Positions 1 through 64,000 of a stretch of 64,000 nucleotides of DNA are shown piece by piece; position 1 is the stretch's first letter; the number at the start of each line of letters is the position of its first letter. Made by a program: the position numbers and the translations under genes. The stretch is from Syntrophothermus sp. (GTDB lineage Bacteria > Bacillota > UBA5301 > JAMCQP01): assembly GCA_050260975.1 (NCBI GenBank), contig JBLNCV010000166.1, positions 830-64,829 of the forward strand. The letters are read 5' to 3'. Below the pieces are notes generated by a model. That model was not told the origin of the DNA, did not search any database, and was given only the letters and a program-made list of their open reading frames with translations.

Positions 1-555
1 CTTGAGGAACACATGCCCTTCCCGGGTAAAGGCGAAGACAACCTCGTCCGCGTCCAGCAAGATCAATTTGCCCAGGCGCTCGGCGGGAATCTTCCGGATC
101 CGGTGAACTGCTTGCGGATGCGCGGCCAAAGACCCGAGCAGACGCTCCAGGCTCTGGGCGATCCGCTGCTCGCCACCGGCGGCCTCCATGGCCTGCTCCA
201 ACCGCGCCACCGTCTTGGCCAGCCGCTCCGCCTCAAAAGGTTTCAAAACGTAATCCACCGCGTTGATTTCAAAGGCCTTAATGGCGAATTCATCGTAAGC
301 CGTGGCAAAAACAATGAGCGGCAACCGCCCATCCTCGCCCTCGTCAATCAGGCGCTGGGCGCATTCAAAGCCGCTCATGCCCGCCATCTGGACATCCAAA
401 AACACCACATCGGGGTTCAGCCGCGGGATCTCCTCCAAGGCCTCAAAGCCGCTGTCGGCCTCGCCCACCACGCTGACTCCCAGTTGTTCCAAGAGAAAGC
501 GCAACTCGTTGCGAGCAGGGGGTTCATCATCAACAATCAACGCGCGAATCTTCAC
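1..555 (-). CDS. lytT: LytTR-family two-component response regulator; N-terminal receiver domain is visible and the C-terminus runs off the window edge
   Basis: The minus frame from GTG at 555 reads MKIRALIVDDEPPARNELRFLLEQLGVSVVGEADSGFEALEEIPRLNPDVVFLDVQMAGMSGFE...VDYVLKPF, a CheY-like receiver. A GTGA overlap couples it to the lytS stop at 552-554. It is absent from the ORF track because there is no stop inside the window. The plus-strand ORFs 13..648, 302..778, 649..978 and 666..1169 are antisense artefacts. Confidence 0.7.
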   Translation of the reverse strand, partial: MKIRALIVDDEPPARNELRFLLEQLGVSVVGEADSGFEALEEIPRLNPDVVFLDVQMAGMSGFECAQRLIDEGEDGRLPLIVFATAYDEFAIKAFEINAVDYVLKPFEAERLAKTVARLEQAMEAAGGEQRIAQSLERLLGSLAAHPQAVHRIRKIPAERLGKLILLDADEVVFAFTREGHVFLK

Positions 556-2240
556 CGGGCCACCCTCTCCTGCCTTCGAATCACAAATTCAACGGTCGTC
601 CCCCGCCCGGATTCACTTTCCATCCTTAGCCCGGCGCTCTGGCCGTAGATGCTCTTCAGCCGTTCGTGGACATTGCTCAGGCCGACACCCGTGGTCCAAT
701 CCAACCCGGAAGAGTCCGGCGCCAAAAGCCGGGCCTTCTTCTCCGGCGGGATCCCGATTCCGTCGTCGTGCACCATGATCCGCACCCCGCGCTTGACCTT
801 CGCCACCCGGATGGTCACCGTCCCGCCCTCCCGTTTGGGCAGGAGCCCGTGTTTGACCGCGTTTTCCACCAGGGGTTGCAGGGTCAGAACGGGCAGTTCA
901 AGAGTGGCCAGCGCGGGGTCGATCTCCTCTCTCACCCGCAACTTCTCGCCGAAGCGCGCCTGCTCGATAGCCAGGTAGGCCTTGACATGGTTCAATTCCT
1001 CCGCCAGGGTGACGAAATCCCCGGCCTGGTGCAGGTTGCGCCGGAAGAAATCGCCCAGGTAGATCAACAGGCGCCTGGCGGTCTCCGGTTCCGTGCGCAC
1101 ATAAGAGACAATGGTATTCAAGGCGTTAAAAAGGAAGTGCGGGTTGATCTGGGCCCGGAGGGCCTTTAACTCGGCTTTGGTCACCAACTCCGCCTGCCGC
1201 TGCAACTCCGCCAGTTCAAACTGCGTGGCGAACAGCTGGGCAATGCCGGCCACAAACTCTTGATCCAGGGAAGTTATGGTGTTTTCGTGGCTCCTGTAAA
1301 ATTTTAGCGCCCCGATAATCTCCTCCCTGCAACGCAAGGGCACGATGATCGCGGCCCCCAGCTGGCACCCGGCCGCCTTGCAGCCAATCTCTGCACGCGT
1401 TCCCGCCACCACGGTCTGGCCTTCCGAGAGCACCCGCCTGGTCGCCGCGGTTAAGATCGGCTCTCCGGGACGATGGTGATCGCCGCCTACGCCAACGTGC
1501 GCCAGAATCCGATCCCGGTTTGTCATGGCCACCGCGGCGGCGTCGGTGGCTTCATAGATGATCCTGGCCGCGGCGGCGGCCGATTCAAAGTCCAGGCCCT
1601 TTCTCAGGTGCGGCAGAGTTTTGTTGGCAATCTCCAGCACTTTTTGGGTCTGAAGGGCGCCAATCCGGTCTTCGCGCTCTTTGAGAGCCCGGACGGTGGC
1701 CATGAAGACCGCCACCCCGAGAGAATTGGCCACGATCATCGGTATGCCGATCACCTGCACCAGTTCCCAGGCCTGGCTAAACGGCCTGGCCAGCGCCAGG
1801 ATAATCACCATTTGCATGGTTTCGGCCACCAGGCCTGTCCAAAAGCCCACCGCCCAGGTGGTGGTCTTGCCGCGCATGGCTCTGTGCACCAGCCCGGCAA
1901 AGAGCCCCTCCACCGTAGTGGACACGCCGCAAGCCAGAGCCGTAAACCCGCCCATCAGATACCGATGCGCGCCCCCCAGCAGCCCGGCCGCCAACCCGAC
2001 CCAGGGTCCTCCCAGAAGGCCGGCCACTGCCGCCCCGACCACCCTGGAGTTGGCCAGGGCTCCTTTGACCGGAATGCCCACATAGGTGCCGGCCACGGCT
2101 AGAAGACCAAACAGAACCGCCAGGAGGAACTTCTCCCGGAAGGAGCCGGAACGCAAAAGCACATGGCGAAAAGGTTTGAGCTTGCTGAAAAAGTAAGCAA
2201 AGGCGGCAATCACGCTCAGCCTTTCCAGAAGATCGATCAA
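552..2240 (-). CDS. lytS: LytS-type sensor histidine kinase (5TM LytS/YehU sensor, GAF, His-kinase, HATPase)
   Basis: 562 aa. It has an N-terminal polytopic membrane region, a GAF-like middle section, an H-box (INPHFLFNALNTI) and a C-terminal ATPase with DDGIGIP and G-x-G motifs, as in LytS-family kinases. Confidence 0.85.
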   Translation of the reverse strand: MIDLLERLSVIAAFAYFFSKLKPFRHVLLRSGSFREKFLLAVLFGLLAVAGTYVGIPVKGALANSRVVGAAVAGLLGGPWVGLAAGLLGGAHRYLMGGFTALACGVSTTVEGLFAGLVHRAMRGKTTTWAVGFWTGLVAETMQMVIILALARPFSQAWELVQVIGIPMIVANSLGVAVFMATVRALKEREDRIGALQTQKVLEIANKTLPHLRKGLDFESAAAAARIIYEATDAAAVAMTNRDRILAHVGVGGDHHRPGEPILTAATRRVLSEGQTVVAGTRAEIGCKAAGCQLGAAIIVPLRCREEIIGALKFYRSHENTITSLDQEFVAGIAQLFATQFELAELQRQAELVTKAELKALRAQINPHFLFNALNTIVSYVRTEPETARRLLIYLGDFFRRNLHQAGDFVTLAEELNHVKAYLAIEQARFGEKLRVREEIDPALATLELPVLTLQPLVENAVKHGLLPKREGGTVTIRVAKVKRGVRIMVHDDGIGIPPEKKARLLAPDSSGLDWTTGVGLSNVHERLKSIYGQSAGLRMESESGRGTTVEFVIRRQERVAR

Positions 2241-2404
2241 AAGGTTTATGTTTACGACGGCGCTATCCGTTTGGCTTCCCTCCCGTGCCGGTTCTCCGCT
2301 TTTCAGGGAAACAAGATTCTTATTTTATTTTACTCCTTTTTGCCCGCGAAATCCAGCCCTTGTCCAACCGAAAGCCCTGCCTGTTTCTACCGGATCCATT
2401 CTTC

Positions 2405-5400
2405 CTATTTCTGCCGGATCCGTCCTTCGAGCCCGCCCTCCGCCTCTTTATGGGATTCAAACCAGCGCGCCAGCGCGTCGGCAGCTCTGACGAAGGTATC
2501 CGTCCGGTTCCGCGCGCCACTGAAGGCCCCGATCCGCGGGTCAAGAGCAAGCGTCGCCGGCATCGCCACCCGGTAGATTCTCCCGGGTGCTAACGGCTTT
2601 CCGCCGGATCGCACCTCCAATACCTGTTTTCCTTTCCCGGTTCCGGCAACCAAAAGCTCGATTCCAGAGATCTGGACAACCTCCTGGCGCGAACGGACCA
2701 TCTGGGCCACGGCCTGTTCCAATCTGGCGCCGGAGATCTCCATAAGAATCAGATGCTCCCGCGCCGGCAAGAGCGCGAAAAGATCCCCTAATGTGACCGG
2801 GCCCGCCGGGAGATCTCCTTTCAGTCCTTCCCCGGGCTGCAAAGCGACCTCCGCGCCGGTGGCCTCCCGATAAGCGTCAGTGACTACGTTGCCGAGGTTG
2901 GATTCCCCCTGCGGGTCCCGCTCTAATGGCACGGCGCTCGTCCCCACAATCTGCGCCAGTCTCACCCTGGTGCGGAGCGCATACCGTCCGGCCAGATCCA
3001 CCATCGCCGCATCCGGGTCCGTCCTGCCCGGCGCCGCCTCCACCAGCTGCATCCCGTGCCAGCCCACCTTCCCGGCATCTTTGTCCCAGAGGAGGCGGGT
3101 CCGGGCCAGCGAACTGCCTCCCTGGCCTGGCGCCATCACCGGCACTCTGTGGGCCACGGCGGTATAGCCACCCGGCGCGGTTCTACCGGATGGCGCAGCC
3201 ACCACCAGATCCACCCCCCGCAGATCTTTTGCCAGATCTTCGACTTTTCCGGGAACATGCGCGATTACCACCACGATCTCCGCGCCGGCCTTGCGCAGTT
3301 TGGCGGCTTCGGCATTCACCGCCGGGACAACCGGCCGGAAATCGATCGCGGAGAGAATCTCCGGCCGGATTGCTTCCGGGGCGGATGGCAAGGTGGCGCC
3401 GACCAGGCCGATCTTTCGCCCGCCGGCAGTCACCATCTTGGTGGGCGCCGCCCACTTCACCGGGAGGCCGGTAGCCCGTTCGTAAAGATTGGCCGCCAGG
3501 AAGCTGAACCTGGCCCGGACCGCCCTCGCCTCAAAGACAGCCTCCCCCCATTCCAGATCGTCTTCCCCGATGGCTGCAGCGGTGAACCCAAGCGTATTCA
3601 GCGCCTCCACCATCGCCTCCCCCTGGAAAAGGTCGTTGCCGGCGTCCCCGGCCAGCAGATCGCCGGCGTCAACCAGGATAGTCCCCCTGGGATTCTGCTC
3701 CCGGATCTCGGTAATATTGCCGCCCAAAAGCGGCAATCCGCCCAGCTCCCTCCCGCCGGACCACGGGTACCTGCGGGCCGCCAGGCCGCCACGCAAGCCG
3801 CCGGTGGCCACCACATCAATGACCGTGTAACTGCCCGTCCTGACCCGCCCATCGACCGCCGCGCCCACCTTCCTCTGGGCGGTTGTCCATTCCCTGAGCA
3901 CTTGGGCTAAAGAACGGTGGTAACGGATCAGATACCGCACCGGGTCTCCCTGGCGTTCACTCCGGGCAAGCAAGCTGCGTAACGCCGCAATCCGGTAATG
4001 CGCCAGGGGATCCAGCAACCTGCCGCCGATCTCCACGGCGACCACCCGGTTGCCTGCGCTTCTATGGAAATCAAAATGAAGATTCATCCCGGAGAACTGC
4101 GGAAAGGCCGGTGTTCCCGGCAACTGGGACCCATCCAGCTCCGCAGGCTTTCCGGACCCCGGCGGCGTCCCGGGATCCACCGGCCGCGAAGGATATCCGG
4201 CCACTCCGCGCTCCAGCAGCTCTTTAACCACAGCCCCGCGAACCTCCGCGACCACGACCTCCCCACCGCCGGGAACCAGTCTTTGCAGATCCGCCGGGAT
4301 GATGACCCCTCTGGCCAGGCCCGCCCGGAGATCCCGCGCCTCAAGCATCGCGATATCCGCGCCAGTATAAGACCGAACCGCGTCCGCGGCGAAATTGCCG
4401 AGCACCGTCTCTCCGCTGGACACCTGAGCCGGTTCATATACCATCTCCACCAGCGCTTCCCCAAGCTTTTCGGGCGCCGGGCGTCCGGTTTGCACTTGAG
4501 GTGTTTGGGGCGTCCGAGACGCTTGAGGCGCCTGGGATGCCGGAGGCGCCTGGGGCAAATACCGGCCCTGGACCTCCGTAACCCCGGTTTCGCCAATGGT
4601 AAGCTCTACTCTTGCATAAGAAGTTTTTTCCCCGCCCACCCACATCAGAAAACTGTTGCGGGTTTGCTCCACAACCGGGGCGTTCCGGTCGGGCCTTGCG
4701 TCTCGGGGAGTTTTCCCGCTGTATTGCCGGGAATAGACGCCCGGCGTCTGGGTTCTCCCCAACACCAGATCGATTCCCGCAACCTGCCGGACCATCGCGC
4801 GATCCGCTTCAGGACCCAGATCCGATAATACCACCACCAGATCCGCCGCCCCCGCCACCTCGGGGATCAATTTGGCGGCGGCTTGCACCGGGTCTGTTAC
4901 AGCCAACCCTGGGTAAGGACTGCGCAAGCCCTCCAGAAGCTGGGGCCCGGCTGCAAGATCCACCTGAGGCGCCAGAAGGCCGATTACTCCCACCCGCAGA
5001 GTTCCAACCGGGATAATTATGTAGGATTGGGCAAAATCCGGCTTCCTTTCCTGGCGCCCTTCGGCCAGCAGGTTGGCGGCCAGCAGAGGATCTTCCTTTC
5101 CCTCCGCCCACTGGCGCAATCTTCCTTCACCCGAAATCAGATCGGCTTCCCCTGGAACAACTACGGTAACCACCGTCGCGTTGTCCGCCCAAAACTCGAG
5201 TTGTCCACCGGGGCCAACCGTGTAGCGCAGCACGACTTTCCCAGGCGTCCGCCGCCGGACGGCCAGCTCCCCCGCAGGAGGAGCCTTGCGACTGGAGCCG
5301 TTTGTGGAGGCCAGGTCCTGCTTGATGGGTTGTTCAGCGACCTGTTCCGCCCCCTGGGATACGGAGGCGTTTTTCCCCGCGCGGAAACCGTCGCGTCCGC

Positions 5401-5518
5401 CAGGCAAACCGCATCCCGCCAGGAGAAGCAGCCCCAAAATCCCCACCGCCAGACGCCAGCCCGCCGGCAAGGTCCCGGCCGCCTTCCCCCATTCATGACC
5501 ACTAAGCCATCCCTGCAT
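2405..5518 (-). CDS. Large lipoprotein built from two tandem 5'-nucleotidase-like modules (metallophosphatase-like plus 5'-nucleotidase C-terminal domain), with catalytic motifs degenerate
   Basis: The ORF track gives 2405..5710. The signal peptide MPAGWRLAVGILGLLLLAGC with an LAGC lipobox argues for a start near 5470-5518. There are two copies of the 5'-nucleotidase C-terminal motif (LGNFAADAVRSYTGADIAML and LGNVVTDAYREATGAEVAL). Two metallophosphatase-like regions occur where the usual GNHEFD is replaced by GEDDLEWG and GGHxH is missing. A Pro/Gln-rich linker (PQAPPASQAPQASRTPQTPQ) separates parts of the protein. Confidence 0.6.
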   Translation of the reverse strand: MQGWLSGHEWGKAAGTLPAGWRLAVGILGLLLLAGCGLPGGRDGFRAGKNASVSQGAEQVAEQPIKQDLASTNGSSRKAPPAGELAVRRRTPGKVVLRYTVGPGGQLEFWADNATVVTVVVPGEADLISGEGRLRQWAEGKEDPLLAANLLAEGRQERKPDFAQSYIIIPVGTLRVGVIGLLAPQVDLAAGPQLLEGLRSPYPGLAVTDPVQAAAKLIPEVAGAADLVVVLSDLGPEADRAMVRQVAGIDLVLGRTQTPGVYSRQYSGKTPRDARPDRNAPVVEQTRNSFLMWVGGEKTSYARVELTIGETGVTEVQGRYLPQAPPASQAPQASRTPQTPQVQTGRPAPEKLGEALVEMVYEPAQVSSGETVLGNFAADAVRSYTGADIAMLEARDLRAGLARGVIIPADLQRLVPGGGEVVVAEVRGAVVKELLERGVAGYPSRPVDPGTPPGSGKPAELDGSQLPGTPAFPQFSGMNLHFDFHRSAGNRVVAVEIGGRLLDPLAHYRIAALRSLLARSERQGDPVRYLIRYHRSLAQVLREWTTAQRKVGAAVDGRVRTGSYTVIDVVATGGLRGGLAARRYPWSGGRELGGLPLLGGNITEIREQNPRGTILVDAGDLLAGDAGNDLFQGEAMVEALNTLGFTAAAIGEDDLEWGEAVFEARAVRARFSFLAANLYERATGLPVKWAAPTKMVTAGGRKIGLVGATLPSAPEAIRPEILSAIDFRPVVPAVNAEAAKLRKAGAEIVVVIAHVPGKVEDLAKDLRGVDLVVAAPSGRTAPGGYTAVAHRVPVMAPGQGGSSLARTRLLWDKDAGKVGWHGMQLVEAAPGRTDPDAAMVDLAGRYALRTRVRLAQIVGTSAVPLERDPQGESNLGNVVTDAYREATGAEVALQPGEGLKGDLPAGPVTLGDLFALLPAREHLILMEISGARLEQAVAQMVRSRQEVVQISGIELLVAGTGKGKQVLEVRSGGKPLAPGRIYRVAMPATLALDPRIGAFSGARNRTDTFVRAADALARWFESHKEAEGGLEGRIRQK

Positions 5519-5809
5519 CCTTGCTTCATGCCATCTCCCCATCCACACAAACCCCTTGTCGAAGAAAATTTGCAGGCTCCAGATCGTCCCACACGGTATT
5601 TCTACAGCCCCGTCGCCCTTCCTGCTGGTTTTCCGCCTCTCTGAAAAGTTCCGGCTGCGCATTGGCGCGTAACTGGGAGGCTTTGGCGCAACAATTGGCA
5701 TCTCTTCCATTTTATAACTGTTTTCGGCCCAAAACGGTTCTTTCTGATCTTAGGGAATATCGCTTTCAAGTCGATACTCGAAATAAGCGACTCAAAGGAG
5801 GAGGTCAAG

Positions 5810-6043
5810 ATGAATTTCCCAAATATTCCCTGGCAGGAGTGCCTGAGAAGATTCCTTCTGTGGCTTGCCCCGTTGGAGCCCGTCTCTCTTTTTGAAGAAC
5901 GCCCTAAAAAGGTGCGGGATCTACCGCCGATGGTCGGTCCCGGCGAATGGCAGACTCTTTCGGAGGAGGAACGGTGGAAGATATTCCGGGAGGATATCGA
6001 GAGAAGGGCCCGGCTGGACAGCCCATTTCGCCGGCATTATTAG
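5810..6043 (+). CDS. Hypothetical small Trp-rich protein (77 aa)
   Basis: There is a strong RBS (AAAGGAGGAGG) 6 nt upstream of the ATG. It is the only plus-strand ORF in a gap between minus-strand genes. I recognise no family. Confidence 0.4.
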   Translation: MNFPNIPWQECLRRFLLWLAPLEPVSLFEERPKKVRDLPPMVGPGEWQTLSEEERWKIFREDIERRARLDSPFRRHY

Positions 6044-6073
6044 CGGAAGCTGCTTCTTTCCGCCCGCATCCGG

Positions 6074-7075
6074 CTAGTTTTCTGGCGGGGGCACTCGCCT
6101 GGCCCCCAGAAAACGGGCGGCATAATACGGGTCGTCCAGGCGGCTGACGATCACGCCTCGCCGGGACGAAGCATGTATGAATCTTCCCCGGCCCAGGTAG
6201 AGGCCCACATGTGATGGGCCGGGCTGGTAGGTGGTAAAGAAGACCAGATCCCCCCGGGTCAAGACATCTTTCGGAACTACCTGGGTCGCGGCGTACTGGG
6301 GCCCAGTCTCACGCGGCAAGGCGATGCCGTTCATGGCAAAGACCGTGTAGATCAGTCCCGAACAGTCGAATCCCTGCCGGCTGCGGCCCCCCCACCGGTA
6401 CGGCGCGCCGAGGAAGCGCTGGGCAGTGGCGACCAGATTATCGATGAAAGCGAAACGACCTTCTCTCCCGGCGAGGCTCATCTTCGAGGGGATCTCCCCG
6501 ACATCCAGCAGCTCCCGGTAGATCCAGCCCACCTCTCCCCCCGGGAGCGCTACTTTGATCCAGTCGCCGACCTCTCCGGCTATCCCGAGACGGGTATTCA
6601 AAAATACGTTGGTAAGTGGCGGGCTGAGCTTGGACGCCTCTGTGCGAACGACCGCCACATCCACTCTAACCGTGGCCATCTGCGTAAACCGGGACCAGTA
6701 CTCCGCCGGTGTGATGGCCGCCACCTCTTCCTTTTTGATCCAGCCAGCGGTATCGCCCTCCCCTGGCGCCAACACCAGCCACCAGCCTTCTTTTTCGGTA
6801 ACCATCGCCACCACGGTGTTCATCAGAAGCCGGATCGCTTCTTCCGCGCCTTCCGACGGGCGGATATGGACCATGGCCGCATTGACCTTCACCAGACCCT
6901 GCTGTGGCCCGGCTTGCTGCGGCCAGCCCGTTGACGATTCTTGCGCGTATGCCTGATCTGTTCCGCCGATCACGCCAGCGACACCGGCCTCCCCGGCCAA
7001 AAGCCCGGCCGCAAAAGTCAGGGCCAGTACAGTCCGAAAGAGCCCCGGAACCGCCCTTACCTTTGCCATTTGCAA
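6074..7075 (-). CDS. Secreted NlpC/P60 (C40) cell-wall peptidase with N-terminal SH3b-like repeats
   Basis: Signal peptide, then a C-terminal catalytic region FIDNLVATAQRFLGAPYRWGGRSRQGFDCSGLIYTVF...HVGLYLG with the Cys and His of the NlpC/P60 fold. Confidence 0.8.
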   Translation of the reverse strand: MQMAKVRAVPGLFRTVLALTFAAGLLAGEAGVAGVIGGTDQAYAQESSTGWPQQAGPQQGLVKVNAAMVHIRPSEGAEEAIRLLMNTVVAMVTEKEGWWLVLAPGEGDTAGWIKKEEVAAITPAEYWSRFTQMATVRVDVAVVRTEASKLSPPLTNVFLNTRLGIAGEVGDWIKVALPGGEVGWIYRELLDVGEIPSKMSLAGREGRFAFIDNLVATAQRFLGAPYRWGGRSRQGFDCSGLIYTVFAMNGIALPRETGPQYAATQVVPKDVLTRGDLVFFTTYQPGPSHVGLYLGRGRFIHASSRRGVIVSRLDDPYYAARFLGARRVPPPEN

Positions 7076-7814
7076 AGGCTCCTTTCCAGAAGTTGAATCA
7101 TCAGGTATAAAACCAGGCCAAGGAGGCTGAGCGCCACTACCGACGCAAACATCAACTCGTAATTGGCCCTGCCCCAGGCGTCCATGATCAGGTAGCCCAG
7201 CCCCGAATTGGTAGCAAAGGATTCGGCGAAGAACAGGACCGCAATGGCGGTTCCCACACTGATCCGCAGCGCGGTGAAGATCTTTGGCAAAGCAAATGGA
7301 AAGAGCACATGCCGGTAGATCTGACGTTCGCGCGCCCCCAGCGACCGCACGCTGTAGATTGCCGCCGCCGGCAAGGCCCGGACCGCGTCCCGGGTGGTGA
7401 CCAGGATCTGATAAAAGACCGTCAGGGTCACCAGAAAGATCCGGGAAGTGTCGCTCAACCCGAGCAATGTGAGCACAATGGGCAAAAGGACGATCTTGGG
7501 GATCGGATAGGTCAGGTAGAGAAACGGCGCCACCCAGGCATCCACTCTGGGATTCCGCCCCAGGTACAGGCCGAGCGGGACAGCACCGGCGAGCGAAACC
7601 ACCAGGCTCACGAGCACCCGCCGGGTACTGGCCAGGAAGTGCAAGAGCAACCCCTCCTGTTGGTTGGCAACCATCTCGTGTAAAACCGCCCAGGGCCCGG
7701 GCAGAGTCGGGGTCTGCAAGAGAAGGGAGAGCAACTCCCAGGCCATGAGCGCCACGACCAGTGTGGCCGCCATGGCCGTTACCTGCAATATATTAAGATC
7801 CGGCCCCGCTTGTT

Positions 7815-7818
<4 letters not shown>
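7057..7818 (-). CDS. ABC transporter permease (NitT/TauT, SsuC-like family)
   Basis: Six-TM binding-protein-dependent transport permease with an EAA-like loop (ESFATNSGLGYLI). Confidence 0.8.
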
Positions 7819-8588
<770 letters not shown>

Positions 8589-8626
8589 TACCAAACACTC
8601 CAAATCCGTTTCCACTCTGTACCCAT

Positions 8627-9646
8627 TTATTTGGCGGCGGCAAATTGGCCGTCTGTGAGGTCGCCATACGCATACGACCTGTCGATGAGCTTCTTTTCCA
8701 ACATCCACTTCACGACCCGGTCGAAATCCTGCTTCTGCGGCAACTTCGGCATCGGGTAATGAGGCAACGGATAAGTCTCCTTGATCTCCTCCGGTACTCT
8801 GGCCTTGTCGATCAAGAGTTCCCGGTAGACATCAGGGCGCGCGTTGATGGCTGACACCGCCCGGCGGTAGGCCGCGTACATCTTCTGGATCTCCGCCCGC
8901 TTCCCGCTGATGCTTCGCTTCTGGAAGGCCAATACCACCTGCGACAGGTTGCCGGCGGGGCCCGGAGCGGTATCGCTTACAATCACCCTGGCGCCTCTGG
9001 CTTCCGCCAGCGCCGCCAGCGGGTCGGGCAAAGTGGCCGCCTGCAACTTTCCGTTGAGCAGCATGTCCAGCCGGATCGGGATCTTGGGAATCTCCACCTT
9101 GACTATCTCCTGAGCCTTAAGACCGTTGGCTGAAAGCAACTGATCCGTCACATACTCTATGATGGAATTGTTGGAGATCCCGATAGGAACGTTTTTAAGG
9201 TCCGCGACCGTTTGAATCTTAGCCCCCGGAGCGGCGAGAATGGCAAACCGCCCCTCCTGCGGCACCTCCCCCAGGGCCACCGAGGTAATCGCCACCGGTA
9301 TCCCGCTCTTTTCGAGAAAGATGACCGCCAAAAGATCGGTGATTACACCGTCAATCTGGCCCGCTCTGATGGCGGTATCGCGTTCGATGGCGCTGTTGAA
9401 CGGCACAAGTTCCACGGCCACCCCTTCCGCGGCAAAGAACCCTTCCTTTTCCGCCACATAGAACGGGAGGTTGTCCTCGATGGGAAGCACCCCGATCTTT
9501 ACAACTTCACCTTTGGCCGACGCAGGTATAGACGGCGCCACCGCCGCAAAAAGCGCCGCCACGAGAACAAACGCAACGGTCAAGGCCACCGCCGCGGCCC
9601 CGTTCACACGGCTGCGCCGCCCGGCCTCACAGAATACTTCCGACAT
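8627..9646 (-). CDS. ABC transporter substrate-binding protein, NMT1/THI5/SsuA-like, membrane-anchored
   Basis: N-terminal TM/signal segment followed by KIGVLPIEDNLPFYVAEKEGFFAAEGVAVELVPFNSAIERDTAIRAGQIDG, typical of the SsuA/NMT1 fold. Start placed at ATG 9646, with GGAGGAG 6 nt upstream. Confidence 0.7.
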   Translation of the reverse strand: MSEVFCEAGRRSRVNGAAAVALTVAFVLVAALFAAVAPSIPASAKGEVVKIGVLPIEDNLPFYVAEKEGFFAAEGVAVELVPFNSAIERDTAIRAGQIDGVITDLLAVIFLEKSGIPVAITSVALGEVPQEGRFAILAAPGAKIQTVADLKNVPIGISNNSIIEYVTDQLLSANGLKAQEIVKVEIPKIPIRLDMLLNGKLQAATLPDPLAALAEARGARVIVSDTAPGPAGNLSQVVLAFQKRSISGKRAEIQKMYAAYRRAVSAINARPDVYRELLIDKARVPEEIKETYPLPHYPMPKLPQKQDFDRVVKWMLEKKLIDRSYAYGDLTDGQFAAAK

Positions 9647-9682
9647 CGCAACTCCTCCATTCAATCAATTATTATCGCGTAG

Positions 9683-10570
9683 TTATAGTGCCGCCCAGGT
9701 AAACAAGAGGTACCCGACGCTCAACACCCCATTTACCGTAAAAAAAGCGGTATTTATCCTTCCAAGGTCATCCGGCGCAATGATGGCATGTTCGTAGATC
9801 AAGAGCCCCGCCGCCACCATGAGCCCGATCCAGTAAACCGGCCCGAGCCGCATTGCCGCCCCGACCAGGGCAAAGAGCACGATGGTCAGGAGATGAAAGG
9901 CCAGCGACCAGAAGAGGGCCCTCTTCACCCCGAATCTGGCCGGGATGGACTTAAGCCCCTCGGTCTGATCAAAGGCCACGTCCTGTAAGGCGTAGATCAC
10001 ATCAAATCCGGCCACCCAGAAGGTTACCGCCAGCCCCAAAACCACCACCTGCCAGTCAATCCGGCCGGTTACCGCCAGCCACGCCCCGATGGGCGCCAAC
10101 CCCAGCGCCCACCCCAAAAAAAGGTGGCAGGCCCAGGTAAACCGCTTGGTGTAGGAATAAAAGACCAGGAAAAAGAGGGCCACCGGGCTCAAAAAAAGCG
10201 CGAGCCGGTTCAACTGGGCCGCGGAGACCAAAAGCAACGCCACCGCCAGCATAAAGTAGAGCCAGACCTCTTTTTTGGCCAACAACCGCTGGGGAAGCGC
10301 CCGGCCTCTGGTACGCGGGTTCTTGGCGTCCAATTCCGCGTCCGCCAGCCGGTTGAAAGCCATGGCGGCGGTTCGCGCCCCGACCATGGCTAAAGTAATC
10401 CAGAAGATCTGCCAGGGTGTCGCCCGCCCCCCGGTCGCCAGAAGCGCCCCAGCATAAGCAAAGGGCAGGGCGAAGATGGTATGTTCAAATTTGATCATTT
10501 CCAGAAAGATCCACAACTTGCGGATCCCGCTCACTCTGCTCATTCCGCTTCTTCCACCCGCTTCAGCCAT
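9683..10570 (-). CDS. UbiA-family aromatic prenyltransferase (4-hydroxybenzoate polyprenyltransferase / MqnP-like)
   Basis: Polytopic membrane protein with the UbiA N-terminus (KLWIFLEMIKFEHTIFALPFAYAG) and Asp-rich motifs (NRLADAELD, DVIYALQD). The true start may be the internal Met near 10543. Confidence 0.8.
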   Translation of the reverse strand: MAEAGGRSGMSRVSGIRKLWIFLEMIKFEHTIFALPFAYAGALLATGGRATPWQIFWITLAMVGARTAAMAFNRLADAELDAKNPRTRGRALPQRLLAKKEVWLYFMLAVALLLVSAAQLNRLALFLSPVALFFLVFYSYTKRFTWACHLFLGWALGLAPIGAWLAVTGRIDWQVVVLGLAVTFWVAGFDVIYALQDVAFDQTEGLKSIPARFGVKRALFWSLAFHLLTIVLFALVGAAMRLGPVYWIGLMVAAGLLIYEHAIIAPDDLGRINTAFFTVNGVLSVGYLLFTWAAL

Positions 10571-10625
10571 TCCTTGTTCACCTCCGCCGGTTCACCGCTT
10601 TCGACCCTCCATGGTCTTCGCGGCA

Positions 10626-12116
10626 TCAGAACGTCCCTGGTCTGGGGGCCCGGTCCAGCTTTATGCCGTACTGGGACCATTTTCGGTCCACCAGTTCCTT
10701 GATCTCGGGGCTCATCCGGATCTCGTCCGGCCACTCCCTCTGGAACCCCTCCGACGGCCATTTGATGGTGGCGTCAATCCCCATCTTGGAACCGTACCTG
10801 GGCAACCGGGAAGCATGATCCAGCACGTCGATGGGGCCCTTGACAAAGGCGATGTCGCGCTCCGGATCAATGTTGTTGAAGACCTTCCAGATTACCTCCG
10901 ACGTGTCGTGGACATTTACACTGGCATCCACGACGACGATGATCTTGGTGGTCATCATCTGCGGCAGCCCCCAGAGGGCGTGCATGACCTTCTGAGCATG
11001 TCCGGGGTAGCTCTTGCGGATGGAGACGATGGCGCAGTTGTGGAAGACCCCCTCGATGGGCAGGTCCACATCCACAATCTCCGGAAGCATCAGCTTCATC
11101 AAAGGAAGAAAGATCCGCTCGGTGGCCTTTCCCAGATAGCAGTCCTCCATCGGCGGCTTTCCCACGATCGTGGCCGGGTAGATTGGGTTGCGGCGGTGGG
11201 TGATGCAGGTGATGTGAAAGACCGGGTACTCATCGGCCAGGGAATAATACCCGGTATGATCCCCGAACGGCCCCTCGGTCCGCAACTCCTCGGCATCCAC
11301 GTAGCCTTCCAGCACGATCTCCGCACCGGCCGGCACCTCCAGATCCACCGTCCGGCATTTCACCAGCTCCACCGGGGCCTTGCGCAAAAAGCCCGCGAAA
11401 AGCAGTTCGTCCACCTCTTTCGGCAGAGGAGCGGTAGCTGCGTAGATTGTAGCCGGATCCGCGCCGATGGCCACCGCCACCTCCATGCGCTTCCCGAGGC
11501 GTTTGGTCTTGCGGAAGTTCTCCGCGCCGTCCTTGTGAATATGCCAGTGCATTCCGGTAGTTAACCCGTCGTAGACCTGGAGGCGGTACATCCCCACGTT
11601 ACGGCGGCCGGTCTCCGGATCTCTGGTGAAGACCAGCGGTAAGGTGATAAAGCGTCCCCCGTCGCCGGGCCAGCTTTTGAGAATCGGAAAACGCTCTAAA
11701 GTGGCGCCCTCTTGCGGCATGAGCACCACTTCCTGGCACGCCCCGCGCCCCACCACCTTTGGGAAAAAGCTGGCCAGCTCGGCCAGTTTCGGGAGCGCCT
11801 GCAGCTTGCCGAACAGCCCGGCCTGGCCCACCTCGGAAGAAAGTTCGATGAGGCCGGTGATCTCTTTGCCGATCTCGTCGAGGTTCTCCACCTCCAAAGC
11901 CATCTCCATGCGGCGAAAAGACCCGAAGGCGTTCATCAACACCGGAACGTCAAAGCCCTGTACATTTTCAAATAAAAGAGCCGGGCCCTCGGCCTTGGAA
12001 ACTCGATCGGTAACCTCGGTGATCTCCAGATCCCTGTCCACCGGCGCCTTGACCCGCACCAACAACCCTTCGCGGTCCAACCGCGCCATGAATTCTCTCA
12101 GATCCTGATACGCCAT
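10626..12116 (-). CDS. UbiD-family decarboxylase (3-polyprenyl-4-hydroxybenzoate decarboxylase / MqnL-like)
   Basis: Aligns along its length with UbiD proteins (MAYQDLREFMARLDREGLLVRVKAPVDRDLEITEV...). Start placed at ATG 12116, with AAGGGAAGGGG upstream. Confidence 0.85.
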   Translation of the reverse strand: MAYQDLREFMARLDREGLLVRVKAPVDRDLEITEVTDRVSKAEGPALLFENVQGFDVPVLMNAFGSFRRMEMALEVENLDEIGKEITGLIELSSEVGQAGLFGKLQALPKLAELASFFPKVVGRGACQEVVLMPQEGATLERFPILKSWPGDGGRFITLPLVFTRDPETGRRNVGMYRLQVYDGLTTGMHWHIHKDGAENFRKTKRLGKRMEVAVAIGADPATIYAATAPLPKEVDELLFAGFLRKAPVELVKCRTVDLEVPAGAEIVLEGYVDAEELRTEGPFGDHTGYYSLADEYPVFHITCITHRRNPIYPATIVGKPPMEDCYLGKATERIFLPLMKLMLPEIVDVDLPIEGVFHNCAIVSIRKSYPGHAQKVMHALWGLPQMMTTKIIVVVDASVNVHDTSEVIWKVFNNIDPERDIAFVKGPIDVLDHASRLPRYGSKMGIDATIKWPSEGFQREWPDEIRMSPEIKELVDRKWSQYGIKLDRAPRPGTF

Positions 12117-12330
12117 AAAAACCCCTTCCCTTTGTGCCCATCCATATTTATTTGGCGGTCTGTCCCGCAAATCCTTCCCGGAGCGGAATTTTCTTCGGAA
12201 AGAGCTTGCCCGGCCCGTCGGATCCCATTTTTTGGCCGATTTTCGGCCACAGTCATTTTGACAAGTTGGACAACGTAGAATATTCTATACTTGTATTAAC
12301 TTGTACCACAATATTTGAGGGGGCGAGAGA

Positions 12331-13995
12331 ATGTTGGAGTTTCTGAACACGACAATCGGCGATCTGTTGGACGCCACGACTGAACGGTTTCCGGACAATG
12401 AAGCCGTGGTCTACCCCGACCGCGACTTGCGCTGGACCTACCGCCGGTTCAAGGAGATCTGCGACCAGGCGGCCCGGGGCTTCATGCGCCTGGGTATTGA
12501 AAAAGGGGAGCACGTGGCGATCTGGGCCACCAATGTCCCGGAGTGGATTATCGCCCAGTTTGCCACCGCCAAGATGGGGGCCGTTCTGGTAACCGTCAAT
12601 ACCAGCTACAAGACCGCCGAACTGGAATATCTGATGCGCCAGTCGGACTCCACGACCCTGCTGTTAATCCAGGGATTCAAGGACACAAACTATGTGGAAA
12701 CCCTCTACGAAATCTGCCCCGAGTTAAAGGATGCAGCGCCTGGCCAGTTGAACTCCCACCGCCTGCCGGCTCTCAAAAACGTGATCTTTATCGGAGAAGG
12801 CCGTCCCGCCGGCATGTTCACCTGGCAGGAGTTGATGGAAGCCGGCAAGGAGGCGCCCCCGGAGGCGCTTTATGCCAGGCAGGCCAGCCTCTCTCCCGAC
12901 GAAGTCATCAATATGCAATATACTTCCGGTACCACCGGATTTCCCAAAGGTGTGATGCTCACCCACTACAATATCATCAATAATGCCCACGCGGTGGCCG
13001 ATTGCATGAAGCTTACCTCCACCGACAGGCTGTGCATCCCCGTTCCCCTCTTTCATTGCTTCGGATGCGTGATGTCCACCCTGGCCTGCGTTACCCGCGG
13101 CGCCACCATGGCGCCCATCGAGGCCTTCAATGCGCGGCAGGTGCTGGAAACCGTGGATAAAGAGCGCTGCACCGCCGTGCATGGGGTTCCCACCATGTTC
13201 ATCGCCGAACTGGAGCACCCGGACTTCGCCAAATTCGACTTAAGTTCGCTCCGTACCGGAATCATGGCGGGATCCCCCTGCCCGCTGGAGGTCATGAAGG
13301 CCGTGGCGAACCGCATGGGCGTCCGGGAGATTACCATCGCTTACGGCCAGACCGAATCATCGCCGGTGATCACGCAGACCAGAACCGACGACCCCATCGA
13401 GTTGCGGGTATCTACCGTCGGAAAAGCACTGCCGGGCGTGGAAGTGAAGATCGTCGATCCCTCCAGCGGCAAGGAAGTCCCAAGAGGCGTCCCAGGCGAG
13501 CTGTGCACGCGAGGTTATCATGTGATGAAAGGATACTATAAGATGCCGGAGGCCACGGCGTCGGCCATTGACCAGGAAGGCTGGCTGCATACCGGCGACC
13601 TGGCCAAGATGGATGAAAACGGGTATTGCAATATCACCGGCCGGGCCAAGGACATGATTATCCGGGGCGGGGAAAACATCTACCCCAGGGAGATTGAGGA
13701 GTTCCTGTACACGTTTCCCAAGATCCGGGATGTACAGATTGTGGGGGTCCCTGACGTCAAATACGGGGAAGAGGTGATGGCCTTCGTCATCCTTAAGGAT
13801 GGGCAAGAAAGCACCCCCGAGGAGATCCGGGAGTACTGTCGCGGCAAGATCGCCAACCACAAGATCCCCCGTTACATCAAGTTCATCGCGGCATTTCCCA
13901 TGACGGCCAGCGGCAAGATCCAGAAGTACAAACTGCGGGAGAGCGCCATCCAGGAGTTGCACCTGGAAGACGCCGCGTCGATCCGCACCGCCTAA
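12331..13995 (+). CDS. AMP-dependent acyl-CoA synthetase / ligase
   Basis: AMP-binding motif YTSGTTGFPKGVMLTHYNI, GYG/TE motif YGQTESSP, and a C-terminal lysine motif. Confidence 0.85.
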   Translation: MLEFLNTTIGDLLDATTERFPDNEAVVYPDRDLRWTYRRFKEICDQAARGFMRLGIEKGEHVAIWATNVPEWIIAQFATAKMGAVLVTVNTSYKTAELEYLMRQSDSTTLLLIQGFKDTNYVETLYEICPELKDAAPGQLNSHRLPALKNVIFIGEGRPAGMFTWQELMEAGKEAPPEALYARQASLSPDEVINMQYTSGTTGFPKGVMLTHYNIINNAHAVADCMKLTSTDRLCIPVPLFHCFGCVMSTLACVTRGATMAPIEAFNARQVLETVDKERCTAVHGVPTMFIAELEHPDFAKFDLSSLRTGIMAGSPCPLEVMKAVANRMGVREITIAYGQTESSPVITQTRTDDPIELRVSTVGKALPGVEVKIVDPSSGKEVPRGVPGELCTRGYHVMKGYYKMPEATASAIDQEGWLHTGDLAKMDENGYCNITGRAKDMIIRGGENIYPREIEEFLYTFPKIRDVQIVGVPDVKYGEEVMAFVILKDGQESTPEEIREYCRGKIANHKIPRYIKFIAAFPMTASGKIQKYKLRESAIQELHLEDAASIRTA

Positions 13996-15023
13996 GCCGT
14001 ACGTTCTTTGGCCAGCGCCGCCAGGACCTTCTCCCTGGACGGCAAGGCCGGGATCGCCCCTCGTTCCAGAGTGACCAGGGCGCCCACCACGTTGGCCACC
14101 CGGCAGATCTCTTCCAGGCGCTCGTGGGAGAGGGAAGACAAAAACGAATTTGCCGGTTTGTCCTTCCTCTCCCAGAAGGTGGCCCCCGTCTTTGCGTCCG
14201 CCGCCTGTTTGGCCTCCAGGATCTGCCAGAGCAGGCCCGCCATGAAGCCGTCGCCTGCGCCGGTGGAATCCACTGGTTTCACGCGCAGCGCCGGAACGTA
14301 GCCCGAGCCGGAACTGTGCGCAAAGAAGCAACCCTCCTTGCCGAGGGTGATCACCACAAGCCTGGCACCGCTTTTGGAAAGAATCCGGCAACCGTCCTCG
14401 GGAGAAGAGGTCCCGGTGAGAAACTCCATCTCGCTCTGGCTCATCTTGATCACGTCGGCCATCTTCAAGGCCGCATCGATCTGCAACCGGGCCTGCGACT
14501 CCGTGTCCCAAAGGGTCAGCCGCAGGTTGGGATCAAAGGAGATCAACAAGCCATTCCCCCGGGCCACGTCCACGGCACGGTGGGTAGCCAGGCGCGAGGA
14601 CTCGCTGATCAGGGACACCGCCCCAAAATGAAAGGCCTGCGCGCTCCGGATGTAAGCCACTTCCAGGTCCCGCGGGCTGAGGAGCATGTCCGCCCCCGGA
14701 TTGCGATAGAAAAGGAACTCCCTCTCCCCGCTCTCGCTCACCGCCACAAAAGCCAGGCCGGTCTTGGCCTTCGCCTCCCGCACGATCCGGGATGTGTCCA
14801 CCCCGTCTTCGGCCAATACGGAGATCAGGTAAGAACCGAACTCATCGGCCCCCACCTTGCCGATAAAACCCGTACTCACTCCCAGGCGGGACAGGCCCAC
14901 CGCCACATTGGCCGGCGCGCCGCCGGCCGCCTTTTGAAACCCGGGAGTCTCCGCCAGGGAAGCTCCGGATTTCGTGGAGACCAGATCAACCAGAATTTCT
15001 CCTAATGCAATAAAGTCCGGCAT
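13992..15023 (-). CDS. PfkB-family carbohydrate kinase (fructokinase / 2-keto-3-deoxygluconate kinase-like)
   Basis: N-terminal GG motif (ALGEILVDL...AAGGAPANVAVGLSRLG) and C-terminal GAGDGFMAG anion hole of ribokinase-family kinases. Confidence 0.8.
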   Translation of the reverse strand: MPDFIALGEILVDLVSTKSGASLAETPGFQKAAGGAPANVAVGLSRLGVSTGFIGKVGADEFGSYLISVLAEDGVDTSRIVREAKAKTGLAFVAVSESGEREFLFYRNPGADMLLSPRDLEVAYIRSAQAFHFGAVSLISESSRLATHRAVDVARGNGLLISFDPNLRLTLWDTESQARLQIDAALKMADVIKMSQSEMEFLTGTSSPEDGCRILSKSGARLVVITLGKEGCFFAHSSGSGYVPALRVKPVDSTGAGDGFMAGLLWQILEAKQAADAKTGATFWERKDKPANSFLSSLSHERLEEICRVANVVGALVTLERGAIPALPSREKVLAALAKERTA

Positions 15024-15144
15024 AATTACAACCCCCTCGCTGAGTAATTCTACCTACGCCGCGGGGGTTCCTGCCTGGTTGCCAAGTTTCGGGAAGACAC
15101 GCAAAAGGCGCGCGCCTGGGCGCAAAGAGACGACGCAAAAAAAT

Positions 15145-15180
15145 GAGAGCCTCTTTACAGGCTCTCGTTTTTTTTAAACT
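15145..15180. terminator. Bidirectional rho-independent terminator
   Basis: GAGAGCCTCTTTACAGGCTCTC hairpin flanked by an A-run on one side and a T-run on the other. It lies between the small ORF at 15209-15349 and the pfkB start. Confidence 0.5.
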
Positions 15181-15208
15181 TTTGGCCGTTACCGGCGATT
15201 CCAGGAGT

Positions 15209-15349
15209 TTAGGACTGCTCAAACTCCACCATCTTGCCGGTCGCAAAGATCAACTTGGCGATCTTGTTGCCTTTCCAGATGATCTTTACATCCTGAGGCT
15301 TCTTTTCCCCTTTGTCAGGGGTTCCACTTTTAATTTCAACAGCCGGCAT
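15209..15349 (-). CDS. Hypothetical small protein (46 aa, MPAVEIKSGTPDKGEKKPQDVKIIWKGNKIAKLIFATGKMVEFEQS)
   Basis: Internal Met of ORF 15209..15532 with a GAGGTG RBS 5 nt upstream. A minus-strand TTGACA-18-TATAAT promoter sits near 15440-15470. The hairpin terminator at 15145-15180 lies downstream on the minus strand. My own reading of the printed sequence gives a frame inconsistent with the ORF track near 15300, so this call rests on the track. Confidence 0.3.
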   Translation of the reverse strand: MPAVEIKSGTPDKGEKKPQDVKIIWKGNKIAKLIFATGKMVEFEQS

Positions 15350-15824
15350 CTGCCCACCTCTGTTCTTTGCGCTTTTTAAGTTAAAAACACGTGTGGACAC
15401 GCACGAGAATATACTTTCTGGCAATTTCATTATAACACAGCCTATTCGCGGGCTGTCAACGAACTTTTCTTGCCACGTCTGGAAATGGAACCCTGCGCCA
15501 CCTCCTTTTGCTTCTCCGGATAATGCGTCCATGCCATCTTTGTGATCCCATCCCCTTTTAACCGAAACGGTTCTATATTTTTATCGGCTCCCCCGGAAAA
15601 AACTTAACTTAATGAAATCGAAATTCAGCCGATAATTTCAGATGGCGTTCAGTTTCTGTCCTAACCTGGAGGAAATTCCAGCTTACCCACGAAATATACA
15701 TATTGATAGTACGGAATTTCTGAAGGTTACAAAAAGGGGGGTGAGGCCCGGGCTTGACGGGGTTGTCAATCGTATGCTGCATTGCCAATCGCTGCAAATG
15801 GGAGAATTATAGGAGGGATAAAGG

Positions 15825-17570
15825 TTGAACATTGCAATCCTGATGTTGATCACCATTCCGGTATTCTGGTTGGCCTTTCGTTACTACGGGCGTTACATTG
15901 AGAAGGTCTTCGACGCCGACGACAGCCGGCCGACACCGGCGGTTGCCATGAAGGACGATGTTGACTATGTTCCCACCAAAACCGGCGTGGTCTTCTCGCA
16001 CCATTTCGCCTCCATCGCCGGCGCCGGCCCCATCGTCGGGCCCACGGTAGCCATGATCTTCGGCTACATCCCGGTCTGGATGTGGGTATTGTTGGGCGGC
16101 GTCTTCATCGGCGCCGTGCACGACTTCACCGCGCTGTTTGTAAGTGTCCGTGAGAAAGGGAAGTCCATGGCGGAGGTCTCCGACCATACTCTGGGGCGCG
16201 CCGGCTTCTTACTCTTTATTGGCTTTACCATCGCGCTTCTGGTCCTGGTCACCTCCTCCTTCATGCAGCTTACCGCTACCGCGCTGGGCTCCCTGGTCCC
16301 GTTGAAGGACATGGGCCTTGAGGCGGGCAAGACCATCCTGCACGTGAGGGATGTGAACGGTGTTCCCAACGCCCAGATCGGCGGCATCGCCTCCATGTCC
16401 GTCATCGTGCTGACCCTCTTCGCCCCGCTGATCGGATGGCTGCTCTACAAGAAGAACATCAACGTCTACCTGGGTTCGCTTTTGGCCATCCTGGTAGGTA
16501 TTGTTTCGGTTACGGTAGGTATCTTCTACCCGGTGACCTTCAAGCCCGAGGTCTGGATGATCATCCTATCGATCTATACCTTCATCGCTGCCGGAATTCC
16601 GGTCTGGATGATCCTGCAACCTCGTGACTTCACCAACTCGTTCATCCTCTACATCGGTATTGTCGCCCTGGTCGTCGGCGTCTTCGGTGGCGGTCTGGCT
16701 GGCGTGAAATTGATCGCTCCGGCTTTGAACCTCACCGAGGGGGTAAAGTTGGGCGGAGCCATCTGGCCCTTCCTCTTCATCACAGTGGCCTGCGGCGCCA
16801 TCTCCGGCTTCCACGCGCTGGTCGCGGGGGGTACAGTCTCCAAGCAGGTCTCCCGCGAGAAGGATATCCGGACCATCGGTTATGGCGCCATGCTGGTGGA
16901 GTCCCTGCTGGCGGCCGGCGTGATCATGGCCATCTCCGGCGGCCTGAACTTCGAGACCTACAAGAATATCGTCTACCCGACGGTGGCCGGCGCCAAGTCC
17001 AACCCGATCCTGGCCTTTGCCCTGGCTGTGGGCGGCCTGCTCAACAAGAGCGTCGGGCTTCCGGTCTCTGCGGGAACAGTCTTCGGCATCCTGATGGTGG
17101 AGGGCTTTGTGGTTACCACCCTGGATACCGCGGTGCGTTTGAACCGGTACCTCTTCGAGGAACTGTGGGCGACCCTCTTCAAGAACCCGCCGAAGATCCT
17201 CAAGTCCTACCTGTTCAATGCCGGTATTGCCGTGGTGTTGATGTGGTACTTCGGCGCGACCAACCTCTTCAGCCTGATCTGGCCAATCTTCGGCTCCGCC
17301 AACCAGCTCCTGGCTGCCTTGAGCTTGATCGCCGTCTCCGCCTGGCTGGCCAGCAAGAAGAAACCGACCTGGTTTACCGTGCTTCCAGCCCTCTTCATGA
17401 TGGTAACCACCTTATGGTCGCTGTTTAAGTTGTTGTTCACCAAGTACCTTCCGCTGGGGAACATGACCCTGGCAATCACCGACATCATCCTGGTGCTGTT
17501 GGGTATCGGCGTGATCCTTTTGTCGATCTCCAAGCTCTTCGCCTATCGGAAACCGTCGGTAAGCGCCTGA
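15825..17570 (+). CDS. cstA: Carbon starvation protein CstA (peptide/pyruvate transporter family)
   Basis: 581 aa polytopic membrane protein. The N-terminus YYGRYIEKVF...FSHHFASIAGAGPIVGP is typical of CstA. TTG start with AGGAGGGA upstream. Confidence 0.85.
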   Translation: MNIAILMLITIPVFWLAFRYYGRYIEKVFDADDSRPTPAVAMKDDVDYVPTKTGVVFSHHFASIAGAGPIVGPTVAMIFGYIPVWMWVLLGGVFIGAVHDFTALFVSVREKGKSMAEVSDHTLGRAGFLLFIGFTIALLVLVTSSFMQLTATALGSLVPLKDMGLEAGKTILHVRDVNGVPNAQIGGIASMSVIVLTLFAPLIGWLLYKKNINVYLGSLLAILVGIVSVTVGIFYPVTFKPEVWMIILSIYTFIAAGIPVWMILQPRDFTNSFILYIGIVALVVGVFGGGLAGVKLIAPALNLTEGVKLGGAIWPFLFITVACGAISGFHALVAGGTVSKQVSREKDIRTIGYGAMLVESLLAAGVIMAISGGLNFETYKNIVYPTVAGAKSNPILAFALAVGGLLNKSVGLPVSAGTVFGILMVEGFVVTTLDTAVRLNRYLFEELWATLFKNPPKILKSYLFNAGIAVVLMWYFGATNLFSLIWPIFGSANQLLAALSLIAVSAWLASKKKPTWFTVLPALFMMVTTLWSLFKLLFTKYLPLGNMTLAITDIILVLLGIGVILLSISKLFAYRKPSVSA

Positions 17571-17650
17571 GGAAGCAATAGTACAGGTTCCGGCGTGCGA
17601 TTGCAATTCTTGTCGCCGAGTGAAACCAAATCCAGCTTGTCGCGATTAAA

Positions 17651-17687
17651 GGCAGCCATCACCTTGTGGTGGCTGCCTCTCTTTTAG
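17651..17687 (+). terminator. Putative rho-independent terminator downstream of cstA
   Basis: GGCAGCCAtcaccttgtgGTGGCTGCC hairpin followed by TCTCTTTTAG. Confidence 0.4.
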
Positions 17688-17727
17688 GGATGCTTCTCTT
17701 TGGGTAAATCCTTCTCCTTTCAACCGA

Positions 17728-18552
17728 TTAGCGCATCACTTTGGTGGGCAGTTGCGCCGCATCGACCGGGTTGGGAGCTCCAGCATTTCCCACCCCGCCC
17801 GTATCCGGGTTTGCGGCCGCCGGCTTGAGCGGTTTGGCGTATTCAAAGGCCAGGCTGCCCTTATAGGCCGGGATCACCAACTCTTGCGCCTGCTCAATCT
17901 TCACATTGATCCCCCATGTTTTCAAGCTGTCCACCACACCGCCCCGCATGCGCAACGCCGCCTCCAGCGTGGCAGGATTGCCGATCGCCTTGATCGTGAA
18001 CGGCAAGCCGACATGGGTGTTGTTAATCGAGGTGGCATCGCCGGCCAGCCGGATCTCGGTGGTGGCCACGTGCCTCTGGTCGTTGATGGATAGAGCCTCA
18101 GCACCGGCGGCAAACAGCTCGTTGACTACCAGAAGGGTGTCCTGGTCGTGAATCCGGAAGATATCCGCATCCTGCCCCGGTTTTGGCTTAGCAGTGCTGT
18201 CATCAAGCACCACAATTACACCCGGCCCTTTAACGTCTGTTAAGCCCGCCAGGAGGCGCGCCTTTTCCAACTCCGTATTCAGCGCCGCAGTAAGGCTCTT
18301 GCCCTGAGCGGCGCCGGCCAGTTCGGCCCTGAGCTGGTCGACCTCCTTCTGAAGAGCCTTGCGTTGCTCTTCGGCGTCCACGTAGAGCTGGACCAGAAAT
18401 TGCGTCCGGGGCAAGGCCGCCCGTTCTTTAACATATTGCGTCCGGATTTGCACTACTAAGAGCAGCCCCAGAATCAGGCAAACGATCGCTACCGAGATCT
18501 GCCAACTCCGATTGTTCATTGTGCTCCCCCTATAGCTATTAGTATAGCACAC
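17728..18552 (-). CDS. DUF881-family membrane-anchored protein (YlxW/YlxX-like)
   Basis: N-terminal TM helix, a coiled-coil (LQKEVDQLRAELAG), then a conserved GPGVIVVLDD block, as in DUF881 proteins of Firmicutes. Assigned from memory only. Confidence 0.5.
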   Translation of the reverse strand: MCYTNSYRGSTMNNRSWQISVAIVCLILGLLLVVQIRTQYVKERAALPRTQFLVQLYVDAEEQRKALQKEVDQLRAELAGAAQGKSLTAALNTELEKARLLAGLTDVKGPGVIVVLDDSTAKPKPGQDADIFRIHDQDTLLVVNELFAAGAEALSINDQRHVATTEIRLAGDATSINNTHVGLPFTIKAIGNPATLEAALRMRGGVVDSLKTWGINVKIEQAQELVIPAYKGSLAFEYAKPLKPAAANPDTGGVGNAGAPNPVDAAQLPTKVMR

Positions 18553-18640
18553 CGAACATTCTTTAGAAAGCCCCTGCCGGCGGGCGCGCTAATTTCCGCA
18601 AAAAGAAACCACCTCAAACACTGGATTGGCAAGAGATGGC

Positions 18641-18672
18641 AAAAACAAAGAAAGAGCCCGCTTATGGGCTCT
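18641..18672 (-). terminator. Rho-independent terminator downstream of the tRNA-Gly/tRNA-Thr pair
   Basis: The minus strand reads AGAGCCCATAAGCGGGCTCT followed by TTCTTTGTTTTT. Confidence 0.45.
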
Positions 18673-18689
18673 AAAACTGGCATAAATAC

Positions 18690-18765
18690 TGGAGCCGGCG
18701 ATGGGACTCGAACCCGCAACCTGCTGATTACGATTCAGCTGCTCTACCAATTGAGCTACACCGGC
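18690..18765 (-). tRNA. tRNA-Thr (anticodon CGU)
   Basis: 76-nt cloverleaf on the minus strand: GCCGGTG acceptor, GCTC/GAGC D-stem, anticodon loop AUCGUAA, TTCGAGT T-loop, encoded CCA. One C-A mismatch in the T-stem. Confidence 0.75.
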
Positions 18766-18781
18766 ATCTCCGGCAATAAAA

Positions 18782-18856
18782 TGGAGCGGATGACGGGATT
18801 CGAACCCGCGACCCTCGGCTTGGGAAGCCAATGCTCTACCGCTGAGCCACATCCGC
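18782..18856 (-). tRNA. tRNA-Gly (anticodon CCC)
   Basis: 75-nt cloverleaf: GCGGATG acceptor, anticodon loop UUCCCAA, T-loop TTCGAAT, discriminator U, encoded CCA. Confidence 0.8.
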
Positions 18857-18870
18857 TCGTTTCAACAATT

Positions 18871-18899
18871 ATTATAACCTAACCAGGGTAAAATGTCAA
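18871..18899 (-). promoter_or_regulatory. Sigma-A type promoter (TTGACA-17-TATAAT) for the tRNA-Gly/Thr operon
   Basis: Perfect -35 TTGACA (rc of 18894-18899) and -10 TATAAT (rc of 18871-18876) with a 17-nt spacer, about 8 nt upstream of the tRNA-Gly 5' end. Confidence 0.6.
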
Positions 18900-18954
18900 C
18901 ACCCTGAATTCCCTCACAAGGTTGAGTCGCCGATTCCGCTGGTTTATCGACGCC

Positions 18955-19965
18955 CTACAGCGCGTATGTAAGGAACGCAACATATAGTACCCCGCCTATC
19001 CCAAGCAGCATGTATGGGCTGAGGGTATTCTTCCGCTTGAGGTAGGTAAACTGGATCAAAATCGACGCTAACGCGATGATGGCGCTGACCAGTGTTATCC
19101 CCGATAATTTCCAGGGAGTGAACGCCACGCCGATCGCCACCGGGATGGAACTCTGAAAGACCATGGCGCCAGTTATGTTGCCCACGGCCAGAGTGTCTTT
19201 GCCCCGGCTGATCCAGATGATACTGTTGAACTTTTCCGGCAGTTCAGTGGCAATCGGGGTAATGATGATCGATAAGAGCAGCGGGGAAACATGTAGCGCA
19301 TCTGCCAGATGTTCAATATTGGTCACGAAAAAATGCGCCCCGATCACAATTCCCGCTAGCGCCAGGACAACCTGAGCGAAAATGAAGGGCAATTCAGTGG
19401 GTAACTTCAAAAACTGGGTCATATAGAGAGGAACTGGTTCTCCTTCGCTTTCCGTGGTGTTTTCGAGGGTCTTTCGGACATACAACCCGTAGAGGATCAC
19501 CAGAAAAATGGCAATCGCCCATTTGGCGTATTGATTATTGATAAACGCCGCCAGGATGGCAATCGGGTAAACGATCAGGAAGTAGGTCATGTCCACCGTC
19601 ATATTGGTGGTATCCAGAGCCATCTCCCGCTTCTTCTCCCTCACTTTGGCGAAGGCCAGCACCGAAGTACCGGTCACAAGGAGGGCCAGGGTGGACAGCA
19701 TAAAAGGCGCCCCGAGAATCGCGCCGATCCCGATGGCGCTGGCATCCTGCCCACCGGTAAAGAGAATGGCGATAATGGGGATCATCGTCTCGGGCATGGC
19801 CGTTCCCACCGCCGCCAGCAGGCTGCCCACCACCGCCTCGCCGAGCTTGAGTTTCTTCCCGGCCCATTCGATACCGTTGGTGAAGACTTCGCAACTGGAA
19901 AGGATGACCGCCAGGCTTAAAACCAGACCGATGGAAGCCAAAAAGATTACCATGTTTTCCACCAC
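18955..19965 (-). CDS. CaCA-family cation/Ca2+ exchanger (YrbG-like Na+/Ca2+ exchanger membrane domain)
   Basis: 336 aa, about 10 TM, with two alpha-repeat regions (GTAMPETMIPIIAI... and GNITGAMVFQSSIPVAI). The start is GTG 19965 or ATG 19953. Confidence 0.75.
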   Translation of the reverse strand: MVENMVIFLASIGLVLSLAVILSSCEVFTNGIEWAGKKLKLGEAVVGSLLAAVGTAMPETMIPIIAILFTGGQDASAIGIGAILGAPFMLSTLALLVTGTSVLAFAKVREKKREMALDTTNMTVDMTYFLIVYPIAILAAFINNQYAKWAIAIFLVILYGLYVRKTLENTTESEGEPVPLYMTQFLKLPTELPFIFAQVVLALAGIVIGAHFFVTNIEHLADALHVSPLLLSIIITPIATELPEKFNSIIWISRGKDTLAVGNITGAMVFQSSIPVAIGVAFTPWKLSGITLVSAIIALASILIQFTYLKRKNTLSPYMLLGIGGVLYVAFLTYAL

Positions 19966-20059
19966 TCCTTCTTCATCTGCAGAGCCGCAAAGCTTGCTGC
20001 CGCATTATTAAATGCTCTGTTCACCCCTGATATGATCGGCAAAGCGGTAGGTAACAAAA

Positions 20060-20283
20060 GAAACCTTTATTTTGGCATCCACCAAAATAAAGGTCTGGCT
20101 CCCAAGATACATTGCTCTCGCCCTTTACACCGCTCCCGCCCATCCCTGGGCTCCGCGGCACCTTGACCTCCTGTCAAATGCAGAGCATGTCGGTATCTTG
20201 TCAATAAGACGGGCGGTCCTTGCGCCTTGCTGTCGACCTTATTGCACAGGTGCAACCTGTGTAAGCTACTCCCCTTTATTCCC
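20060..20283 (-). promoter_or_regulatory. Predicted Mn2+-sensing yybP-ykoY riboswitch (aptamer about 20085-20283) with an intrinsic-terminator expression platform (20060-20092)
   Basis: The minus-strand leader starts GGGAAUAAAGGGGAGUAGC..., carrying the AAAGGGGAGUAGC L1 motif that is a hallmark of this riboswitch. It ends ...GGGAGCCAGACCUUUAUU, like the conserved AGCAAGACCUUU 3' end. The P1 3' strand CCUUUAUU is also the 5' arm of a perfect 12-bp hairpin CCUUUAUUUUGG-CAUCCA-CCAAAAUAAAGG followed by UUUCUUUUGUU, about 95 nt upstream of the exchanger start. An internal long-range helix CAAGAUAC/GUAUCUUG is present. Confidence 0.6.
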
Positions 20284-20290
20284 TGGCCTA

Positions 20291-20319
20291 ATTATATCTT
20301 TTGGGCCTCTTTCCGTCAA
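20291..20319 (-). promoter_or_regulatory. Sigma-A type promoter (TTGACG-17-TATAAT) driving the riboswitch/exchanger transcript
   Basis: -35 is the rc of 20314-20319 and -10 the rc of 20291-20296. The predicted TSS sits immediately before the GGGAAUAAAGGGGAG aptamer start. Confidence 0.5.
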
Positions 20320-20358
20320 CGGTCAGATCGCGAACTAAATATACAAAACGCTTTGCAT

Positions 20359-20401
20359 AAATACAAAATCGGGAGCCTGGATCAAAAGTTCCAGACTCCC
20401 G
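20359..20401 (-). terminator. Rho-independent terminator of the nuo operon
   Basis: The minus strand reads CGGGAGUCUGGAACUUUUGAUCCAGGCUCCCG followed by AUUUUGUAUUU, about 50 nt past the nuoN stop. Confidence 0.5.
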
Positions 20402-20449
20402 ACCTGATCCCCGGGAATCTGCTCATTCCCCGGAACGCCATCTGCGACT

Positions 20450-21880
20450 TTAGAAGATCTGCGCCGCTGCGGCAGCCAGCTTTAGCAGTTGCCCCGGGAG
20501 GATACCGAAGACCAGGATACCGGCCACCGTCAGCACGATTGCCAGTTTGGCCGCCCCTCCCACACGCAGGGGGGCGTCGCTTGCCGGCGGATCAATATAC
20601 ATGGCCTTGGCCACCATGAGATAGTAATATGTGGAGATCACACTGGTGATGGTGCCCACCAGCGCCAGCCAGATATACCCCTGTTCCACCGCCGCGGCAA
20701 ACAGGGAGAACTTCCCGACGAATCCCGCCAGCGGGGGAATGCTGCCAAGGGAGAGCAGTGCCACCAGCATCGTCGCCGCCAGCAAGGGATTGCGCCTGCT
20801 CAACCCGGCATAATCCTTGATCTCGTCGCTGCCGGCCAGCTTACCGTAAATAATGGCCACGATAAAGGCGCCCAGGTTGGACACCACATACAAGAACGAG
20901 TAGAAGATGATGGCCGCCACACCGGCGGTGTTGATGGCCACAAAACCCACCAGCAGATACCCGGCGTGGGCGATGCTGGAGTAAGCCAGCATCCTTTTGA
21001 TATTGGTCTGGGGAATGGCCACCACGTTGCCGACAATCATGGTAATCGCGGAAAGAACCGCCAAAAGCGCCGTCCACTCGGCCCTGGCCGTGGCAAAACT
21101 CAACATCATCAACCTGACCAGCACCGCAAGTCCCGCCGCCTTGGAAGCCACCGCGAGGTAAGCGGTAACCGGCGTGGGCGCAGCCTCATATACATCCGGA
21201 GACCACATGTGGAAAGGCACCACCGCGATCTTGAAGCCGAAACCGGCCAGGATGAAGATGACACCGATCAGCAACAATGGTTGCAGCGGCTGGCCCGCCA
21301 GAGCCGCCGTAATGCCGGCCAGGTGCGTCGTGGCGGTCATGCCGTATACCAGGCTCATGCCGTAGAGCAAGAGCGCCGATGACAACCCGCCGTAAAGGAG
21401 GTATTTCAAGCCGCCCTCGGTGGACTTGACATCTCCCCTGAGATATGCCGTCAGGATAAAGAAGGAGATGGTGGTCAACTCCAGGGAGACAAAGATGGTC
21501 ACCAGATCCACCGCGGAAACCATCAGCATCATACCGGCGGTAGCCGACAGCAAGATGCTGTAAAATTCGGCCTGATATTCCAGCAGTTCCGAGACATACT
21601 CGAAGGAGGAGAGGACTACCAGGATCGCCCCAATTATGAACATCTCCTTGAAGGCGATCGCAAATCCGTCCACCCGAAACGCTTCATACAAGAAGGTTTC
21701 ATTGGTGCCCCACAGGTTTGCGGCAGCCAACCCGGCGCCAATCAGGCCGATCACGGTGATCCAGCCCGCCGTCTTACTGGGCAAGCGGCGTACCATGAGA
21801 TGCAGCAAGACCAGGAGCAACGCAACGCCCGTGACGATCAATTCCGGCGACAACGCGTTCAGGATACGGGACAATTCCAT
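20450..21880 (-). CDS. nuoN: NADH-quinone oxidoreductase subunit N
   Basis: 476 aa, 14-TM antiporter-like subunit, last gene of the nuo cluster. Confidence 0.9.
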   Translation of the reverse strand: MELSRILNALSPELIVTGVALLLVLLHLMVRRLPSKTAGWITVIGLIGAGLAAANLWGTNETFLYEAFRVDGFAIAFKEMFIIGAILVVLSSFEYVSELLEYQAEFYSILLSATAGMMLMVSAVDLVTIFVSLELTTISFFILTAYLRGDVKSTEGGLKYLLYGGLSSALLLYGMSLVYGMTATTHLAGITAALAGQPLQPLLLIGVIFILAGFGFKIAVVPFHMWSPDVYEAAPTPVTAYLAVASKAAGLAVLVRLMMLSFATARAEWTALLAVLSAITMIVGNVVAIPQTNIKRMLAYSSIAHAGYLLVGFVAINTAGVAAIIFYSFLYVVSNLGAFIVAIIYGKLAGSDEIKDYAGLSRRNPLLAATMLVALLSLGSIPPLAGFVGKFSLFAAAVEQGYIWLALVGTITSVISTYYYLMVAKAMYIDPPASDAPLRVGGAAKLAIVLTVAGILVFGILPGQLLKLAAAAAQIF

Positions 21881-23349
21881 TACAGGACACCCCCAATCTT
21901 AGCCACCAGCGGCGTCACGCTGGTATTGATCAGGTTCAACAGCATGCTTGGGAAGAAACCGAAGAACAGAAGCACAAATACCAGGAGGTACAGCGGCACA
22001 AGATCCACGGTTTTTGCATCCGTGAGCCCGTCATATTGAGCTTTCCTCGGACCGAAGAAGACGTTCTGCACGGCCCGCAGGACATATATTGCGGTGATCA
22101 CGATACCCGAGATGGCGATGATCGCCACCAGCTTGTTGATGGAGAAGTAGCCCACAAAGACCAGCAACTCGGCCACAAAACCACTCAAGCCCGGCAATCC
22201 CAGGGAGGTCATACCGGCGATTACGAAGCTCGCGGCGATGATTGGCATTTGATGCGCCAGGCCACCGAGATCCGGAATGTGCCTGGTATGGGTCTTGTTA
22301 TATACCAACCCCACCAGCGCAAAGAAGAGACCGGTCATGATGCCGTGCGAGAACATCTGCATCACCGCCCCGTTTAAGCCGATGACGTTAAAGGAGGCAA
22401 TCCCCAAGAGCACATAACCCATATGGCTCGTGCTGGAGTAACCGATGATATACTTGAAGTCTTTTTGGGCCGTAGCCACAAACGCGCCGTAGACCACGTT
22501 GACCAGGCAAAGCCCGGCGATAATCGGGGCCCACAGATGCGCGCCCTCCGGGAAGAGGTTTAAGGCCACCCGGATGATACCGTAAGCGCCCAGCTTCATC
22601 AGCACACCCGCATGGAGCATGCTGACTGCGGTCGGCGCCGCCACGTGGCCGTCAGGCGACCAGGTGTGGAAGGGCCACATCGGCACCAGGAAGGCAAAGC
22701 CGAAGAACAGGAACGGGAAGACGAACTTTTGAAACTCCGGCGTGTACTTGATGTTTTGCAACGCCACCAGGTCAAAGGTCCGCAATCCGCTATTGAAGTA
22801 CAGGATCAGCATGCCCACCAGCAAGAAGGCGCTGCCCATCAAGAGGTAGAGGGTCAGCTTCATTGCGGCGTACTCTTTCCGGGTGCTTCCCCAGACGCCG
22901 ATGAGCAGATACATCGGGATGACCGCCAGTTCGTAGAACATAAAGAACAGGAACAGGTCAAAGGACATGAACACTCCGAAGACGCCGGTCACCAGCGTCA
23001 GGAGGAAGATGAAGAATTCCTTCTGCCTGTTCTCCTGCCGCCAGGAAGCAAAGACCCCGGCGAAGATCACAAAAGCCGTAAGCAACACCATGGCGATGCT
23101 CATTCCGTCCACGCCAAGATGGTAACTGATGCCGAAATAATCGATCCAGGGAATCTGCTGCACAAACTGCAATCCGGCTTTGGCCTTGTCATAGGCAAAG
23201 AGCAGATAAACCGCCAACGCCAGGGAGACGAAGGTGGATGCGGCGGCAACAACCCGGATCGCCGTGGCCCGCTTTTCTGGAATGAGAAGGATGAGCAAGA
23301 CGCCTACCGCCGGAGCAAAGATGATCGTGGAGAGAATCGGGAAACTCAT
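21880..23349 (-). CDS. nuoM: NADH-quinone oxidoreductase subunit M
   Basis: 489 aa antiporter-like subunit; 1-nt overlap with nuoN. Confidence 0.9.
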   Translation of the reverse strand: MSFPILSTIIFAPAVGVLLILLIPEKRATAIRVVAAASTFVSLALAVYLLFAYDKAKAGLQFVQQIPWIDYFGISYHLGVDGMSIAMVLLTAFVIFAGVFASWRQENRQKEFFIFLLTLVTGVFGVFMSFDLFLFFMFYELAVIPMYLLIGVWGSTRKEYAAMKLTLYLLMGSAFLLVGMLILYFNSGLRTFDLVALQNIKYTPEFQKFVFPFLFFGFAFLVPMWPFHTWSPDGHVAAPTAVSMLHAGVLMKLGAYGIIRVALNLFPEGAHLWAPIIAGLCLVNVVYGAFVATAQKDFKYIIGYSSTSHMGYVLLGIASFNVIGLNGAVMQMFSHGIMTGLFFALVGLVYNKTHTRHIPDLGGLAHQMPIIAASFVIAGMTSLGLPGLSGFVAELLVFVGYFSINKLVAIIAISGIVITAIYVLRAVQNVFFGPRKAQYDGLTDAKTVDLVPLYLLVFVLLFFGFFPSMLLNLINTSVTPLVAKIGGVL

Positions 23350-25301
23350 CGCGCACCTCCCAGAATGGCCATGAATGTCGGGTTATTCCAGGCCAGGATC
23401 AAAATGATCACCACAACCGCCCCGAAGAAGACCATGGCGTAGGTCTGCACCTGGCCGGTATGGGCCCTCCGCAGAACCCCGCCGAGCCAGCCCGTGGTAA
23501 AGGCTGAACCGTTTACGGCACCGTCCACCATGTTGCGATCCACCCAGTTGAGCACCGCGGCGACGCCGTCGTAGATCTTCCTCTCCAACCAGCTGTAGAG
23601 TTCATCGATGTAATACTTGTTCTTCAACAAGGTGTGCACCGGACCCAATGCACGAACCAGCGCATCCTGCTGGGAAGTGCGTCGCGCGTACAGAAGCCAT
23701 GCCGTTCCAATACCCAGCAAGGCCAGCACCGTGGACGAGAGAGCGATCCCCAGGTTGATTCCAGCTCCTTCATGGCCCTCGCCAAACTTCACAAAGGAAC
23801 CGAACCCGTGTTCAACCGCCGGCGAACCCCACAAACCCGCAAAGACCGCGAGAAACGCCAGGATCATCAGGGGGATGGTCATGACCAGGGGTGATTCGTG
23901 CACCGCGCCATGGCCATGGCCATGACCATCCGAAAACATGGTCAGATTCACATGATCCCCGGCGCTTTCGCTGGCCGCCGCCTTGCCGAAGAAGACCACA
24001 AACACAAGCCGGAACATATAGAAAGCGGTGAGGAAGGCCACGAACATGGCCGTAAAGAAGAGGATCGGCGAATTCCCCGCCTGCCAGTAGTTGTAGGCCG
24101 CCAGCAGGATCTCATCCTTGCTCCAGAAGCCGGACAGCGGATAGATACCGGCGAGGGACAGGGAGGCGATAATCATCGTGATCGCCGTAATCTTCATGGG
24201 CTTGTACAGCCCGCCCATCTCCCAGATGTCCTGCTTATGATGGAAACTGTAGATGACGCTGCCGGCCGCCAGGAAGAGCAGCGCCTTGAAGAAGGCGTGC
24301 GTCATCAGGTGGAAGACACCCGCCGTATAGCCGCCCACACCCAGGGACATGATCATGTAGCCCAACTGGCTCAAGGTGGAGTAGGCCAGAATCCGTTTGA
24401 TATCGTTTTGCGCCACCGCGATGGTTGCCGCAAACAGGGCTGTAAATCCACCGATGTAGGCCACCACCGTCAGCGGGTCAGCCGCCGCGGCAAACAGGAA
24501 GTACATCCGTGCCACCAGGAAGACGCCCGCGGCAACCATGGTCGCCGCATGGATCAGGGCGCTCACCGGAGTCGGGCCTTCCATCGCATCGGGCAGCCAG
24601 ACATGCAACGGGAACTGCGCCGACTTGCCAACCGCACCGCTGAAGATGAGCAGCGCCGTGGTGGAAAGCAGCGCCACCGATACGCCCGGCTGGGCGATAG
24701 CTTTACCCAGTTCGCCGAAGTTAAAGGTCCCGAAGACCGCAAAGAGCACCAGCACGCCGATCAGGAATCCAAAGTCCCCAACCCGGGTGGTAACAAAGGC
24801 CTTCTTCGCCGCATCGGCGGCCTCCTTCTTGTGATACCAGAAACCGATCAAGAGGTACGAGCACAGTCCCACGAGTTCGTAGAAGATATACAGCTGCAAC
24901 AGGTTATTGGCCAGTACCAGTCCCAGCATGGATGCCGTAAAGAGCGAGAGGTACGAGAAGTACCTGCTATACCCTGGATCCTCCCCCATATAACCGATCG
25001 AATACACCTGCACCAAAAGGCTTACCAGGGTGACGACGATCAGCATTACGGCGTTCAGCGGGTCGATCAGGGTCCCCATCTCAGCCACAAACTTGCCGAT
25101 CCCGATCCACTTGACCGCATTCTCCGTCACCACCGGGTTGGCGAGTTGCTCAACCAGGATGCCGACGGAGATCACGAACGAAGCCAGAATGGCAAGAATG
25201 GAGACGGTCGAACTCAACTGCCTGAACTTTTTTGTCAGAAAGCTAATGATCAGGAATGCCGCAAAGGGCGATACCGGAATTAGCCAGGCATACTGCGTCA
25301 T
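23346..25301 (-). CDS. nuoL: NADH-quinone oxidoreductase subunit L
   Basis: 651 aa antiporter-like subunit with the long C-terminal amphipathic helix region. Confidence 0.9.
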   Translation of the reverse strand: MTQYAWLIPVSPFAAFLIISFLTKKFRQLSSTVSILAILASFVISVGILVEQLANPVVTENAVKWIGIGKFVAEMGTLIDPLNAVMLIVVTLVSLLVQVYSIGYMGEDPGYSRYFSYLSLFTASMLGLVLANNLLQLYIFYELVGLCSYLLIGFWYHKKEAADAAKKAFVTTRVGDFGFLIGVLVLFAVFGTFNFGELGKAIAQPGVSVALLSTTALLIFSGAVGKSAQFPLHVWLPDAMEGPTPVSALIHAATMVAAGVFLVARMYFLFAAAADPLTVVAYIGGFTALFAATIAVAQNDIKRILAYSTLSQLGYMIMSLGVGGYTAGVFHLMTHAFFKALLFLAAGSVIYSFHHKQDIWEMGGLYKPMKITAITMIIASLSLAGIYPLSGFWSKDEILLAAYNYWQAGNSPILFFTAMFVAFLTAFYMFRLVFVVFFGKAAASESAGDHVNLTMFSDGHGHGHGAVHESPLVMTIPLMILAFLAVFAGLWGSPAVEHGFGSFVKFGEGHEGAGINLGIALSSTVLALLGIGTAWLLYARRTSQQDALVRALGPVHTLLKNKYYIDELYSWLERKIYDGVAAVLNWVDRNMVDGAVNGSAFTTGWLGGVLRRAHTGQVQTYAMVFFGAVVVIILILAWNNPTFMAILGGAR

Positions 25302-25333
25302 GTTCCTTCCGCCTTCCTTCCCTTAGATCTGCA

Positions 25334-25642
25334 CTACCATTTGAGCCAGTCGAAATCTTCGAGGTTGACCGAATCTCTGTGCCGGTTGATCGCAATAATC
25401 AGGGCAAGCCCCACGGCAACTTCCGCTGCGGCTACCGCAATCGAGAAGAGCGCAAAGATCTGCCCCATCATCGCGGCCGGCGTCAGGAACCTGGAGAACG
25501 CCACCAGGTTGATATTTACCGCATTTAGCATCAACTCGATGGACATCAGGGCCACGACCGCGTTACGCTTCGCTAAAGCACCATACAGGCCGATGGCAAA
25601 GAGGATCGCGCCCAGGATCAGGTAGTAAGAAAGTGGAGTCAT
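25334..25642 (-). CDS. nuoK: NADH-quinone oxidoreductase subunit K
   Basis: 102 aa, 3-TM subunit with a conserved Glu. Confidence 0.9.
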   Translation of the reverse strand: MTPLSYYLILGAILFAIGLYGALAKRNAVVALMSIELMLNAVNINLVAFSRFLTPAAMMGQIFALFSIAVAAAEVAVGLALIIAINRHRDSVNLEDFDWLKW

Positions 25643-26154
25643 TACGACTTCTTCACCTCCTTGGCAATCACGATGGCGCCAATCATGGCCACCAGAAGAA
25701 GTACCGCCGCAATCTCAAACGGCAGGACATAGTCGGTCATGAAAAGCTTGCCGATGGTCGGAACCGTCGTCTCCGGCATGGCCACGGCGGATTGCGTCCA
25801 AACCGTCCGGCCGGTCACCAGCCCGACCAAAAGCAGCGTCGCGATGGATACCAGTCCTGCCAGCCACTTTTTGTTGTTGGAGAGGTTGGTGAGAGCCATG
25901 TCTCCCCGCTGGGTCAGCATTACCGCAAAGACAATCATTACGGCGATGGCGCCCACATACAGCAAGATCTGAATGGCCGCCAGAAACTCGGCGTGAAGTA
26001 GCACGTAGATTCCGGCCACGCCCACGAAGGAGAAGGCCATGGAGATCGCCGCATGGAAGACGTTCCGGAACGTTACAACTCCAAGGGCCGAAAGCCCCGT
26101 GAAGATAGCCAGGATTATAAAAGCTACCAATGAACCGGCTCCCTGCATCTTCAC
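25642..26154 (-). CDS. nuoJ: NADH-quinone oxidoreductase subunit J
   Basis: 170 aa 5-TM subunit; 1-nt overlap with nuoK. Confidence 0.85.
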   Translation of the reverse strand: MKMQGAGSLVAFIILAIFTGLSALGVVTFRNVFHAAISMAFSFVGVAGIYVLLHAEFLAAIQILLYVGAIAVMIVFAVMLTQRGDMALTNLSNNKKWLAGLVSIATLLLVGLVTGRTVWTQSAVAMPETTVPTIGKLFMTDYVLPFEIAAVLLLVAMIGAIVIAKEVKKS

Positions 26155-26573
26155 CGACCTCCTTTCGGCTGAATTGCCGGGGTACCCACATATTTATCCC
26201 CGGTGGAGAGGTCCTTCAGGTAACCCCGCCGGCTGTAATCCGCCAGTTCAAATTCATGCGAGTGCGTGAGGCTCTTGGTCGGGCAGGCCTCCACGCAGAG
26301 CCCGCAAAACAGGCAGTACTGCAAATCCACCGTGTAACCCGAAAGCTTCCTCTTGTTGTTCTCATCCTTAACCGAACTCACCTTGATGACCCCGTTGGGG
26401 CAAGCTTGCTCGCACAAGCCGCAAGCGATACAGGTAGCCGGGTCAAGCGCCAGCGCGCCCCGGAACCGATCCTGGATTATGGCCTTCTCCCAAGGGTATC
26501 GCCGGGTGACTGGCTTTTTGAAAAAGGTCTTGAAGGTAACCCCCAGGCCCTTCAGCAAACCGGTGCCATACAT
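26151..26573 (-). CDS. nuoI: NADH-quinone oxidoreductase subunit I (2x[4Fe-4S] ferredoxin)
   Basis: Two CxxCxxCxxxCP motifs (CIACGLCEQACP and CLFCGLCVEACP). Confidence 0.9.
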   Translation of the reverse strand: MYGTGLLKGLGVTFKTFFKKPVTRRYPWEKAIIQDRFRGALALDPATCIACGLCEQACPNGVIKVSSVKDENNKRKLSGYTVDLQYCLFCGLCVEACPTKSLTHSHEFELADYSRRGYLKDLSTGDKYVGTPAIQPKGGR

Positions 26574-26577
26574 CTGT

Positions 26578-27624
26578 TCAACCTCCTATCCCCCGCAGGA
26601 GAATGACTTCGCCTGCCGTGATGAACACGTTCAAGAGCGAGAGCGGCAACAGGACCTTCCAGCTGAACGCCATTACCTGGTCGATCCTGAACCGCACCCA
26701 GGTGGCGCGCACCCAGAGCAGAACCCAGGCCATCACCAGGGTCTTGATCAGAAACCAGACAAACCCGGGCAGCACCGGCCCTTGCCAGCCTCCCAGGAAC
26801 AAGGTGGTCATCAGGGCCGCAAGCGCAAAGAGGTTGGCGTACTCGGACAGATAGAAGAGAGCAAACCTCATGCCGCTGTATTCGATATTAAAACCGGCGA
26901 TAATCTCGGACTCGCCTTCCGGCAGGTCAAAGGGCTTGCTGTTAACCTCCGCCAGCCCGGCAAAAAAGTAGATCAGGAAAGCCAGCGGCTGGTAGACGAT
27001 AAACCAGACCTTGCTCTGCTGCCTGACGATTTCACCTGTGCTGAGCGTGCCGCTCAACATCACCACGCCGAGGAGCGACAGCACCAATGGCACTTCATAA
27101 CTGACAATCTGCGCCACGGAGCGCATCCCGCCCACGAGCGCGTATTTGTTGTTGGAACCCCACCCGGATGAGAGAATTCCCAGCGAAGTTAGAGAAGCAA
27201 TCGACACAAAGTACAGGAGCCCGATGTTTACGTCACTCAGGATTACTCCCGGCGCAAAGGGAAGCACCGCATAGAGCATCCCGGCTGCAAAGAAGACGAT
27301 CATCGGTCCCAGCCGGAACATCTTTCTATCCGCGTTGGCGGGAATAATATCTTCCTTTTGCAACACTTTCAGCGCATCGGCCACGGTCTGCAACAACCCC
27401 AGCGGCCCGGTCACGTTCGGGCCCATCCGGTGCTGCATGTGGCCCATGACCTTCCGTTCCATGTAGATAATCCACAGAACCGCCAGAGCGAGGAAGATTA
27501 GTACGGCCAGCCCGATGATCACCCCGTAGATGATCACCGGCCAGGACCCTGATACGCCGATGCCGCGCAACAGTGTATCCATCCAGTTAAATATCACGTT
27601 CATCTTCTCGCCTACCCTCCACAA
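26578..27624 (-). CDS. nuoH: NADH-quinone oxidoreductase subunit H
   Basis: 348 aa 8-TM NuoH/ND1 homologue. Confidence 0.9.
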   Translation of the reverse strand: MWRVGEKMNVIFNWMDTLLRGIGVSGSWPVIIYGVIIGLAVLIFLALAVLWIIYMERKVMGHMQHRMGPNVTGPLGLLQTVADALKVLQKEDIIPANADRKMFRLGPMIVFFAAGMLYAVLPFAPGVILSDVNIGLLYFVSIASLTSLGILSSGWGSNNKYALVGGMRSVAQIVSYEVPLVLSLLGVVMLSGTLSTGEIVRQQSKVWFIVYQPLAFLIYFFAGLAEVNSKPFDLPEGESEIIAGFNIEYSGMRFALFYLSEYANLFALAALMTTLFLGGWQGPVLPGFVWFLIKTLVMAWVLLWVRATWVRFRIDQVMAFSWKVLLPLSLLNVFITAGEVILLRGIGG

Positions 27625-27661
27625 TTAAGATGCGAATTCGCCGTAACAGACAACCGGCATC

Positions 27662-28792
27662 CTATGCGTCAATCTCGCCCATGACGACGTCAATGGAGGC
27701 AAAGATCGCGATCAGGTCCGCAATCTTCCATCCTTTAATCATCTCCGGCAAGGCGGAAACGTTGACAAACGACGGGCGCCGGGCATGGAAGCGGTAGGGT
27801 TTGGTGGAGCCATCGCTCACCAGGTAGAACCCAAGATCCCCCTTCGGGGCTTCTACATGGGCATATGCCTCTCCCGCCGGCGGTTTGAAGACCTTGGGCA
27901 CCTTGGCCATAATCTCTCCCTGTGGGAGGTCCTTCATAGCCTGCTCAAGGATCTTCAGGCTCTCGCGCATCTCCAGAATGCGCATCATATAGCGATCGAA
28001 GGTGTCGCCTTTCTGCCCGAGCGGCACGTCAAACTTGAACCGGTCGTAAACCAGATACGGATCGGCCTTGCGAATATCGTAATTGACCCCGGAAGCCCGC
28101 AGGGTGGGTCCGGAAACCCCCCAGCTGATGGCATCCTCCGCCGAAAAAAGTCCGACCCCTTTGGTCCTGGCCAAAAAGATCTCGTTTCCGGTGAGCAACG
28201 TCTCATACTCGTCGATCCGCGCCGGCATTATATCAATAAATTCCTTGAGCTTTTTCAGGAAGCCTTCCGGCAGATCCTGGGAGACGCCGCCGATCCGCAT
28301 GTAGTTGTAGGTCTGCCGCGCCCCGGAAACCATCTCAAACATGTCGTTAATCAGTTCCCGGTCGCGGAAGCAGAACAACCATGGCGTGTAAGCGCCCAGA
28401 TCGTTGCTGAGGGAACCCACAAAGACCAGGTGGCTGGAGATCCTCTGCAACTCAGCCATAATCACCCGGAGGTATTGGGCGCGCTCGGGCGCCTCAATGC
28501 CGGCAAGCCTCTCCGCCGCAAGAACATAGGCCAGGTTGTTGGACATGGAGGCCAAATAGTCCAGCCGGTCCGTGTAAGGAATGCACTGCTGGTAGGTCCT
28601 GGCCTCCGCCAGCTTTTCGATGCCCCGGTGCAGGTAACCGACTACCGGAGTGGCATCGGTGATCGTTTCGCCGTCCAGCTTGACAATCACCCGGAAGACC
28701 CCGTGCATGCTGGGATGCTGCGGACCAAAGTTGATCTGGAGCTCCTCCGTGCGCACCACGGGTTCTACCTTTACGGTTGCCTGTGTGCTCAT
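27662..28792 (-). CDS. nuoD: NADH-quinone oxidoreductase subunit D (49 kDa)
   Basis: 376 aa, NuoD/NiFe-hydrogenase large subunit fold; not fused to NuoC. Confidence 0.9.
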   Translation of the reverse strand: MSTQATVKVEPVVRTEELQINFGPQHPSMHGVFRVIVKLDGETITDATPVVGYLHRGIEKLAEARTYQQCIPYTDRLDYLASMSNNLAYVLAAERLAGIEAPERAQYLRVIMAELQRISSHLVFVGSLSNDLGAYTPWLFCFRDRELINDMFEMVSGARQTYNYMRIGGVSQDLPEGFLKKLKEFIDIMPARIDEYETLLTGNEIFLARTKGVGLFSAEDAISWGVSGPTLRASGVNYDIRKADPYLVYDRFKFDVPLGQKGDTFDRYMMRILEMRESLKILEQAMKDLPQGEIMAKVPKVFKPPAGEAYAHVEAPKGDLGFYLVSDGSTKPYRFHARRPSFVNVSALPEMIKGWKIADLIAIFASIDVVMGEIDA

Positions 28793-29271
28793 CTCACCGC
28801 CCTCCTTTCGCTGCGATCGGGCAACTTGAAGTCCTTTCGCAAGGGGTATCCCTCAAACCCCTCGGCAGTCAGGATCCGTTCCAGATAGGGATGTCCGGAA
28901 AAATCAATGCCGAACATGTCGTAAACTTCGCGTTCCAGCCAGTTGGCGCCCTTCCATACCGGGGTCGCGGAAGCCACCACCGGCTTCTGCTTGTCAAGGT
29001 TTACCTTGACCACCACCGATTGCTGGAGCGCGATGGAGTACAGTTGGTAGACCACGGTAAAGTGCTCCGGATAATCCACCGCCGTCAGATCACCGAGGTA
29101 ATCCATTTTAAACCCTTCAGCATCCCTCAAAAAGCGAAGAACATCCAGAAGATCCGGCGGGTTGACGGTGATCACAAGCTGTTCTTTATCAGTGGCCAGG
29201 GTTACTTTTCCGGCAAACCGCGCTTGCAATGCGGAGCTTTTCTGCTCGATATCCTTTGTTTGCCTCATCAT
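28789..29271 (-). CDS. nuoC: NADH-quinone oxidoreductase subunit C (30 kDa)
   Basis: Start moved to the ATGATGA overlap with the nuoB stop ([11 protein letters not shown]...); the longer ORF in the track overlaps nuoB. Confidence 0.85.
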
Positions 29272-29777
29272 CTTCTGTCCACCACCGATTCCTTCATGAT
29301 CTTTTCCCGGAGCTTCATCAGCCCGTCTATATACGCCTCCGGCCGGGGCGGGCATCCCGGGATATAGACGTCCACGGGAACAATCGTGTCTCCTCCGGGC
29401 ACCACAGCGTAGGAATCCGCGAACGGCCCGCCGGAGATGGCACAGCTTCCCATGGCGATTACATATTTGGGTTCCGCCATCTGGTCATAAAGCTTGCGAA
29501 TAAGCGGCGCCATCTTGTTGGTGATCGTGCCTGAGAGCACCATCACATCGGCCTGACGCGGCGAAGGCCGCATAAAGATCCCGAAGCGCTCCAGATCATT
29601 CCTGGCAGCATGGGTGTGCATCATCTCAATCGCACAACAGGCCAGGCCGAACCCCAGCGGCCACATGGAACTTTTTCGCGCCCAGTTCAAAAGCGAATCC
29701 AGGGTGGTAACCAGCACGTTTCTTTTGACCTGTTCCTCTATCGAGGCATCAGGCGTTGAAGTCTTGTTTACTTCCAT
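29268..29777 (-). CDS. nuoB: NADH-quinone oxidoreductase subunit B (20 kDa, N2 cluster)
   Basis: [12 protein letters not shown] plus a GSCA..GG cysteine pattern. Start at MEVNKT with GGAAGGAAGGGG upstream. Confidence 0.85.
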
Positions 29778-30130
29778 TCCAATGCCCCTTCCTTCCAGGC
29801 ATATCCCAGCCCAACGAGCAGGATAAGGATAAAGATTACTGCCTCCACCAACGCAAACAGCCCTAGCTTCTGGAATGCTACGGCCCATGGGTAGAGAAAT
29901 GCGGTCTCGACGTCGAAGACCACGAAGATGAGTGCATACAGGTAGTAACTAACCTTGAAACGAACCCAGGTCGTCCCCACCGTCTCAAGCCCGCACTCAT
30001 AAGTGGACAGCTTCGCCGCGTTGGGTTTTTTTGGCCTCAGGAGCCACGCCACAATCAACGCCGCCATCGCAAACGCGACGGTCACCAGGGCGTAGATCCC
30101 AATGGTCAGGTACTGCTCACTAAACCCCAC
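29768..30130 (-). CDS. nuoA: NADH-quinone oxidoreductase subunit A
   Basis: 121 aa from GTG 30130 ([15 protein letters not shown]...) with AAAGGGGG upstream. The longer ORF in the track extends into the leader. Confidence 0.8.
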
Positions 30131-30503
30131 TTGTCTAACCCCCTTTGAATTTCCATATGGACTTGGAAAATGGATTGGAAATCCGGCCATCCGAAAAATT
30201 TGAGCTTGGACACCCAAAAATAAAATCCGAGATTGGCTATTTGCACGCATTTTCACAAGCGTTCACAGTAAAACACAAAAAACGGGCCTGCAAGCCTCCC
30301 CATCTTTTGACGCCCGAGAACCCATTCCCTTTCTTCCGCACGCAACACCACCGGCAGTCCTTAACTGGACCTGGAAAACCCCACTAATAACCGGCAATCC
30401 CATAATTGATGCGACACAGGATTTAATTCTCTACAAATCGGGAATATCCTCTTTAAGATCGAGTCGTCCCCCGGAAAATAATTTTGGCCAAACTTCCGTC
30501 CTC

Positions 30504-30532
30504 ATTATAGAGCCCGATCTCAAAAAAGTCAA
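30504..30532 (-). promoter_or_regulatory. Sigma-A type promoter (TTGACT-17-TATAAT) for the nuo operon, giving a leader of about 365 nt
   Basis: -35 is the rc of 30527-30532 and -10 the rc of 30504-30509. Confidence 0.5.
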
Positions 30533-30619
30533 GCCGGACCGTCACATCTGAATTTTGCGCCAATACTTGCCATTTTTTGGGCCTACTTTGGGCGAAGATA
30601 GGCGAAGATAAACGAACGC

Positions 30620-30649
30620 ATAATTAAACCGCCTGGAATCCGGGCGGTT
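30620..30649 (-). terminator. Hairpin terminator downstream of the tRNA-Val/Glu/Lys cluster
   Basis: AACCGCCCGGAUUCCAGGCGGUU hairpin followed by UAAUUA on the minus strand; the trailing U-tract is weak. Confidence 0.4.
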
Positions 30650-30659
30650 CTTCTGCAAA

Positions 30660-30736
30660 TGGTGGTCGCACTTGGACTCGAACCAAGGACCTCTACGATG
30701 TGAGCGTAGCGCTCTAACCGGCTGAGCTATGCGACC
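30660..30736 (-). tRNA. tRNA-Val (anticodon CAC)
   Basis: 77-nt cloverleaf: GGTCGCA acceptor, anticodon arm CTACG-CTCACAT-CGTAG, T-arm CTTGG-TTCGAGT-CCAAG, discriminator A, encoded CCA. Confidence 0.75.
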
Positions 30737-30761
30737 ATAAATTTATAAATTGCTATTAACC

Positions 30762-30837
30762 TGGCACCCCCAAGGGGATTCGAACCCCTGTTGCCGCCGT
30801 GAAAGGGCGATGTCCTAGGCCTCTAGACGATGGGGGC
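30762..30837 (-). tRNA. tRNA-Glu (anticodon UUC)
   Basis: GCCCCCATCGTCTAGAGGCCTAGGACATCGCCCTTTCACGGCGG... anticodon loop CUUUCAC, discriminator G, encoded CCA. Confidence 0.8.
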
Positions 30838-30842
30838 GTAAC

Positions 30843-30918
30843 TGGTGAGCCATGGAGGACTCGAACCTCCGACACCCTGATTAAAAGTCAGGTGCTCTAC
30901 CGCCTGAGCTAATGGCCC
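30843..30918 (-). tRNA. tRNA-Lys (anticodon UUU)
   Basis: GGGCCATTAGCTCAGGCGGTAGAGCACCTGACTTTTAATCAGG... anticodon loop CUUUUAA, T-loop TTCGAGT, discriminator A, encoded CCA. Confidence 0.8.
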
Positions 30919-30959
30919 AACTTGTTGGCCCTCATCATAACCTGAGGGGCACAGAAGAT

Positions 30960-32325
<1,366 letters not shown>

Positions 32326-32483
32326 TTAACAGAAAAGCCCAATCTCGTCAAGAATCTGAATCTAATTTGCGCGTAAAAAAATATACTTTATGCGACAAAA
32401 GTTAAGAGGATTTTCGCCATACTGCGCGAATACATGTAGGTGCCAAATGTTTCTCTCCTGGCGAAGCGGAGGAGGCTGGTTGT

Positions 32484-32766
32484 GAAACGGGATGGCTGGG
32501 ATTACGCCCGCTATGCAAACTTCGCCTTTTCGTTCGGGTTTACGTTGGTAATCAGCCTTTTGCTCGGTTATTTCGGGGGCAGTTTTCTTGACCGGAAACT
32601 GCATACTTCTCCCTTTTTAATGTTGGCCGGGATCCTGGTTGCCATCGTTTTGAGTTTCAAGAGCCTTCTGGCTGAAGTTGCCGTTTTGGACAAGGCTGAG
32701 GCCGACGCCAGGAAAGCTCGAAAAAAGTGTTCTTCCCGTAACAGCCACGATGACAATGAAAAATGA
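32484..32766 (+). CDS. ATP synthase-associated small membrane protein (AtpZ/AtpI-like)
   Basis: Two-TM protein (FAFSFGFTLVISLLLGYFGGSFLDRKL...) immediately upstream of atpI. GTG start with GGAGGAGG 7 nt upstream; the ORF track begins 44 nt earlier. Confidence 0.5.
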
Positions 32767-33142
32767 TCAATCCAAGAACGCTCCATTGCCGAAACTTGCC
32801 AGGCTGGCCAGCATTGGCCTTTTTCTTGTTCTAGCGACAATCTGGTTCAATGTGCGCCTGGCAATGGGCATCCTGGCCGGAACACCAGTAGGGATCTTTA
32901 ATTATTGGCTTATAACAGGTGCTGCCGAAGATAAATTATTGGGCTCCGCCAGAAGAAGCCAGGCTGTTTTTTTGCGACGCGCGCTCTACCGCTGGGTGAT
33001 CGACTTTGGCGCCCTGCTAGCCGCCAGCACCATCGGGGAGAGTTTTCTGATCGGCGTGGTAATCGGCCTGGCGTTACAGGTTTTTGCCCATATGATCGAT
33101 GCCCTGTCGTTGTCTTTCGCTCATAACCCACAGAAGAGGTGA
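32750..33142 (+). CDS. atpI: ATP synthase protein I
   Basis: 130 aa, 4-TM protein directly upstream of atpB. Start at the ATG overlapping the end of the previous gene. Confidence 0.55.
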   Translation: MTMKNDQSKNAPLPKLARLASIGLFLVLATIWFNVRLAMGILAGTPVGIFNYWLITGAAEDKLLGSARRSQAVFLRRALYRWVIDFGALLAASTIGESFLIGVVIGLALQVFAHMIDALSLSFAHNPQKR

Positions 33143-33147
33143 TTTTT

Positions 33148-33843
33148 GTGGAAGAAAAGATGCACGAGATTGGCAAGGTTACCGAACATATAGCTGGGAC
33201 AACGGTCTTTCATATCGGGTCGATCCCGGTGTCTTCCACAGTGGTTCATACCTGGTATATAATGGCCTTTTTGATCATTGCGGCCTTTATACTCACCCGA
33301 AGGTTGCGTTCCGGTGCGCCCCGTGGCGCGCAGAACCTCCTGGAGATGTATGTCGAGTTCATATATGGTTTGCTTGAACCGGCCCTTGGAAAAGAAGGCC
33401 GCCGTTTCTTGCCGCTGGTGGGAACCCTGTTTATTTTCATTCTCGCTTTGAACTGGTCCGGAGTGTTCATTCCCAATTTCGTGCCGCCCACCACCGACTT
33501 GAGCACCACAGCGGCTTTTGCCGTAGCCACCATCATCACGGTGCACGCGCTGGCTATCCGCGAAAAAGGGCTGAAGCACTATGTGGCGCATTACTTTCAG
33601 CCGTTCTGGTTCCTCTTTCCGCTCAACATCATCGAAGAACTGGTCAGGCCCTTCTCCCTGGCTGTCCGTCTTTTTGGCAACATATTTGGCGGAAAGATGG
33701 TCTTTTCCATCATCTTTATTCTGGTGCCTTTCCTGGCGCCTACGCCGATCATGTTGCTTGAAGTTCTGATGGGCGCCATTCAAGCTTTTGTCTTCTCCTT
33801 GCTTACCGTCACCTATCTCAGTGGACTGACCAAAGGACACTAG
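33148..33843 (+). CDS. atpB: F-type ATP synthase Fo subunit a
   Basis: 5-TM subunit with the conserved Arg-containing helix (LAVRLFGNIFGG). The start is among GTG 33139, GTG 33148 and ATG 33160. Confidence 0.85.
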   Translation: MEEKMHEIGKVTEHIAGTTVFHIGSIPVSSTVVHTWYIMAFLIIAAFILTRRLRSGAPRGAQNLLEMYVEFIYGLLEPALGKEGRRFLPLVGTLFIFILALNWSGVFIPNFVPPTTDLSTTAAFAVATIITVHALAIREKGLKHYVAHYFQPFWFLFPLNIIEELVRPFSLAVRLFGNIFGGKMVFSIIFILVPFLAPTPIMLLEVLMGAIQAFVFSLLTVTYLSGLTKGH

Positions 33844-33909
33844 CGAGTGGTGCAAATAACCACCCGCTAGTTGGCCAGTTTGACGCCTTTGATGAAGGGG
33901 GTGAAACGA

Positions 33910-34137
33910 ATGCAATACATTGGCCTGATCGCCGTCGGTATTGCCATGGGTCTGGCGGCGTTGGGTTCTGCTCTTGGGCAGGGCCGGGCTGCAGAAAGCG
34001 CTGCGGCGGCAATCTCTCGCCAGCCTGAAGTTTCCGGCGATATCCGTACAACGTTGATCATCGCCCTGGCATTTATGGAGGCACTTACTCTGTTCACTTT
34101 CGTGCTGGCAATCCTGATGCTGGGAAAGATCTCCTAA
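33910..34137 (+). CDS. atpE: F-type ATP synthase Fo subunit c
   Basis: 75-aa hairpin proteolipid with GxGxGxG ([10 protein letters not shown]) and a conserved Glu (FMEALTLF). GGGGGTGA RBS. Confidence 0.85.
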
Positions 34138-34248
34138 AGATCTTCATAGATCTTTGGAGCCTATTCCGAGCAGGTAACTTCGGCGAATAAGAGGAAGCCG
34201 GCAGGTTCCTCTTATTCGCTATCCAGCTTTTGTAAGGGAGGCCGTCCC

Positions 34249-34737
34249 GTGCAGATCCAACTCTGGACGCTATTATGGCAGATCCTTAACCTGGCGGTCG
34301 TGATCGCTCTTTTAACGGCAATCGCCTACAAGCCGGTCTCCAAAATTCTTCGCGACCGGGAAGAACACGTGGAAAAGACCCTCGCCCAGGCAGCTTCGTC
34401 CCAAAAGGAGGCGGAAGCCCTGCTGGCCCGATATCAGCAACAGATTCAACATGCCAAGCAGGAGGCACAGGAAATCGTCGACCGCGCCACCAAAGTGGGT
34501 GAGCAGATGCGGCAGGAGATTATACAAAACGCCGAAAACGAAGCGTCACGGACCATGGCTAAAGCCAAAGCCGAAATAAGTGCTGAAAAAGATAAGGCTC
34601 TATCCCAAATTCGTGATGAAGTGGCCAACCTGGCTGTATTGGCCGCTGGAAAGATTATTGGGCGTTCCATTACCGCAGCGGATCATGAAAAAATGGTCAA
34701 GGATTTTGTCGCCGAACTGGATAAAGTTCAGCATTAG
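34249..34737 (+). CDS. atpF: F-type ATP synthase Fo subunit b
   Basis: One N-terminal TM helix followed by a long charged coiled coil. GTG start with AGGGAGG upstream. Confidence 0.8.
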   Translation: MQIQLWTLLWQILNLAVVIALLTAIAYKPVSKILRDREEHVEKTLAQAASSQKEAEALLARYQQQIQHAKQEAQEIVDRATKVGEQMRQEIIQNAENEASRTMAKAKAEISAEKDKALSQIRDEVANLAVLAAGKIIGRSITAADHEKMVKDFVAELDKVQH

Positions 34738-35073
34738 TACCATTTTTTTCCTCCTTAACCATAATTTTGAGCAAAAAATTTTTGTTCGGGCAGGTTTAAT
34801 AGAAAAAGATCGGGGCATTATAACTACCGAGGTCGACAAAGTTCAAATGGGATTCAGGCTCGACCCTGCAATGGGGTCAGCAACGCGGCCAACTTCCTCT
34901 TGGAAGAGCCTTCGTTCGCAGGTTCACGGCTGAACTTGCCTGCTTCTCAAACCTCTTGTCGGCCTCCTTTTTCGTGTTCCCCCCTTGAAGATCAAAAGTA
35001 TAAAGAAGTAGGGGGCCCCCTTCAAATGAAGAGCCCCCGTGCAAATCTCAGAGATCACTACAAGTATAAGACC

Positions 35074-35367
35074 TTAACTGGTGGATTGTACGGCGCCCTG
35101 GCCGATACGACTGCCGGCCACGGTAACCAAAACTGTCTCCGTCAGAACATCTGAATAGGTATAAGACAGCCTGTTTATCGTGCTCTGTTTGCCATTGACC
35201 CGCACCACAAAGATGTTTGGATACGTTTGCTCCAAAATCCCTTCCGCTTCGATGACCCGCTTGCGTCCCCTATTGGCTTTTACCGTAATAGGTTGTCCGA
35301 CAAAGCTACGAAGGTCCGCCCGGATCTGGCCCAAAACATTCCCCTTGCCAACTGCAACCTTTGCCAA
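35074..35367 (-). CDS. veg: Veg protein (DUF1021, biofilm-stimulating)
   Basis: MAKVAVGKGNVLGQIRADLRSFVGQPITVKANRGRKRVIEAEGILEQTYPNIFVVRVNGKQSTINRLSYTYSDVLTETV matches B. subtilis Veg along its length. Confidence 0.75.
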   Translation of the reverse strand: MAKVAVGKGNVLGQIRADLRSFVGQPITVKANRGRKRVIEAEGILEQTYPNIFVVRVNGKQSTINRLSYTYSDVLTETVLVTVAGSRIGQGAVQSTS

Positions 35368-35412
35368 ACCGATCGCCTTCCTTTACTGCCTTACTTGCCC
35401 GATTACAACGGT

Positions 35413-35481
35413 ATTATATCACAATTGGCGCTATTTGTCAACATAACTTATTATTATATCTGGCAAAAGCCGGTTTGTCAA
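35413..35481 (-). promoter_or_regulatory. Two tandem consensus sigma-A promoters (each TTGACA-17-TATAAT) upstream of veg
   Basis: Proximal: -35 is the rc of 35436-35441 and -10 the rc of 35413-35418. Distal: -35 is the rc of 35476-35481 and -10 the rc of 35453-35458. Confidence 0.55.
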
Positions 35482-35493
35482 TAGGGATATAGA

Positions 35494-35967
35494 TTATTTA
35501 GTGTATTTATCGGCCACTTTGGAGGCTCCGTAAGAATAGGGCTTGATCCTGGCGTCAAAGCCGCTGCCCACAACCATCCCGATCAGTTCCCGGATCATCT
35601 CCCTGGTAGGGCCATTGGGCCCGACATCCAGATGGATTTCGATATCGAAATCGGAATGCCCGTTTTCAGCCAGTTTTTCCGCCAACTGACTGGCAACCCC
35701 AAGGCTCCGAGAGGTTTCATAGAAGATCCGCTGCCTGAGGCTGCGGTTAATCCGCTCATGCTGGCGCGAATAGTAGTACCGGGCTCCCTTACCTTCGCGA
35801 TGCACGATGATTGCAGTCACAAAGGCAGTCTCCTCCCGAAGTTGGGAGTCGGTGCCGATGATCAGCTTATAACTGGCATCCGGCGCTTCATGAACATAAT
35901 TCATGATGTCATCGAAAACCTCATCAAAACTCAAACGACCCTTGGAAGGACTAGTGAAGGCCATCAC
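35494..35967 (-). CDS. Hypothetical protein, possibly RNase H-like fold (DUF458/YkuK-like)
   Basis: LIIGTDSQ...FVTAIIVHREGKGARYYY resembles the beta1 DG/DS motif of RNase H-like folds. It occupies the position of rnmV/yabG in Bacillus-type synteny. The assignment is weak. Confidence 0.3.
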   Translation of the reverse strand: MMAFTSPSKGRLSFDEVFDDIMNYVHEAPDASYKLIIGTDSQLREETAFVTAIIVHREGKGARYYYSRQHERINRSLRQRIFYETSRSLGVASQLAEKLAENGHSDFDIEIHLDVGPNGPTREMIRELIGMVVGSGFDARIKPYSYGASKVADKYTK

Positions 35968-36065
35968 AAAAATCCACCCTGCTTTCTAGCTATAAGCACC
36001 CCACCTTGGCCTGTTTTGGACCAACTTATCTATATTATATCACATCTGTCAAGATGACCGCCACG

Positions 36066-36956
36066 TTAGCCCCTCATCGCTAAAATGGCGTCAGCCAGGG
36101 CGGCGAATTCTTCCAGGGATAAGGTTTCACCGCGCCGCATGGGATCTATCGACGCCAGGACAAAAGCTCCCTCCAAGCTGCTGGGATCCAGCCCTGCCAA
36201 GCTCTTTACAGCGTTACGCAAGGTCTTTCTCCTCTGGCCAAAAGCGGCGCGAACCAATGCGAAGAAAAAACGCGAATCAGCAGGCACAACCCTGGGAACC
36301 GGTCTCCGCCGCAGTCTGACCACCGTGGAATCCACCTCGGGTTGCGGCATAAAAACCGTACGTGGCGCCCGGGCCACTGCTTTAGTTTCGGTGTAATATT
36401 GCACCAGCACCGACAGCATTCCGTAGTCCTTACCGCCGGGAGGCGCCACCATCCTTGCAGCGACCTCCGCCTGGACCATCACAACCATCAGTTGCCAATC
36501 CAGTGAGGCCTCAAGGATTCGGGCGATTACCGGCGTGGTAACATAATAGGGCAGGTTGGCGACAATCTTCAAGCTTCCTTCCGGGCCCATTTTGAGCCGG
36601 CTTTCCCGGTACAGTTCGCCGAGGTCTACCCCAAGAAAGTCCCCGTGTATCACTCGAATATTTTGATACCCGGCCAGGGTTTCAGCCAGGATCGCCAGGA
36701 GCCGCTCGTCCAATTCCACGGCAAACACATACCCCGCCGCATCCGCGAGGGCCTGAGTAAGAGTCCCGATCCCGGGCCCAATCTCCCAGGCTACATCCTG
36801 GCCGGTGAGTTCCGCGGCGGACACAATCTTCGCGCGGATATTTTCGTCCACCAAAAAGTTCTGACCTAAACTTTTTTTGAAACGAAATCCATGTTTTTTG
36901 AGGACCGCCCCCACACCGGTGGGGGTCGCCAGACGGTACATACCTTTCATCGGCAC
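36066..36956 (-). CDS. rsmA: 16S rRNA (adenine1518/1519-N6)-dimethyltransferase
   Basis: KsgA motifs: LGQNFL, a VLEIGPGIG-like SAM site (AWEIGPGIGTLT), and NLPYYV. Confidence 0.85.
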   Translation of the reverse strand: MPMKGMYRLATPTGVGAVLKKHGFRFKKSLGQNFLVDENIRAKIVSAAELTGQDVAWEIGPGIGTLTQALADAAGYVFAVELDERLLAILAETLAGYQNIRVIHGDFLGVDLGELYRESRLKMGPEGSLKIVANLPYYVTTPVIARILEASLDWQLMVVMVQAEVAARMVAPPGGKDYGMLSVLVQYYTETKAVARAPRTVFMPQPEVDSTVVRLRRRPVPRVVPADSRFFFALVRAAFGQRRKTLRNAVKSLAGLDPSSLEGAFVLASIDPMRRGETLSLEEFAALADAILAMRG

Positions 36957-37023
36957 TCTGCAACCTCTCCGAATCCATCCGAACTAAAAAAGCGCCCGAA
37001 AAGGGCGCTGTATGCGGTATGCG

Positions 37024-38112
37024 TCATTCTCCATCCGCAAGGATGTAAACCTTTACCCACCGCCTGCCGAATTGAATCGCTTCCTGGCGTGTTTCAAAGC
37101 ACAGGTCGATACGATTCCCCTTGATCGCGGAGCCGGTATCCTCCGCCCGCGCCTCCCCGTAGCCAGGAATATACAAACGGCTGCGCAAGGGGATTACGCG
37201 TGGATCCACCGCCACCACACCGTAACGAGCTCTGGTCCCCAAAGCGGTAATCCCCGTAAAGGGGTAGTTGCTCTTCGGACCCGGATCGTAAGCCGTAGCC
37301 TCCATTACCCGTACTTCTTTGTATCGGTAGGCTCCACGGGAGGTAAGCAGGGTGCGAATCACCGTCTTGGTGCCGTAAACCACTACTTTGGGCACGGGCC
37401 GCTTGAGAACCTCCGTCTTAAGCAGTTCCTTTTTTACCAGCCGCCCATCCTCGTAGCGCAACCGGAAAGTCCGGGCCTGCAACCCTTTGCCGCCGGCCTG
37501 GATGATCTTTTCCACACCGCGCTCCATCTGGTCGTCCGCGCGGCGAATCGTATCAAAGAGAATGGTGTCGTTTTTGGTCACCGTCTGGATCTTCACCCGC
37601 GTCACTCGAAGGGAGGCACCGGCTTGGACAGGGGAAGCAAGGGCGGGAGCAACCATGTCCAGCACTCCTAGCTTAATTCCAGTTTCCTGCAAGACTTCCC
37701 GTACGGTCTGGCCCGTGGTAAGGCGGGAAATTTTTGCTCCATCGACCAGGATGGTCACCGGTACCGCCCGAAAGACCGAGATATGCATTCCTTCTTTAAG
37801 CGGTTCTTGCAGCCCGGGAACCACCCGATCCGCCGATCCAACAGCAATCCTTGCCTGAGAAAGGACCCCGGACACTCTGCTCCGAAAAGTCACAACCTTG
37901 ATCTTTTTGCTGTCAACAGCGATAGTAACTTCTTTCCTGAGCCACGTGTACCCGACAAGGGCTACCGCCACCAGTAAGCCGGCGGCCAGTAGTACCTGCA
38001 CTCTCCGCTCTCTCAAAGGCCGTCCGTAGCGTAGCAGCCACGCAGCGATCCCGCGAAACCACTCCATTACCTGTCCTTTCGAGAGCAAGGGGTTGTGGGA
38101 CATGCCATCCAC
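37024..38112 (-). CDS. YabE-like cell-wall protein (DUF348/G5-like regions plus C-terminal 3D domain)
   Basis: N-terminal TM; C-terminal 3D-domain motif ATAYDPG...VVAVDPRVIPLRSRLYIPGYGEARAEDTGSAIKGNRIDLCF. Confidence 0.65.
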   Translation of the reverse strand: MDGMSHNPLLSKGQVMEWFRGIAAWLLRYGRPLRERRVQVLLAAGLLVAVALVGYTWLRKEVTIAVDSKKIKVVTFRSRVSGVLSQARIAVGSADRVVPGLQEPLKEGMHISVFRAVPVTILVDGAKISRLTTGQTVREVLQETGIKLGVLDMVAPALASPVQAGASLRVTRVKIQTVTKNDTILFDTIRRADDQMERGVEKIIQAGGKGLQARTFRLRYEDGRLVKKELLKTEVLKRPVPKVVVYGTKTVIRTLLTSRGAYRYKEVRVMEATAYDPGPKSNYPFTGITALGTRARYGVVAVDPRVIPLRSRLYIPGYGEARAEDTGSAIKGNRIDLCFETRQEAIQFGRRWVKVYILADGE

Positions 38113-38296
38113 TCCTTGCCTGTAAATTAGGTTACAATTCTATAGTATTATACCGCAACATCCACCACTTTGATACATTTCCAGCGGTCATGCCCCGTTT
38201 ACGCAAAATGGCAAATCTGGATAGGTTTCAAGCCTTAGCTTAATTCTGCCCATGCCAGGATTAATCCTGCAGGCAAAAGTTCCAATTTATGGCGCG

Positions 38297-38887
38297 TCAT
38301 AAATTCAGGTCATAATGCCGCACCCGGAATTCCACACCGAGATCGCGCGCGATCTGGCGGCTGGCCTCAATATCCACCTCCGGCACATCTACAACAGTTA
38401 ACACCACCCTGGGGATGTATTTGGCGCACTCCCGGGCAAAATCCAGCACCGCCTGATAGGCCGCCGGGCCGTACCGGGAGTGGGAAAGGCTCTGATACTT
38501 TTCCGCGCTTTCCGCATTGAGGCTGATGGAAACAACATCCACCAGCCCCGCCAATTCCGGGACCACATTGCGCCCGTGAATCAGATTGGCCTGCCCGTTG
38601 GTGTTGATCCGGATCGGGATCCGGTACCTGGCTTTCAACGCCCGCGCAACCTGGATGACTTCATCCACGCGTATCAGAGGCTCGCCGTATCCGCAAAAAA
38701 CCACCTCTTTAAACCGGGTTGGATCCCCGATGGCCGCCAGCATCTCCTCCACGGAAGGCTCTTCTTTCAGCCACAGGTTGTATCCACCCACCCCCGGGCT
38801 GGTATGGCGAATACAAAAGGTACAGTTGTTGGTGCAACGATTGGTGACATTTACATAAAGGGAATCTCCCATTGAATAAGCAATCAT
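38297..38887 (-). CDS. Radical SAM protein (small TatD-associated type, TIGR04038-like)
   Basis: CTNNCTFC (CxxxCxxC) near the N-terminus, about 196 aa. It lies in the metS-tatD-yabE neighbourhood typical of this family. Confidence 0.6.
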   Translation of the reverse strand: MIAYSMGDSLYVNVTNRCTNNCTFCIRHTSPGVGGYNLWLKEEPSVEEMLAAIGDPTRFKEVVFCGYGEPLIRVDEVIQVARALKARYRIPIRINTNGQANLIHGRNVVPELAGLVDVVSISLNAESAEKYQSLSHSRYGPAAYQAVLDFARECAKYIPRVVLTVVDVPEVDIEASRQIARDLGVEFRVRHYDLNL

Positions 38888-38905
38888 CCTGGATTAGAAT
38901 CTCCT

Positions 38906-39094
38906 TCAAACCGGGGCGCCCAGCGCACGGAGCCTGGCCTCGACCTCCTCCCGGCTATATTCATCAATGCGATCGATAAGCGCGATAATCGATTCCAACT
39001 GTTTCTCGGTGATCCGCCCCTGCTCGCACATCTTCTCATAGGCGCCGATCAACCGGAGTTTGAGCCGCTCCGTCTCCTCAAACAGCTCGGTCAT
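38906..39094 (-). CDS. Hypothetical small helical protein (62 aa)
   Basis: GGAGGGAGGGG RBS 1 nt before the ATG; lies 22 nt downstream of the dnaB stop. Confidence 0.4.
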   Translation of the reverse strand: MTELFEETERLKLRLIGAYEKMCEQGRITEKQLESIIALIDRIDEYSREEVEARLRALGAPV

Positions 39095-39116
39095 GCCCCT
39101 CCCTCCTATCCCGACC

Positions 39117-40532
39117 TCAAGACTCCTCCCGCAAAGTCACATCCACAAACTTGGTAAATTCCGGGACAAATTGCAAGATTGCCTTTCCGGTCTGTCCCTT
39201 GCGCTGCTTGGCGATGATCACCTCAGCCTGGCCTTCGGTGCCTCGCTGTTTGGCCTGATCCGGGTAATAGTACTCGTCCCGGTAGACAAACATCACCACA
39301 TCGGCAAACTCCTCGATGTTGCCGCTATCCCGCAGGTCGGACATCATCGGCCGTTTGTTTTCCCTGGCTTCGACCCCACGGTTGAGCTGCGAAAGCAAGA
39401 TCACTGGCAAATCCAGTTCACCGGCCAGATCCCGGAGTTCCCGCACCGCCTCGCCCACGATCAACGCCCAACTCCTGTTTGTTTCCATGCTGGGCGGCCG
39501 GATGAGTTGGAGGTAGTCGATGATGATCAATCCCAGATCGGGAATTTCGGCTTTAACCCGCCTGGCCTTGGCGCGGATCTCCGCGGCGGTCAATCCGCGC
39601 TTATCCACAATCTTGATGGGCAGCTTGTAGAGATCACTGAAGATACTATTGGCTCTGGCCAACTTGCGGTCATCAAGCTTGGTGGCATAATCCCAGGAGG
39701 TAATTTCAAACTCGCCGCGTTCGTTGCGCAACTTGAAGAACTCGCCGATCACCAGGCGGTCCCCCACCGATTCGTCGTCCATCTCCAGGCTGAAGATCAG
39801 CACGGGAATTTGCCGTTTGGCCACATTTACCGCGAAGTTGAGGGCCAGGGCGGTCTTCCCCATGCTGGGGCGACCGGCCAGGATGATCAGGTCCTTTCTC
39901 TTGAACCCGGTGGTCAGCACATCGATGGCAGGGTAACGCACCGAAAGCCCGTAGGAACCTTTTCCTTCCCTTCTCTCCACAAGATTCGTATAGCAACGGC
40001 TTAAAATGTCCGCCAAATCTTTGACATCTCCACTGCCCACGTCCCCCAGGCTGGTGGCGCGAAAGATCAGTTCCTGAGCCCTGGCCTGGTATGCCTCCAC
40101 CGAATCCTCGGACTCCTGCTGGATCATCTGTTCAATCTGCTCCACCGCTTCAAGGATCCGCCGTTTGGCGTATTTTTCGTGAAGCAACGCCAGACTTGGT
40201 TCCAGTTCGCTTTTGCTCACAAAGCATTCGGTAAGTTCGATCAACGCCTGATCTGGAGCGGGAATTCTCTTCTCCTTGCGAAGCCGGTTATAAACCTGGG
40301 TATAGGAGATATGGCCGTCCTCCCGGTACAGATCTAGGATCGCCCGGTAGATTTCCCGGTTCACGGGGCTGTAAAAATGCCCCTCCTTGAGCTTGTCCAC
40401 CACCAAATCAACTTTGGTGGGATATTTGATCAAAATCCCCAGCACCCGCCGTTCGGCGTCTATGTCATGCGGAACGCCGCTGGACGCCAAACCGGCGCTG
40501 GCGGGTTCCGCGGGCCTATTCATCGCACTCAT
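39117..40532 (-). CDS. dnaB: Replicative DNA helicase
   Basis: DnaB N-terminal domain plus a RecA-like domain with Walker A GRPSMGKTALALN and Walker B IIIDYLQL. Confidence 0.9.
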   Translation of the reverse strand: MSAMNRPAEPASAGLASSGVPHDIDAERRVLGILIKYPTKVDLVVDKLKEGHFYSPVNREIYRAILDLYREDGHISYTQVYNRLRKEKRIPAPDQALIELTECFVSKSELEPSLALLHEKYAKRRILEAVEQIEQMIQQESEDSVEAYQARAQELIFRATSLGDVGSGDVKDLADILSRCYTNLVERREGKGSYGLSVRYPAIDVLTTGFKRKDLIILAGRPSMGKTALALNFAVNVAKRQIPVLIFSLEMDDESVGDRLVIGEFFKLRNERGEFEITSWDYATKLDDRKLARANSIFSDLYKLPIKIVDKRGLTAAEIRAKARRVKAEIPDLGLIIIDYLQLIRPPSMETNRSWALIVGEAVRELRDLAGELDLPVILLSQLNRGVEARENKRPMMSDLRDSGNIEEFADVVMFVYRDEYYYPDQAKQRGTEGQAEVIIAKQRKGQTGKAILQFVPEFTKFVDVTLREES

Positions 40533-41334
40533 CGGGGTACAGCTCCTTCCATCTCCGGATCAGTTCGCTTTCCACCGGCCGGTAGGCCTGGGCATTCGCC
40601 ACCCCTTCATACCCTTGCTGAGTGGGAATAGTTTTGGATTGCCCCTCCTTTTCCGCCATTTGTGCCACCCAGTCGGCCTTCGCCACCAGGTCGGCATAGG
40701 AACGAATCCCGTCGTTGTACCAGTTGCGCAGGATTCCTTCCAGGTATTGCATCCGCGGCCGGTCCGCGTTTCTGGCGGTCTCGTCGATGGCGGCAGCCAC
40801 CACCTCGGCGGCCATGCCCCTCTCCTCCACCCAAAACCGTAGTTTTTCAAATTGCATCGGCCCCATCAAGCCGATCTTCTGGTGGTAGATATCCACCAAT
40901 GCCTCCAGGTCGCTCCTGAAACTCTCCTCTTCAACTTGCGCCGCCGCCTCGCGTTCCGCGATCTCATGGGGAAGAGGCGCCCCGGCGGAAGGGGGGTCGT
41001 GAACAACCACGATCTCCCCCCCGGAGGCATCTTCCTCCGCAAGCTGGCGTGACACCAGACCGCAATCGACAAGCCGGTTCATGGCCTCTTTTACCCCTTC
41101 GTCCCCCAGCCCGATGGATTGCGCCAGGGTATTCAGGCTTATCGCCTGGGAATCGCCCGGCAGCAAGGCAACCCGCTTCAAAAGCAGCCAGAGCAAGATG
41201 CCAGAAGGACCGGCTACCGGCAGGTAACGATCTAAAAGCTCCGGATAGAGAGGAATAAAGGCACGCCGCAGGGTGCCTTCTCTAACCGAAAACCTCTCGT
41301 TATTTGTTATATTCTCTCTCTCCACATAAGACAC
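40516..41334 (-). CDS. DnaD-domain replication initiation / primosome protein
   Basis: The C-terminal motif YLEGILRNWYNDGIRSYADL is the DnaD/DnaB_2 domain signature; N-terminal winged-helix-like region. Overlaps the dnaB start by 17 nt. Confidence 0.6.
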   Translation of the reverse strand: MSYVERENITNNERFSVREGTLRRAFIPLYPELLDRYLPVAGPSGILLWLLLKRVALLPGDSQAISLNTLAQSIGLGDEGVKEAMNRLVDCGLVSRQLAEEDASGGEIVVVHDPPSAGAPLPHEIAEREAAAQVEEESFRSDLEALVDIYHQKIGLMGPMQFEKLRFWVEERGMAAEVVAAAIDETARNADRPRMQYLEGILRNWYNDGIRSYADLVAKADWVAQMAEKEGQSKTIPTQQGYEGVANAQAYRPVESELIRRWKELYPDECDE

Positions 41335-41423
41335 AGGATCTCCCCCCGTATGTGCATGTACATAATTCTTTTGCCGGGGAGCAAAATCCTGCCAAACAGA
41401 TCTCCTGTTTAGGATTCAAATTC

Positions 41424-42815
41424 TTACTGGGCGCAAACCCGGTTGCGCCCGCCCTGCTTGGCCAGATATGCGTTTTGATCGGCCAGGCTGATGAGCTCGT
41501 CCTTGGTGGCCGCCGTCTCCGTGGGAAACGCAGCCACGCCTATGCTCGCCGTGAGGCGCAGTTTATCAAAATCATGCCCGCTGATCACGCGGTTGATCCT
41601 CTCGGCAATCTTTACCGCGTCTGCGAGCGCAGTCTCCGGCAGGATTACCGCAAATTCCTCGCCCCCGTAGCGGGCCACCAGATCTGTCACGCGCACATTA
41701 CGGCGGATGAGCTGGCCGACCTCCTTAAGTACCTGGTCGCCACGGAGATGGCCGTAACGGTCATTGATGGCTTTGAAGTGATCGAGATCCACCATGAGCA
41801 TGGAAAGAGGTTGGCCTGTCTCTTCCGCCGCTTTGGCGGCCTGATCGATACAGTTGCGAAAGTAACGGTGATTGTAAAGGCCGGTCAGACCGTCGGTAAT
41901 CGCCAGGTGGGCCATTTCTTCATAAAGATGGCCGTTTTGAACCGCAAAAGCCGCCTGGTTGGTCATGATGAAGAGAGTTCTTTGTTCATCCTGAGTGAAT
42001 CCCCGCACCTCTTTTTTCAGGACGGTAAGGACCCCGATAGCCTTGCCATGAACTACCAGCGGAAAACTGGCAAGTGAATTGAACTGGAGATCCCTGGCCC
42101 AGCGAATTACGCTGTCGGAAAGATCGTCAAGGAAGACCGGTTGCGCCGTCTGAACCACCCGATCCGCCACGGTCCGTTGAAACTCCATCTCATACGTTTT
42201 AATCTGATCCGATGTCATCCCCCTGCTTACCCGTGTTTCCAGGCTGTTGGTCTCTTCATTGGCCAGCATCACCCAGCAGGCGTCATACTTTACAATCCGG
42301 GAGATCCAGTCGACGATGGTGTCCAACATCTCCGCAAGGTTCAGGGTACTCCCCAGCACTGAGGTAAATTCGAAGATCGCCAGAAGGTCGAAGATCCCCT
42401 TATCGACCTCGGCATTCAGGCGCGCTACTTCATGTTGAGCTTCCTCGAGGCGAGCGGTGGCAAGCGCCAACTCCTTCTCTTTCTGGCCGAGACGTTCTTT
42501 TGCCCAGAGCCGGTTCGTCCAGCCGATGATCACCATGCCCGTTCCCAGCACCAGTTCTGCAATACCTATTCTTATCAGGTCCACATGTGCCTCTTTAGCC
42601 AACAAAAGCCCGATCCCGGCCAGCGTCCCCGCCAAAAACCCTTCGTGTGGCCGGCCGGCTATCGCTCCAACTACCACCGGCAAAAGGTAGATGTAAAGGA
42701 GGGGTCCCGCGAGGGAAGCTTTGGGCATGGCATCCAGCGAAGGCAGCTTTGCCCAGACCGCCAGCGCCCCGGAGATCACTAATATTTTTTGCCAGATATC
42801 CAGTTTATTGATCAA
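41424..42815 (-). CDS. Membrane-anchored GAF-GGDEF diguanylate cyclase
   Basis: N-terminal TM helices, a coiled coil, a GAF-like segment, and a GGDEF domain with an intact GGEEF (RYGGEEFAVILPE). Confidence 0.85.
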   Translation of the reverse strand: MINKLDIWQKILVISGALAVWAKLPSLDAMPKASLAGPLLYIYLLPVVVGAIAGRPHEGFLAGTLAGIGLLLAKEAHVDLIRIGIAELVLGTGMVIIGWTNRLWAKERLGQKEKELALATARLEEAQHEVARLNAEVDKGIFDLLAIFEFTSVLGSTLNLAEMLDTIVDWISRIVKYDACWVMLANEETNSLETRVSRGMTSDQIKTYEMEFQRTVADRVVQTAQPVFLDDLSDSVIRWARDLQFNSLASFPLVVHGKAIGVLTVLKKEVRGFTQDEQRTLFIMTNQAAFAVQNGHLYEEMAHLAITDGLTGLYNHRYFRNCIDQAAKAAEETGQPLSMLMVDLDHFKAINDRYGHLRGDQVLKEVGQLIRRNVRVTDLVARYGGEEFAVILPETALADAVKIAERINRVISGHDFDKLRLTASIGVAAFPTETAATKDELISLADQNAYLAKQGGRNRVCAQ

Positions 42816-44769
42816 ATGGCCGACCTCCCGCCGGATTCATGTAGATCTCCTCAAGCAGGCTCTGGGCGCGTGCGTTATAAGGATTGATGTGGAGTGCCTC
42901 TTCCAGGGCTTCTTTGGCTTCTTCAAACTGCCCCAGCCGGAAATACCCTTCACCAATGTGGCACAGGGCCGAGACCGACTCCGGAAATAGCCGCACCGCT
43001 TCACGAAAAGAGGCAATCGCCTGATGCACTTCCCCTTTTTCCAAAAGAGCCACACCCAGGTTGTTATGCGCTTGGGCATATCCGGGGTATAACCTGACAG
43101 CCGTCCGGTACTCCTCAATTGCCGCCTCCAGGCGCTTAAGGATCCGGAAGGCGTTTCCCAGATAGTTATGTGCGTCAGGATACTGCGCATCAACCCCCAC
43201 AGCCCTCTTCAGCAAGAGAATGGCGTGATTTAACGTCCCCCTCTCCAGGGCGACGCAACCTAGCCCGGTGTATGCGGGGGCGCTGGACGGATTAATCTCC
43301 AGGACCCGGGCAAAACAGTGAATTGCTTTCCAAAACTCCTCCTCGGCGAGGTGAACCATTCCCAGTTTGATCAGGGAATCTGTATCCATGGGATCCTGTT
43401 CCAGCGCTTGCCGGTACTCGGCCACCGCTTCCTCCAGGCGCCCTTGCTGGACATACGCATCCGCCAGCCGCACTCGCAGACGAGTGTCATCCGGCCATTG
43501 AATCAGCGCTTCCCGGCACCAGGCAATCTCTTTGTCCGGGGAAAGCTCTCTTTTGTTTAAAACGGGTTTTTCCACGTTGATGAAGAATCGCTCCGGGTGG
43601 AAGAGGCTGATCCGGCGAAATTCCGCGGTGGCCTTATCGAACATCCCGGCCTTGTAATAGGCCAGAGCCAGGCTCTTGTGGATTTTCAGGTTTTTAAGGC
43701 TTGACGGCTCAAGCGACAAGGCGGTGCGATATTCCTCAACCGCCTGGAGGTAGAACCCTTTCTGGAAATAGACGTCCCCCAGAATCTTGTGAATGCCCAC
43801 GTTGGCCGGACGCTTTTCCAACAAGGTCTGGCAGGCTGCCGCCGCCTGATCCGGCTGGTTTAATTTCAGATAGAGTCTGGCCAGCCTTCCAAGGGCCTCC
43901 ACCCACACGCCGTCGATTGGCACCCCATCTTCCAGCATAAAGCTCTTCTCGTACGCTTTGATGGCTTCTTCCGCCATCCCCTTGGCTTCATAGAAATTTC
44001 CCAGGTTGACGTAAAGAATGCTTGTAGGGCCGAAAGCTATGCCGGCGTTGCAATACTCGACGGCCCCATCGAAGTCGCCCTTCCAGGCCCTGATTTCCGC
44101 CAGATTGCCATACACAATCGACCCCAAGATGCTTCCTCCGGAACTGCTTTCGTCTATGGAGAGAGCCGTTTTATACTCCCGCTCGGCTTCCGCAAACCGG
44201 CCCTGGTAGAACCGCAGGATCCCCAGGTTGTTATGGCACGCCCCATAGCCGGCATGCCGGATGCAAAGGTCTTCCAGCAACCTTCCCGCCTCTTGGAATT
44301 GTCCGGTGAACAGTAGCGTGGTCGCGTAATAGTTTTGTGGTTGCGGATATTGGGGGAATTCGTTGTAAAACTTTTGGAAGATGGGTATTGCCTCTTCGAG
44401 GGCATTCTGTTCACGATATATCTCCATGAGCTTCTGATAGCCGCGGCGCATGCCGGGATCCAGCTCTATCGCTTGCACAAACTTCTCCGCGGCTTGCTGG
44501 GGCAACCCCATCATTTGATATATCTCCCCAAGCGTCAAGAGTAGAGCGGGACTGGCCACCCTGGAGCCGACGGCCAATTCACAAATCGCGGCAGCCTCTT
44601 TGAGATGTCCTCTTTTAATGGCTTTTCTCGCGCGTTTTTCGACATTTTCAGGGTTTAAAGTCCTGAAGGGAAGGGTCAACGAAGCCAGTCCCCTTTCTTT
44701 CTTACCCGCCAGACCCACGGCTTCTCTTCCCTGGTCCATGTTAAAAGCCTTCTCTCTGATCTTTTCCAT
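42805..44769 (-). CDS. Tetratricopeptide (TPR) repeat protein
   Basis: 654 aa made almost entirely of 34-aa TPR units (W-LG-Y-A-F-A-P consensus repeated more than 12 times). Confidence 0.8.
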   Translation of the reverse strand: MEKIREKAFNMDQGREAVGLAGKKERGLASLTLPFRTLNPENVEKRARKAIKRGHLKEAAAICELAVGSRVASPALLLTLGEIYQMMGLPQQAAEKFVQAIELDPGMRRGYQKLMEIYREQNALEEAIPIFQKFYNEFPQYPQPQNYYATTLLFTGQFQEAGRLLEDLCIRHAGYGACHNNLGILRFYQGRFAEAEREYKTALSIDESSSGGSILGSIVYGNLAEIRAWKGDFDGAVEYCNAGIAFGPTSILYVNLGNFYEAKGMAEEAIKAYEKSFMLEDGVPIDGVWVEALGRLARLYLKLNQPDQAAAACQTLLEKRPANVGIHKILGDVYFQKGFYLQAVEEYRTALSLEPSSLKNLKIHKSLALAYYKAGMFDKATAEFRRISLFHPERFFINVEKPVLNKRELSPDKEIAWCREALIQWPDDTRLRVRLADAYVQQGRLEEAVAEYRQALEQDPMDTDSLIKLGMVHLAEEEFWKAIHCFARVLEINPSSAPAYTGLGCVALERGTLNHAILLLKRAVGVDAQYPDAHNYLGNAFRILKRLEAAIEEYRTAVRLYPGYAQAHNNLGVALLEKGEVHQAIASFREAVRLFPESVSALCHIGEGYFRLGQFEEAKEALEEALHINPYNARAQSLLEEIYMNPAGGRPFDQ

Positions 44770-44875
44770 AAATAATCGGCATTTTGGTACGAAAGATTAA
44801 ATCATCTGTTCATGTATTTTTCAATCGACATTTTAAGCATAAGGGTTAACTCGTTCAAGAACAAGAAACCCCTTT

Positions 44876-44946
44876 GCTGGCGGAATTTAACCGGCCTGAA
44901 TTGAGGCCCGACTCTTCCCGCCTGCAAAGGGGTTTTCTTTTCACGC
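44876..44946 (-). terminator. Compound hairpin terminator after the BMP ABC transporter operon
   Basis: A 12-bp perfect inverted repeat AAACCCCTTTGC...GCAAAGGGGTTT encloses a GGCCT...AGGCC inner hairpin, with T-rich tracts on both strands. Confidence 0.4.
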
Positions 44947-44952
44947 TAGTTG

Positions 44953-45897
44953 TTATCTTTCCCCCTGCTCATAAGGCTTCCCGTCAGCGGCAGGCGGCAT
45001 GGCCCGCCCGATCACTCCTGCCAGAGCCGCCATGGTCAGAATATACGGGAGCATCAGCAAAAACTCCCGGGGAACAAAGACCAGTCCCAACGTCTGCGCC
45101 ATCATCTGCAACGAATCGGCGAACCCGAAGAGGAAGGAGGCGCCCAGCGCGCCAAACGGCGTCCATTTGCCGAAGATCATGGCCGCCAGGGCGATGAACC
45201 CGCGCCCGGCCGTCATCCCGATCACAAAGGAACTCAAAAGAGACAGAGAAAGGGTTGCCCCGCCCAGTCCTCCTAGAACCCCGCTAATGAAGACGCATAG
45301 GTATCGGGTGCGATAGACGTTGATCCCGACGGTATCCGCCGCCCGGGGGTGTTCCCCCACCGCCCGGATCCGCAGGCCCAGGGGAGTCTTGTACAGGACC
45401 ACATGGGCCAGGATCACCACCAGAAACGACAGGTAAACCATCGGTGTCTGAGTCCCGATAATCTTTCCCACCAGCGGAATATCCCTGAGCAGGGGAATCG
45501 ACCAGTCCGCCAGCTTGGCCACGCCCGGCGATTGACCGGCGTTCGCCCAGACCTGCCGTAAAAGAAACCCGGTGAGACCAGCCGCCAGAATGTTGATGGC
45601 TACGCCGCTCACCACCTGATCCGCCCTGTACTTGATGCTCATCACGCCCAAAAGCAGCGCCACCAGCCCGCCGGAAAGCATGGCGCCCAGGACGCCCAGC
45701 CAGGCGTTATGGGTGTAGTAGGAGACCAGCACGCCAATAAACGCCCCGATGAGCATGATCCCATCCAGGGCGATATTCACCACGCCGGATCGCTCCGAAA
45801 AGACCCCTCCGATGGCCGGAAAGATGAGCGGCGCCGCCGCGCGCAAAGTGGAGACCGAAAGAGCGACAATAATCACCGAGATCTCACTCCACTGCAT
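44953..45897 (-). CDS. ABC transporter permease (BMP-family nucleoside transporter, NupC/YufQ-like)
   Basis: 314 aa, 8-10 TM, branched-chain/sugar-type permease family; downstream of the second permease. Confidence 0.8.
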
Positions 45898-47032
45898 GAG
45901 TCTCCACCCCTTTCCGCTTCAACCTGAACAGACGCCGGATCATCAGATCCGCCGCCACAAAGATAATGATCGCCGCCTGGATCACGTTGATGATCTCCTT
46001 GGGAACTCCAGCCATACTTTGCATCAGGGTTCCCCCGCGCGCCAAGAAGCCGAACAACATGGCCCCAGCCACCACTCCGGCCGGGTGATTGCCTCCGATC
46101 AACGCTACGGCGATCCCGTCAAAACCATAACCGGTAAAGGCAAAGACGTCGTAAAACTTGTACTGGATACCCAGCACCTGCACCGCGCCGCCAATCCCGG
46201 CCAGACCACCGCTGACCAGCATGGCCAGGATCATGTTTTTGGCCATGCTGATCCCCCGGTATTCGGCCGCCGTCGGATTGAAACCCACCGCCCGGATCTC
46301 ATAGCCGACGGTGGTCTTCCACAGCAGATAAAAGATCAAGAGGGCCGTGGCCAGAGCAATGAGAAACCCGATGTTGACGCGTGACGATTCGGTGATGAAG
46401 GCATTGGGCATAAACCGTAACAGGCGCGCCGTCGGTGCGATCTCCCTGGTCACCGGCAGGAACGGATGCCCCTTGAGCGGCCCGTTTACCAGGTAATGCG
46501 TGAAGTAGAGCGCAATGTAGTTCATCATGATGGTATTGATGACCTCGTGCACTCCTAATCTGGCCTTCAGATAAGCCGGCGCGGCAGCCCAGAGAGCGCC
46601 GGCCAGAAAGCCGACCAAAAGCGCCGCGGTCACATGGAGCACGGCAGGCAAGCCGGTAAAGGCATATCCCGCCCAGGCCGCGGCAATCTGTCCTACGATA
46701 AATTGCCCCTCCGCGCCGATGTTGAACAGATTCGCGCGATAAGCAAAAGCGATCGCCAGGCCTGTAAAGATGAGGGGAGTAACGTTGACCAGCATCTCCC
46801 CGAAAGAGCCCCAGTTGGCAAAGGATGCCTGCCAGAGCGCCTGATAAGCTACCACCGGGCTTTTGCCCGACCAGATGACAAAGATGGCTCCGACCACCAT
46901 CCCGATCAATATCGCCAGGCACGCGATCCATACCCGTTCAAAATCACCCAGGCGCAGGCCATGCCAGGGGGTAGAAGCGGCAGAGGAGGCTTTGTTCGCC
47001 GGCGCCGGTCCAACCCCTTTCTTCTCATGCAT
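45884..47032 (-). CDS. ABC transporter permease (BMP-family, NupB/YufP-like)
   Basis: 382 aa polytopic permease. Confidence 0.8.
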
Positions 47033-48596
47033 TACCAGTTGCCCCCCTCTTTGCGCTACTTTCGCCGTCTTCCCGCCGCCCGCCGGCGCCGGCCATCATC
47101 AGGCCGAGCTCTTCTTCATCGGCGTCCGCGGCATCGACTATCCCCACGATCTTTCCCCCGTATATGACCGCGATCCGGTCGCTGAGCGATATGATCTCAT
47201 CGAGTTCCAGGGATACCAGGAGGATCGCCTTCCCTTTATCCCGTTGCTCCACCAGCCGCCGGTGGACAAACTCGATGGCGCCCACGTCCAGCCCCCTGGT
47301 TGGCTGAGCCGCCACCAGAATATCCGGCTCCATATCGAACTCTCGCGCCAGGATCACCTTCTGCTGGTTGCCGCCCGAAAGCGATTTGGCCGGTGTCTTC
47401 TCGTGCGGAGTACGCACGTCAAATTCTCCGATTAATTCCCTCGCGTGCCCGTAGACCCGGTCATAACGCAGGTTGATCCCGCCGGAAAACGGCTTTTTAA
47501 AATAGGATCCCAGGATCATGTTTTCCGCCACGTTGAAATCCAGGATCAAACCACGTTTTTGCCGGTCCTCCGGGATGTGCGCCACCCCTGCCTCCGCAAT
47601 CTGCCTGGCGCTTTTGTTGGTCATCTCCCGGCCTTTGATCACCAGCCGGCCCCCGGTGGCCTTGCGCAATCCGGTGATTACCTCCACCAGCTCCGACTGG
47701 CCATTGCCGTCCACCCCAGCTATTCCCAGGATCTCCCCCGCGCGCAATTCAAAGGAGACTCCTTGCAGCGCAGGCAGTTTTCGGTTATTCTGTGCTTCCA
47801 GATTCTCCACCGCCAGGAGTGTTTCGCCCGGCCGGGAGGAGCCTTTTTCCACCTGGAGAAGGACCTCTCGCCCCACCATCAGGCTGGCCAGAGCAGCCGG
47901 CGTGGTTTTTTGAGGGTCGGCGTTGCCGACCACCTTTCCGCGCCGGATCACCGTGATCCGGTGGCTCATGGCCATGACCTCTTTCAGTTTGTGGGTGATA
48001 AAGATGATCGCTTTCCCCTCCGCGGCCAGGTTATCAGTGATCACCTTGAGTTCCCGGACCTCCTGAGGGGTCAGAACCGCCGTCGGTTCGTCCAGGATCA
48101 GGATCTCCGCCCCGCGGTGCAGGGCTTTCAGGATTTCAACCCGCTGCTGCATGCCGACGGAGATATTCTCCACCCTGGCCAGCGGGTCCACCTTGAGGCC
48201 ATACTTCTCCGAGATAGCCTCCACGTCCTTGACAGCCTTCTTCATGTCTATAAAAACACGATTCCTGCGAGGCTCATCGCCCAGGACGATATTTTCCGCC
48301 ACCGTAAAAGGGGGAACCAACATGAAATGTTGGTGCACCATGCCGATCCCCAGTGAGATGGCCACGTTGGGATCCCCGATCACCACCCGCTGGCCTCGCA
48401 CGTAGATTTCGCCCGCGTCCGGCTGGTAAAGCCCATAAAGAACGTTCATGAGCGTCGTCTTGCCGGCACCGTTCTCCCCCAGGAGGGTATGGATCTCCCC
48501 CGGGAAGATCTCGAGATCGATCCCGTCATTGGCCACCACCCCGGGAAAGACCTTCCGGATCCCTTTCATCCGTACAATCGGTTCCACTTCCACCAA
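47025..48596 (-). CDS. ABC transporter ATP-binding protein with duplicated ATPase domains (NupA/YufO-like)
   Basis: Two Walker A motifs (GENGAGKTT and a second N-terminal-half-equivalent) and two LSGG signatures; 523 aa. Confidence 0.85.
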   Translation of the reverse strand: MVEVEPIVRMKGIRKVFPGVVANDGIDLEIFPGEIHTLLGENGAGKTTLMNVLYGLYQPDAGEIYVRGQRVVIGDPNVAISLGIGMVHQHFMLVPPFTVAENIVLGDEPRRNRVFIDMKKAVKDVEAISEKYGLKVDPLARVENISVGMQQRVEILKALHRGAEILILDEPTAVLTPQEVRELKVITDNLAAEGKAIIFITHKLKEVMAMSHRITVIRRGKVVGNADPQKTTPAALASLMVGREVLLQVEKGSSRPGETLLAVENLEAQNNRKLPALQGVSFELRAGEILGIAGVDGNGQSELVEVITGLRKATGGRLVIKGREMTNKSARQIAEAGVAHIPEDRQKRGLILDFNVAENMILGSYFKKPFSGGINLRYDRVYGHARELIGEFDVRTPHEKTPAKSLSGGNQQKVILAREFDMEPDILVAAQPTRGLDVGAIEFVHRRLVEQRDKGKAILLVSLELDEIISLSDRIAVIYGGKIVGIVDAADADEEELGLMMAGAGGRREDGESSAKRGATGNA

Positions 48597-48615
48597 CCCC
48601 TAGCTGATCCGACTT

Positions 48616-48665
48616 ATCAGAAAAAATGGGCGCCGCATATCCGACATCGAAAGCAGCGCCCATTT
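48616..48665 (-). terminator. Intra-operon rho-independent terminator/attenuator between the BMP binding-protein gene and the ATPase gene
   Basis: 10-bp perfect stem AAAUGGGCGC...GCGCCCAUUU followed by UUUUUUCUGAU on the minus strand. Confidence 0.5.
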
Positions 48666-48716
48666 CCATCCCTCGTCCACGCGATATCTTTAAGCGGTCT
48701 GCCAACTATCGGCCGG

Positions 48717-49718
48717 CTACTTCAGCTCCTCACGGGTGGAGGGAACTTTGAGCTTCCCGGAAGCGATCTGCTTCGCGAATTCGTCATGCTTCTTCAGAGT
48801 ACTGGCCGGAAGCTTGACACCCTTGGAGAAGGCGGTGCCGACACCGTTCTCCTTCAGGCCGAGAACCTGCACGCCGCCCTTAAAGGTTCCCTGGATAACC
48901 TGTTTGGAGCCCTCGAATACGCCCACGTCAACCCGCTTCAGCATGCTGGAAACTACGTTGTTCGGCGCCAGGGGGCTCTGATCGGAGTCCACGCCGATGG
49001 CGTACAGCTTCTTCTCCTTGGCGGCTTCAATCACGCCAATGCCGCATGCGCCCGCGGCGTGGTAGATGATGTCCGCGCCCTGGCTGAACTGGGTCATGGC
49101 CACCTCTTTGCCCTTGCCGGGATCGTCAAACTTACCGGTATAGGCCACGAAGACCTGCGCCTTGGGGTTCACAGCCTTCACGCCGGCCCGGAAACCGGAC
49201 TCAAACTTGATGATCAACGGGAACTCCATGCCACCGATGAAGCCAATCTTATTGGTCTTGGTGGTCAGCCCGGCGATCACACCTTGCAGGAAGGAGCCTT
49301 CCTCTTCCTTGAAGGTCACGGAAAGGACGTTGGGAGCATCCACGACGCTATCGATAATACCGAATTTGGTATTGGGATACTGGGGCGCCACGTTCTTCAA
49401 GGCATCGGTCATCAGAAAGCCGATTGCCCAGATCATATCGTACTTCTGGTCCGCAAGGCTGCGCAGATTGGTCTCGTAGTCGTCCATCTTCTTGGACTCG
49501 ACCACGGTAATCTTGGCGCCGAGTTCCTTTTCGACCTGCTTGAGGCCCCTGTAGGCGGCATCGTTAAAGGACTGGTCCCCCAACCCGCCCACGTCGGTGA
49601 CAACCGCAACCTTCATGTCCTTGGCAGCCTTGGGAGCCGCGAAACCGGGCGCGGCCACCAGGGCCACCGCCAGTACTGCCACCGCCAACAACATGAGAAA
49701 ACGCTTGGATTTGAACAT
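48717..49718 (-). CDS. BMP-family (basic membrane protein / PnrA-Med-like) substrate-binding lipoprotein
   Basis: Signal peptide MFKSKRFLMLLAVAVLAVALVAAPGFA, then the BMP fold (VAVVTDVGGLGDQSFND...). Start at ATG 49718 with AGGAGG upstream; the ORF track begins 44 codons earlier. Confidence 0.8.
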   Translation of the reverse strand: MFKSKRFLMLLAVAVLAVALVAAPGFAAPKAAKDMKVAVVTDVGGLGDQSFNDAAYRGLKQVEKELGAKITVVESKKMDDYETNLRSLADQKYDMIWAIGFLMTDALKNVAPQYPNTKFGIIDSVVDAPNVLSVTFKEEEGSFLQGVIAGLTTKTNKIGFIGGMEFPLIIKFESGFRAGVKAVNPKAQVFVAYTGKFDDPGKGKEVAMTQFSQGADIIYHAAGACGIGVIEAAKEKKLYAIGVDSDQSPLAPNNVVSSMLKRVDVGVFEGSKQVIQGTFKGGVQVLGLKENGVGTAFSKGVKLPASTLKKHDEFAKQIASGKLKVPSTREELK

Positions 49719-49842
49719 TTTCTCTCCTCCTAAAATTTTTTGTCCGCCTGTCGGATGATTTTCCGCTTGCCATATCCGACTATATATTCGCCTTCGGCAG
49801 GCACATTCCTTCCATAAAAGCTGCTTACTTTTATGTAATTTT

Positions 49843-51756
49843 TCAATCAACCGCCTGGTTCACCAGGGATTCCCATTGCCCGTAAAGATAATCCCGCCGG
49901 TCGGTCAAGGATTTGTGCTCAACCAGTACTTCCTGCAATCTCTGGTTATTGGCATAAAGTTCCGGTGTGGACATCTCCTGTGCCAACCTGGCCAGCCTCT
50001 CCTCGATCTGGGCGATCTCCTGTTCCAGCGCGGCAATTGCTCGGCCCGGTCTACAACCCGGAGCAGCCTCCTGCTTTTCTGCCCGCTTGCCGGGAATCTT
50101 TCCGCCAACCATCTTGTTGCCAGCGGCCTTTTGGGATTCTTCCCGGTTTTGCATCCGCTCTTCCCGCATCGCTGAATAGTTTCCGGCGTATTGTTCCACT
50201 CTGCCGCCGTCAAGCACCAGCATCCGGTTGGCCAGCCGGTCTAGAAAGTATCGATCATGGGAGACCAGGATGCAGGTGCCGGAATAATCCGCCAGAGCCT
50301 CCTCCAGCGACCGGCGCGCTTCGATATCCAGGTGGTTGGTGGGCTCATCCAGAACCAAAAGATTGGGCTGGGCCGTTAAAAGCTTGGCCAGCATCAGCCG
50401 GTTACGTTCTCCGCCGCTTAAGACCCGGACCTCCTTGAAGACCTCCTCTCCCCGAAAGAGAAATCTGGCCAGAAGCGAACGTGCTTCTCCCAGGGGCAGG
50501 TTCTTCACGGTGAGCAATTCCTCCAAAACCGTGTTTTCCGGCTCAAGATCGTCAAGCGCCTGGCTGAAATAACCGGCGGTTACACCTTCCCCATAAGCGA
50601 TCTCGCCGGCGGAAGGCGCTTCTTTCCCCAGGATTACCCGCAGCAAGGTGGTCTTGCCGCTTCCATTCGGGCCTACGATACCCAGCCGGTCGCCCCGCTG
50701 GATCACCAGATCCAGTCCCGAAAAGATCTCCCGGCTCCCGTACGTTTTGGCCACGCCCCTTAAGGCAACCACCTCTTTGCTGCTCTTTTGCGCCGGGGTA
50801 AAGCTGAACCTGGCGGTAGGTCCTCCCGCCGTGGGCCGTTCTACCGGAACAAGCCTGTCCAACATCTTTTCGCGGCTTTTGGCCTGAGTGGATCTCGTCC
50901 CGGCCTTGAAACGCGCGATAAAAAACTCCATCCGCTGGATCTCTTCTTGCTGGCGTTGATACTCTTTCTCCTGTTGCTGGACCCGGACCGCCTTTTGCAC
51001 GGTATAAGCGGAATAGTTCCCCCGGTAAAGGGTGGCCCGTTGGCTATCGATCTCCACAATCCGGTTAACCACCTTATCCAGAAAAAACCGGTCGTGGGAA
51101 ACTACCACTACGGCCTTGTCAAAGGAGCGCAAGTAGTCTTCCAGCCATTCCGTGGCTTGCATGTCCAGGTGATTCGTAGGCTCATCCAACAAGAGCAGGT
51201 CCGGCTCCTCCAGAAGGAGCCTGGCCAGCCCGGCTCTGACCCGCTGGCCGCCGCTCAACGTGGCCAACGGCTGGTCAAATTCGGATTCCCCGAACCCCAG
51301 ACCGGTAAGAGTCATCCGAATCCGGGTCTGGTAGGTATAACCCCCGGCGCGTTCAAACTCGCCGGAAAGCCGTTCGTATTTCTCCATCACTCCGGCCAGC
51401 CGTTCCGGGGAGTTATAGATCTCCGGCCTGGCCATCTGTTCTTCTACTTCCCGGAGCCTGTCCGCCAAAACCCGCAGGGAAACAAAGGCCTCCGCGGCAT
51501 AGTCAAAGACAGACTGGCTGTCAGAGGCATCCACTTCCTGAGCCAGATAACCGATCCGTAAATTGCTCGCCCGGAAGAGCTCACCGCGATCTACGGGTTC
51601 TGTCCCAGCCAGCACCCGCAAAAAGGTGGTCTTGCCGGTCCCGTTTCGGCCGATCAGGCCGATCTTTTCGCCCGGCTGTATGGAAAAAGAAGCCTCGTCG
51701 ATCAGCACCCGGCTTCCATAGGCTAGCCGCACACCGTCAAGGTTGATGATCGTCAT
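49843..51756 (-). CDS. ABC-F family ATPase (Uup/EttA/YheS-like, no TM)
   Basis: Two ABC cassettes joined by a linker, C-terminal coiled coil, no membrane domain. Start probably at MTIINLDG. Confidence 0.8.
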   Translation of the reverse strand: MTIINLDGVRLAYGSRVLIDEASFSIQPGEKIGLIGRNGTGKTTFLRVLAGTEPVDRGELFRASNLRIGYLAQEVDASDSQSVFDYAAEAFVSLRVLADRLREVEEQMARPEIYNSPERLAGVMEKYERLSGEFERAGGYTYQTRIRMTLTGLGFGESEFDQPLATLSGGQRVRAGLARLLLEEPDLLLLDEPTNHLDMQATEWLEDYLRSFDKAVVVVSHDRFFLDKVVNRIVEIDSQRATLYRGNYSAYTVQKAVRVQQQEKEYQRQQEEIQRMEFFIARFKAGTRSTQAKSREKMLDRLVPVERPTAGGPTARFSFTPAQKSSKEVVALRGVAKTYGSREIFSGLDLVIQRGDRLGIVGPNGSGKTTLLRVILGKEAPSAGEIAYGEGVTAGYFSQALDDLEPENTVLEELLTVKNLPLGEARSLLARFLFRGEEVFKEVRVLSGGERNRLMLAKLLTAQPNLLVLDEPTNHLDIEARRSLEEALADYSGTCILVSHDRYFLDRLANRMLVLDGGRVEQYAGNYSAMREERMQNREESQKAAGNKMVGGKIPGKRAEKQEAAPGCRPGRAIAALEQEIAQIEERLARLAQEMSTPELYANNQRLQEVLVEHKSLTDRRDYLYGQWESLVNQAVD

Positions 51757-51805
51757 CGCCAAAGTCCTCAAATTTAAATACCCGATGTCCAAAATCTCAG
51801 GAAAC

Positions 51806-52363
51806 TTAAAAGATCCCCCATAAGGTTGCCACGCCGAAGATCACAAAGACCACCCCGGCGATACGTCTGATCATCCGGGGAGAAAGGAACCGGTTAAGCT
51901 GCCGGCCCACCGCCCCTCCCAGGAGGATAACCAGCCCCAACCCGGCCGCGGACCCCAGGCCGACTAATAAGGGATAGTTCGATTTGGCGGCCAGCAACAT
52001 GGTGGTCAGTTGCGTCTTGTCCCCCAGTTCGGCCAGAAAGAACGAAAAGAAGGCCACCCAAAAGGGAGATCCATTGTTTTTGATCTGCTCCTCTTTGCCG
52101 CTCTCTTTTTGCAAGAAGGTCCAGACACCAAAGACCAGAAACAGGAGGCCGGCGCCCCATTTGATCAGAAGCGGGGGCACAATATGGTAAAACAGATCCC
52201 CCACCGTTACGGCAATAATTACGAGAATGATCATTGCCGAAATCGCACCGGCCAGCACCGGCGCCAGGCGGTAGCGGGACGCCAGGGACAACACCAAAAG
52301 CTGCGTCTTGTCCCCAAGTTCGGCCAGCGCTACCAGAGATAACGCCGTAAGAAAGACATTCAT
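51806..52363 (-). CDS. UPF0016/GDT1-family (TMEM165-like) cation transporter
   Basis: Two copies of the E-x-G-D-K-T motif (ELGDKTQL twice) in a 6-TM protein. Confidence 0.8.
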   Translation of the reverse strand: MNVFLTALSLVALAELGDKTQLLVLSLASRYRLAPVLAGAISAMIILVIIAVTVGDLFYHIVPPLLIKWGAGLLFLVFGVWTFLQKESGKEEQIKNNGSPFWVAFFSFFLAELGDKTQLTTMLLAAKSNYPLLVGLGSAAGLGLVILLGGAVGRQLNRFLSPRMIRRIAGVVFVIFGVATLWGIF

Positions 52364-52416
52364 TTCACTTCTCCCACCTTATCGCCACACGACCAGCTTA
52401 TGCAGAACTGGCGGCC

Positions 52417-53280
52417 CTAATGCGCGGAGGGCTGGCGGGGTTTCCCCGCACGGACTTTTGTGGCCGCCTCCCAAAGTTGCCCCAATACCTCCTCCGGCGG
52501 GGAACACCCCCCCATTGATACCCCCCGATCGCCCACATGCCCGTGGTAGTCCGTGCCGCCCGTGGCAATCAGGCCGAGTTGCCGCGCCATCGCCAGGTAA
52601 TGTGCCTCCTGCTGGGGAGTATGGGACGGGTAAAAGACCTCTATGCCCATAATCCCTTCTTTCACCAGTCCGTAGATCGCCCCGTCGTCGTTCATCCGCC
52701 CGGGGTGAGCCAGGACGGGAACCCCGCCCGCCTGGCGGATGGCCCGGATGGCCTCCGCGGGGGTGATATAAAAGTGCTCCACGTAAGCCAGCCCGTCCTT
52801 GGCAAAGTATTTGAGAAACATCTCGCGGCTTTTGTCCTCCGGCACGTAACCCTTGGCGATCATCAAACGAAAAAGGTGCCCCCTCCCAATAAAACCTTCC
52901 GGAGAAGCCCCCTTGATTACCTCATCCCAGTCGAGTTTGATTGCATGATCACGCAACAAGTCGAACATCTGGCGCCCTCGCCGCACCCTTCCCTGGATGA
53001 GGCGGTGGGTGAGCGCTTGCAGCTCATCTGAAGCATAGTCAATGTAATAACCAAGGATATGTGCTTCCGCCTGGCGGATATCGGCGGAGATCTCGATCCC
53101 CGGTATCACCTGCACCCCGAACTCAACACCTGCCGCCTGGCCGGCCGCCTGCCCCGCCACGGTGTCATGATCGGTAATGGAGATCGCCAGAAGACCCATC
53201 CTCGCTGCTTCGGCCACCAGCTCCCGGGGTGTTTTGGCCCCGTCCGAAGCATTGCTGTGAACATGGAGATCTATGGCCAT
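52417..53280 (-). CDS. PHP-domain phosphoesterase (TrpH/YciV-like)
   Basis: N-terminal IDLHVHSNASDG and further His/Asp motifs of the PHP family. Confidence 0.75.
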   Translation of the reverse strand: MAIDLHVHSNASDGAKTPRELVAEAARMGLLAISITDHDTVAGQAAGQAAGVEFGVQVIPGIEISADIRQAEAHILGYYIDYASDELQALTHRLIQGRVRRGRQMFDLLRDHAIKLDWDEVIKGASPEGFIGRGHLFRLMIAKGYVPEDKSREMFLKYFAKDGLAYVEHFYITPAEAIRAIRQAGGVPVLAHPGRMNDDGAIYGLVKEGIMGIEVFYPSHTPQQEAHYLAMARQLGLIATGGTDYHGHVGDRGVSMGGCSPPEEVLGQLWEAATKVRAGKPRQPSAH

Positions 53281-53298
53281 AAGTTGCCCCGCATAAGA

Positions 53299-54567
53299 CT
53301 ATTCTTCAACCCGGATAATCTCCGCCCCGATCTTCCGGAGCTTCTCTTCAATCCGGTCGTAACCGCGGTCCAGATGATGAACCCCATGGACATGCGTCTC
53401 TCCTTTGGCCGCCAACCCCGCAAAGACCAGCGCCACTCCGGCCCGGATGTCGGGCGTCTCCACCGGGGCGCCGGTGAGTTCAGCCTGGCCCAGAATGATG
53501 GCGGTGGCGCCTTCAATGCGGATGTTGGCACCCATCCGGCGTAATTCATCCACATACGCGAAGCGGTCGTCAAAGACGGATTCACGGACGAGGCTCACGC
53601 CTTCCGCGGTGGTCATCAAGGCCACAAACGGCGCCTGATAGTCTGTGGCAAACCCCGGATAAGGCCGGGTCTCCACGTCCACGCTGTGCAATCGCCCGCA
53701 GCAGGAGATCTCCAGGGCCGTGGGGCTCTCGTGCACTTCCACACCAGCTTCCTGAAGTTTGATGGTCAGCGCCCTGACATGCTCCGAAACCACATTCTGG
53801 ACCTTGACCCGTCCTTTGGTGACAGCCGCGCCAATCATGTAGGTTCCGGCCTCCAACCGATCCGGAATCACTTCATGCCTGGTGCCGTGAAGTTCCTGGA
53901 CTCCTTCGACGGTAATCACGTCCGTGCCAGCCCCTTTGATCCTGGCGCCCATCTTGTTGAGCAGCATGGCCAGATCCACAATCTCGGGCTCCCGGGCGGC
54001 GTTTTCAAGGATGGTGATCCCGTCGGCCAGGCAAGCAGCCAGCATGAGGTTTACGGTGGTGCCGAAGCTGGCCCTGTTGACGTAAAATTTGGCGCCACAA
54101 AGCCTCCCGAATAGGTTCCCCACCCGGGCGACCATATAACCGTATTCGACATTCACATCGGCCCCCAACGCCTGAAACCCCTTGAGGTGGAAGTCCACCG
54201 GCCTGGTCCCAAACGGATCCCCACCTGGGAAGGGGACCTTGGCCTTTCCCAACCGCCCCAATAAAAGGCCGGCCACATAAAAAGAGGCTCGTAGCTTTCG
54301 TACAAGCTCATAAGGGGCCTGTTCGTTTTCCAGATTTGTGCCGTCCACAAGCAGAGAGCCGTTTTCCACTTCCTCCACCCGGACTCCGAGGGAACGCAGG
54401 ATGGCTATTTGTGCGGGAATGTCCGTATAGTTCGGTATGTTTTCAAGGATGGTTTCGCCTTTTCCCAGAGCAGCTCCTACCATTAAAGCCAGCGCGCTGT
54501 TTTTGGAGCCGGTAACGGAAATTTCCCCTTCCAGCCGTCGCCCGCCCTTCACAATCAGCTTTGCCAA
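53299..54567 (-). CDS. murA: UDP-N-acetylglucosamine 1-carboxyvinyltransferase
   Basis: [28 protein letters not shown]-terminus and full-length EPT-fold similarity. Confidence 0.9.
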
Positions 54568-54585
54568 CAGATCCCGACCTCCCGC

Positions 54586-54999
54586 CTATCCCCGGTTGTC
54601 AAATAACCGTCTTTCCGCATAATCATCGGCTTTCAGCGGTTCCCGCCAAAGCCTTTTCCACGCGCCCACCGCCTGGAACACACTGTAAGTCCACCAAAAA
54701 GCCAAGAAAATCCCGACAAAAGCGTACCGTAAAAATACCTGGTTTAAACGCCAGACATGGAAGGTCGTCCCGCCAAACGCCACGATTGCCGTGGCAAAGT
54801 AATTGGCGTAGAGCAAGCGCGCCCAGATGACGCCCGCCAGGGTCAACACCAGACTCAAAACCGTCCTGCGAACCACCATGCGCCGTATCTGCGCTGGTCT
54901 GCGCAGCCATGCATCAAACAAAGAGATCCCTCCCAATGGCAATTTCGTCCGGCCGGTGCTATTTTTTTCGTCGCAGGCGCCCATAACCTGACCGTACAA
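54586..54999 (-). CDS. Small membrane protein (possibly DUF1146/YwzB-like)
   Basis: Two or three TM helices. Its position next to murA mirrors ywzB in Bacillus. The real start is probably an internal Met (MVVRRTVLSL...). Confidence 0.35.
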   Translation of the reverse strand: MYGQVMGACDEKNSTGRTKLPLGGISLFDAWLRRPAQIRRMVVRRTVLSLVLTLAGVIWARLLYANYFATAIVAFGGTTFHVWRLNQVFLRYAFVGIFLAFWWTYSVFQAVGAWKRLWREPLKADDYAERRLFDNRG

Positions 55000-55941
55000 T
55001 CAATTAAAAAGCTCGCTCACCGACCCTTCGTCGTGAACCCTGGTGATTGCGGCCGCCACAAGGGGTGCGATGGAGAGTACCTTGATCTTCTCAAGTTTTT
55101 TATCCGGGGGTATAGGGATTGTATCGGTAACCACAACCTCCTTGATCGCCGGATGGCTTAAACGTTCCGCCACCTTCCCCGAAAAGACCGCGTGCGTGGC
55201 GCAGACATGAATCTCCGGCCTCGCGCCTTGATCAATGAGCGCCTTGACCCCTTCAACCAGCGTTCCCCCCGTGTCGATCATATCCTCAATAATAATGGGA
55301 ATCCGATCCTCCACATCGCCGATCACATGCGTCACTTCCGCTACATTATGCGCACGCCGCCGTTTGTACATCCCAACCAGAGGCAGATCCAGACGCGAAG
55401 CCAGCTTCTCCGCGGTCTTGGTCCCACCCGCATCCAGAGCCACCACCACTCCGTCCTTGAGCCCCTTGGCCCTGTAGTGCGCCGCTAAGATTGGCAAAGC
55501 CGTCAGGTGGTCCACCGGGATGTTGAAGAAGCCCTGGATCGCCGGGGCATGCAGATCCACGGTGATCACCCGGCTGACCCCCACGGTGGTGAGCAGATCC
55601 GCCACCATCCTGGCGGAAATGGGCTCCCGCGGAGCGACCTTCTTCTCCTGCCGCGCGTATCCATAGTGCGGTATCACGGCGTTGATGCGCCACGCCGAGG
55701 CTCGTTTCAGCGCGTCGACCATAATCATCAATTCCATAAGATTTTCGTTCACCGGCGGGGAAATGGTCTGCACCACAAAGACGTCGCACCCGCGCACCGT
55801 CTCTTCAAACCGCACATAAATCTCCCCCGACGCAAACCGCTCGATCCTCACCGCCCCAAGAGAGCTTCCCAATTCCTTTGCCACGCTATTTCCCAGCCCC
55901 GGGAAGGATGTCCCGGCGAAGATCTTCATCTCGCACTGCAT
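55000..55941 (-). CDS. prs: Ribose-phosphate pyrophosphokinase
   Basis: PRPP synthetase motifs (DLHA..QGFF, GGTKTAEKLA). Start at ATG 55941 with AGGAG upstream. Confidence 0.9.
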   Translation of the reverse strand: MQCEMKIFAGTSFPGLGNSVAKELGSSLGAVRIERFASGEIYVRFEETVRGCDVFVVQTISPPVNENLMELMIMVDALKRASAWRINAVIPHYGYARQEKKVAPREPISARMVADLLTTVGVSRVITVDLHAPAIQGFFNIPVDHLTALPILAAHYRAKGLKDGVVVALDAGGTKTAEKLASRLDLPLVGMYKRRRAHNVAEVTHVIGDVEDRIPIIIEDMIDTGGTLVEGVKALIDQGARPEIHVCATHAVFSGKVAERLSHPAIKEVVVTDTIPIPPDKKLEKIKVLSIAPLVAAAITRVHDEGSVSELFN

Positions 55942-56058
55942 TAACTCCTGGCCCCCCAAAAGAATCTTCTTTATCAAAAGCGAAAGGGCCGGCCTCAAAA
56001 AACCAGGCCTGCCTTCGGCCATCCAGTACAGTATTCTGCATGCAAGTACAAATTCCTG

Positions 56059-56667
56059 TCAAAGTCCTTCTTTAATCTTTTTCAGCCGGTGAACGCAATC
56101 CACCGCCACGCCCACCAGAGCCTCGGTATCCAAATATTCATTCGCGGCCGCATCAAACAGGATCGTCCCCGAGGGCGGAAACTCTTCGTCTCCCGCCCAG
56201 AGGATCAGGGTTAACGGGAGCCGGGGAAACACCGGAATGGTCGTTGCCACGTCACCCTTATCAAACTTTTCGCCGCCAATTGTCCGGGCAGCCTCAAGCA
56301 AAAGATGCGGCCTGGCGCCGAAAGCCCTGGCCAGCATCGCCACCGGCCCGCGGTTAAAGGCATCAAGGTAGGTATAGCCTCCCCACAATTCCTTGAAGGA
56401 GATCCACCGCCCGGCCAACGGCTTGCCGCTTGCCGTGGCGAGGTAGAGATAAAGAAGAATCTGATCATCCAGCGACACCGGCCCCGTGCCCCCTGCTTTT
56501 TCAACCCGGCCGGAAGGAAAGTGCACCAGGTATTTTTCGTCAAGGTAGGGGACAAGAAAATACTCTTCCTCCTGGTTAAAAGCTACACCCGCCCGACGGG
56601 CCATCTCACCGGGGATCCCTGCACGCATCTTCTTCCTGGCGAACTCGCACGCCGCCTCGTAGGCCAT
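56059..56667 (-). CDS. Uncharacterized protein, paralog A of a tandem pair (possibly DUF3786-like)
   Basis: About 200 aa with a shared ISFKELWGG / GDEEFPPSGTILFD core, about 60% identical to the adjacent gene. Confidence 0.5.
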   Translation of the reverse strand: MAYEAACEFARKKMRAGIPGEMARRAGVAFNQEEEYFLVPYLDEKYLVHFPSGRVEKAGGTGPVSLDDQILLYLYLATASGKPLAGRWISFKELWGGYTYLDAFNRGPVAMLARAFGARPHLLLEAARTIGGEKFDKGDVATTIPVFPRLPLTLILWAGDEEFPPSGTILFDAAANEYLDTEALVGVAVDCVHRLKKIKEGL

Positions 56668-56731
56668 CCATCCCCACTCCTCCCCAAGAATGCGTCTTAC
56701 GATCACCCCACATATTCCGTTGTTACTATAT

Positions 56732-57376
56732 TCAGGAGCCGGCCTTGATCTTCATCAACCGGTAGACACAAGCTGCAGTGATGTAAACCAGATCCTCGGT
56801 GGGGAGATATTCATTGGCGGTGGCATCGAACAAGATTGTCCCGGAAGGCGGAAATTCCTCGTCTCCTCCCCAGATCACCAGAGTCACCGGCACCCGGGGC
56901 AACACGGTGATGGTCGCCGCCACATCACCCTGACCGGCCTCCTTGCCGCCGAGTAACCCGGCGGCCTCCAGAAGCAGAGACGGGCTGGCACCGAAAGCCT
57001 TCAGCATTGGCGCCAGCGCCCGGCGGTTGAAGGGGTCAATATAGATCTGTCCACCCCATAGTTCCTTGAAGGAGATCTGTCTCCCGCCCAGAGGCGTACC
57101 GCTTGCGGTGGTCAGGTAGTGGAGCAGGGGAATCTGCTCCGCCGGCGGCACCGGCCCTGTGCCATCTGCTTTTTCAACCGCGCCGGAAGGAAAATAGACC
57201 CGGTACTCTTCCCCGAGGTAAGGAACCATAAAGAAGCCCTCTTCCTGATCCGGACTTGCATCCGGGCGGAAGATCCCGTCACGGTTAAAGATCACCCCGG
57301 CCCGCCGGGCCATCTCCTCGGGTATGCCCTCGCCAAGGCTTTTCCTGGCCAGTTCGAGCGCTGCGTCGTAGCCCAT
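56732..57376 (-). CDS. Uncharacterized protein, paralog B of a tandem pair (possibly DUF3786-like)
   Basis: Same architecture and motifs as paralog A. Confidence 0.5.
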   Translation of the reverse strand: MGYDAALELARKSLGEGIPEEMARRAGVIFNRDGIFRPDASPDQEEGFFMVPYLGEEYRVYFPSGAVEKADGTGPVPPAEQIPLLHYLTTASGTPLGGRQISFKELWGGQIYIDPFNRRALAPMLKAFGASPSLLLEAAGLLGGKEAGQGDVAATITVLPRVPVTLVIWGGDEEFPPSGTILFDATANEYLPTEDLVYITAACVYRLMKIKAGS

Positions 57377-57392
57377 CTACCCCCACTCCTCG

Positions 57393-58235
57393 TCACTTGC
57401 GAGATTCGAATATCTTGTCGGATAAGCCCACATTGACCCGATAGTTATTGTAGGAGACGGTAAAGTAAAGTTTGACAGCCTCCGTACCCCCGAGTGTAGC
57501 TCCAGGGTTGGTCCCCCCGCCTGCTCCTCCCGGGAGGTTCGATGCGCCAGGAGTGGAGCTGCCGCCCTTTACGGAGGGCGGCTGGCGAAACCCACGCATC
57601 TGCCCCTCGCCCCTGATCAGGGAGGGCAGCCAGAACCCCTCTACTTGCGTGTAGGAAAAGAAAACCTCCATCTCCCCGCCAACCGGATCTTGCATGAGGG
57701 CGCGGGTAATCAGCCACCGGTCGGGGTCGACCGCCAGGCGCATCATTCCCTCATGCTTGCCGCGCCTGCCGGAAGGAGCCTGGCCGGGAGTGATCAAGAT
57801 CAGATATTCATCCGCACCCGGGCCAGGCCCCTGTGCATCTGTCGTTTCATCCTCCAGCCGCTCGATCACCGCCCCTACAGCCAAAAGACGCCTGACATCC
57901 GGCACCACCAGATTGCCCGCGGGAACCAGGGCCAACCGGTCCGATTCCACATGAACCTTGTCGGGGCTCTTAAAGTACACCCTTAGTTTCATCTTCGGCC
58001 ATTTAATTCCCGGCGCCTTGACCTCCACCTGGGAGTCCGCAACAAAGTCCTGCAATCCCGCCTGTCCAGCGGCGACCCGCTCCAGGATCTCCCGGCCGGA
58101 TAAGACCTCCTGTGCGAAAAGATCAGGGGAATCCCCCCAGAATTGCCAGCCCAGGGAGATAGCCAGTGCCGCCACCATCGTCGTAATTGCCAGGGCAACC
58201 TTGAACTTTGAACCAATCAGGCGATCTCGCCTCAT
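57393..58235 (-). CDS. Membrane-anchored LolA-like / DUF4367-like periplasmic protein
   Basis: N-terminal TM (KFKVALAITTMVAALAISLG), a beta-rich body, and a C-terminal Gly/Ser/Pro-rich tail. Typical partner of ABC-2 exporters in Firmicutes. Confidence 0.45.
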   Translation of the reverse strand: MRRDRLIGSKFKVALAITTMVAALAISLGWQFWGDSPDLFAQEVLSGREILERVAAGQAGLQDFVADSQVEVKAPGIKWPKMKLRVYFKSPDKVHVESDRLALVPAGNLVVPDVRRLLAVGAVIERLEDETTDAQGPGPGADEYLILITPGQAPSGRRGKHEGMMRLAVDPDRWLITRALMQDPVGGEMEVFFSYTQVEGFWLPSLIRGEGQMRGFRQPPSVKGGSSTPGASNLPGGAGGGTNPGATLGGTEAVKLYFTVSYNNYRVNVGLSDKIFESRK

Positions 58236-58294
58236 AAATACTCCCCCCAAATTACCGGCTCCGGCCGGCCAGGTTGCGGATCTCCGGCAGTCCG

Positions 58295-59146
58295 TCAAGA
58301 GAGGATGTCCCGGCGGTTAAAGACCGCCAGCCCCGCCGCCAGAAACAAAAAGGTATGGAGGCCCAGGTATTCCGCCGAGCGCCAGACCTCTTTCCAGGGA
58401 ACCTCCGCCATAAATAACGACTTCCAGAGGTCGAAATGGCTGGTGAAAAGGTATGGCCTGATCCCGTCAAAGGTGGGGAAAAGCGCCATGATCTTTAAGA
58501 GGAGCATGAGCACTAAAGGAGTGATTATCGCGCCGTTGGCGTTGTCTATGCCGCCGGAGATGGCAAAGGCCAGCGCCGCCATGGTCAGCATCGCCCATGC
58601 GGCCAGGGCATAAGCGCCGATCAGCCGCATGATCCCCTCTTCCACGGGAAAGAGGTTTATCCACTGGTTGATGAGCAAGAAGGGGCCGGGAACCATCAAG
58701 TCGCCGATTCCGAAGACCAGAGCGCCCAAAAGAAAGCTGGCCAACCCCAGCGCGACCATAATTAATACAGTATAGGTACCGGCCAGGGCGAATTTGGCAA
58801 AGTAGATCCTAGCCCTTTTCACCGGCCGGACCAGCACCATCTTCAAGGTGCCCTCGGCGGCTTCTCCGGCCAGAAGATCCCCGGCAACCAGCACCACGAT
58901 GGCCGGGATAAAGAGTTCCATGGTCGGGCCGCTGAGAACCATCATCGCCACAAAGAGGGCGTTCACCGCCGAACCTACCATGGTGAAAAAGGCGGATACA
59001 CCATTGTGTTCCAGAAATGTGGAGACATCCATGTAGTGAAAGGCAATGGTGAACAGAATACTGATCGCTCCCACCGCTACAAACCCAAGATAGGTGCGGG
59101 GCCGCCGGAAGGTCTTGGCAAACTCCAGACGATAATTTTCAAGCAC
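58295..59146 (-). CDS. ABC-2 family transporter permease
   Basis: 283 aa, 6 TM, ABC-2 topology. Confidence 0.7.
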   Translation of the reverse strand: MLENYRLEFAKTFRRPRTYLGFVAVGAISILFTIAFHYMDVSTFLEHNGVSAFFTMVGSAVNALFVAMMVLSGPTMELFIPAIVVLVAGDLLAGEAAEGTLKMVLVRPVKRARIYFAKFALAGTYTVLIMVALGLASFLLGALVFGIGDLMVPGPFLLINQWINLFPVEEGIMRLIGAYALAAWAMLTMAALAFAISGGIDNANGAIITPLVLMLLLKIMALFPTFDGIRPYLFTSHFDLWKSLFMAEVPWKEVWRSAEYLGLHTFLFLAAGLAVFNRRDILS

Positions 59147-60068
59147 CCTTCACACCCCCCGTGATGTCAAGAAAATATTCTTCCAACGTACCCCTCTCCG
59201 GGCTTACCTCACAAACCGACAACCCTCCGGCGACACAGGCGGCCACCACCCGGGGGACATCGGTTCCCGCCAGCCTGAGCCGCAAGTACTTGCCGTCCTC
59301 CTCAATCTCCGTCACCCCGGCTACGGTAGCCAAAAATTTTTTGGCTTCGCCGGGCGGCTCCAATCGCAAGCGCACCAAATTCGGATCGGGATTCAAAAGT
59401 TCTTCCACCCGCCCTGTGGCAACCGTTCTCCCGTGATCCACAATGGCCACCCGGTTGCAAAGTTGCTCCACCTCGTGCAGGAGATGGCTCGACAGGAAGA
59501 TGGTAATCGCCCGGGTTTTGGCCAGATGCGCCACCAGATCCCGGATCTCCTTCATCCCCCGTGGATCCAGGCCATTGGTCGGCTCATCGAGAATCACCAG
59601 TTCGGGAGCCGGCAGGAGCGCCTGGGCGATCCCCAGCCTCTGCCGCATTCCATGCGAGTAGGTCTTGACCCTGTCCCCGGCCCGTCCCTTAAGCCCCACC
59701 AGCTCCAAAACCTCCTCGATTCGCTGGTCGCTCGCCCCGCCCGCGAGGCGGGCGAAGATCCGCAAGTTTTCCCGGCCGGAAAGATGCTTATAGAAACAGG
59801 GAGTCTCCACCACGGCCCCCACCCTTTGCAAGGCCTGCCGGTGGTGGGTGGATACGTTATAGCCCAAGAGCTCCGCCGTGCCGCTGGTGGGTTTAATCAG
59901 TCCGAGAAGCATCCGGATGGTGGTCGTCTTTCCAGCTCCATTGGGGCCGAGGAACCCAAACACCTCGCCCCGGACAACTTCCAGGTCCAACCCGTCCACC
60001 GCTCTCCGGCCTTTGAATACTTTGGTCAATCCCTTCGCCCGCACAACCACATCCGGTTGATCGTCCAT
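59139..60068 (-). CDS. ABC transporter ATP-binding protein (ABC-2 type exporter ATPase)
   Basis: Walker A GPNGAGKTT, LSGGQ-like signature HGMRQRLGIAQAL, Walker B LVILDEPTNGLD. Start at MDDQPDVVV; the 70-aa N-terminal extension in the ORF track is rejected. Confidence 0.85.
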   Translation of the reverse strand: MDDQPDVVVRAKGLTKVFKGRRAVDGLDLEVVRGEVFGFLGPNGAGKTTTIRMLLGLIKPTSGTAELLGYNVSTHHRQALQRVGAVVETPCFYKHLSGRENLRIFARLAGGASDQRIEEVLELVGLKGRAGDRVKTYSHGMRQRLGIAQALLPAPELVILDEPTNGLDPRGMKEIRDLVAHLAKTRAITIFLSSHLLHEVEQLCNRVAIVDHGRTVATGRVEELLNPDPNLVRLRLEPPGEAKKFLATVAGVTEIEEDGKYLRLRLAGTDVPRVVAACVAGGLSVCEVSPERGTLEEYFLDITGGVKGA

Positions 60069-60096
60069 CGTTCTTCCTCCCGCGACCTTGTCGACT

Positions 60097-61095
60097 TCAT
60101 TGTACTCCGGCCAGAACCTCCACCGAATCCGGGCTTTGCGCGCTCCACTTGCCGCATCTATCGCCCCAACGCGCCACAACCTTCCCTTCCATCCGGATCT
60201 GCACCACTTCGCATCGGTTCGGGCAACCCTGGCACTCAAAGCTTGATGCTTCATAGTGAATTTCACTGGCTTCAAAGCCCTTGAAGCAGGTGGCGCCGCC
60301 CTGGGCGATCTCTTCTCTGGCCAGGATCGCGGCGCCTATGGCCCCCATCACATTGAAATATTCGGGCACCAGGACCTTTTGTCCCAGAGCTTTCTCAAAA
60401 GCCGCCCGGATCCCGGCGTTGGCCGCCACTCCTCCCTGAAATACCACCGGCGGCAACAATTCTTTCCCTTTTCCGACGTTGTTCAGGTAGTTTCGCACCA
60501 GGGCGTCGCAGAGGCCGGCAATGATGTCCTCCTTTCGATGCCCGGCCTGCTGTTTGTGAATCATGTCCGATTCCGCAAACACCGAGCACCTGCCGGCGAT
60601 GCGGACGGGTGCTCTAGCCTGCAAGGCCAGTTCACCAAACTGCTCGATGGGGATATTCAGCCGTGCCGCCTGGTGATCGAGAAAAGAGCCTGTCCCCGCC
60701 GCACAGACGGTATTCATGGCAAAATCGGCGACCACGCCGTTACGCAGGACAATCAGCTTGGAATCCTGGCCGCCGATTTCCAGGACGGTCTGCACCCCTG
60801 GAACCACCTGGAGCGCCGCCACCGCATGCGCGGTGATCTCATTTCTGACCGTGTCCGCGCCAACCAGGACGCCGGTAAGGTGGCGGCCGCTCCCGGTTGT
60901 CCCCACCGCTTTTATCGAAACCAGGTCTCCAACTTGCTGGCCGATCTGCCGCAAGCCATCCTGGACAGCTTTGATCGGTTGCCCGTTGGTTCTGATGTAG
61001 AGGCTCTCCAAAACGTGATTCTTTTCGTCCAGGACAACCAGATTGGTACTTACCGAACCTACGTCGATCCCCAGGAAACCATCCACAGCTTCCAC
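60097..61095 (-). CDS. BadF/BadG/BcrA/BcrD-type ATPase (CoA-substrate-specific enzyme activase, HgdC-like)
   Basis: ASKHA-fold N-terminus GIDVGSVSTNLVVLDE, a second phosphate motif, and a C-terminal Cys cluster (CQGCPNRCE). Confidence 0.7.
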   Translation of the reverse strand: MEAVDGFLGIDVGSVSTNLVVLDEKNHVLESLYIRTNGQPIKAVQDGLRQIGQQVGDLVSIKAVGTTGSGRHLTGVLVGADTVRNEITAHAVAALQVVPGVQTVLEIGGQDSKLIVLRNGVVADFAMNTVCAAGTGSFLDHQAARLNIPIEQFGELALQARAPVRIAGRCSVFAESDMIHKQQAGHRKEDIIAGLCDALVRNYLNNVGKGKELLPPVVFQGGVAANAGIRAAFEKALGQKVLVPEYFNVMGAIGAAILAREEIAQGGATCFKGFEASEIHYEASSFECQGCPNRCEVVQIRMEGKVVARWGDRCGKWSAQSPDSVEVLAGVQ

Positions 61096-61182
61096 CCTCC
61101 AGAAATGATTTGACCTTGCCCGGGAACTGGTTTGGCAAGGGTTTACTTTATTCTTTCTTGAAGGGCGGGGAATTATCCGGCA

Positions 61183-62748
61183 TCAAAATCTGTAACGCAG
61201 CACGGCCTCGACACCACCACGAGGGGGCTCAGCGGTATTTCCCGGGAAATATTTCTCGGAAACCTCGTATCTTATTCCTACTATCCAATGCGCGCCCAGA
61301 TGCTCTTCCCAGGCGGCCGCCAATCCCCTGGCCAGGTAATCTGACCGCCGGGACCCGTCTTCCTGAAAATTCTTATAACTTGCCCTAACCCCGAGGGAAA
61401 GCCGTGAAGTCCCGTATTTACGACTCGCCATCCCCCTGAATATTTGCGTGATGCTGGGGCCGGTAGAGGCGCCCTCCCCGGTGTCCCCCACCAACCGGTA
61501 TTCCCATCCAAAGGAATAGCCCTCTTCATCCCAGTGGCTGCCACGGCCAGATGCTTCCCACCCCATCCACCGACTGTCTCCGCCGCGGCGATCCCCCCGG
61601 CGATCTCCCCGTAGGGAAAGAAGGAGCCGTTGATGGGGAAGATGATCCTGCACCCAGAAGACACGCATGGTCTGATGCAGGTATTCCAGGGATGTTCCGG
61701 CCGGTCTCGGTATCTCATCCGGCCCGGAGGTCTTTTGCCGGAGATCGTAAGCCATGCACACCCTGCCTGTTTTTGGCAAAGGCCTGGCGACAGCCAGATT
61801 CATCGCCAGGCTGCGCCAGGACTTGGACTGGAAAAGAGGGTACACCCGGTTGGTGTAACCAAACCTTGTCTTTATCCCCGGAGGCGCATCGACTTTTAGG
61901 GAAAACGTATCGGTGCGGCGGGCCTTTTCGGGAACCGCCTTGCTGGCAAAATGGTCCCTGCTCGCGGTTACGCCGGCAAAACCGGAGATAGCGGAAACCC
62001 GCCGCCGGTAAGAGACGGAAAGGGCTTCTGCTGCTTCAAGATCTCCCCGGCCGTCCCAGCGATCCGGCCAGTACCGATCCCTCAGCCGGCCGGAAAGCGC
62101 CAGGTCCGCGCTCTCATGCGGCTTGAGCAAAACCTCGACTGAAAAGCTGTTGGCCAGGGAACCGGCCTTCTCGAAGCGAGTAACCGTCTGGTCCTTGATC
62201 TTAATGCTTTTTAGCCCCCGGTCTTTTGCGAACCGCGCCGCTGCTTCCGCTCCCAGCATCATTGATTGACGGTTTTCAAGGTTCTCAACCACGGAGGTAA
62301 GGCGCCCGTCCAGGTGGAAATCTTTCTGCGTTTCGCTTTCCAGGGGAGCATCCCCATTTCCGGACGCCCGAAGTTCTTCTTTCTCGCTGGCCGGGCCAGT
62401 TCCTGCAAAATTCGTCAGAAGCTCGTCACTTTCCCCGGTCTTCCAGAACTCCCAGGTTTCCTCGGGCTCCCATGGATCCTCTTGCTCCCATGGATCCTCT
62501 TGCTCCCATGGCTCCTCCGGTTCCTGGGCTCCGTCCGGTTCCCAGGGTTCCCAGAGCTCCCAGCCTTCCCAACTGTCACCGCTTCCGCCCGTCCATAAAC
62601 GTTGCGGTGTCCCGGCGTCCGTGTCAAACGCCTCGGCGCTTACCGTCGGCGTCTGCATCGCCAGGAGCGCCAGGATTTCCAGAGCCGCCAGGACCAGGCT
62701 TGCTTGCTTGCTTCCTTGCACACGCCACGATTTGATTTTTTTCAGCAT
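61183..62748 (-). CDS. Secreted protein with an N-terminal acidic Trp-rich tandem repeat region (PWEQED x n) and a C-terminal beta-barrel-like domain ending ...AVLRYRF
   Basis: Signal peptide, then EPWEPDGAQEPEEPWEQEDPWEQEDPWEPEETWEFW encoded by 18-bp direct DNA repeats at about 62460-62520. The C-terminal about 350 aa are rich in alternating Tyr/Arg/Gly and end in Phe, as in OMP85-sorted beta-barrels. Confidence 0.45.
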   Translation of the reverse strand: MLKKIKSWRVQGSKQASLVLAALEILALLAMQTPTVSAEAFDTDAGTPQRLWTGGSGDSWEGWELWEPWEPDGAQEPEEPWEQEDPWEQEDPWEPEETWEFWKTGESDELLTNFAGTGPASEKEELRASGNGDAPLESETQKDFHLDGRLTSVVENLENRQSMMLGAEAAARFAKDRGLKSIKIKDQTVTRFEKAGSLANSFSVEVLLKPHESADLALSGRLRDRYWPDRWDGRGDLEAAEALSVSYRRRVSAISGFAGVTASRDHFASKAVPEKARRTDTFSLKVDAPPGIKTRFGYTNRVYPLFQSKSWRSLAMNLAVARPLPKTGRVCMAYDLRQKTSGPDEIPRPAGTSLEYLHQTMRVFWVQDHLPHQRLLLSLRGDRRGDRRGGDSRWMGWEASGRGSHWDEEGYSFGWEYRLVGDTGEGASTGPSITQIFRGMASRKYGTSRLSLGVRASYKNFQEDGSRRSDYLARGLAAAWEEHLGAHWIVGIRYEVSEKYFPGNTAEPPRGGVEAVLRYRF

Positions 62749-62872
62749 AAAAAGCCCCCTGCCGGCATTGGCTGGTGACGGCCAGAGAGGGGGAACATAA
62801 GGAGAAAGTCGTGTTAAGGCAAGTATTTTTCAGGCCGGGCGATGGACAATGATAGACATGATCTTCCAAAGG

Positions 62873-63961
62873 TTAGATCCTGCCGTGCCGTAAGTAGGCC
62901 GCCGGCAGGTACTTTTTATACAACGGCACGTTAAATCCCGCGCTTACCGGCTCTTCCACACGTAACCTTGCCAGAGCGCCGAGGTCCACATCGGCAACCA
63001 CAACCTCTTCCTGGTCAAAAGTGGCTGCCTGCGCGACGATTCCCGTCCCGTCCGAAGTAAGCTCCAGGGGAGCCAGGATGCTGCTCCTGCCGGTAAACGG
63101 CAAGCCCATGAATTCGCCCACCATGGAACTCCCAATCCCGATCACCTGGCTCTCCTGCACCCTTGGCCAGATGCCGCGCAAGGCCATCCATAGGTTATAC
63201 GGTTCAGGGTTGGCGGAAGGAACGACGACGATCTCCGCCCCGGCCAGCGCAACCATCCGAAACGTTTCAAAATAGGTGGCGTCCATGCACACCGGCAAAG
63301 CTATCCTGCCAAGGAGGGTATCAAAGACCTGAAAGCTTTCGCCCACTGATAAGCCCCAGGCCGCCTCCTCCGGCATCAAATGTACTTTGGGCTGCCTGCC
63401 GATGAGCAGGCCGTCCGGCCCAAAAAAGTAGCCGAGATTCCGGACCTCCCCGGTTTCATCGGGCAAAACCGCGCTTCCAGCGATGATATACACTCCAAAA
63501 CGCCTGGAGAGTTCCGCAAAGGTTGTCTCATAGATCCTTCTCACCGCGGGAGCCAGAGCGCGAAAGATCTCCGCCACCTTCACATCGCCGCCGACCATGG
63601 TGTCCAACGCCTCTCGCATGGAAGTTCCGGCGCCCATCTTTTCGATTCCGGGGAGAAATCCAACCAGGGGGATCCCACTGTACTCCGGGAACACAATCAA
63701 TTGCGCGCCACGTTCCACCGCCTCCCGGCTGAGCCGGTAGATCTTCTCCACGTACCGCCCCGCGGAACCCGTGAGTTCCAGGCGCATCTGAACGCTGGCC
63801 ACCCGGATCTGACGGGCCGGCAGGTGGTTGCAGTTGGGGGAACGGCTGATCTGCTTGGAGTCCAAATGCCTTTTAACCCGCCACGGGCCGGATCTCCATA
63901 GCAAAGAATAGTTGAAGGCCCGTTCCTTCAGCCAATTGGCTGCTTTTTGGGAGGGTCGCAT
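62873..63961 (-). CDS. Carbon-nitrogen hydrolase (nitrilase superfamily) amidohydrolase
   Basis: The catalytic triad context (FPE, K, and C in PVCMD) is present. The start is uncertain between 63961 and an internal start near 63787-63799. Confidence 0.65.
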   Translation of the reverse strand: MRPSQKAANWLKERAFNYSLLWRSGPWRVKRHLDSKQISRSPNCNHLPARQIRVASVQMRLELTGSAGRYVEKIYRLSREAVERGAQLIVFPEYSGIPLVGFLPGIEKMGAGTSMREALDTMVGGDVKVAEIFRALAPAVRRIYETTFAELSRRFGVYIIAGSAVLPDETGEVRNLGYFFGPDGLLIGRQPKVHLMPEEAAWGLSVGESFQVFDTLLGRIALPVCMDATYFETFRMVALAGAEIVVVPSANPEPYNLWMALRGIWPRVQESQVIGIGSSMVGEFMGLPFTGRSSILAPLELTSDGTGIVAQAATFDQEEVVVADVDLGALARLRVEEPVSAGFNVPLYKKYLPAAYLRHGRI

Positions 63962-64000
63962 TTTAAATTAGCCTCCCCCTGGCTCTCGTAGACTTTCGGA

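Follow-up and report, generated by a model that had tools for sequence, protein, structure and literature searches.

A predicted lipoprotein of two tandem, degenerate 5'-nucleotidase-like modules encoded beside lytS and lytT in an uncultured member of the Bacillota

Three genes lie one after another on the minus strand at the start of the window, the 64,000-nucleotide stretch of Syntrophothermus sp. DNA that was analyzed. Read in the direction of transcription, the first encodes the protein that concerns us here, a large lipoprotein built from two units that resemble 5'-nucleotidases. The second (552–2240) encodes a LytS-type sensor histidine kinase in which Pfam recognizes 5TM-5TMR_LYT, GAF, His_kinase and HATPase_c domains. 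The third (1–555), identified by its translation and a Pfam Response_reg match, is the 5' part of a lytT-type response regulator gene, containing the receiver domain; it extends beyond the window, and its GTG start overlaps the stop codon of lytS (GTGA). An earlier note on this DNA had placed a lytS/lytT pair directly downstream on the same strand, and that is the arrangement found.

The pseudo-nucleotidase gene is real: a single intact reading frame on the minus strand (as are all the features below), with its stop codon at 2405–2407. Three codons could start it, ATG 5542, ATG 5518 and TTG 5470. Gene callers choose TTG 5470, giving 1021 aa (P0001; the residue numbering used here), and NCBI chooses ATG 5542, giving 1045 aa (MGE5577169.1). 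The earlier note began the protein at 5518, for about 1000 aa; that codon is one of the candidates, but comparison with the orthologues, in which an AAGGGG ribosome-binding site upstream of 5542 is conserved, favors ATG 5542 instead. The mature protein is identical whichever of the three is used.

The start region and signal peptide (5411–5542), read directly from the sequence, have the features of a lipoprotein signal: a positive n-region, a hydrophobic h-region and a lipobox of the form [LVI][ASTVI][GAS]C. The lipobox, LLLAGC, follows the hydrophobic stretch at residues 15–20 (5411–5428, with the hydrophobic core), and Cys20 is the predicted site of lipidation. This cysteine is preceded by WRLAVGILGLLLLAG in the window protein and by LFLLAG in the orthologues, so that the lipobox proposed earlier is present, and is conserved in both P0002 and P0003, as judged by pattern. 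By these signs the window protein is predicted to be a membrane-anchored lipoprotein. Between the lipid anchor and the first module lies a tether of about 55 residues (5243–5410, residues 21–76) that is predicted to be disordered, with pLDDT of 28–45, and is poorly conserved (27–32% identity to orthologues, dN/dS 0.4–0.5).

Beyond this flexible tether, the mature protein consists of two tandem UshA-type units, each a metallophosphatase-like N-domain followed by a 5_nucleotid_C C-domain, as the earlier note had described. Pfam matches 5_nucleotid_C twice (161.6 bits), the best stretch being in the C-domain of module 2, but finds no Metallophos match in the protein even at E≤1. The two-domain fold is kept in both modules nonetheless; it is predicted with confidence, and both units align collinearly with active tandem relatives (MAFFT). 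Neither module, then, is unrelated to the 5'-nucleotidases.

The two modules are not equally complete. The N-domain of module 1 (4559–5242, residues 77–304) is truncated and lacks the first strand, the one that bears motif I. It is joined to its C-domain (3833–4471, residues 334–546; 5_nucleotid_C fold) by the Pro/Gln-rich linker noticed previously, at residues 305–333 (4472–4558; pLDDT <50), which stands where active 5'-nucleotidases have their inter-domain hinge helix. Neither the missing strand nor the position of the linker had been remarked on. The linker differs in length among the orthologues, being longer in P0003, and a Pro/Gly-rich insertion within the C-domain (4097–4189) occurs in the window protein only. 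Module 2 has a complete metallophosphatase-like N-domain with a degenerate site (3026–3832, residues 547–815), established by phmmer alignment to 2z1a and 3ivd, mapping onto UshA, pLDDT (>90) and Foldseek, and a hinge helix that is still present (residues 821–838). The helix and the C-domain of module 2 together span 2408–3025 (residues 816–1021), as defined by Pfam, phmmer to 2z1a and residue mapping.

The condition of the active sites was read from three independent alignments: a phmmer alignment to 2z1a and 3ivd, a MAFFT alignment that takes in UshA and the active tandem relatives, and HMM-anchored alignments of the domains, all referred to the residue numbering of Escherichia coli UshA. 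Of the eight positions scored, module 1 keeps none and module 2 keeps two, D604 and H738. Where UshA has the dimetal ligands D41, H43, D84, N116, H217, H252 and Q/H254, the residues are G, P, S, E, D, T and T in module 1 and G, R, D, E, H, P and G in module 2, the HMM-anchored alignment agreeing for module 2. In module 1, GNHEF has become GEADL (5129–5155), Asp stands in for the motif IV His (VVLSDLG, 4814–4834) and GHSH has become GRTQ (4739–4762). In module 2, DxH has become GLR (3785–3808), GNHEFD has become GEDDLEWG (3545–3568) and GGHxH has become AAPSG (3182–3205), the earlier note having pointed to GEDDLEWG and to the absence of GGHxH; the Asp of the GD motif (D604, 3647–3673) and the motif IV His (H738, 3248–3271) are retained. 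The catalytic dyad, His117–Asp120 in UshA, is lost as well, its positions being occupied by A109/I112 in module 1 and by D637/E640 in module 2.

Because neither module keeps the dimetal site, and the dyad is gone too, the protein looks like a pseudo-enzyme rather than a hydrolase. The Pfam search and inspection of metal ligands that the earlier note had proposed as a check—two 5_nucleotid_C matches, no Metallophos match, ligands largely lost rather than all intact—come out on the side of its view, and the conclusion that both modules are dead for the family's phosphoesterase chemistry is well supported by the alignments.

Module 2 might, in principle, have kept or acquired some other activity, using a single-metal site made up of D604, E636, D/H637, E640 and H738 to act upon a non-nucleotide phosphoester or a different substrate altogether. 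Several of its replacements are acidic (E636, D637 and E640), metal site 2 has side chains capable of binding metal (D, E or H) at three of its four positions, and P0002 and P0003 have His/Glu at the dyad, that is, they keep the equivalent of the catalytic His117. The N-domain of module 2 is also the best conserved domain in the protein (72–74% identity, dN/dS 0.21). Both motif I ligands of metal site 1 and both motif V histidines are missing, however, the catalytic His is an Asp in the window protein, Metallophos is not matched at all and the substrate site of the C-domain has been lost too. We regard catalysis of this kind as very improbable.

In the mechanism of the family, a pair of aromatic side chains from the C-domain sandwiches the base (PMC10454023); in CpdB the pair is Tyr440 and Tyr544 (PMC9958556). 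The earlier note judged the substrate-binding C-domains of the window protein to be well conserved. The motif on which it relied, LGNxxxDAxR, is indeed present in both (VLGNFAADAVR in module 1, 4373–4405; NLGNVVTDAYR in module 2, 2867–2899), but UshA itself lacks this motif, the corresponding position reading NMGRLILAAQMDR, and for that reason we take LGNxxxDAxR to be a motif of the fold that lies outside the substrate site. The residues that do form the site are replaced in both modules: F429 by G401 and A903, N431 by G403 and E905, F498 by S499 and T973 (module 1 and module 2, respectively), and R375 by Pro in both. Module 1 has lost the aromatic clamp at LVPGGGEV (4256–4279); in module 2, LPFGN has become LPARE (2750–2773), NDFxxGGDG has become PATLALDPRIG (2528–2563) and GGIR has become EGLK (2810–2833). 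Only the equivalent of R410 is kept, as R382 in module 1 and K884 in module 2. The pattern holds for all three orthologues, in both modules of which the clamp positions are Gly/Ala and Ser/Thr/Ala, and the neighboring Asn is Gly/Glu.

These replacements bear on the earlier proposal of a surface-anchored pseudo-enzyme that can no longer catalyze but whose C-domains continue to bind nucleotides or nucleosides; such a protein would act as a receptor or scavenger. Both C-domains are clear members of 5_nucleotid_C, and they retain both the LGNxxxDAxR helix and the R410 equivalent, all of which suits such a role. But with the clamp pair and N431 exchanged for small or acidic residues in every orthologue, R375 exchanged for Pro, and the one conspicuous motif belonging to the fold instead of the site, nucleotide binding is unsupported, and we consider it quite improbable.

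The family to which the protein belongs is tiny. Among some 15 billion proteins there are three known members, the window protein, P0002 and P0003, all from closely related uncultured Bacillota whose UbiD proteins are 92–93% identical. In an exhaustive phmmer search of 1.84 billion representatives, P0002 scores 1308 bits and the next match 262 bits. A scan of genome contigs for further members returned only the contig of P0003, and a scan of metagenome contigs returned none. When module 1 alone was the query of a word-indexed search, two weak matches came back, both to active enzymes; the protein's own cluster was not among them, and this search is therefore uninformative.

Small as it is, the family has been maintained. 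The reading frame is intact in three lineages, at 1019–1045 codons, despite divergence to 64–65% identity and a dS of about 0.95, and dN/dS is 0.20–0.39 in each of the four folded domains. Because it is low in all four, each domain is under purifying selection. Constraint is nevertheless relaxed in comparison with the cytoplasmic neighbors, dN/dS being 2–3 times theirs and similar to that of a neighboring gene for an extracytoplasmic NlpC/P60 protein. The gene is in fact the fastest-evolving one in its neighborhood (64–65% identity, against 86–93% for the neighbors). This, together with low-complexity insertions particular to single lineages, variation at the C-terminal end and the truncation of the first domain, is what might be expected of a relic, a tandem nucleotidase gene decaying with no function left. 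A frame that stays open over such distances, domains evolving at about the rate of the NlpC/P60 gene, a conserved lipobox and a confidently predicted fold all speak against decay, and we think it highly unlikely.

What remains, and what we consider reasonably likely, is that the window protein is a dead tandem nucleotidase lipoprotein that serves as a folded, non-catalytic scaffold or binding protein, probably co-transcribed with lytS–lytT. Such a protein would be unable to perform the bind–rotate–hydrolyze cycle of UshA and CpdB and would lack the canonical mode of nucleotide binding; it would be kept, instead, for its fold, held off the membrane at the cell surface by its flexible tether.

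Proteins of similar build are known. The window protein shares its two-domain fold with the UshA/ecto-5'-nucleotidase family (1ush; 2z1a from Thermus thermophilus; human CD73), from which it differs in having the dimetal ligands, dyad, clamp, N431 and R375 replaced, in a first module that lacks both the motif I strand and the hinge helix, and in being tandem and lipid-anchored. Closer in organization are YfkN of Bacillus subtilis (PRK09419), a trifunctional nucleotide phosphoesterase, and the uncharacterized proteins P0021, P0034 and P0058, of 1000–1200 aa, in which a single exported chain of about 1000 aa likewise carries two units. Tandem phosphoesterases align collinearly over 85% of the length of the window protein; in the active ones both modules have the full set of nine site residues, as those of the window protein do not, and YfkN is anchored by sortase (PMC3222306) rather than by a lipobox. 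We considered whether module 1 descends from a CpdB-type unit, as in the CpdB plus UshA arrangement of YfkN, and rejected this: the UshA-type HMM scores 73.8 bits against 48.5 for the CpdB-type, and BLASTP matches module 1 best to the first module of P0058, which is of the UshA type (E=2.5e-31). Module 1 is not clearly CpdB-like, although with its clamp residues lost its type cannot be read directly.

Dead second modules, a feature that the earlier note did not mention, recur among the tandem relatives. P0038, P0092, P0095, P0129, P0177 and P0188 combine one with an active first module, and in P0054 both modules are impaired. Metal ligands and aromatic clamp are both lost from these second modules, as they are in the window protein, and the resemblance can be close: P0038 has GELRG and GPDDASWS, and no GHxH, where the window protein has GGLRG and GEDDLEWG. 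Because such modules recur, a non-catalytic role for the fold is not unique to the window protein. These relatives, none of them characterized, are only 23–28% identical to it and have different genomic contexts; except for P0054, their first modules are fully intact, and they are presumably still enzymes. Pseudo-enzymes with a metallophosphatase fold are already known in Plasmodium GAP50 (3tgh) and DNA polymerase alpha subunit B, but these are eukaryotic, lack both 5_nucleotid_C and the tandem arrangement, and are akin to the window protein at the level of the superfamily only.

If the preferred reading is correct, what might the scaffold serve? Our most specific suggestion is that the LytS-type sensor, which in orthologous loci precedes a CstA-family gene, is modulated by the scaffold or receives a signal that the scaffold presents. 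The gene adjoins lytS in all three genomes, and terminator scans of the interval between them (2241–2404) predict none in any of the three; part of this interval is homologous to the DNA that codes, in the orthologues, for a longer C-terminal tail. The lytS genes of L001 and L002 are 86% identical to that of the window. In L002 the lytT orthologue encodes Response_reg and LytTR domains and is followed by the CstA-family transporter gene, so that the order is pseudo-nucleotidase, LytS, LytT, CstA; the order in L001 is the same as far as the contig extends. The gaps in this conserved order are 62–165 bp. One copy of a possible shared LytTR-type operator, TGYAGAAAT, lies upstream of the window gene, and two tandem copies occur in L002, but the former is no more than chance would give (45 of 100 shuffles), the upstream region of cstA has only loose resemblances, and we rejected the candidate.

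From this order one could picture an accessory lipoprotein of LytS–LytT, one that is co-transcribed with the pair and senses some extracytoplasmic cue, or passes it on to the 5TM-LYT kinase, which in turn controls the CstA-family transporter; this is a narrower version of the explanation we prefer. A tethered extracytoplasmic protein with no enzymatic role would suit the part, and LytS-type kinases with CstA-family targets are known as pyruvate sensors, BtsS/BtsR/BtsT (PMC10653868, PMC7730263). But BtsS binds pyruvate directly, with no accessory protein (PMC10653868), and no LytS was seen in the contexts of other dead-module proteins (P0038 and P0054), which lie next to genes for ArsR-type regulators and for an OmpR-type two-component system. 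Little can be read into the position beside lytS, moreover, because the three genomes are close relatives and the whole region is syntenic, over more than 10 kb of unrelated genes. A functional link to lytS–lytT is only a hypothesis, and the accessory role seems to us rather unlikely. Improbable, too, is its boldest form, in which the former enzyme acts on its lipid tether as co-sensor of a BtsS-like kinase, capturing a non-nucleotide cue and gating LytS–LytT control of the transporter. Were that true, the LytS/LytTR class would gain its first described accessory protein, and a pseudo-5'-nucleotidase would have a function assigned to it for the first time.

The 5'-nucleotidases, UshA and CD73 among them, are a model for large domain rotation and include virulence and immune-modulating enzymes. 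Searches of the literature covered here for pseudo-5'-nucleotidases turned up no account of members that lack catalysis. The window protein shows that selection can preserve the complete two-domain unit, in two copies, after both its catalytic and its substrate sites have gone; this implies that the fold has a structural or binding role, and the tandem relatives with dead second modules point the same way. The immediate impact is modest, the family being known only from three uncultured Bacillota. There is also a caution for annotation, which domain names alone can mislead into calling such proteins nucleotidases or phosphodiesterases. The best NCBIfam match to the window protein is PRK09419.1-1 (NF006934), at 203.3 bits against a cut-off of 1646, and the other PRK09419 models score 73–78 bits against cut-offs of more than 2500.

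The best-supported reading of the window protein is that it is a lipid-anchored, tethered and non-catalytic protein, built from two dead modules of the UshA type, which selection has kept for a fold-dependent role, possibly one connected with the LytS–LytT system. This makes it a member of a well-known family, rather than a new kind of system, and leaves the earlier note largely right: its pseudo-enzyme reading is well supported, its nucleotide-binding reading is not.

The gene lies on the minus strand in a single unbroken ORF, from 5710 to the stop codon at 2405–2407. Three starts are candidates: TTG 5470, chosen by the metagenomic gene caller (P0001, the protein's own database entry; 1021 aa, 100% identical); ATG 5518, chosen in the earlier note; and ATG 5542, that of NCBI record MGE5577169.1 (1045 aa; 'MAG: 5'-nucleotidase C-terminal domain-containing protein [Syntrophothermus sp.]'), which lies 8–9 nt 3' of an AAGGGG block that recurs upstream of the orthologues' starts. 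The mature protein is identical whichever of these applies, and residues are counted here from TTG 5470. Residues 5–20 (WRLAVGILGLLLLAGC) form a hydrophobic run with a canonical lipobox at its end, kept as LFLLAGC in both orthologues (P0002 and P0003). The mature protein has 1002 residues (~106 kDa, pI 8.9), and its one Cys is the one predicted from the lipobox to be lipidated.

Pfam finds 5_nucleotid_C twice (161.6 bits) and no further domain, even at E≤1; in NCBIfam the YfkN-type tandem model PRK09419.1-1 scores highest, with 203 bits where the cut-off is 1646. When PDB sequences are searched with phmmer, residues ~575–1020 match complete 5'-nucleotidases end to end—2z1a (E=5e-24), then 3ivd, UshA and CD73—and a MAFFT alignment with tandem relatives of 1000–1070 aa is collinear across both halves. 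An AlphaFold2 model built on a 51-sequence alignment has pLDDT >90 for almost all of module 2 and 65–95 where module 1 is folded, with disordered segments at 1–72, 243–261, 310–331, 433–453 and 504–518, and the top Foldseek matches of the whole model in the PDB are all 5'-nucleotidases (E 2e-39 to 1e-32). Both halves are therefore two-domain 5'-nucleotidase folds. Module 1 lacks the motif I strand and begins at the motif II strand, preceded by a disordered tether, and its interdomain hinge helix is replaced by a disordered Pro/Gln-rich linker (residues 305–333), so the element needed for catalytic rotation is gone. Low-complexity insertions are lineage-specific among the three proteins: in the window protein only, the C-domain of module 1 carries a Pro/Gly-rich loop of 31 residues (4097–4189, minus strand), and the P/Q/T linker (4472–4558, minus strand) is longer in P0003 (QTPGIPQTPRTPQTPRIP; compare the gene at 10001–13120 in L002, one of the two orthologous loci).

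E. coli ushA was translated to permit literature numbering, and UshA was aligned, module by module, with the window protein, both orthologues and seven tandem relatives that are active. The UshA residues scored are those that we take, as established for the family and from the structures of Knöfel and Sträter, to be the metal ligands and the catalytic dyad. Active modules read D41, H43, D84, N116, H117, D/N120, H217, H252 and H/Q254. At the same nine positions module 1 has G P S E A I D T T, with nothing kept, and module 2 has G R D E D E H P G, with D604 and H738 the only survivors; here GNHEFD has become GEDDLEWG, and GGHxH, AAPSG. For module 2 this mapping agrees with that from a second, independent alignment of 320 domain hits, which is anchored on HMMs and covers only part of module 1. 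The orthologues have the same losses, except that the catalytic His is kept in their module 2 (GEHDLEWG). The term pseudo-enzyme is thus well supported.

The same cannot be said of the proposal that the protein binds nucleotides or nucleosides. In the general mechanism of the family, substrate binds first to the C-domain, where two aromatic residues sandwich its base, and the C-domain then swings through ~96 degrees to meet the metal site (PMC10454023); in CpdB the aromatic pair is Tyr440/Tyr544 (PMC9958556). Every active module in the alignments combines F/F or Y/Y at UshA positions 429 and 498 with Asn at 431. The corresponding residues (429/498/431) are G401/S499/G403 in module 1 and A903/T973/E905 in module 2, and G/S/E and G/A/E in the orthologues. 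Both modules have Pro where UshA has R375, and the R410 equivalent alone is kept (R382, K884). The independent phmmer alignment with 2z1a pairs the same residues: LPFGN with LPARE, and NNFIANGGDGF with MPATLALDPRIG. C-domain conservation had been read as a sign of substrate binding, but LGNxxxDAxR is the first helix of that domain and marks the fold, not the binding site, since UshA itself has NMGRLILAAQMDR there.

The gene is clearly under purifying selection. In codon alignments with the orthologous genes of L001 and L002, overall dN/dS is 0.25–0.26 between the window and either locus (dS ~0.95) and 0.34 between the two loci; it is 0.20–0.39 in each of the four folded domains and 0.4–0.5 in the tether, and in each of the three lineages the ORF remains unbroken over more than 1000 codons. 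Neighbouring genes (UbiD, UbiA, LytS, and the ABC permease and substrate-binding protein) give 0.07–0.16, and the NlpC/P60 hydrolase, likewise extracytoplasmic, 0.22–0.26. With 64–65% identity across genomes, against 86–93% for its neighbours, this is the fastest-evolving gene of the neighbourhood.

Module inactivation recurs in this tandem family. Among ~205 relatives examined, seven further tandem proteins of ~1000 aa from unrelated metagenomes (P0038, P0054, P0092, P0095, P0129, P0177 and P0188) have a second module without metal ligands and clamp; the first is intact in all but P0054, where it is impaired. Double inactivation was seen in the window clade alone, with P0054 as a partial case. 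The substitutions in P0038 (GELRG, GPDDASWS) are similar to those of the window protein. The genes for P0038 (L006, 3144–6209) and P0054 (L007, 823–3828) adjoin ArsR-type regulators, the former also an OmpR-type two-component system, and LytS was found beside neither. A literature search for module inactivation in tandem 5'-nucleotidases found no description of it.

A word-indexed search of 5.8 billion clusters returned only the protein itself, P0002 (62%) and P0003 (61%, a 'Firmicutes bacterium' MAG), and beyond these, PF00149-bearing proteins at ≤32% identity; exhaustive phmmer over 1.84 billion 50%-identity representatives fell from 1308 bits (P0002) to 262 for the next. The gene is present in one GTDB species representative, and in none of the JGI metagenome contigs scanned. 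The same word-indexed search with module 1 alone (3833–5242, minus strand) missed the self cluster and both orthologues, though these are in the database, possibly because the low-complexity linker had filled the list of candidates; its negatives are unreliable. With three uncultured carriers only, and no functional handle, the reach of the finding is modest. Both modules resemble UshA-type more than CpdB-type modules, scoring 73.8 versus 48.5 bits (module 1) and 223.6 versus 100.7 bits (module 2) against the respective HMMs, and module 1 finds its best BLASTP match in the first module, of UshA type, of the active 1009-aa tandem protein P0058.

In the window the gene order is NlpC/P60-SH3 hydrolase (6074–7075, minus strand), a small conserved 77-aa ORF (5810–6043, plus strand), the pseudo-nucleotidase, and downstream of it lytS (552–2240, minus strand) and lytT (from 555, minus strand, running off the window). 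The order is the same in L002, where a CstA-family transporter gene follows, and in L001 up to the contig end. In the three genomes 165, 62 and 93 bp separate the gene from lytS, with no terminator-like site found in any, and LytS-type kinases with CstA-family targets are known from the pyruvate sensor/transporter systems BtsS/BtsR/BtsT (PMC10653868, PMC7730263); it is therefore plausible that the gene is co-transcribed with lytS–lytT and functionally linked to them. Adjacency to lytS is itself weak evidence, because the three genomes are syntenic across the whole region.

The window's gap is in part homologous to the coding DNA of the orthologues' longer C-terminal tail: the stop falls ~75 nt earlier than theirs, and 2241–2404 (minus strand), past it, aligns with L001/L002 DNA coding the extra tail (...EGLDSSGKKG), which suggests a recent stop-codon shift. 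The lytS stop overlaps the lytT GTG start (GTGA, 552–555, minus strand), an arrangement that suggests translational coupling of kinase and regulator. The 77-aa ORF is transcribed divergently from the lipoprotein gene, has a strong GGAGGAGG ribosome-binding site and no Pfam match, and corresponds in position to an 81-aa gene of L001 and L002 (46–47% identity). Upstream of the lipoprotein gene, TGYAGAAAT occurs once in the window (5598–5606, minus strand) and twice in tandem, 11 bp apart, in L002 (9934–9953, plus strand), and nowhere else in either; it could be an operator, but its count in the window is not higher than chance. A conserved upstream block (7057–12170, minus strand), matching L001 and L002 in gene order, encodes a UbiD-like decarboxylase (10626–12170), a UbiA-like prenyltransferase (9683–10570) and the binding protein (8627–9664), ATPase (7815–8708) and permease (7057–7818) of an NMT1-type ABC transporter, all on the minus strand. 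Elsewhere in the window are two tRNA clusters, one of two tRNAs and one of three (18693–18856 and 30663–30918, both minus strand; Rfam tRNA, 56–71 bits).

Follow-up and report, generated by a model that had tools for sequence, protein, structure and literature searches.

A leader on the minus strand of a Syntrophothermus genome is very probably a yybP-ykoY (Mn2+) riboswitch that turns transcription ON, placed ahead of a CaCA-superfamily gene whose product likely exports Mn2+. The leader lies in a 64-kb stretch of DNA, the whole of which was analyzed and which is referred to as the window, and in it promoter, aptamer, intrinsic terminator and CaCA gene follow one another on the minus strand (Table 1). 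The element belongs to the class by sequence and by structure, its helices covary across related leaders, its aptamer and terminator pairings exclude each other, and the transporter is a homolog of a proven Mn exporter.

The promoter that had been pointed out in an earlier reading of the sequence alone (the sequence-only reading) is present, and in a sister genome (L083, with an exchanger 84% identical to that of the window) both of its hexamers are identical and the spacer between them has diverged. Transcription probably starts near 20284, which gives a leader of about 331 nt to the ATG at 19953, close to the 320 nt or so estimated before. Directly 3' of the nuoN-like gene that precedes the leader, a 16-bp G+C-rich terminator hairpin (20405..20366, minus strand) sets the riboswitch-CaCA unit apart as its own transcription unit. 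The sequence of this hairpin is not kept in L083, though L083 also has a hairpin there. At the other end of the leader, a spacer of about 90 nt separates the U-tract of the riboswitch terminator from the Shine-Dalgarno sequence. An ATG at 19976 opens a mini-ORF of nine codons (MKKEWWKTW; 19947-19976, minus strand) that is out of frame with the CaCA gene and overlaps its start, and a 2-nt difference in L083 brings this upstream ATG in frame with the CaCA gene. Most likely the mini-ORF is a by-product of the conservation around the ribosome-binding site. A 62-aa ORF within the leader (20255-20067) was dismissed; its TTG start lies inside P2 and is not accompanied by a ribosome-binding site, and its conservation tracks the RNA structure rather than the reading frame. 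Directly 3' of the CaCA gene are two tRNA genes (18693-18856 and 18871-18899, minus strand) with a perfect TTGACA-17-TATAAT promoter of their own, followed by a terminator-like hairpin at 18672-18653. L083 has this pair of tRNAs after its CaCA gene as well (3063-3217).

Table 1. Features of the riboswitch-CaCA locus, in window coordinates and in order of transcription. A7 is the 14-sequence alignment and R2 the covariance model described in the text.
Feature	Position	Strand	Remarks
Proton_antipo_M (nuoN-like) gene, 3' end	stop 20450	-	upstream of the leader
Sigma-70-type promoter TTGACG-17-TATAAT	20319..20291	-	11/12 consensus positions
5' motif GGGAAUAAAGGGGAGUAGC	20283..20265	-	leader start
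yybP-ykoY (Mn2+) aptamer	20086..20280	-	four-way junction P1.1/L1/P1.2, P2, P3.1/L3/P3.2, P4; model R2, fold, covariation
P1.1 5' strand AAUAAAGG	20280-20273	-	pairs with 20093-20086; 8 bp
L1 5' strand GGAGUA	20272-20267	-	metal-site and docking loop; invariant in 14/14 aligned riboswitches
P1.2 5' strand GCUU	20263..20266	-	pairs with GAGC 20098-20101; covaries in A7
P2 hairpin CACAGGU-UGC-ACCUGUG	20245..20261	-	5/5 modeled pairs covary
P3 arm	20202..20244	-	P3.1 is 20237-20244 with 20202-20209
L3 UCGACAGCAA	20227-20236	-	holds invariant C20232 and A20231
P3.2	20223-20226 with 20212-20215	-	
P4 arm	20103..20200	-	8-bp stem and extended apical region
P4 stem CAAGAUAC with GUAUCUUG	20200-20193 with 20110-20103	-	long-range helix, 8 bp
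69-nt lineage-specific insertion	20179-20111	-	P4 apical loop; absent in L083, present in L081
3' motif GGGAGCCAGACCUUUAUU	20103..20086	-	
L1 3' strand C-AGA	20094..20097	-	variable nucleotide C20097, then A20096 G20095 A20094
P1.1 3' strand CCUUUAUU	20093-20086	-	switching sequence; common to the terminator 5' arm
Intrinsic terminator	20053..20096	-	12-bp perfect core stem, 20093-20082 with 20075-20064; -19.1 kcal/mol
Shine-Dalgarno AAGGAG of exchanger gene	19965..19970	-	19979-19951 is 96% identical to L083
CaCA-superfamily transporter gene	19953..18955	-	332 aa; two PF01699 repeats, signatures GTAMPE and ATELPE

Riboswitches of the yybP-ykoY class are defined by a four-helix junction, P1 to P4, of which P2 and P4 are variable, and the L1 GGAGUA, the L3 C-A and the 3' AGA are the nucleotides named as metal-binding and invariant (PMC6649816). 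When the aptamer was folded alone (20284-20086), its minimum-free-energy structure was the canonical four-way junction, at -70.7 kcal/mol, and the fold of the full leader has a z-score of -3.6 against shuffles. All of the metal-site nucleotides are present in the window and alignable across 14 sequences. The conserved 5' L1 sequence GGGGAGUAG, with its A-minor adenosine, occurs at 20274-20266, just where the sequence-only reading had seen the L1 signature at the start of the leader, and GGGAGUA is unchanged in all 14 sequences, E. coli mntP and alx among them. The 3' AGA is likewise invariant in the 14, window included, and lies in the conserved 3' end recognized earlier. The L3 C-A pair, which coordinates Mn2+ (through A41 N7 in Lactococcus lactis, PMC6649816), falls in a column that is invariant in alignments A3 and A7. 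In this case, the base before the AGA is a C, as it also is in L083, and it is a purine in the other 11 aligned sequences; the nucleotide at this position has been described as variable (PMC6649816). The long-range helix reported within the leader is the P4 stem.

The terminator overlaps this structure. Its stem, which can grow to 16 bp (20096..20061), leads into the U-tract UUUCUUUUGUU. The perfect 12-bp stem and the U-tract are as first described, whereas the loop then given as CAUCCA, the one slip among the sequence statements of that reading, is the plus-strand reading and is UGGAUG on the RNA; L083 keeps the terminator with a different loop. The P1.1 3' strand lies wholly within the terminator 5' arm, an overlap already seen from the sequence alone, and because of it a P1.1 helix stabilized by ligand would exclude the terminator. 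The same sharing of one strand by P1.1 and the terminator is found in L083 and in four orthologous leaders (L017, L068, L026 and L035). In folds of the full leader the terminator state is at -88.7 kcal/mol and the state with P1.1 enforced at -78.3 kcal/mol, energies that fit a predicted switch which is OFF by default and which ligand turns ON. The ON-switch layout proposed from the sequence therefore has behind it the mutually exclusive pairings and fold energies as well as the covariance model and covariation described below. Which ligand acts, which way the switch regulates and which ion is transported are inferred, and the predicted mechanism runs as follows. RNA transcribed from about 20284 would fold during transcription into the four-way-junction aptamer, where Mn2+ bridging L1 and L3 would keep P1.1 (20280-20273 with 20093-20086) closed. 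The 3' strand of P1.1 would then be unavailable to the terminator (20096-20061), and RNA polymerase would read through into the CaCA gene, whose product is most likely a Mn2+ exporter. With little Mn2+ present, the terminator, as the more stable structure, would form and the transcript would stop at the U-tract.

Significance against the Rfam family RF00080 had been named in the sequence-only reading as a point on which it could fail. With RF00080 (taken from a copy of Rfam 15) at its gathering threshold of 45 bits, neither the whole 64-kb window nor 20 orthologous loci gave a match, and the window leader scored 12.1 bits (E = 0.4 in a 551-nt search), far short of significance. This proved an unreliable measure, since the validated E. 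coli mntP riboswitch (L084, 2462-2558) itself scores 41.6 bits, and the threshold is not discriminating here because canonical-looking leaders fall short along with mntP. Orthologous CaCA leaders scored 27.5 bits (L017, 1289-1447) and 17.1 bits (L027), and the compact sister element in L083 (1737-1869) scored 15.4 bits. The L017 leader looks textbook-canonical, with AAAGGGGAGUAGC...GUCGUCAUUACGG...AGCAAGACCUUU and then a terminator. In its printed structure line RF00080 has P2, P3 and P4 and lacks P1. Scans at the gathering threshold probably under-call riboswitches of this class. In a separate observation, the canonical L017 leader with its terminator (1297-1426) matches RF02617 (SSRC10, "Streptococcus sRNA 10") at 35 bits, and this "sRNA" family would seem to be the terminated transcript of a Mn2+ riboswitch listed under another name.

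We collected 80 loci encoding relatives of the exchanger and built covariance models from their leaders. A single-sequence model (R1), made from the hand-annotated L017 leader, picked out seven leaders, each just upstream of a CaCA gene, and was too weak to find the window, its 98%-identical relative L081 or the E. coli controls. Alignment of the leaders with MAFFT (A3 and A4) misplaced the variable hairpins and the P4 gap and was unusable for structure. A second model (R2) was rebuilt from a model-guided alignment (A6) of seven orthologous CaCA leaders from other taxa, a training set that excludes both the window lineage and E. coli. In a search of 79 kb on both strands, comprising the window, its two closest relatives and two E. 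coli loci, R2 matched L083 (50.4 bits, E = 5.3e-10), E. coli mntP (38.3 bits, E = 4.5e-7), the window at 20281..20084 on the minus strand (36.3 bits, E = 1.3e-6, model positions 1-106), L081 (29.5 bits, E = 5.8e-5) and E. coli alx (26.7 bits, E = 2.7e-4). All of these matches are full-length, and the window element is the sole match within the 64 kb. Because R2 was trained independently, its score for the window is a match beyond chance, and the window element matches as well as do two validated Mn2+ riboswitches, with a model trained on neither.

Over 385 kb, R2 gave 14 matches with E <= 1, each of them preceding a CaCA, mntP or alx gene, and the element stands upstream of the CaCA gene in nine of the 80 orthologous loci. 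These nine are mostly from Bacillota (Neomoorella, Moorellaceae, Peptococcaceae and Clostridia). A metagenome scan for more members of the leader lineage of the window found none. One riboswitch-linked CaCA protein is encoded on a 5-kb contig titled Steroidobacteraceae (L071, gene 433-1551), and its nearest named relatives, at 84-86% identity, are from Candidatus Limnocylindria (Chloroflexota). This contig is probably mis-binned and of Chloroflexota rather than Steroidobacteraceae origin; if it is from Limnocylindria, it extends the riboswitch-CaCA pairing to Chloroflexota.

Folding and covariation across orthologous leaders, suggested at the outset as a check, returned the expected junction, with changes on both sides in 23 of the 25 pairs of a 14-sequence alignment (A7). 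Standard pairs fill 94.9% of the cells of A7, compared to 66.9% in shuffles and 29-49% with slid partners; A7 was fitted to the model structure and many of its sequences also trained the model, so these pair counts are biased upward. None of 500 shuffles attained the observed values of pairing or covariation.

The gene downstream of the leader encodes a protein that matches PF01699 (Na_Ca_ex) in two stretches with 100.9 bits. A Syntrophothermus sp. metagenome-assembled genome encodes an identical protein, which is annotated as a sodium:calcium antiporter. The protein scores 78.7 bits with TIGR00367 (calcium/sodium antiporter), under the cutoff of 179.65 bits, and 47.1 with PRK10734, under the cutoff of 432. 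Among solved structures, the Na+/Ca2+ exchanger NCX_Mj is the nearest to it (E = 3e-10), and the alignment of the two places a Q in the exchanger where NCX_Mj has a D, which we take to be D240. In the orthologue group to which the exchanger belongs, 20 members were aligned and all have the ATELPE motif. By BLASTP the exchanger is 37% identical to Bordetella pertussis BP3410 over 279 aa (E = 2e-45), an approximate identity because the BP3410 sequence was read from a machine-read Fig. S1 and is incomplete at the C-terminus. At the same positions, the exchanger has GTAMPE and ATELPE, and BP3410 has GTALPE and ATELPE. BP3410 is a calcium:cation antiporter superfamily protein described by Capek et al. 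in 2021; its gene lies behind a yybP-ykoY riboswitch at which transcription terminates when Mn is lacking, Mn induces its expression, and ICP-MS showed that it lowers cellular Mn (PMC8546581). By analogy with BP3410, the exchanger is a likely Mn2+ exporter. The suggestion that it is a candidate Mn2+ efflux protein thus gains from homology to a proven Mn exporter as well as from the riboswitch. CaCA proteins, which the sequence-only reading did not count among the typical targets of this class, are already known as a target, the pairing with BP3410 having been shown experimentally in 2021 (PMC8546581). Elsewhere in the collected loci, a Na+ riboswitch (RF03071, DUF1646 motif, 56.5 bits, above gathering; L008, 2547-2601) lies immediately 3' of a CaCA homolog in a Clostridia metagenome-assembled genome, where it presumably controls the next gene.

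The fold could be real and the signal or transported ion not, or not only, Mn2+, with Ca2+, another divalent metal or pH acting in its place and the protein exporting Ca2+. We regard this as unlikely, though it has more in its favor than any of the other alternatives. The class has been reported as not strictly Mn2+-specific, and the Streptococcus pneumoniae mgtA aptamer, which controls a Mn2+/Ca2+ ATPase, binds Ca2+ more tightly than Mn2+; in the same pneumococcal study, however, read-through was activated far more by Mn2+ than by Ca2+ (PMC6649816), and the window retains the Mn2+-coordinating C-A of L3. The annotation as a sodium:calcium antiporter and the proximity to NCX_Mj would also fit Ca2+ export, but the exchanger carries the GTAxPE/ATELPE signatures of BP3410 rather than the GTSLPE of NCX_Mj, and its TIGR00367 score is less than half of the cutoff.

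The window also contains a gene of a family commonly found under this riboswitch. An ORF at 51806-52363 (minus strand) encodes two ELGDKTQ motifs of the UPF0016/GDT1 type and begins 53 nt downstream of the preceding ORF. A search for a yybP-ykoY element before this gene, with filters off, found none (best score 6.7 bits), in agreement with the sequence-only reading, which had seen no such leader there. A review lists 328 of 333 screened bacterial UPF0016 genes as being under a yybP-ykoY riboswitch (PMC7380456). In this genome, the switch is on the CaCA gene instead of the UPF0016 gene.

The aptamer of the window is, as had been remarked, about twice the usual length, at about 195 nt. What had been taken for a possible expanded variant of the aptamer comes down to the 69-nt insertion in the variable P4 loop; the sister L083 has the same promoter, aptamer and terminator without these 69 nt, and L081 carries them. 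In the predicted fold, the insertion adds two small hairpins to P4. Rfam gave no match to it, and within the window and the fetched loci it is neither a repeat nor a mobile element. Between the window and L081, all three substitutions at paired positions of the P4 arm, one in the P4 stem (A20199-U to G-U) and two in the insertion, change a Watson-Crick pair to a wobble and are compatible with the fold, and two more substitutions are at unpaired positions; the wobble changes are weak evidence for the predicted fold of the insertion. Aptamer and terminator are 90-93% identical between the window and L083, compared to 45-63% in the flanking intergenic DNA, a difference that reads as a clear footprint of selection on the RNA. 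P4 ranges from absent to long within the class (PMC6649816), and its arm is long in E. coli alx and in L068 too. The insertion is most likely a neutral, tolerated or stabilizing extension of a variable helix and not a new class. We consider it quite improbable that the insertion acts instead as an extra structured domain which tunes the switch in this thermophile, for example through a P3-P4 stack stabilized at 55-60 °C or as a second input, and which would define a functionally distinct, extended subtype of Mn2+ riboswitch.

An insertion of this size could in principle also impair folding of the aptamer, and the element might then be a decayed relic, in which either the extended P4 or the C before the AGA disables sensing and the leader acts as a constitutive attenuator. 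The recent, lineage-specific nature of the insertion, and an R2 score below that of the insertion-free sister (36.3 compared to 50.4 bits), would be expected of such a relic. Nevertheless, the core has stayed 90-93% identical to L083 despite diverged flanks, the helix whose apical loop holds the insertion tolerates long stems (as in alx and L068), the paired-position substitutions against L081 are all fold-compatible wobbles, and L083 has the same C before its AGA without carrying the insertion, which together make a loss of switching very unlikely. That the leader is an ordinary long 5' UTR with a terminator that resembles a riboswitch by chance is scarcely credible, for although RF00080 gives no match at its gathering threshold, the positive controls likewise fall under it, the independent R2 model matches at full length with an E-value of about 1e-6, every helix covaries, and the element recurs before nine of 80 orthologous genes.

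A functional Mn2+ riboswitch ahead of a CaCA exporter, the reading that we prefer, has consequences beyond this locus. The riboswitch annotated here is one that the standard Rfam threshold misses, and similar leaders in Bacillota and Chloroflexota genomes are probably being missed as well, since the RF00080 copy under-scores validated members. The precedent from Bordetella is extended to at least nine of 80 orthologous CaCA loci and to the Syntrophothermus lineage. By analogy, this suggests that many proteins of the ATELPE-type orthologue group now annotated as "sodium:calcium antiporter" may really be Mn2+ exporters, and re-annotation of this CaCA group would be useful if that is true. For Syntrophothermus, the CaCA gene would be the likely route of Mn2+ detoxification; the UPF0016 gene elsewhere in the window has no such switch.

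Three known systems resemble this one. The window protein shares two Na_Ca_ex repeats and the ten-helix layout with NCX_Mj and YrbG-type exchangers, but its alpha-repeats read GTAMPE and ATELPE where NCX_Mj has GTSLPE twice, and it falls under the NCBIfam cutoffs for YrbG-type calcium/sodium antiporters. With the yybP-ykoY class (RF00080; L. lactis yoaB, E. coli mntP and alx, B. subtilis yybP and ykoY, S. pneumoniae mgtA) the window element shares the four-way junction, the metal-site nucleotides of L1 (GGAGUA...AGA) and L3 (C-A), the P1.1 strand common to an intrinsic terminator, the ON logic, and the position before a membrane protein of metal-efflux type. It differs from other members in the length of its aptamer, which is usually about 100-125 nt, in having (with L083) a C rather than a purine before the 3' AGA, and in scoring well below the gathering threshold of the Rfam copy used.

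The third system is the Bordetella BP3410 leader (BprK) with its CaCA Mn exporter, compared here by protein sequence and by the description of the leader. It has the same pairing, a yybP-ykoY element with termination in the absence of Mn before a two-domain PF01699 CaCA protein, and the two proteins share the GTA[LM]PE and ATELPE alpha-repeat signatures and the NG[IV]EW motif. BP3410 is from the Betaproteobacteria and has an inactivating 10-aa duplication, whereas the window exchanger is from a thermophilic syntroph of the Bacillota and lacks the duplication. Because the BP3410 pairing is documented experimentally and the window protein is a homolog of BP3410, a CaCA target is nothing new for this riboswitch. 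The class itself is known, as is its occurrence with a CaCA exporter, and the window provides a correct, ordinary annotation of the two together.

Follow-up and report, generated by a model that had tools for sequence, protein, structure and literature searches.

Why does an ATP synthase gene cluster from a member of the Bacillota stop after the Fo genes, and where is F1 encoded? Linkage of all eight genes for ATP synthase in a single operon is believed to aid in setting subunit ratios, and the Firmicutes are the textbook unsplit case. The locus considered here lies in a 64,000-nucleotide stretch of DNA (the window), which makes up nearly all of a 64,978-nt source contig.

Using Pfam, five consecutive plus-strand genes were identified at positions 32482 to 34737. 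The first encodes an atpZ-like small membrane protein (AtpZ/ATPase_gene1; 32482 to 32766; PF09527, E = 5e-12) and is followed by atpI (32756 to 33142; PF03899, E = 4e-6), atpB for Fo subunit a (33148 to 33843; PF00119, E = 7e-52), atpE for the 75-amino-acid Fo subunit c (33910 to 34137; PF00137), and atpF for Fo subunit b (34249 to 34737; PF00430, E = 1e-33 over residues 7 to 137). All five start positions are those called in identical public contigs, one of which (L001) gives lengths of 94 and 128 amino acids for the atpZ-like protein and AtpI, respectively. The longest open reading frame at the atpZ-like gene begins at 32440. A hairpin of 13 to 15 bp (GCGAAUAAGAGGAA...UUCCUCUUAUUCGC) in the atpE/atpF intergenic region (34183 to 34219, plus strand) is predicted alike in the window and in two related loci, L003 and L008. 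The divergent upstream neighbor is the adenylosuccinate synthetase gene purA (30985 to 32301, minus strand; PF00709, E = 2e-186), which lies upstream of the Fo unit in every clade member (L001, L003 to L006, L008, L050, and L052 to L055). The intergenic region between purA and atpZ (32302 to 32481) shares 80 to 90% nucleotide identity with L003 and L008, similar to or above the value for the adjoining coding DNA, and presumably holds the promoter and 5' untranslated region of the Fo unit; the sole promoter-scan match within it is weak (TTAACA-18-AAGAAT at 32326 to 32355). Downstream lies the minus-strand gene veg (35074 to 35367; PF06257, E = 3e-28), which is preceded by two perfect sigma-70 consensus promoters (35481 to 35453 and 35441 to 35413, each scoring 12/12 in the promoter scan), and beyond it are an RNase H-like gene and ksgA, all three convergent with atp. 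The Pfam gene identities thus agree with a first-pass annotation of this DNA, which had placed the end of the Fo genes at atpF (34737) and had described veg and ksgA as convergent, unrelated neighbors.

The same annotation had stated that no delta, alpha, gamma, beta, or epsilon gene is present in the 64 kb, and motif and tblastn searches gave the same result. No Walker-A signature of the alpha or beta subunit occurs in any frame of the whole 64 kb, and AtpH, AtpA, AtpG, AtpD, and AtpC of Thermanaeromonas have no tblastn match there at an E value of ≤1e-3. Neither the F1 proteins nor the genes that neighbor the full operons of relatives, taken as the ancestral neighbors, have a tblastn match in the window or in any of the related clade loci. 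When the Thermanaeromonas beta protein was used as a query, the source metagenome-assembled genome (MAG) was without a match among the best 120. Of three sequences considered as F1 candidates for the clade (P0206, P0215, and P0174), each belonged to an ordinary complete operon from another lineage. As the Fo genes are intact and under purifying selection, it is a reasonable inference from these sequences that F1 (atpHAGDC) is encoded at another locus. An N-type ATPase operon has the beta and epsilon genes upstream of Fo and the alpha and gamma genes downstream and is without delta. The N-type order atpD-C-Q-R-B-E-F-A-G is not matched here, as purA lies upstream, veg lies downstream, and no alpha, beta, gamma, or epsilon gene is found in the 64 kb; the nearest a subunits, among the matches listed, are of the ordinary F type. 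The first-pass annotation had also pointed out that murA and a ywzB-like gene, which in Bacillus follow atpC, lie 19 kb away next to prs. The positions of murA (53299 to 54567) and prs (55000 to 56022) were confirmed, but the intervening open reading frame (54586 to 54999) has no DUF1146 and no credible Pfam match even at an E value of ≤1; with the ywzB-like assignment failing, the argument from these two genes is weak.

The Fo proteins retain the residues on which function depends. In subunit a, the essential Arg of RLFGN, in the penultimate helix, is kept, with LAVRLFGNIFGG aligning with the RLFGN of Thermanaeromonas and Moorellaceae; in the same alignment, subunit c retains both its polar RQPE loop and, within FMEALTLF, the helix 2 Glu that binds the ion; and subunit b aligns over its full length, including the C-terminal region, with the b subunits of unsplit operons. 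Purifying selection on the Fo genes is strong, with dN/dS ratios, at a dS of ~1 within the window clade, of 0.16 to 0.22 for atpZ, 0.12 for atpI, 0.08 for atpB, 0.01 for atpE, and 0.08 for atpF (0.01 to 0.22 overall). AtpE shares 99 to 100% amino acid identity with its counterparts in L003 and L008. As no Ser or Thr follows the Glu of subunit c, coupling is probably by H+ and not by Na+, and the cluster, judged by its sequence, encodes a functional, probably proton-coupled Fo sector.

The arrangement of purA, atpZ-I-B-E-F, and veg was found in more than 10 independent assemblies, including Logan and NCBI assemblies made independently for this species and for a sister species. It is also present in two deep lineages, one represented by L050 (AtpB 60% identical by BLASTP and 59% in the alignment) and the other by L052 to L055 (AtpB 52 to 53% identical), which have in common a wider synteny that runs TPR, GAF-GGDEF, DnaB_2, DnaB, ksgA, RNase H-like, veg, atpF-E-B-I-Z, and purA. 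In each of the four nearest full-operon lineages (AtpB identity, 61 to 64%), atpZIBEFHAGDC is complete, and in a neighbor-joining tree of the combined a, c, and b subunits the split and unsplit lineages were separated in 200 of 200 bootstraps. The comparison with relatives that the first-pass annotation had called for therefore shows a lineage-wide split, covering three deep lineages, with Moorellaceae-type relatives unsplit. Nor is the break recent, as it is older than the separation of lineages that share only ~50 to 60% identity in their Fo proteins. The split of Fo from F1 at the b/delta junction is thus ancient and clade-wide in these uncultured Bacillota related to Moorellaceae. A single inversion was considered as its origin and rejected: the Fo unit has purA next to its 5' end and veg next to its 3' end, a flank pattern that requires a block insertion or two events.

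Among the matches listed, the closest Fo proteins are those of Thermanaeromonas, Moorellaceae, and related Bacillota MAGs (61 to 64% identity for a, 68 to 70% for c, and 45 to 53% for b). Their operon, atpZ-I-B-E-F-H-A-G-D-C, has its first five genes in the order seen here and the same essential residues; however, atpF there overlaps atpH and the F1 genes follow, whereas in this clade the operon ends at atpF. The flanks also differ, with glyA, dCMP deaminase, MazG, and Epimerase_2 genes upstream and SpoIIT and murA downstream in the full operons, in place of purA and veg. Separate loci for Fo, atpIBE(F'/X)F, and F1, atpHAGDC, are known from Alphaproteobacteria (Rhodospirillum rubrum, Rickettsia, and Methylobacterium) and Nitrospirae; this break between b and delta is dominant in the former and present in the latter, and the Firmicutes locus has been reported as unsplit (PMC5709465; PMC4154653). 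The clade shares with these groups the identical b/delta junction, the retained I-B-E-F order, and clade-wide inheritance. It differs from the alphaproteobacterial type in that there is one b gene without a b' duplicate, an atpZ-like gene heads the Fo unit, and two of the three lineages carry a structured RNA after atpF; in addition, it is the Fo locus alone that is seen here. The type of junction is therefore already known, and the b/delta break in Bacillota is an event independent of those in Alphaproteobacteria and Nitrospirae. An atp cluster that also ends early, with an unrelated gene next, is present in the Bacillota MAG AS23ysBPME_69 (L009), but it ends after atpH (delta), is adjacent to a SNF2 helicase gene, has an AtpB of 42% identity, and gives no match to the covariance model of the RNA; it is an independent event.

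The gap between atpF and veg (34738 to 35073) had been described as 336 bp of AT-rich DNA and as the possible scar of a rearrangement. The length is correct, but the gap is AT-rich only in relative terms, with 46% G+C against 57% for the window; by part, G+C content is 30% over the initial 67 nt, 53% in a conserved element, and 47% in the remainder. Two parts of the gap, the stretch that follows the atpF stop codon and the RNA element, can be aligned nucleotide by nucleotide between species; toward veg the sequences diverge. The GGGGGCCCCC palindrome reported earlier does lie in the gap; it is, however, not a feature of a scar but part of the intrinsic terminator of veg (35011 to 35038, minus strand), for which the terminator scan gave a 10-bp stem with seven G-C pairs and, after it, TACTTCTTTA. 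At this site L003 and L052 have a hairpin that differs in sequence but is equivalent. No DNA of the locus is better conserved than the middle 170 nt of the gap, which on the atp strand have an RNA structure with covariation. With a conserved, covarying RNA and the veg terminator both within it, the gap is functional DNA, and the interpretation as a scar was abandoned. In L052 the gap is 124 nt, with a canonical terminator in place of the RNA; as the RNA is absent from this lineage, it is not required for the split.

The structured RNA element of ~170 nt (34812 to 34983, plus strand) is supported by conservation, predicted fold, and covariation. It has an outer stem, P0, and three further stems, P1 (34829 to 34839 with 34956 to 34966), P2, and P3, that enclose a four-way junction with three hairpins; directly 3' of P1 is a U-rich tract (34967 to 34973). 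Nucleotide identity of the element with L003 and L008 is 92%, compared with 75 to 82% for neighboring coding DNA (89% for atpE) and 44 to 66% for other intergenic DNA. An 11-nt self-complementary indel lies within a hairpin loop, and a small protein within the element was rejected as the indel shifts the frame of the only open reading frame spanning it. The predicted fold has a free energy of -69.8 kcal/mol on the plus strand (z = -4.2; minus strand, z = -2.0), and an identical fold is predicted in four variants. A minus-strand RNA is disfavored, as in each of the four variants the plus strand is the more stable by 3 to 7 kcal/mol and the opposite strand would have A-C mismatches in place of several G-U pairs. 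Using a covariance model, a homologue was identified directly after atpF in L050 (34 bits, E = 5e-9), and this element by itself gives the same predicted fold. Twelve pairs were found to be changed on both sides, against 2.5 ± 1.3 in shuffles, a count obtained from five distinct sequences in an alignment fitted to the model, with nearly all double changes contributed by the one lineage L050. Immediately 3' of the 11-bp P1, the window has CUUUUUC, L003 has CUUUAUUAU, and L050 has UCUUUUC; the consensus terminator scan does not call P1 because this stem closes a 116-nt multibranch domain.

At the gathering threshold, the element matched no family of Rfam 15, a collection that includes 6S, SRP, tmRNA, RNase P, and riboswitches; ARAGORN gave no tRNA or tmRNA. 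At an E value of ≤10, the Rfam matches in the stretches searched were confined to chance-level snoRNA/scaRNA and freshwater-2 hits (6.5 to 17.6 bits against gathering thresholds of 50 to 68), none of them on the window element and one, marginal and on the opposite strand, in L050. Using nhmmer and the covariance model, no copy was found in outgroup loci and no second copy in the window. A metagenome scan with AGCAACGCGGCC-N-CGTTCGCAGG gave 13 matches, all ascribed to chance and located in G+C-rich coding DNA, and nhmmer confirmed none of them; a viral scan gave five chance matches, and a search of the literature for an RNA after atpF returned nothing relevant.

The element may form a folded 3' terminus of the Fo mRNA, or it may be a small RNA in its own right. 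Stable structured operon 3' ends and small RNAs derived from 3' untranslated regions are familiar in bacteria, for example SdhX and CpxQ in enterobacteria. The present element resembles these in being a conserved coding-strand RNA after the last gene of an energy metabolism operon, with a stem and a U-rich end; it differs in having no sequence or family relationship to them, in that its structure is a four-way junction of 138 nt and not a simple hairpin, and in being known here from sequence alone. In the overall reading of the locus, atpZ-I-B-E-F is a self-contained transcription unit between purA and veg, and the F1 genes atpHAGDC would be expressed from a second locus. For the RNA, we tentatively favor, with low confidence, a role as the folded 3' terminus of the Fo mRNA. 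Under such a model, the four-way junction, closed by an 11-bp stem with the U-rich tract after it, would end Fo transcription; it could also shield the Fo mRNA from 3' exonucleases and might be freed as a stable small RNA. It is possible, if less probable, that the element is instead an independent small-RNA gene that acts in trans, is unrelated to ATP synthase expression, and lies after atpF by accident. If a promoter at the atpF stop codon were real, the RNA would be an independent gene and not a 3' untranslated region; a promoter-like TTAACA-17-CATAAT does overlap the atpF stop in L003, its CATAAT block is invariant in the window clade, and a compact closed structure followed by U-rich sequence is seen in many small RNAs. 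However, the -35 hexamer in the window is poor (3/6), L050 has no promoter-like site and only ~29 nt between the atpF stop and the element, and among the loci searched the element occurs only directly after atpF, with a single copy in the window. That the RNA forms a new regulatory class tied to the split, produced from the Fo transcript and balancing Fo and F1 by an action in trans, with the unlinked F1 mRNA as one conceivable target, is considered improbable.

Taken as a whole, the locus is best explained by an old b/delta split with a functional Fo unit, F1 encoded elsewhere, and a functional gap, a reading to which a probability of about 0.75 was given. A chimeric join at 34740 to 35070 that hides F1 genes, a misassembly raised in the first-pass annotation, has a negligible chance of being correct, as the same junction and gap recur in contigs from at least seven independently assembled runs or projects and the alignable parts of the gap match across species. 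Duplicated atp loci and single subunits are documented in many bacteria (PMC4154653), and the cluster might on this precedent be an extra Fo cassette, for example an alternative stator and rotor, beside a full atpIBEFHAGDC or N-type operon. This is unlikely: among the matches listed, the Fo proteins are nearest to those of Moorellaceae and Thermanaeromonas full operons, a kinship by which the cluster behaves as the orthologous copy; a single AtpB from the source MAG is present among the best 120 matches; and the cluster is kept in three deep lineages, with purifying selection measured in the window clade. Still harder to credit is an Fo-only remnant in which F1 was lost, with a V/A-type ATPase or substrate-level phosphorylation in its stead, and Fo is decaying or repurposed, for example as a proton channel under regulation. 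That motif, tblastn, and beta-protein searches gave no F1 gene for the clade fits such a loss, but this outcome reflects the reach of the searches, the last of which covered the best 120 beta matches, and is not evidence of absence. All five genes show the low dN/dS described above, the Arg of a and the Glu of c are intact, the C-terminal part of b aligns with that of full-operon b subunits, and the arrangement is retained across lineages at ~50% protein identity. Moreover, Fo without F1 is an open proton leak and should be selected against.

The clade shows that a break between b and delta arose independently in Bacillota and was stable while the Fo proteins diverged to ~50% identity. It provides, beside the Alphaproteobacteria, a second natural experiment in how the expression and assembly of Fo and F1 are coordinated without linkage. 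The unclassified, covarying RNA is a candidate for study that may prove to be an elaborate terminator or stabilizer only, or a regulator. For MAG annotation and metabolic reconstruction, genomes in which one half of the enzyme has been binned should not be scored as lacking ATP synthase.

The AtpZ-like protein (PF09527), AtpI and subunits a, c and b are encoded by five successive plus-strand open reading frames (ORFs), as assigned with Pfam. Using public contigs that carry identical proteins, the starts were placed at 32482 for the atpZ-like gene, 32756 for atpI, 33148 for atpB (subunit a), 33910 for atpE (subunit c) and 34249 for atpF (subunit b), which ends at 34737. Upstream and divergent are purA, three tRNA genes and an 11-gene nuo cluster; downstream and convergent are veg, an RNase H-like gene, ksgA and the genes for a G5/3D protein, a radical-SAM protein, DnaB and a DnaB_2 protein. 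The nuo cluster (20450 to 30256, minus strand) is of the 11-subunit type, as judged from Pfam annotation of the syntenic sister-species locus L003, in the covered part of which no NuoE/F/G-like genes were seen; only the tRNA genes and purA separate it from the Fo unit. Elsewhere in the window, two tandem DUF3786 paralogues (215 and 214 amino acids; 56059 to 57376, minus strand) lie upstream of prs. The ORF between prs and murA (54586 to 54999, minus strand), which the first-pass annotation called ywzB-like, matched neither DUF1146 nor any other Pfam family credibly at E ≤ 1 and resembles a small membrane protein of no known family.

That the operon stops at atpF, with no F1 gene in the 64 kb, was confirmed by Pfam, a P-loop signature search and tblastn. 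No alpha/beta P-loop signature was found in any frame of the whole 64 kb, and tblastn queries taken from the closest complete operon (AtpH, AtpA, AtpG, AtpD and AtpC) had no match in the window at E ≤ 1e-3. The same AtpB sequence is encoded on a 64,978-nt contig of an NCBI metagenome-assembled genome (MAG) labelled "Syntrophothermus sp.". As the window spans nearly all of this contig, an F1 set immediately outside the window on the same contig is excluded.

The purA/atpZ-I-B-E-F/veg junction recurs in independently assembled contigs, and misassembly was therefore rejected. It was identified in the same species in Logan run SRR24035587 and NCBI metagenome GCA_041890195.1, and in a sister species (AtpB approximately 85% identical) in GCA_040960095.1, SRR25508613/16/17, SRR10267473 and MAG JAMCQP01 ("Bacillota bacterium FK_Sedi_A_Bin.38"). 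Two deeper lineages, reached through a Veg search, share the arrangement as well as wider synteny (TPR, GAF-GGDEF, DnaB_2, DnaB, ksgA, RNase H-like and veg): L050 (MAG GCA_029961005.1), with AtpB 60% (BLASTP; 59% in the alignment) and Veg 56% identical to those of the window, and L052 to L055, with AtpB 52 to 53% identical. Comparison with relatives thus places the split lineage-wide. In the deepest split lineage (L052:11262-12474, minus strand), subunit a (259 amino acids) has an N-terminal extension of approximately 29 residues and is preceded by a single ORF (132 amino acids, weak PF09527 match) in place of separate atpZ and atpI genes.

The four nearest other lineages by AtpB (61 to 64% identity), namely one MAG each from Thermanaeromonas, Moorellaceae and Bacillota plus one Logan contig, all possess the complete atpZ-I-B-E-F-H-A-G-D-C operon, which has glyA, dCMP deaminase, MazG and Epimerase_2 at one end and SpoIIT and murA at the opposite end. 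In a neighbor-joining tree of concatenated subunits a, c and b (460 columns), split and full-operon lineages fell on opposite sides of one bipartition in 200 of 200 bootstraps, with longer branches on the split-operon side. The simplest history is that the Fo block moved once, in the clade ancestor. A single inversion would be ruled out as the cause, since the block directly adjoins purA at its 5' end and veg at its 3' end.

When the window was compared with the sister species (dS of approximately 0.5 to 1.2), dN/dS was 0.01 for atpE, 0.08 for both atpB and atpF, 0.12 for atpI and 0.16 to 0.22 for atpZ, with purA, veg and ksgA in the same range. Alignments revealed that subunit a keeps its essential Arg, in RLFGN, that subunit c keeps the RQPE loop and the helix-2 Glu, and that the whole of subunit b can be aligned with its counterparts in complete operons. 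Judged from these sequences, purifying selection and the retention of essential residues indicate that the Fo genes are being used. Because Fo leaks protons when F1 is missing, its long-term purifying selection makes it reasonable, though unproven, that genes at another locus supply a matching F1. The F1 genes of the split clade were not found among the protein matches listed.

The gap after atpF (34738 to 35073) had been proposed to be a rearrangement scar. When the atpF-veg spacer was aligned between the two species, a block at 34805 to 34975 was 92% identical, compared with 75 to 82% for the surrounding coding sequences, 89% for atpE and 44 to 66% for other intergenic DNA. The two versions of the block differ in length only by an 11-nt insertion, UGAGUUUCUCA, which is self-complementary and sits in a predicted hairpin loop; because it would put any ORF out of frame, the element (34812 to 34983, plus strand) is non-coding. 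Its predicted plus-strand fold has a free energy of -69.8 kcal/mol (z = -4.2, against z = -2.0 for the minus strand). All four sequence variants share this plus-strand architecture, which is 3 to 7 kcal/mol more stable than the minus strand, where several conserved G-U pairs become A-C mismatches. An outer stem P0, an 11-bp stem P1 (34829 to 34839 with 34956 to 34966) and short stems P2 and P3 are predicted, with a four-way junction carrying three hairpins. A covariance model built from the window-clade sequences matched a homologue in L050 on the atp strand (34 bits, E = 5e-9), starting 29 nt past the atpF stop, and the same helix set was obtained when the L050 element was folded alone. In the model-fitted alignment 97% of cells pair, and 12 pairs have changed on both sides versus 2.5 ± 1.3 in shuffles and 0 to 3 with partners slid, a count that comes from only five distinct sequences in an alignment that leans towards the model. 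This conservation and covarying fold led to rejection of the scar. The palindrome GGGGGCCCCC reported in the gap is indeed present; it is the stem of the veg terminator (35038 to 35011, minus strand) and not part of a scar. Upstream of veg (35413 to 35481, minus strand), in a region 93 to 95% conserved between species, are two tandem sigma-70 promoter matches, each 12/12 to TTGACA-17-TATAAT and one with an extended -10 TG.

The window has one copy of the element, and none of the outgroup loci fetched has any. The element is also absent from the L052 lineage, where a 124-nt gap carries a textbook terminator, AAAAAACAGGCCAAGCGCCTGTTTTTTTT, directly after atpF. No Rfam family matched it at the gathering threshold, the searched stretches gave only chance-level matches at E ≤ 10, and it did not match a tRNA or tmRNA. 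Searches of Rfam and the literature found no described counterpart.

The Fo unit would be transcribed from the conserved purA-atpZ spacer (32302 to 32481), which is 80 to 90% identical between species, similar to or above the coding DNA around it. This suggests that promoter or 5' untranslated region elements are conserved; a scan of the spacer found only a weak promoter match. A perfect hairpin of 13 to 15 bp in the atpE-atpF spacer (34183 to 34219; GCGAAUAAGAGGAA...UUCCUCUUAUUCGC) is conserved in the window and the sister-species loci L003 and L008, with the remainder of that spacer only approximately 73% identical. This hairpin may act as a partial terminator, or as a stabilizer favoring subunit c, and may make the c-subunit segment relatively more stable or more abundant. 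For the element, the favored reading is a structured 3' end of the Fo mRNA, which would serve as terminator and exonuclease block and possibly accumulate as a stable RNA, because a U-rich tract follows P1 in all three element-bearing sequence types and a simple terminator occupies the same spot in the sister lineage. A credible alternative is that the element is a small-RNA gene in its own right, as L003 has TTAACA-17-CATAAT across the atpF stop and the window clade keeps the CATAAT unchanged throughout; however, the -35 hexamer of the window is poor and L050, with a spacer of only 29 nt, has no promoter-like site.

A b-c-a cluster plus an epsilon-beta-gamma-alpha-delta cluster is the second most common atp pattern and dominates in Alphaproteobacteria (PMC5709465). 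The break between subunits b and delta has been found in Alphaproteobacteria and Nitrospirae, with the Firmicutes locus unsplit (PMC4154653). The split in the window is therefore a known type of arrangement that originated independently in this Bacillota clade, which, unlike the alphaproteobacterial case, has a single b gene and an atpZ-like gene in first position. At L009:9387-13953 (Bacillota MAG AS23ysBPME_69; AtpB 42% identical), atpZ-I-B-E-F-H is followed by an SNF2-family helicase gene, and the nearest 10 kb contain no alpha/beta gene. The operon has been broken independently here, one gene further on, after delta, and thus such breaks are not unique in Bacillota. Seven Anaerolineae/Chloroflexota MAG loci (L011 to L017) with an atpB homologue at 24 to 27% identity had no alpha/beta Walker-A signature in the fetched DNA, up to 10 kb on each side, and their atp genes may also be split. 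The split alone is of modest interest; its clade-wide age and the covarying, unclassified RNA raise that interest somewhat.
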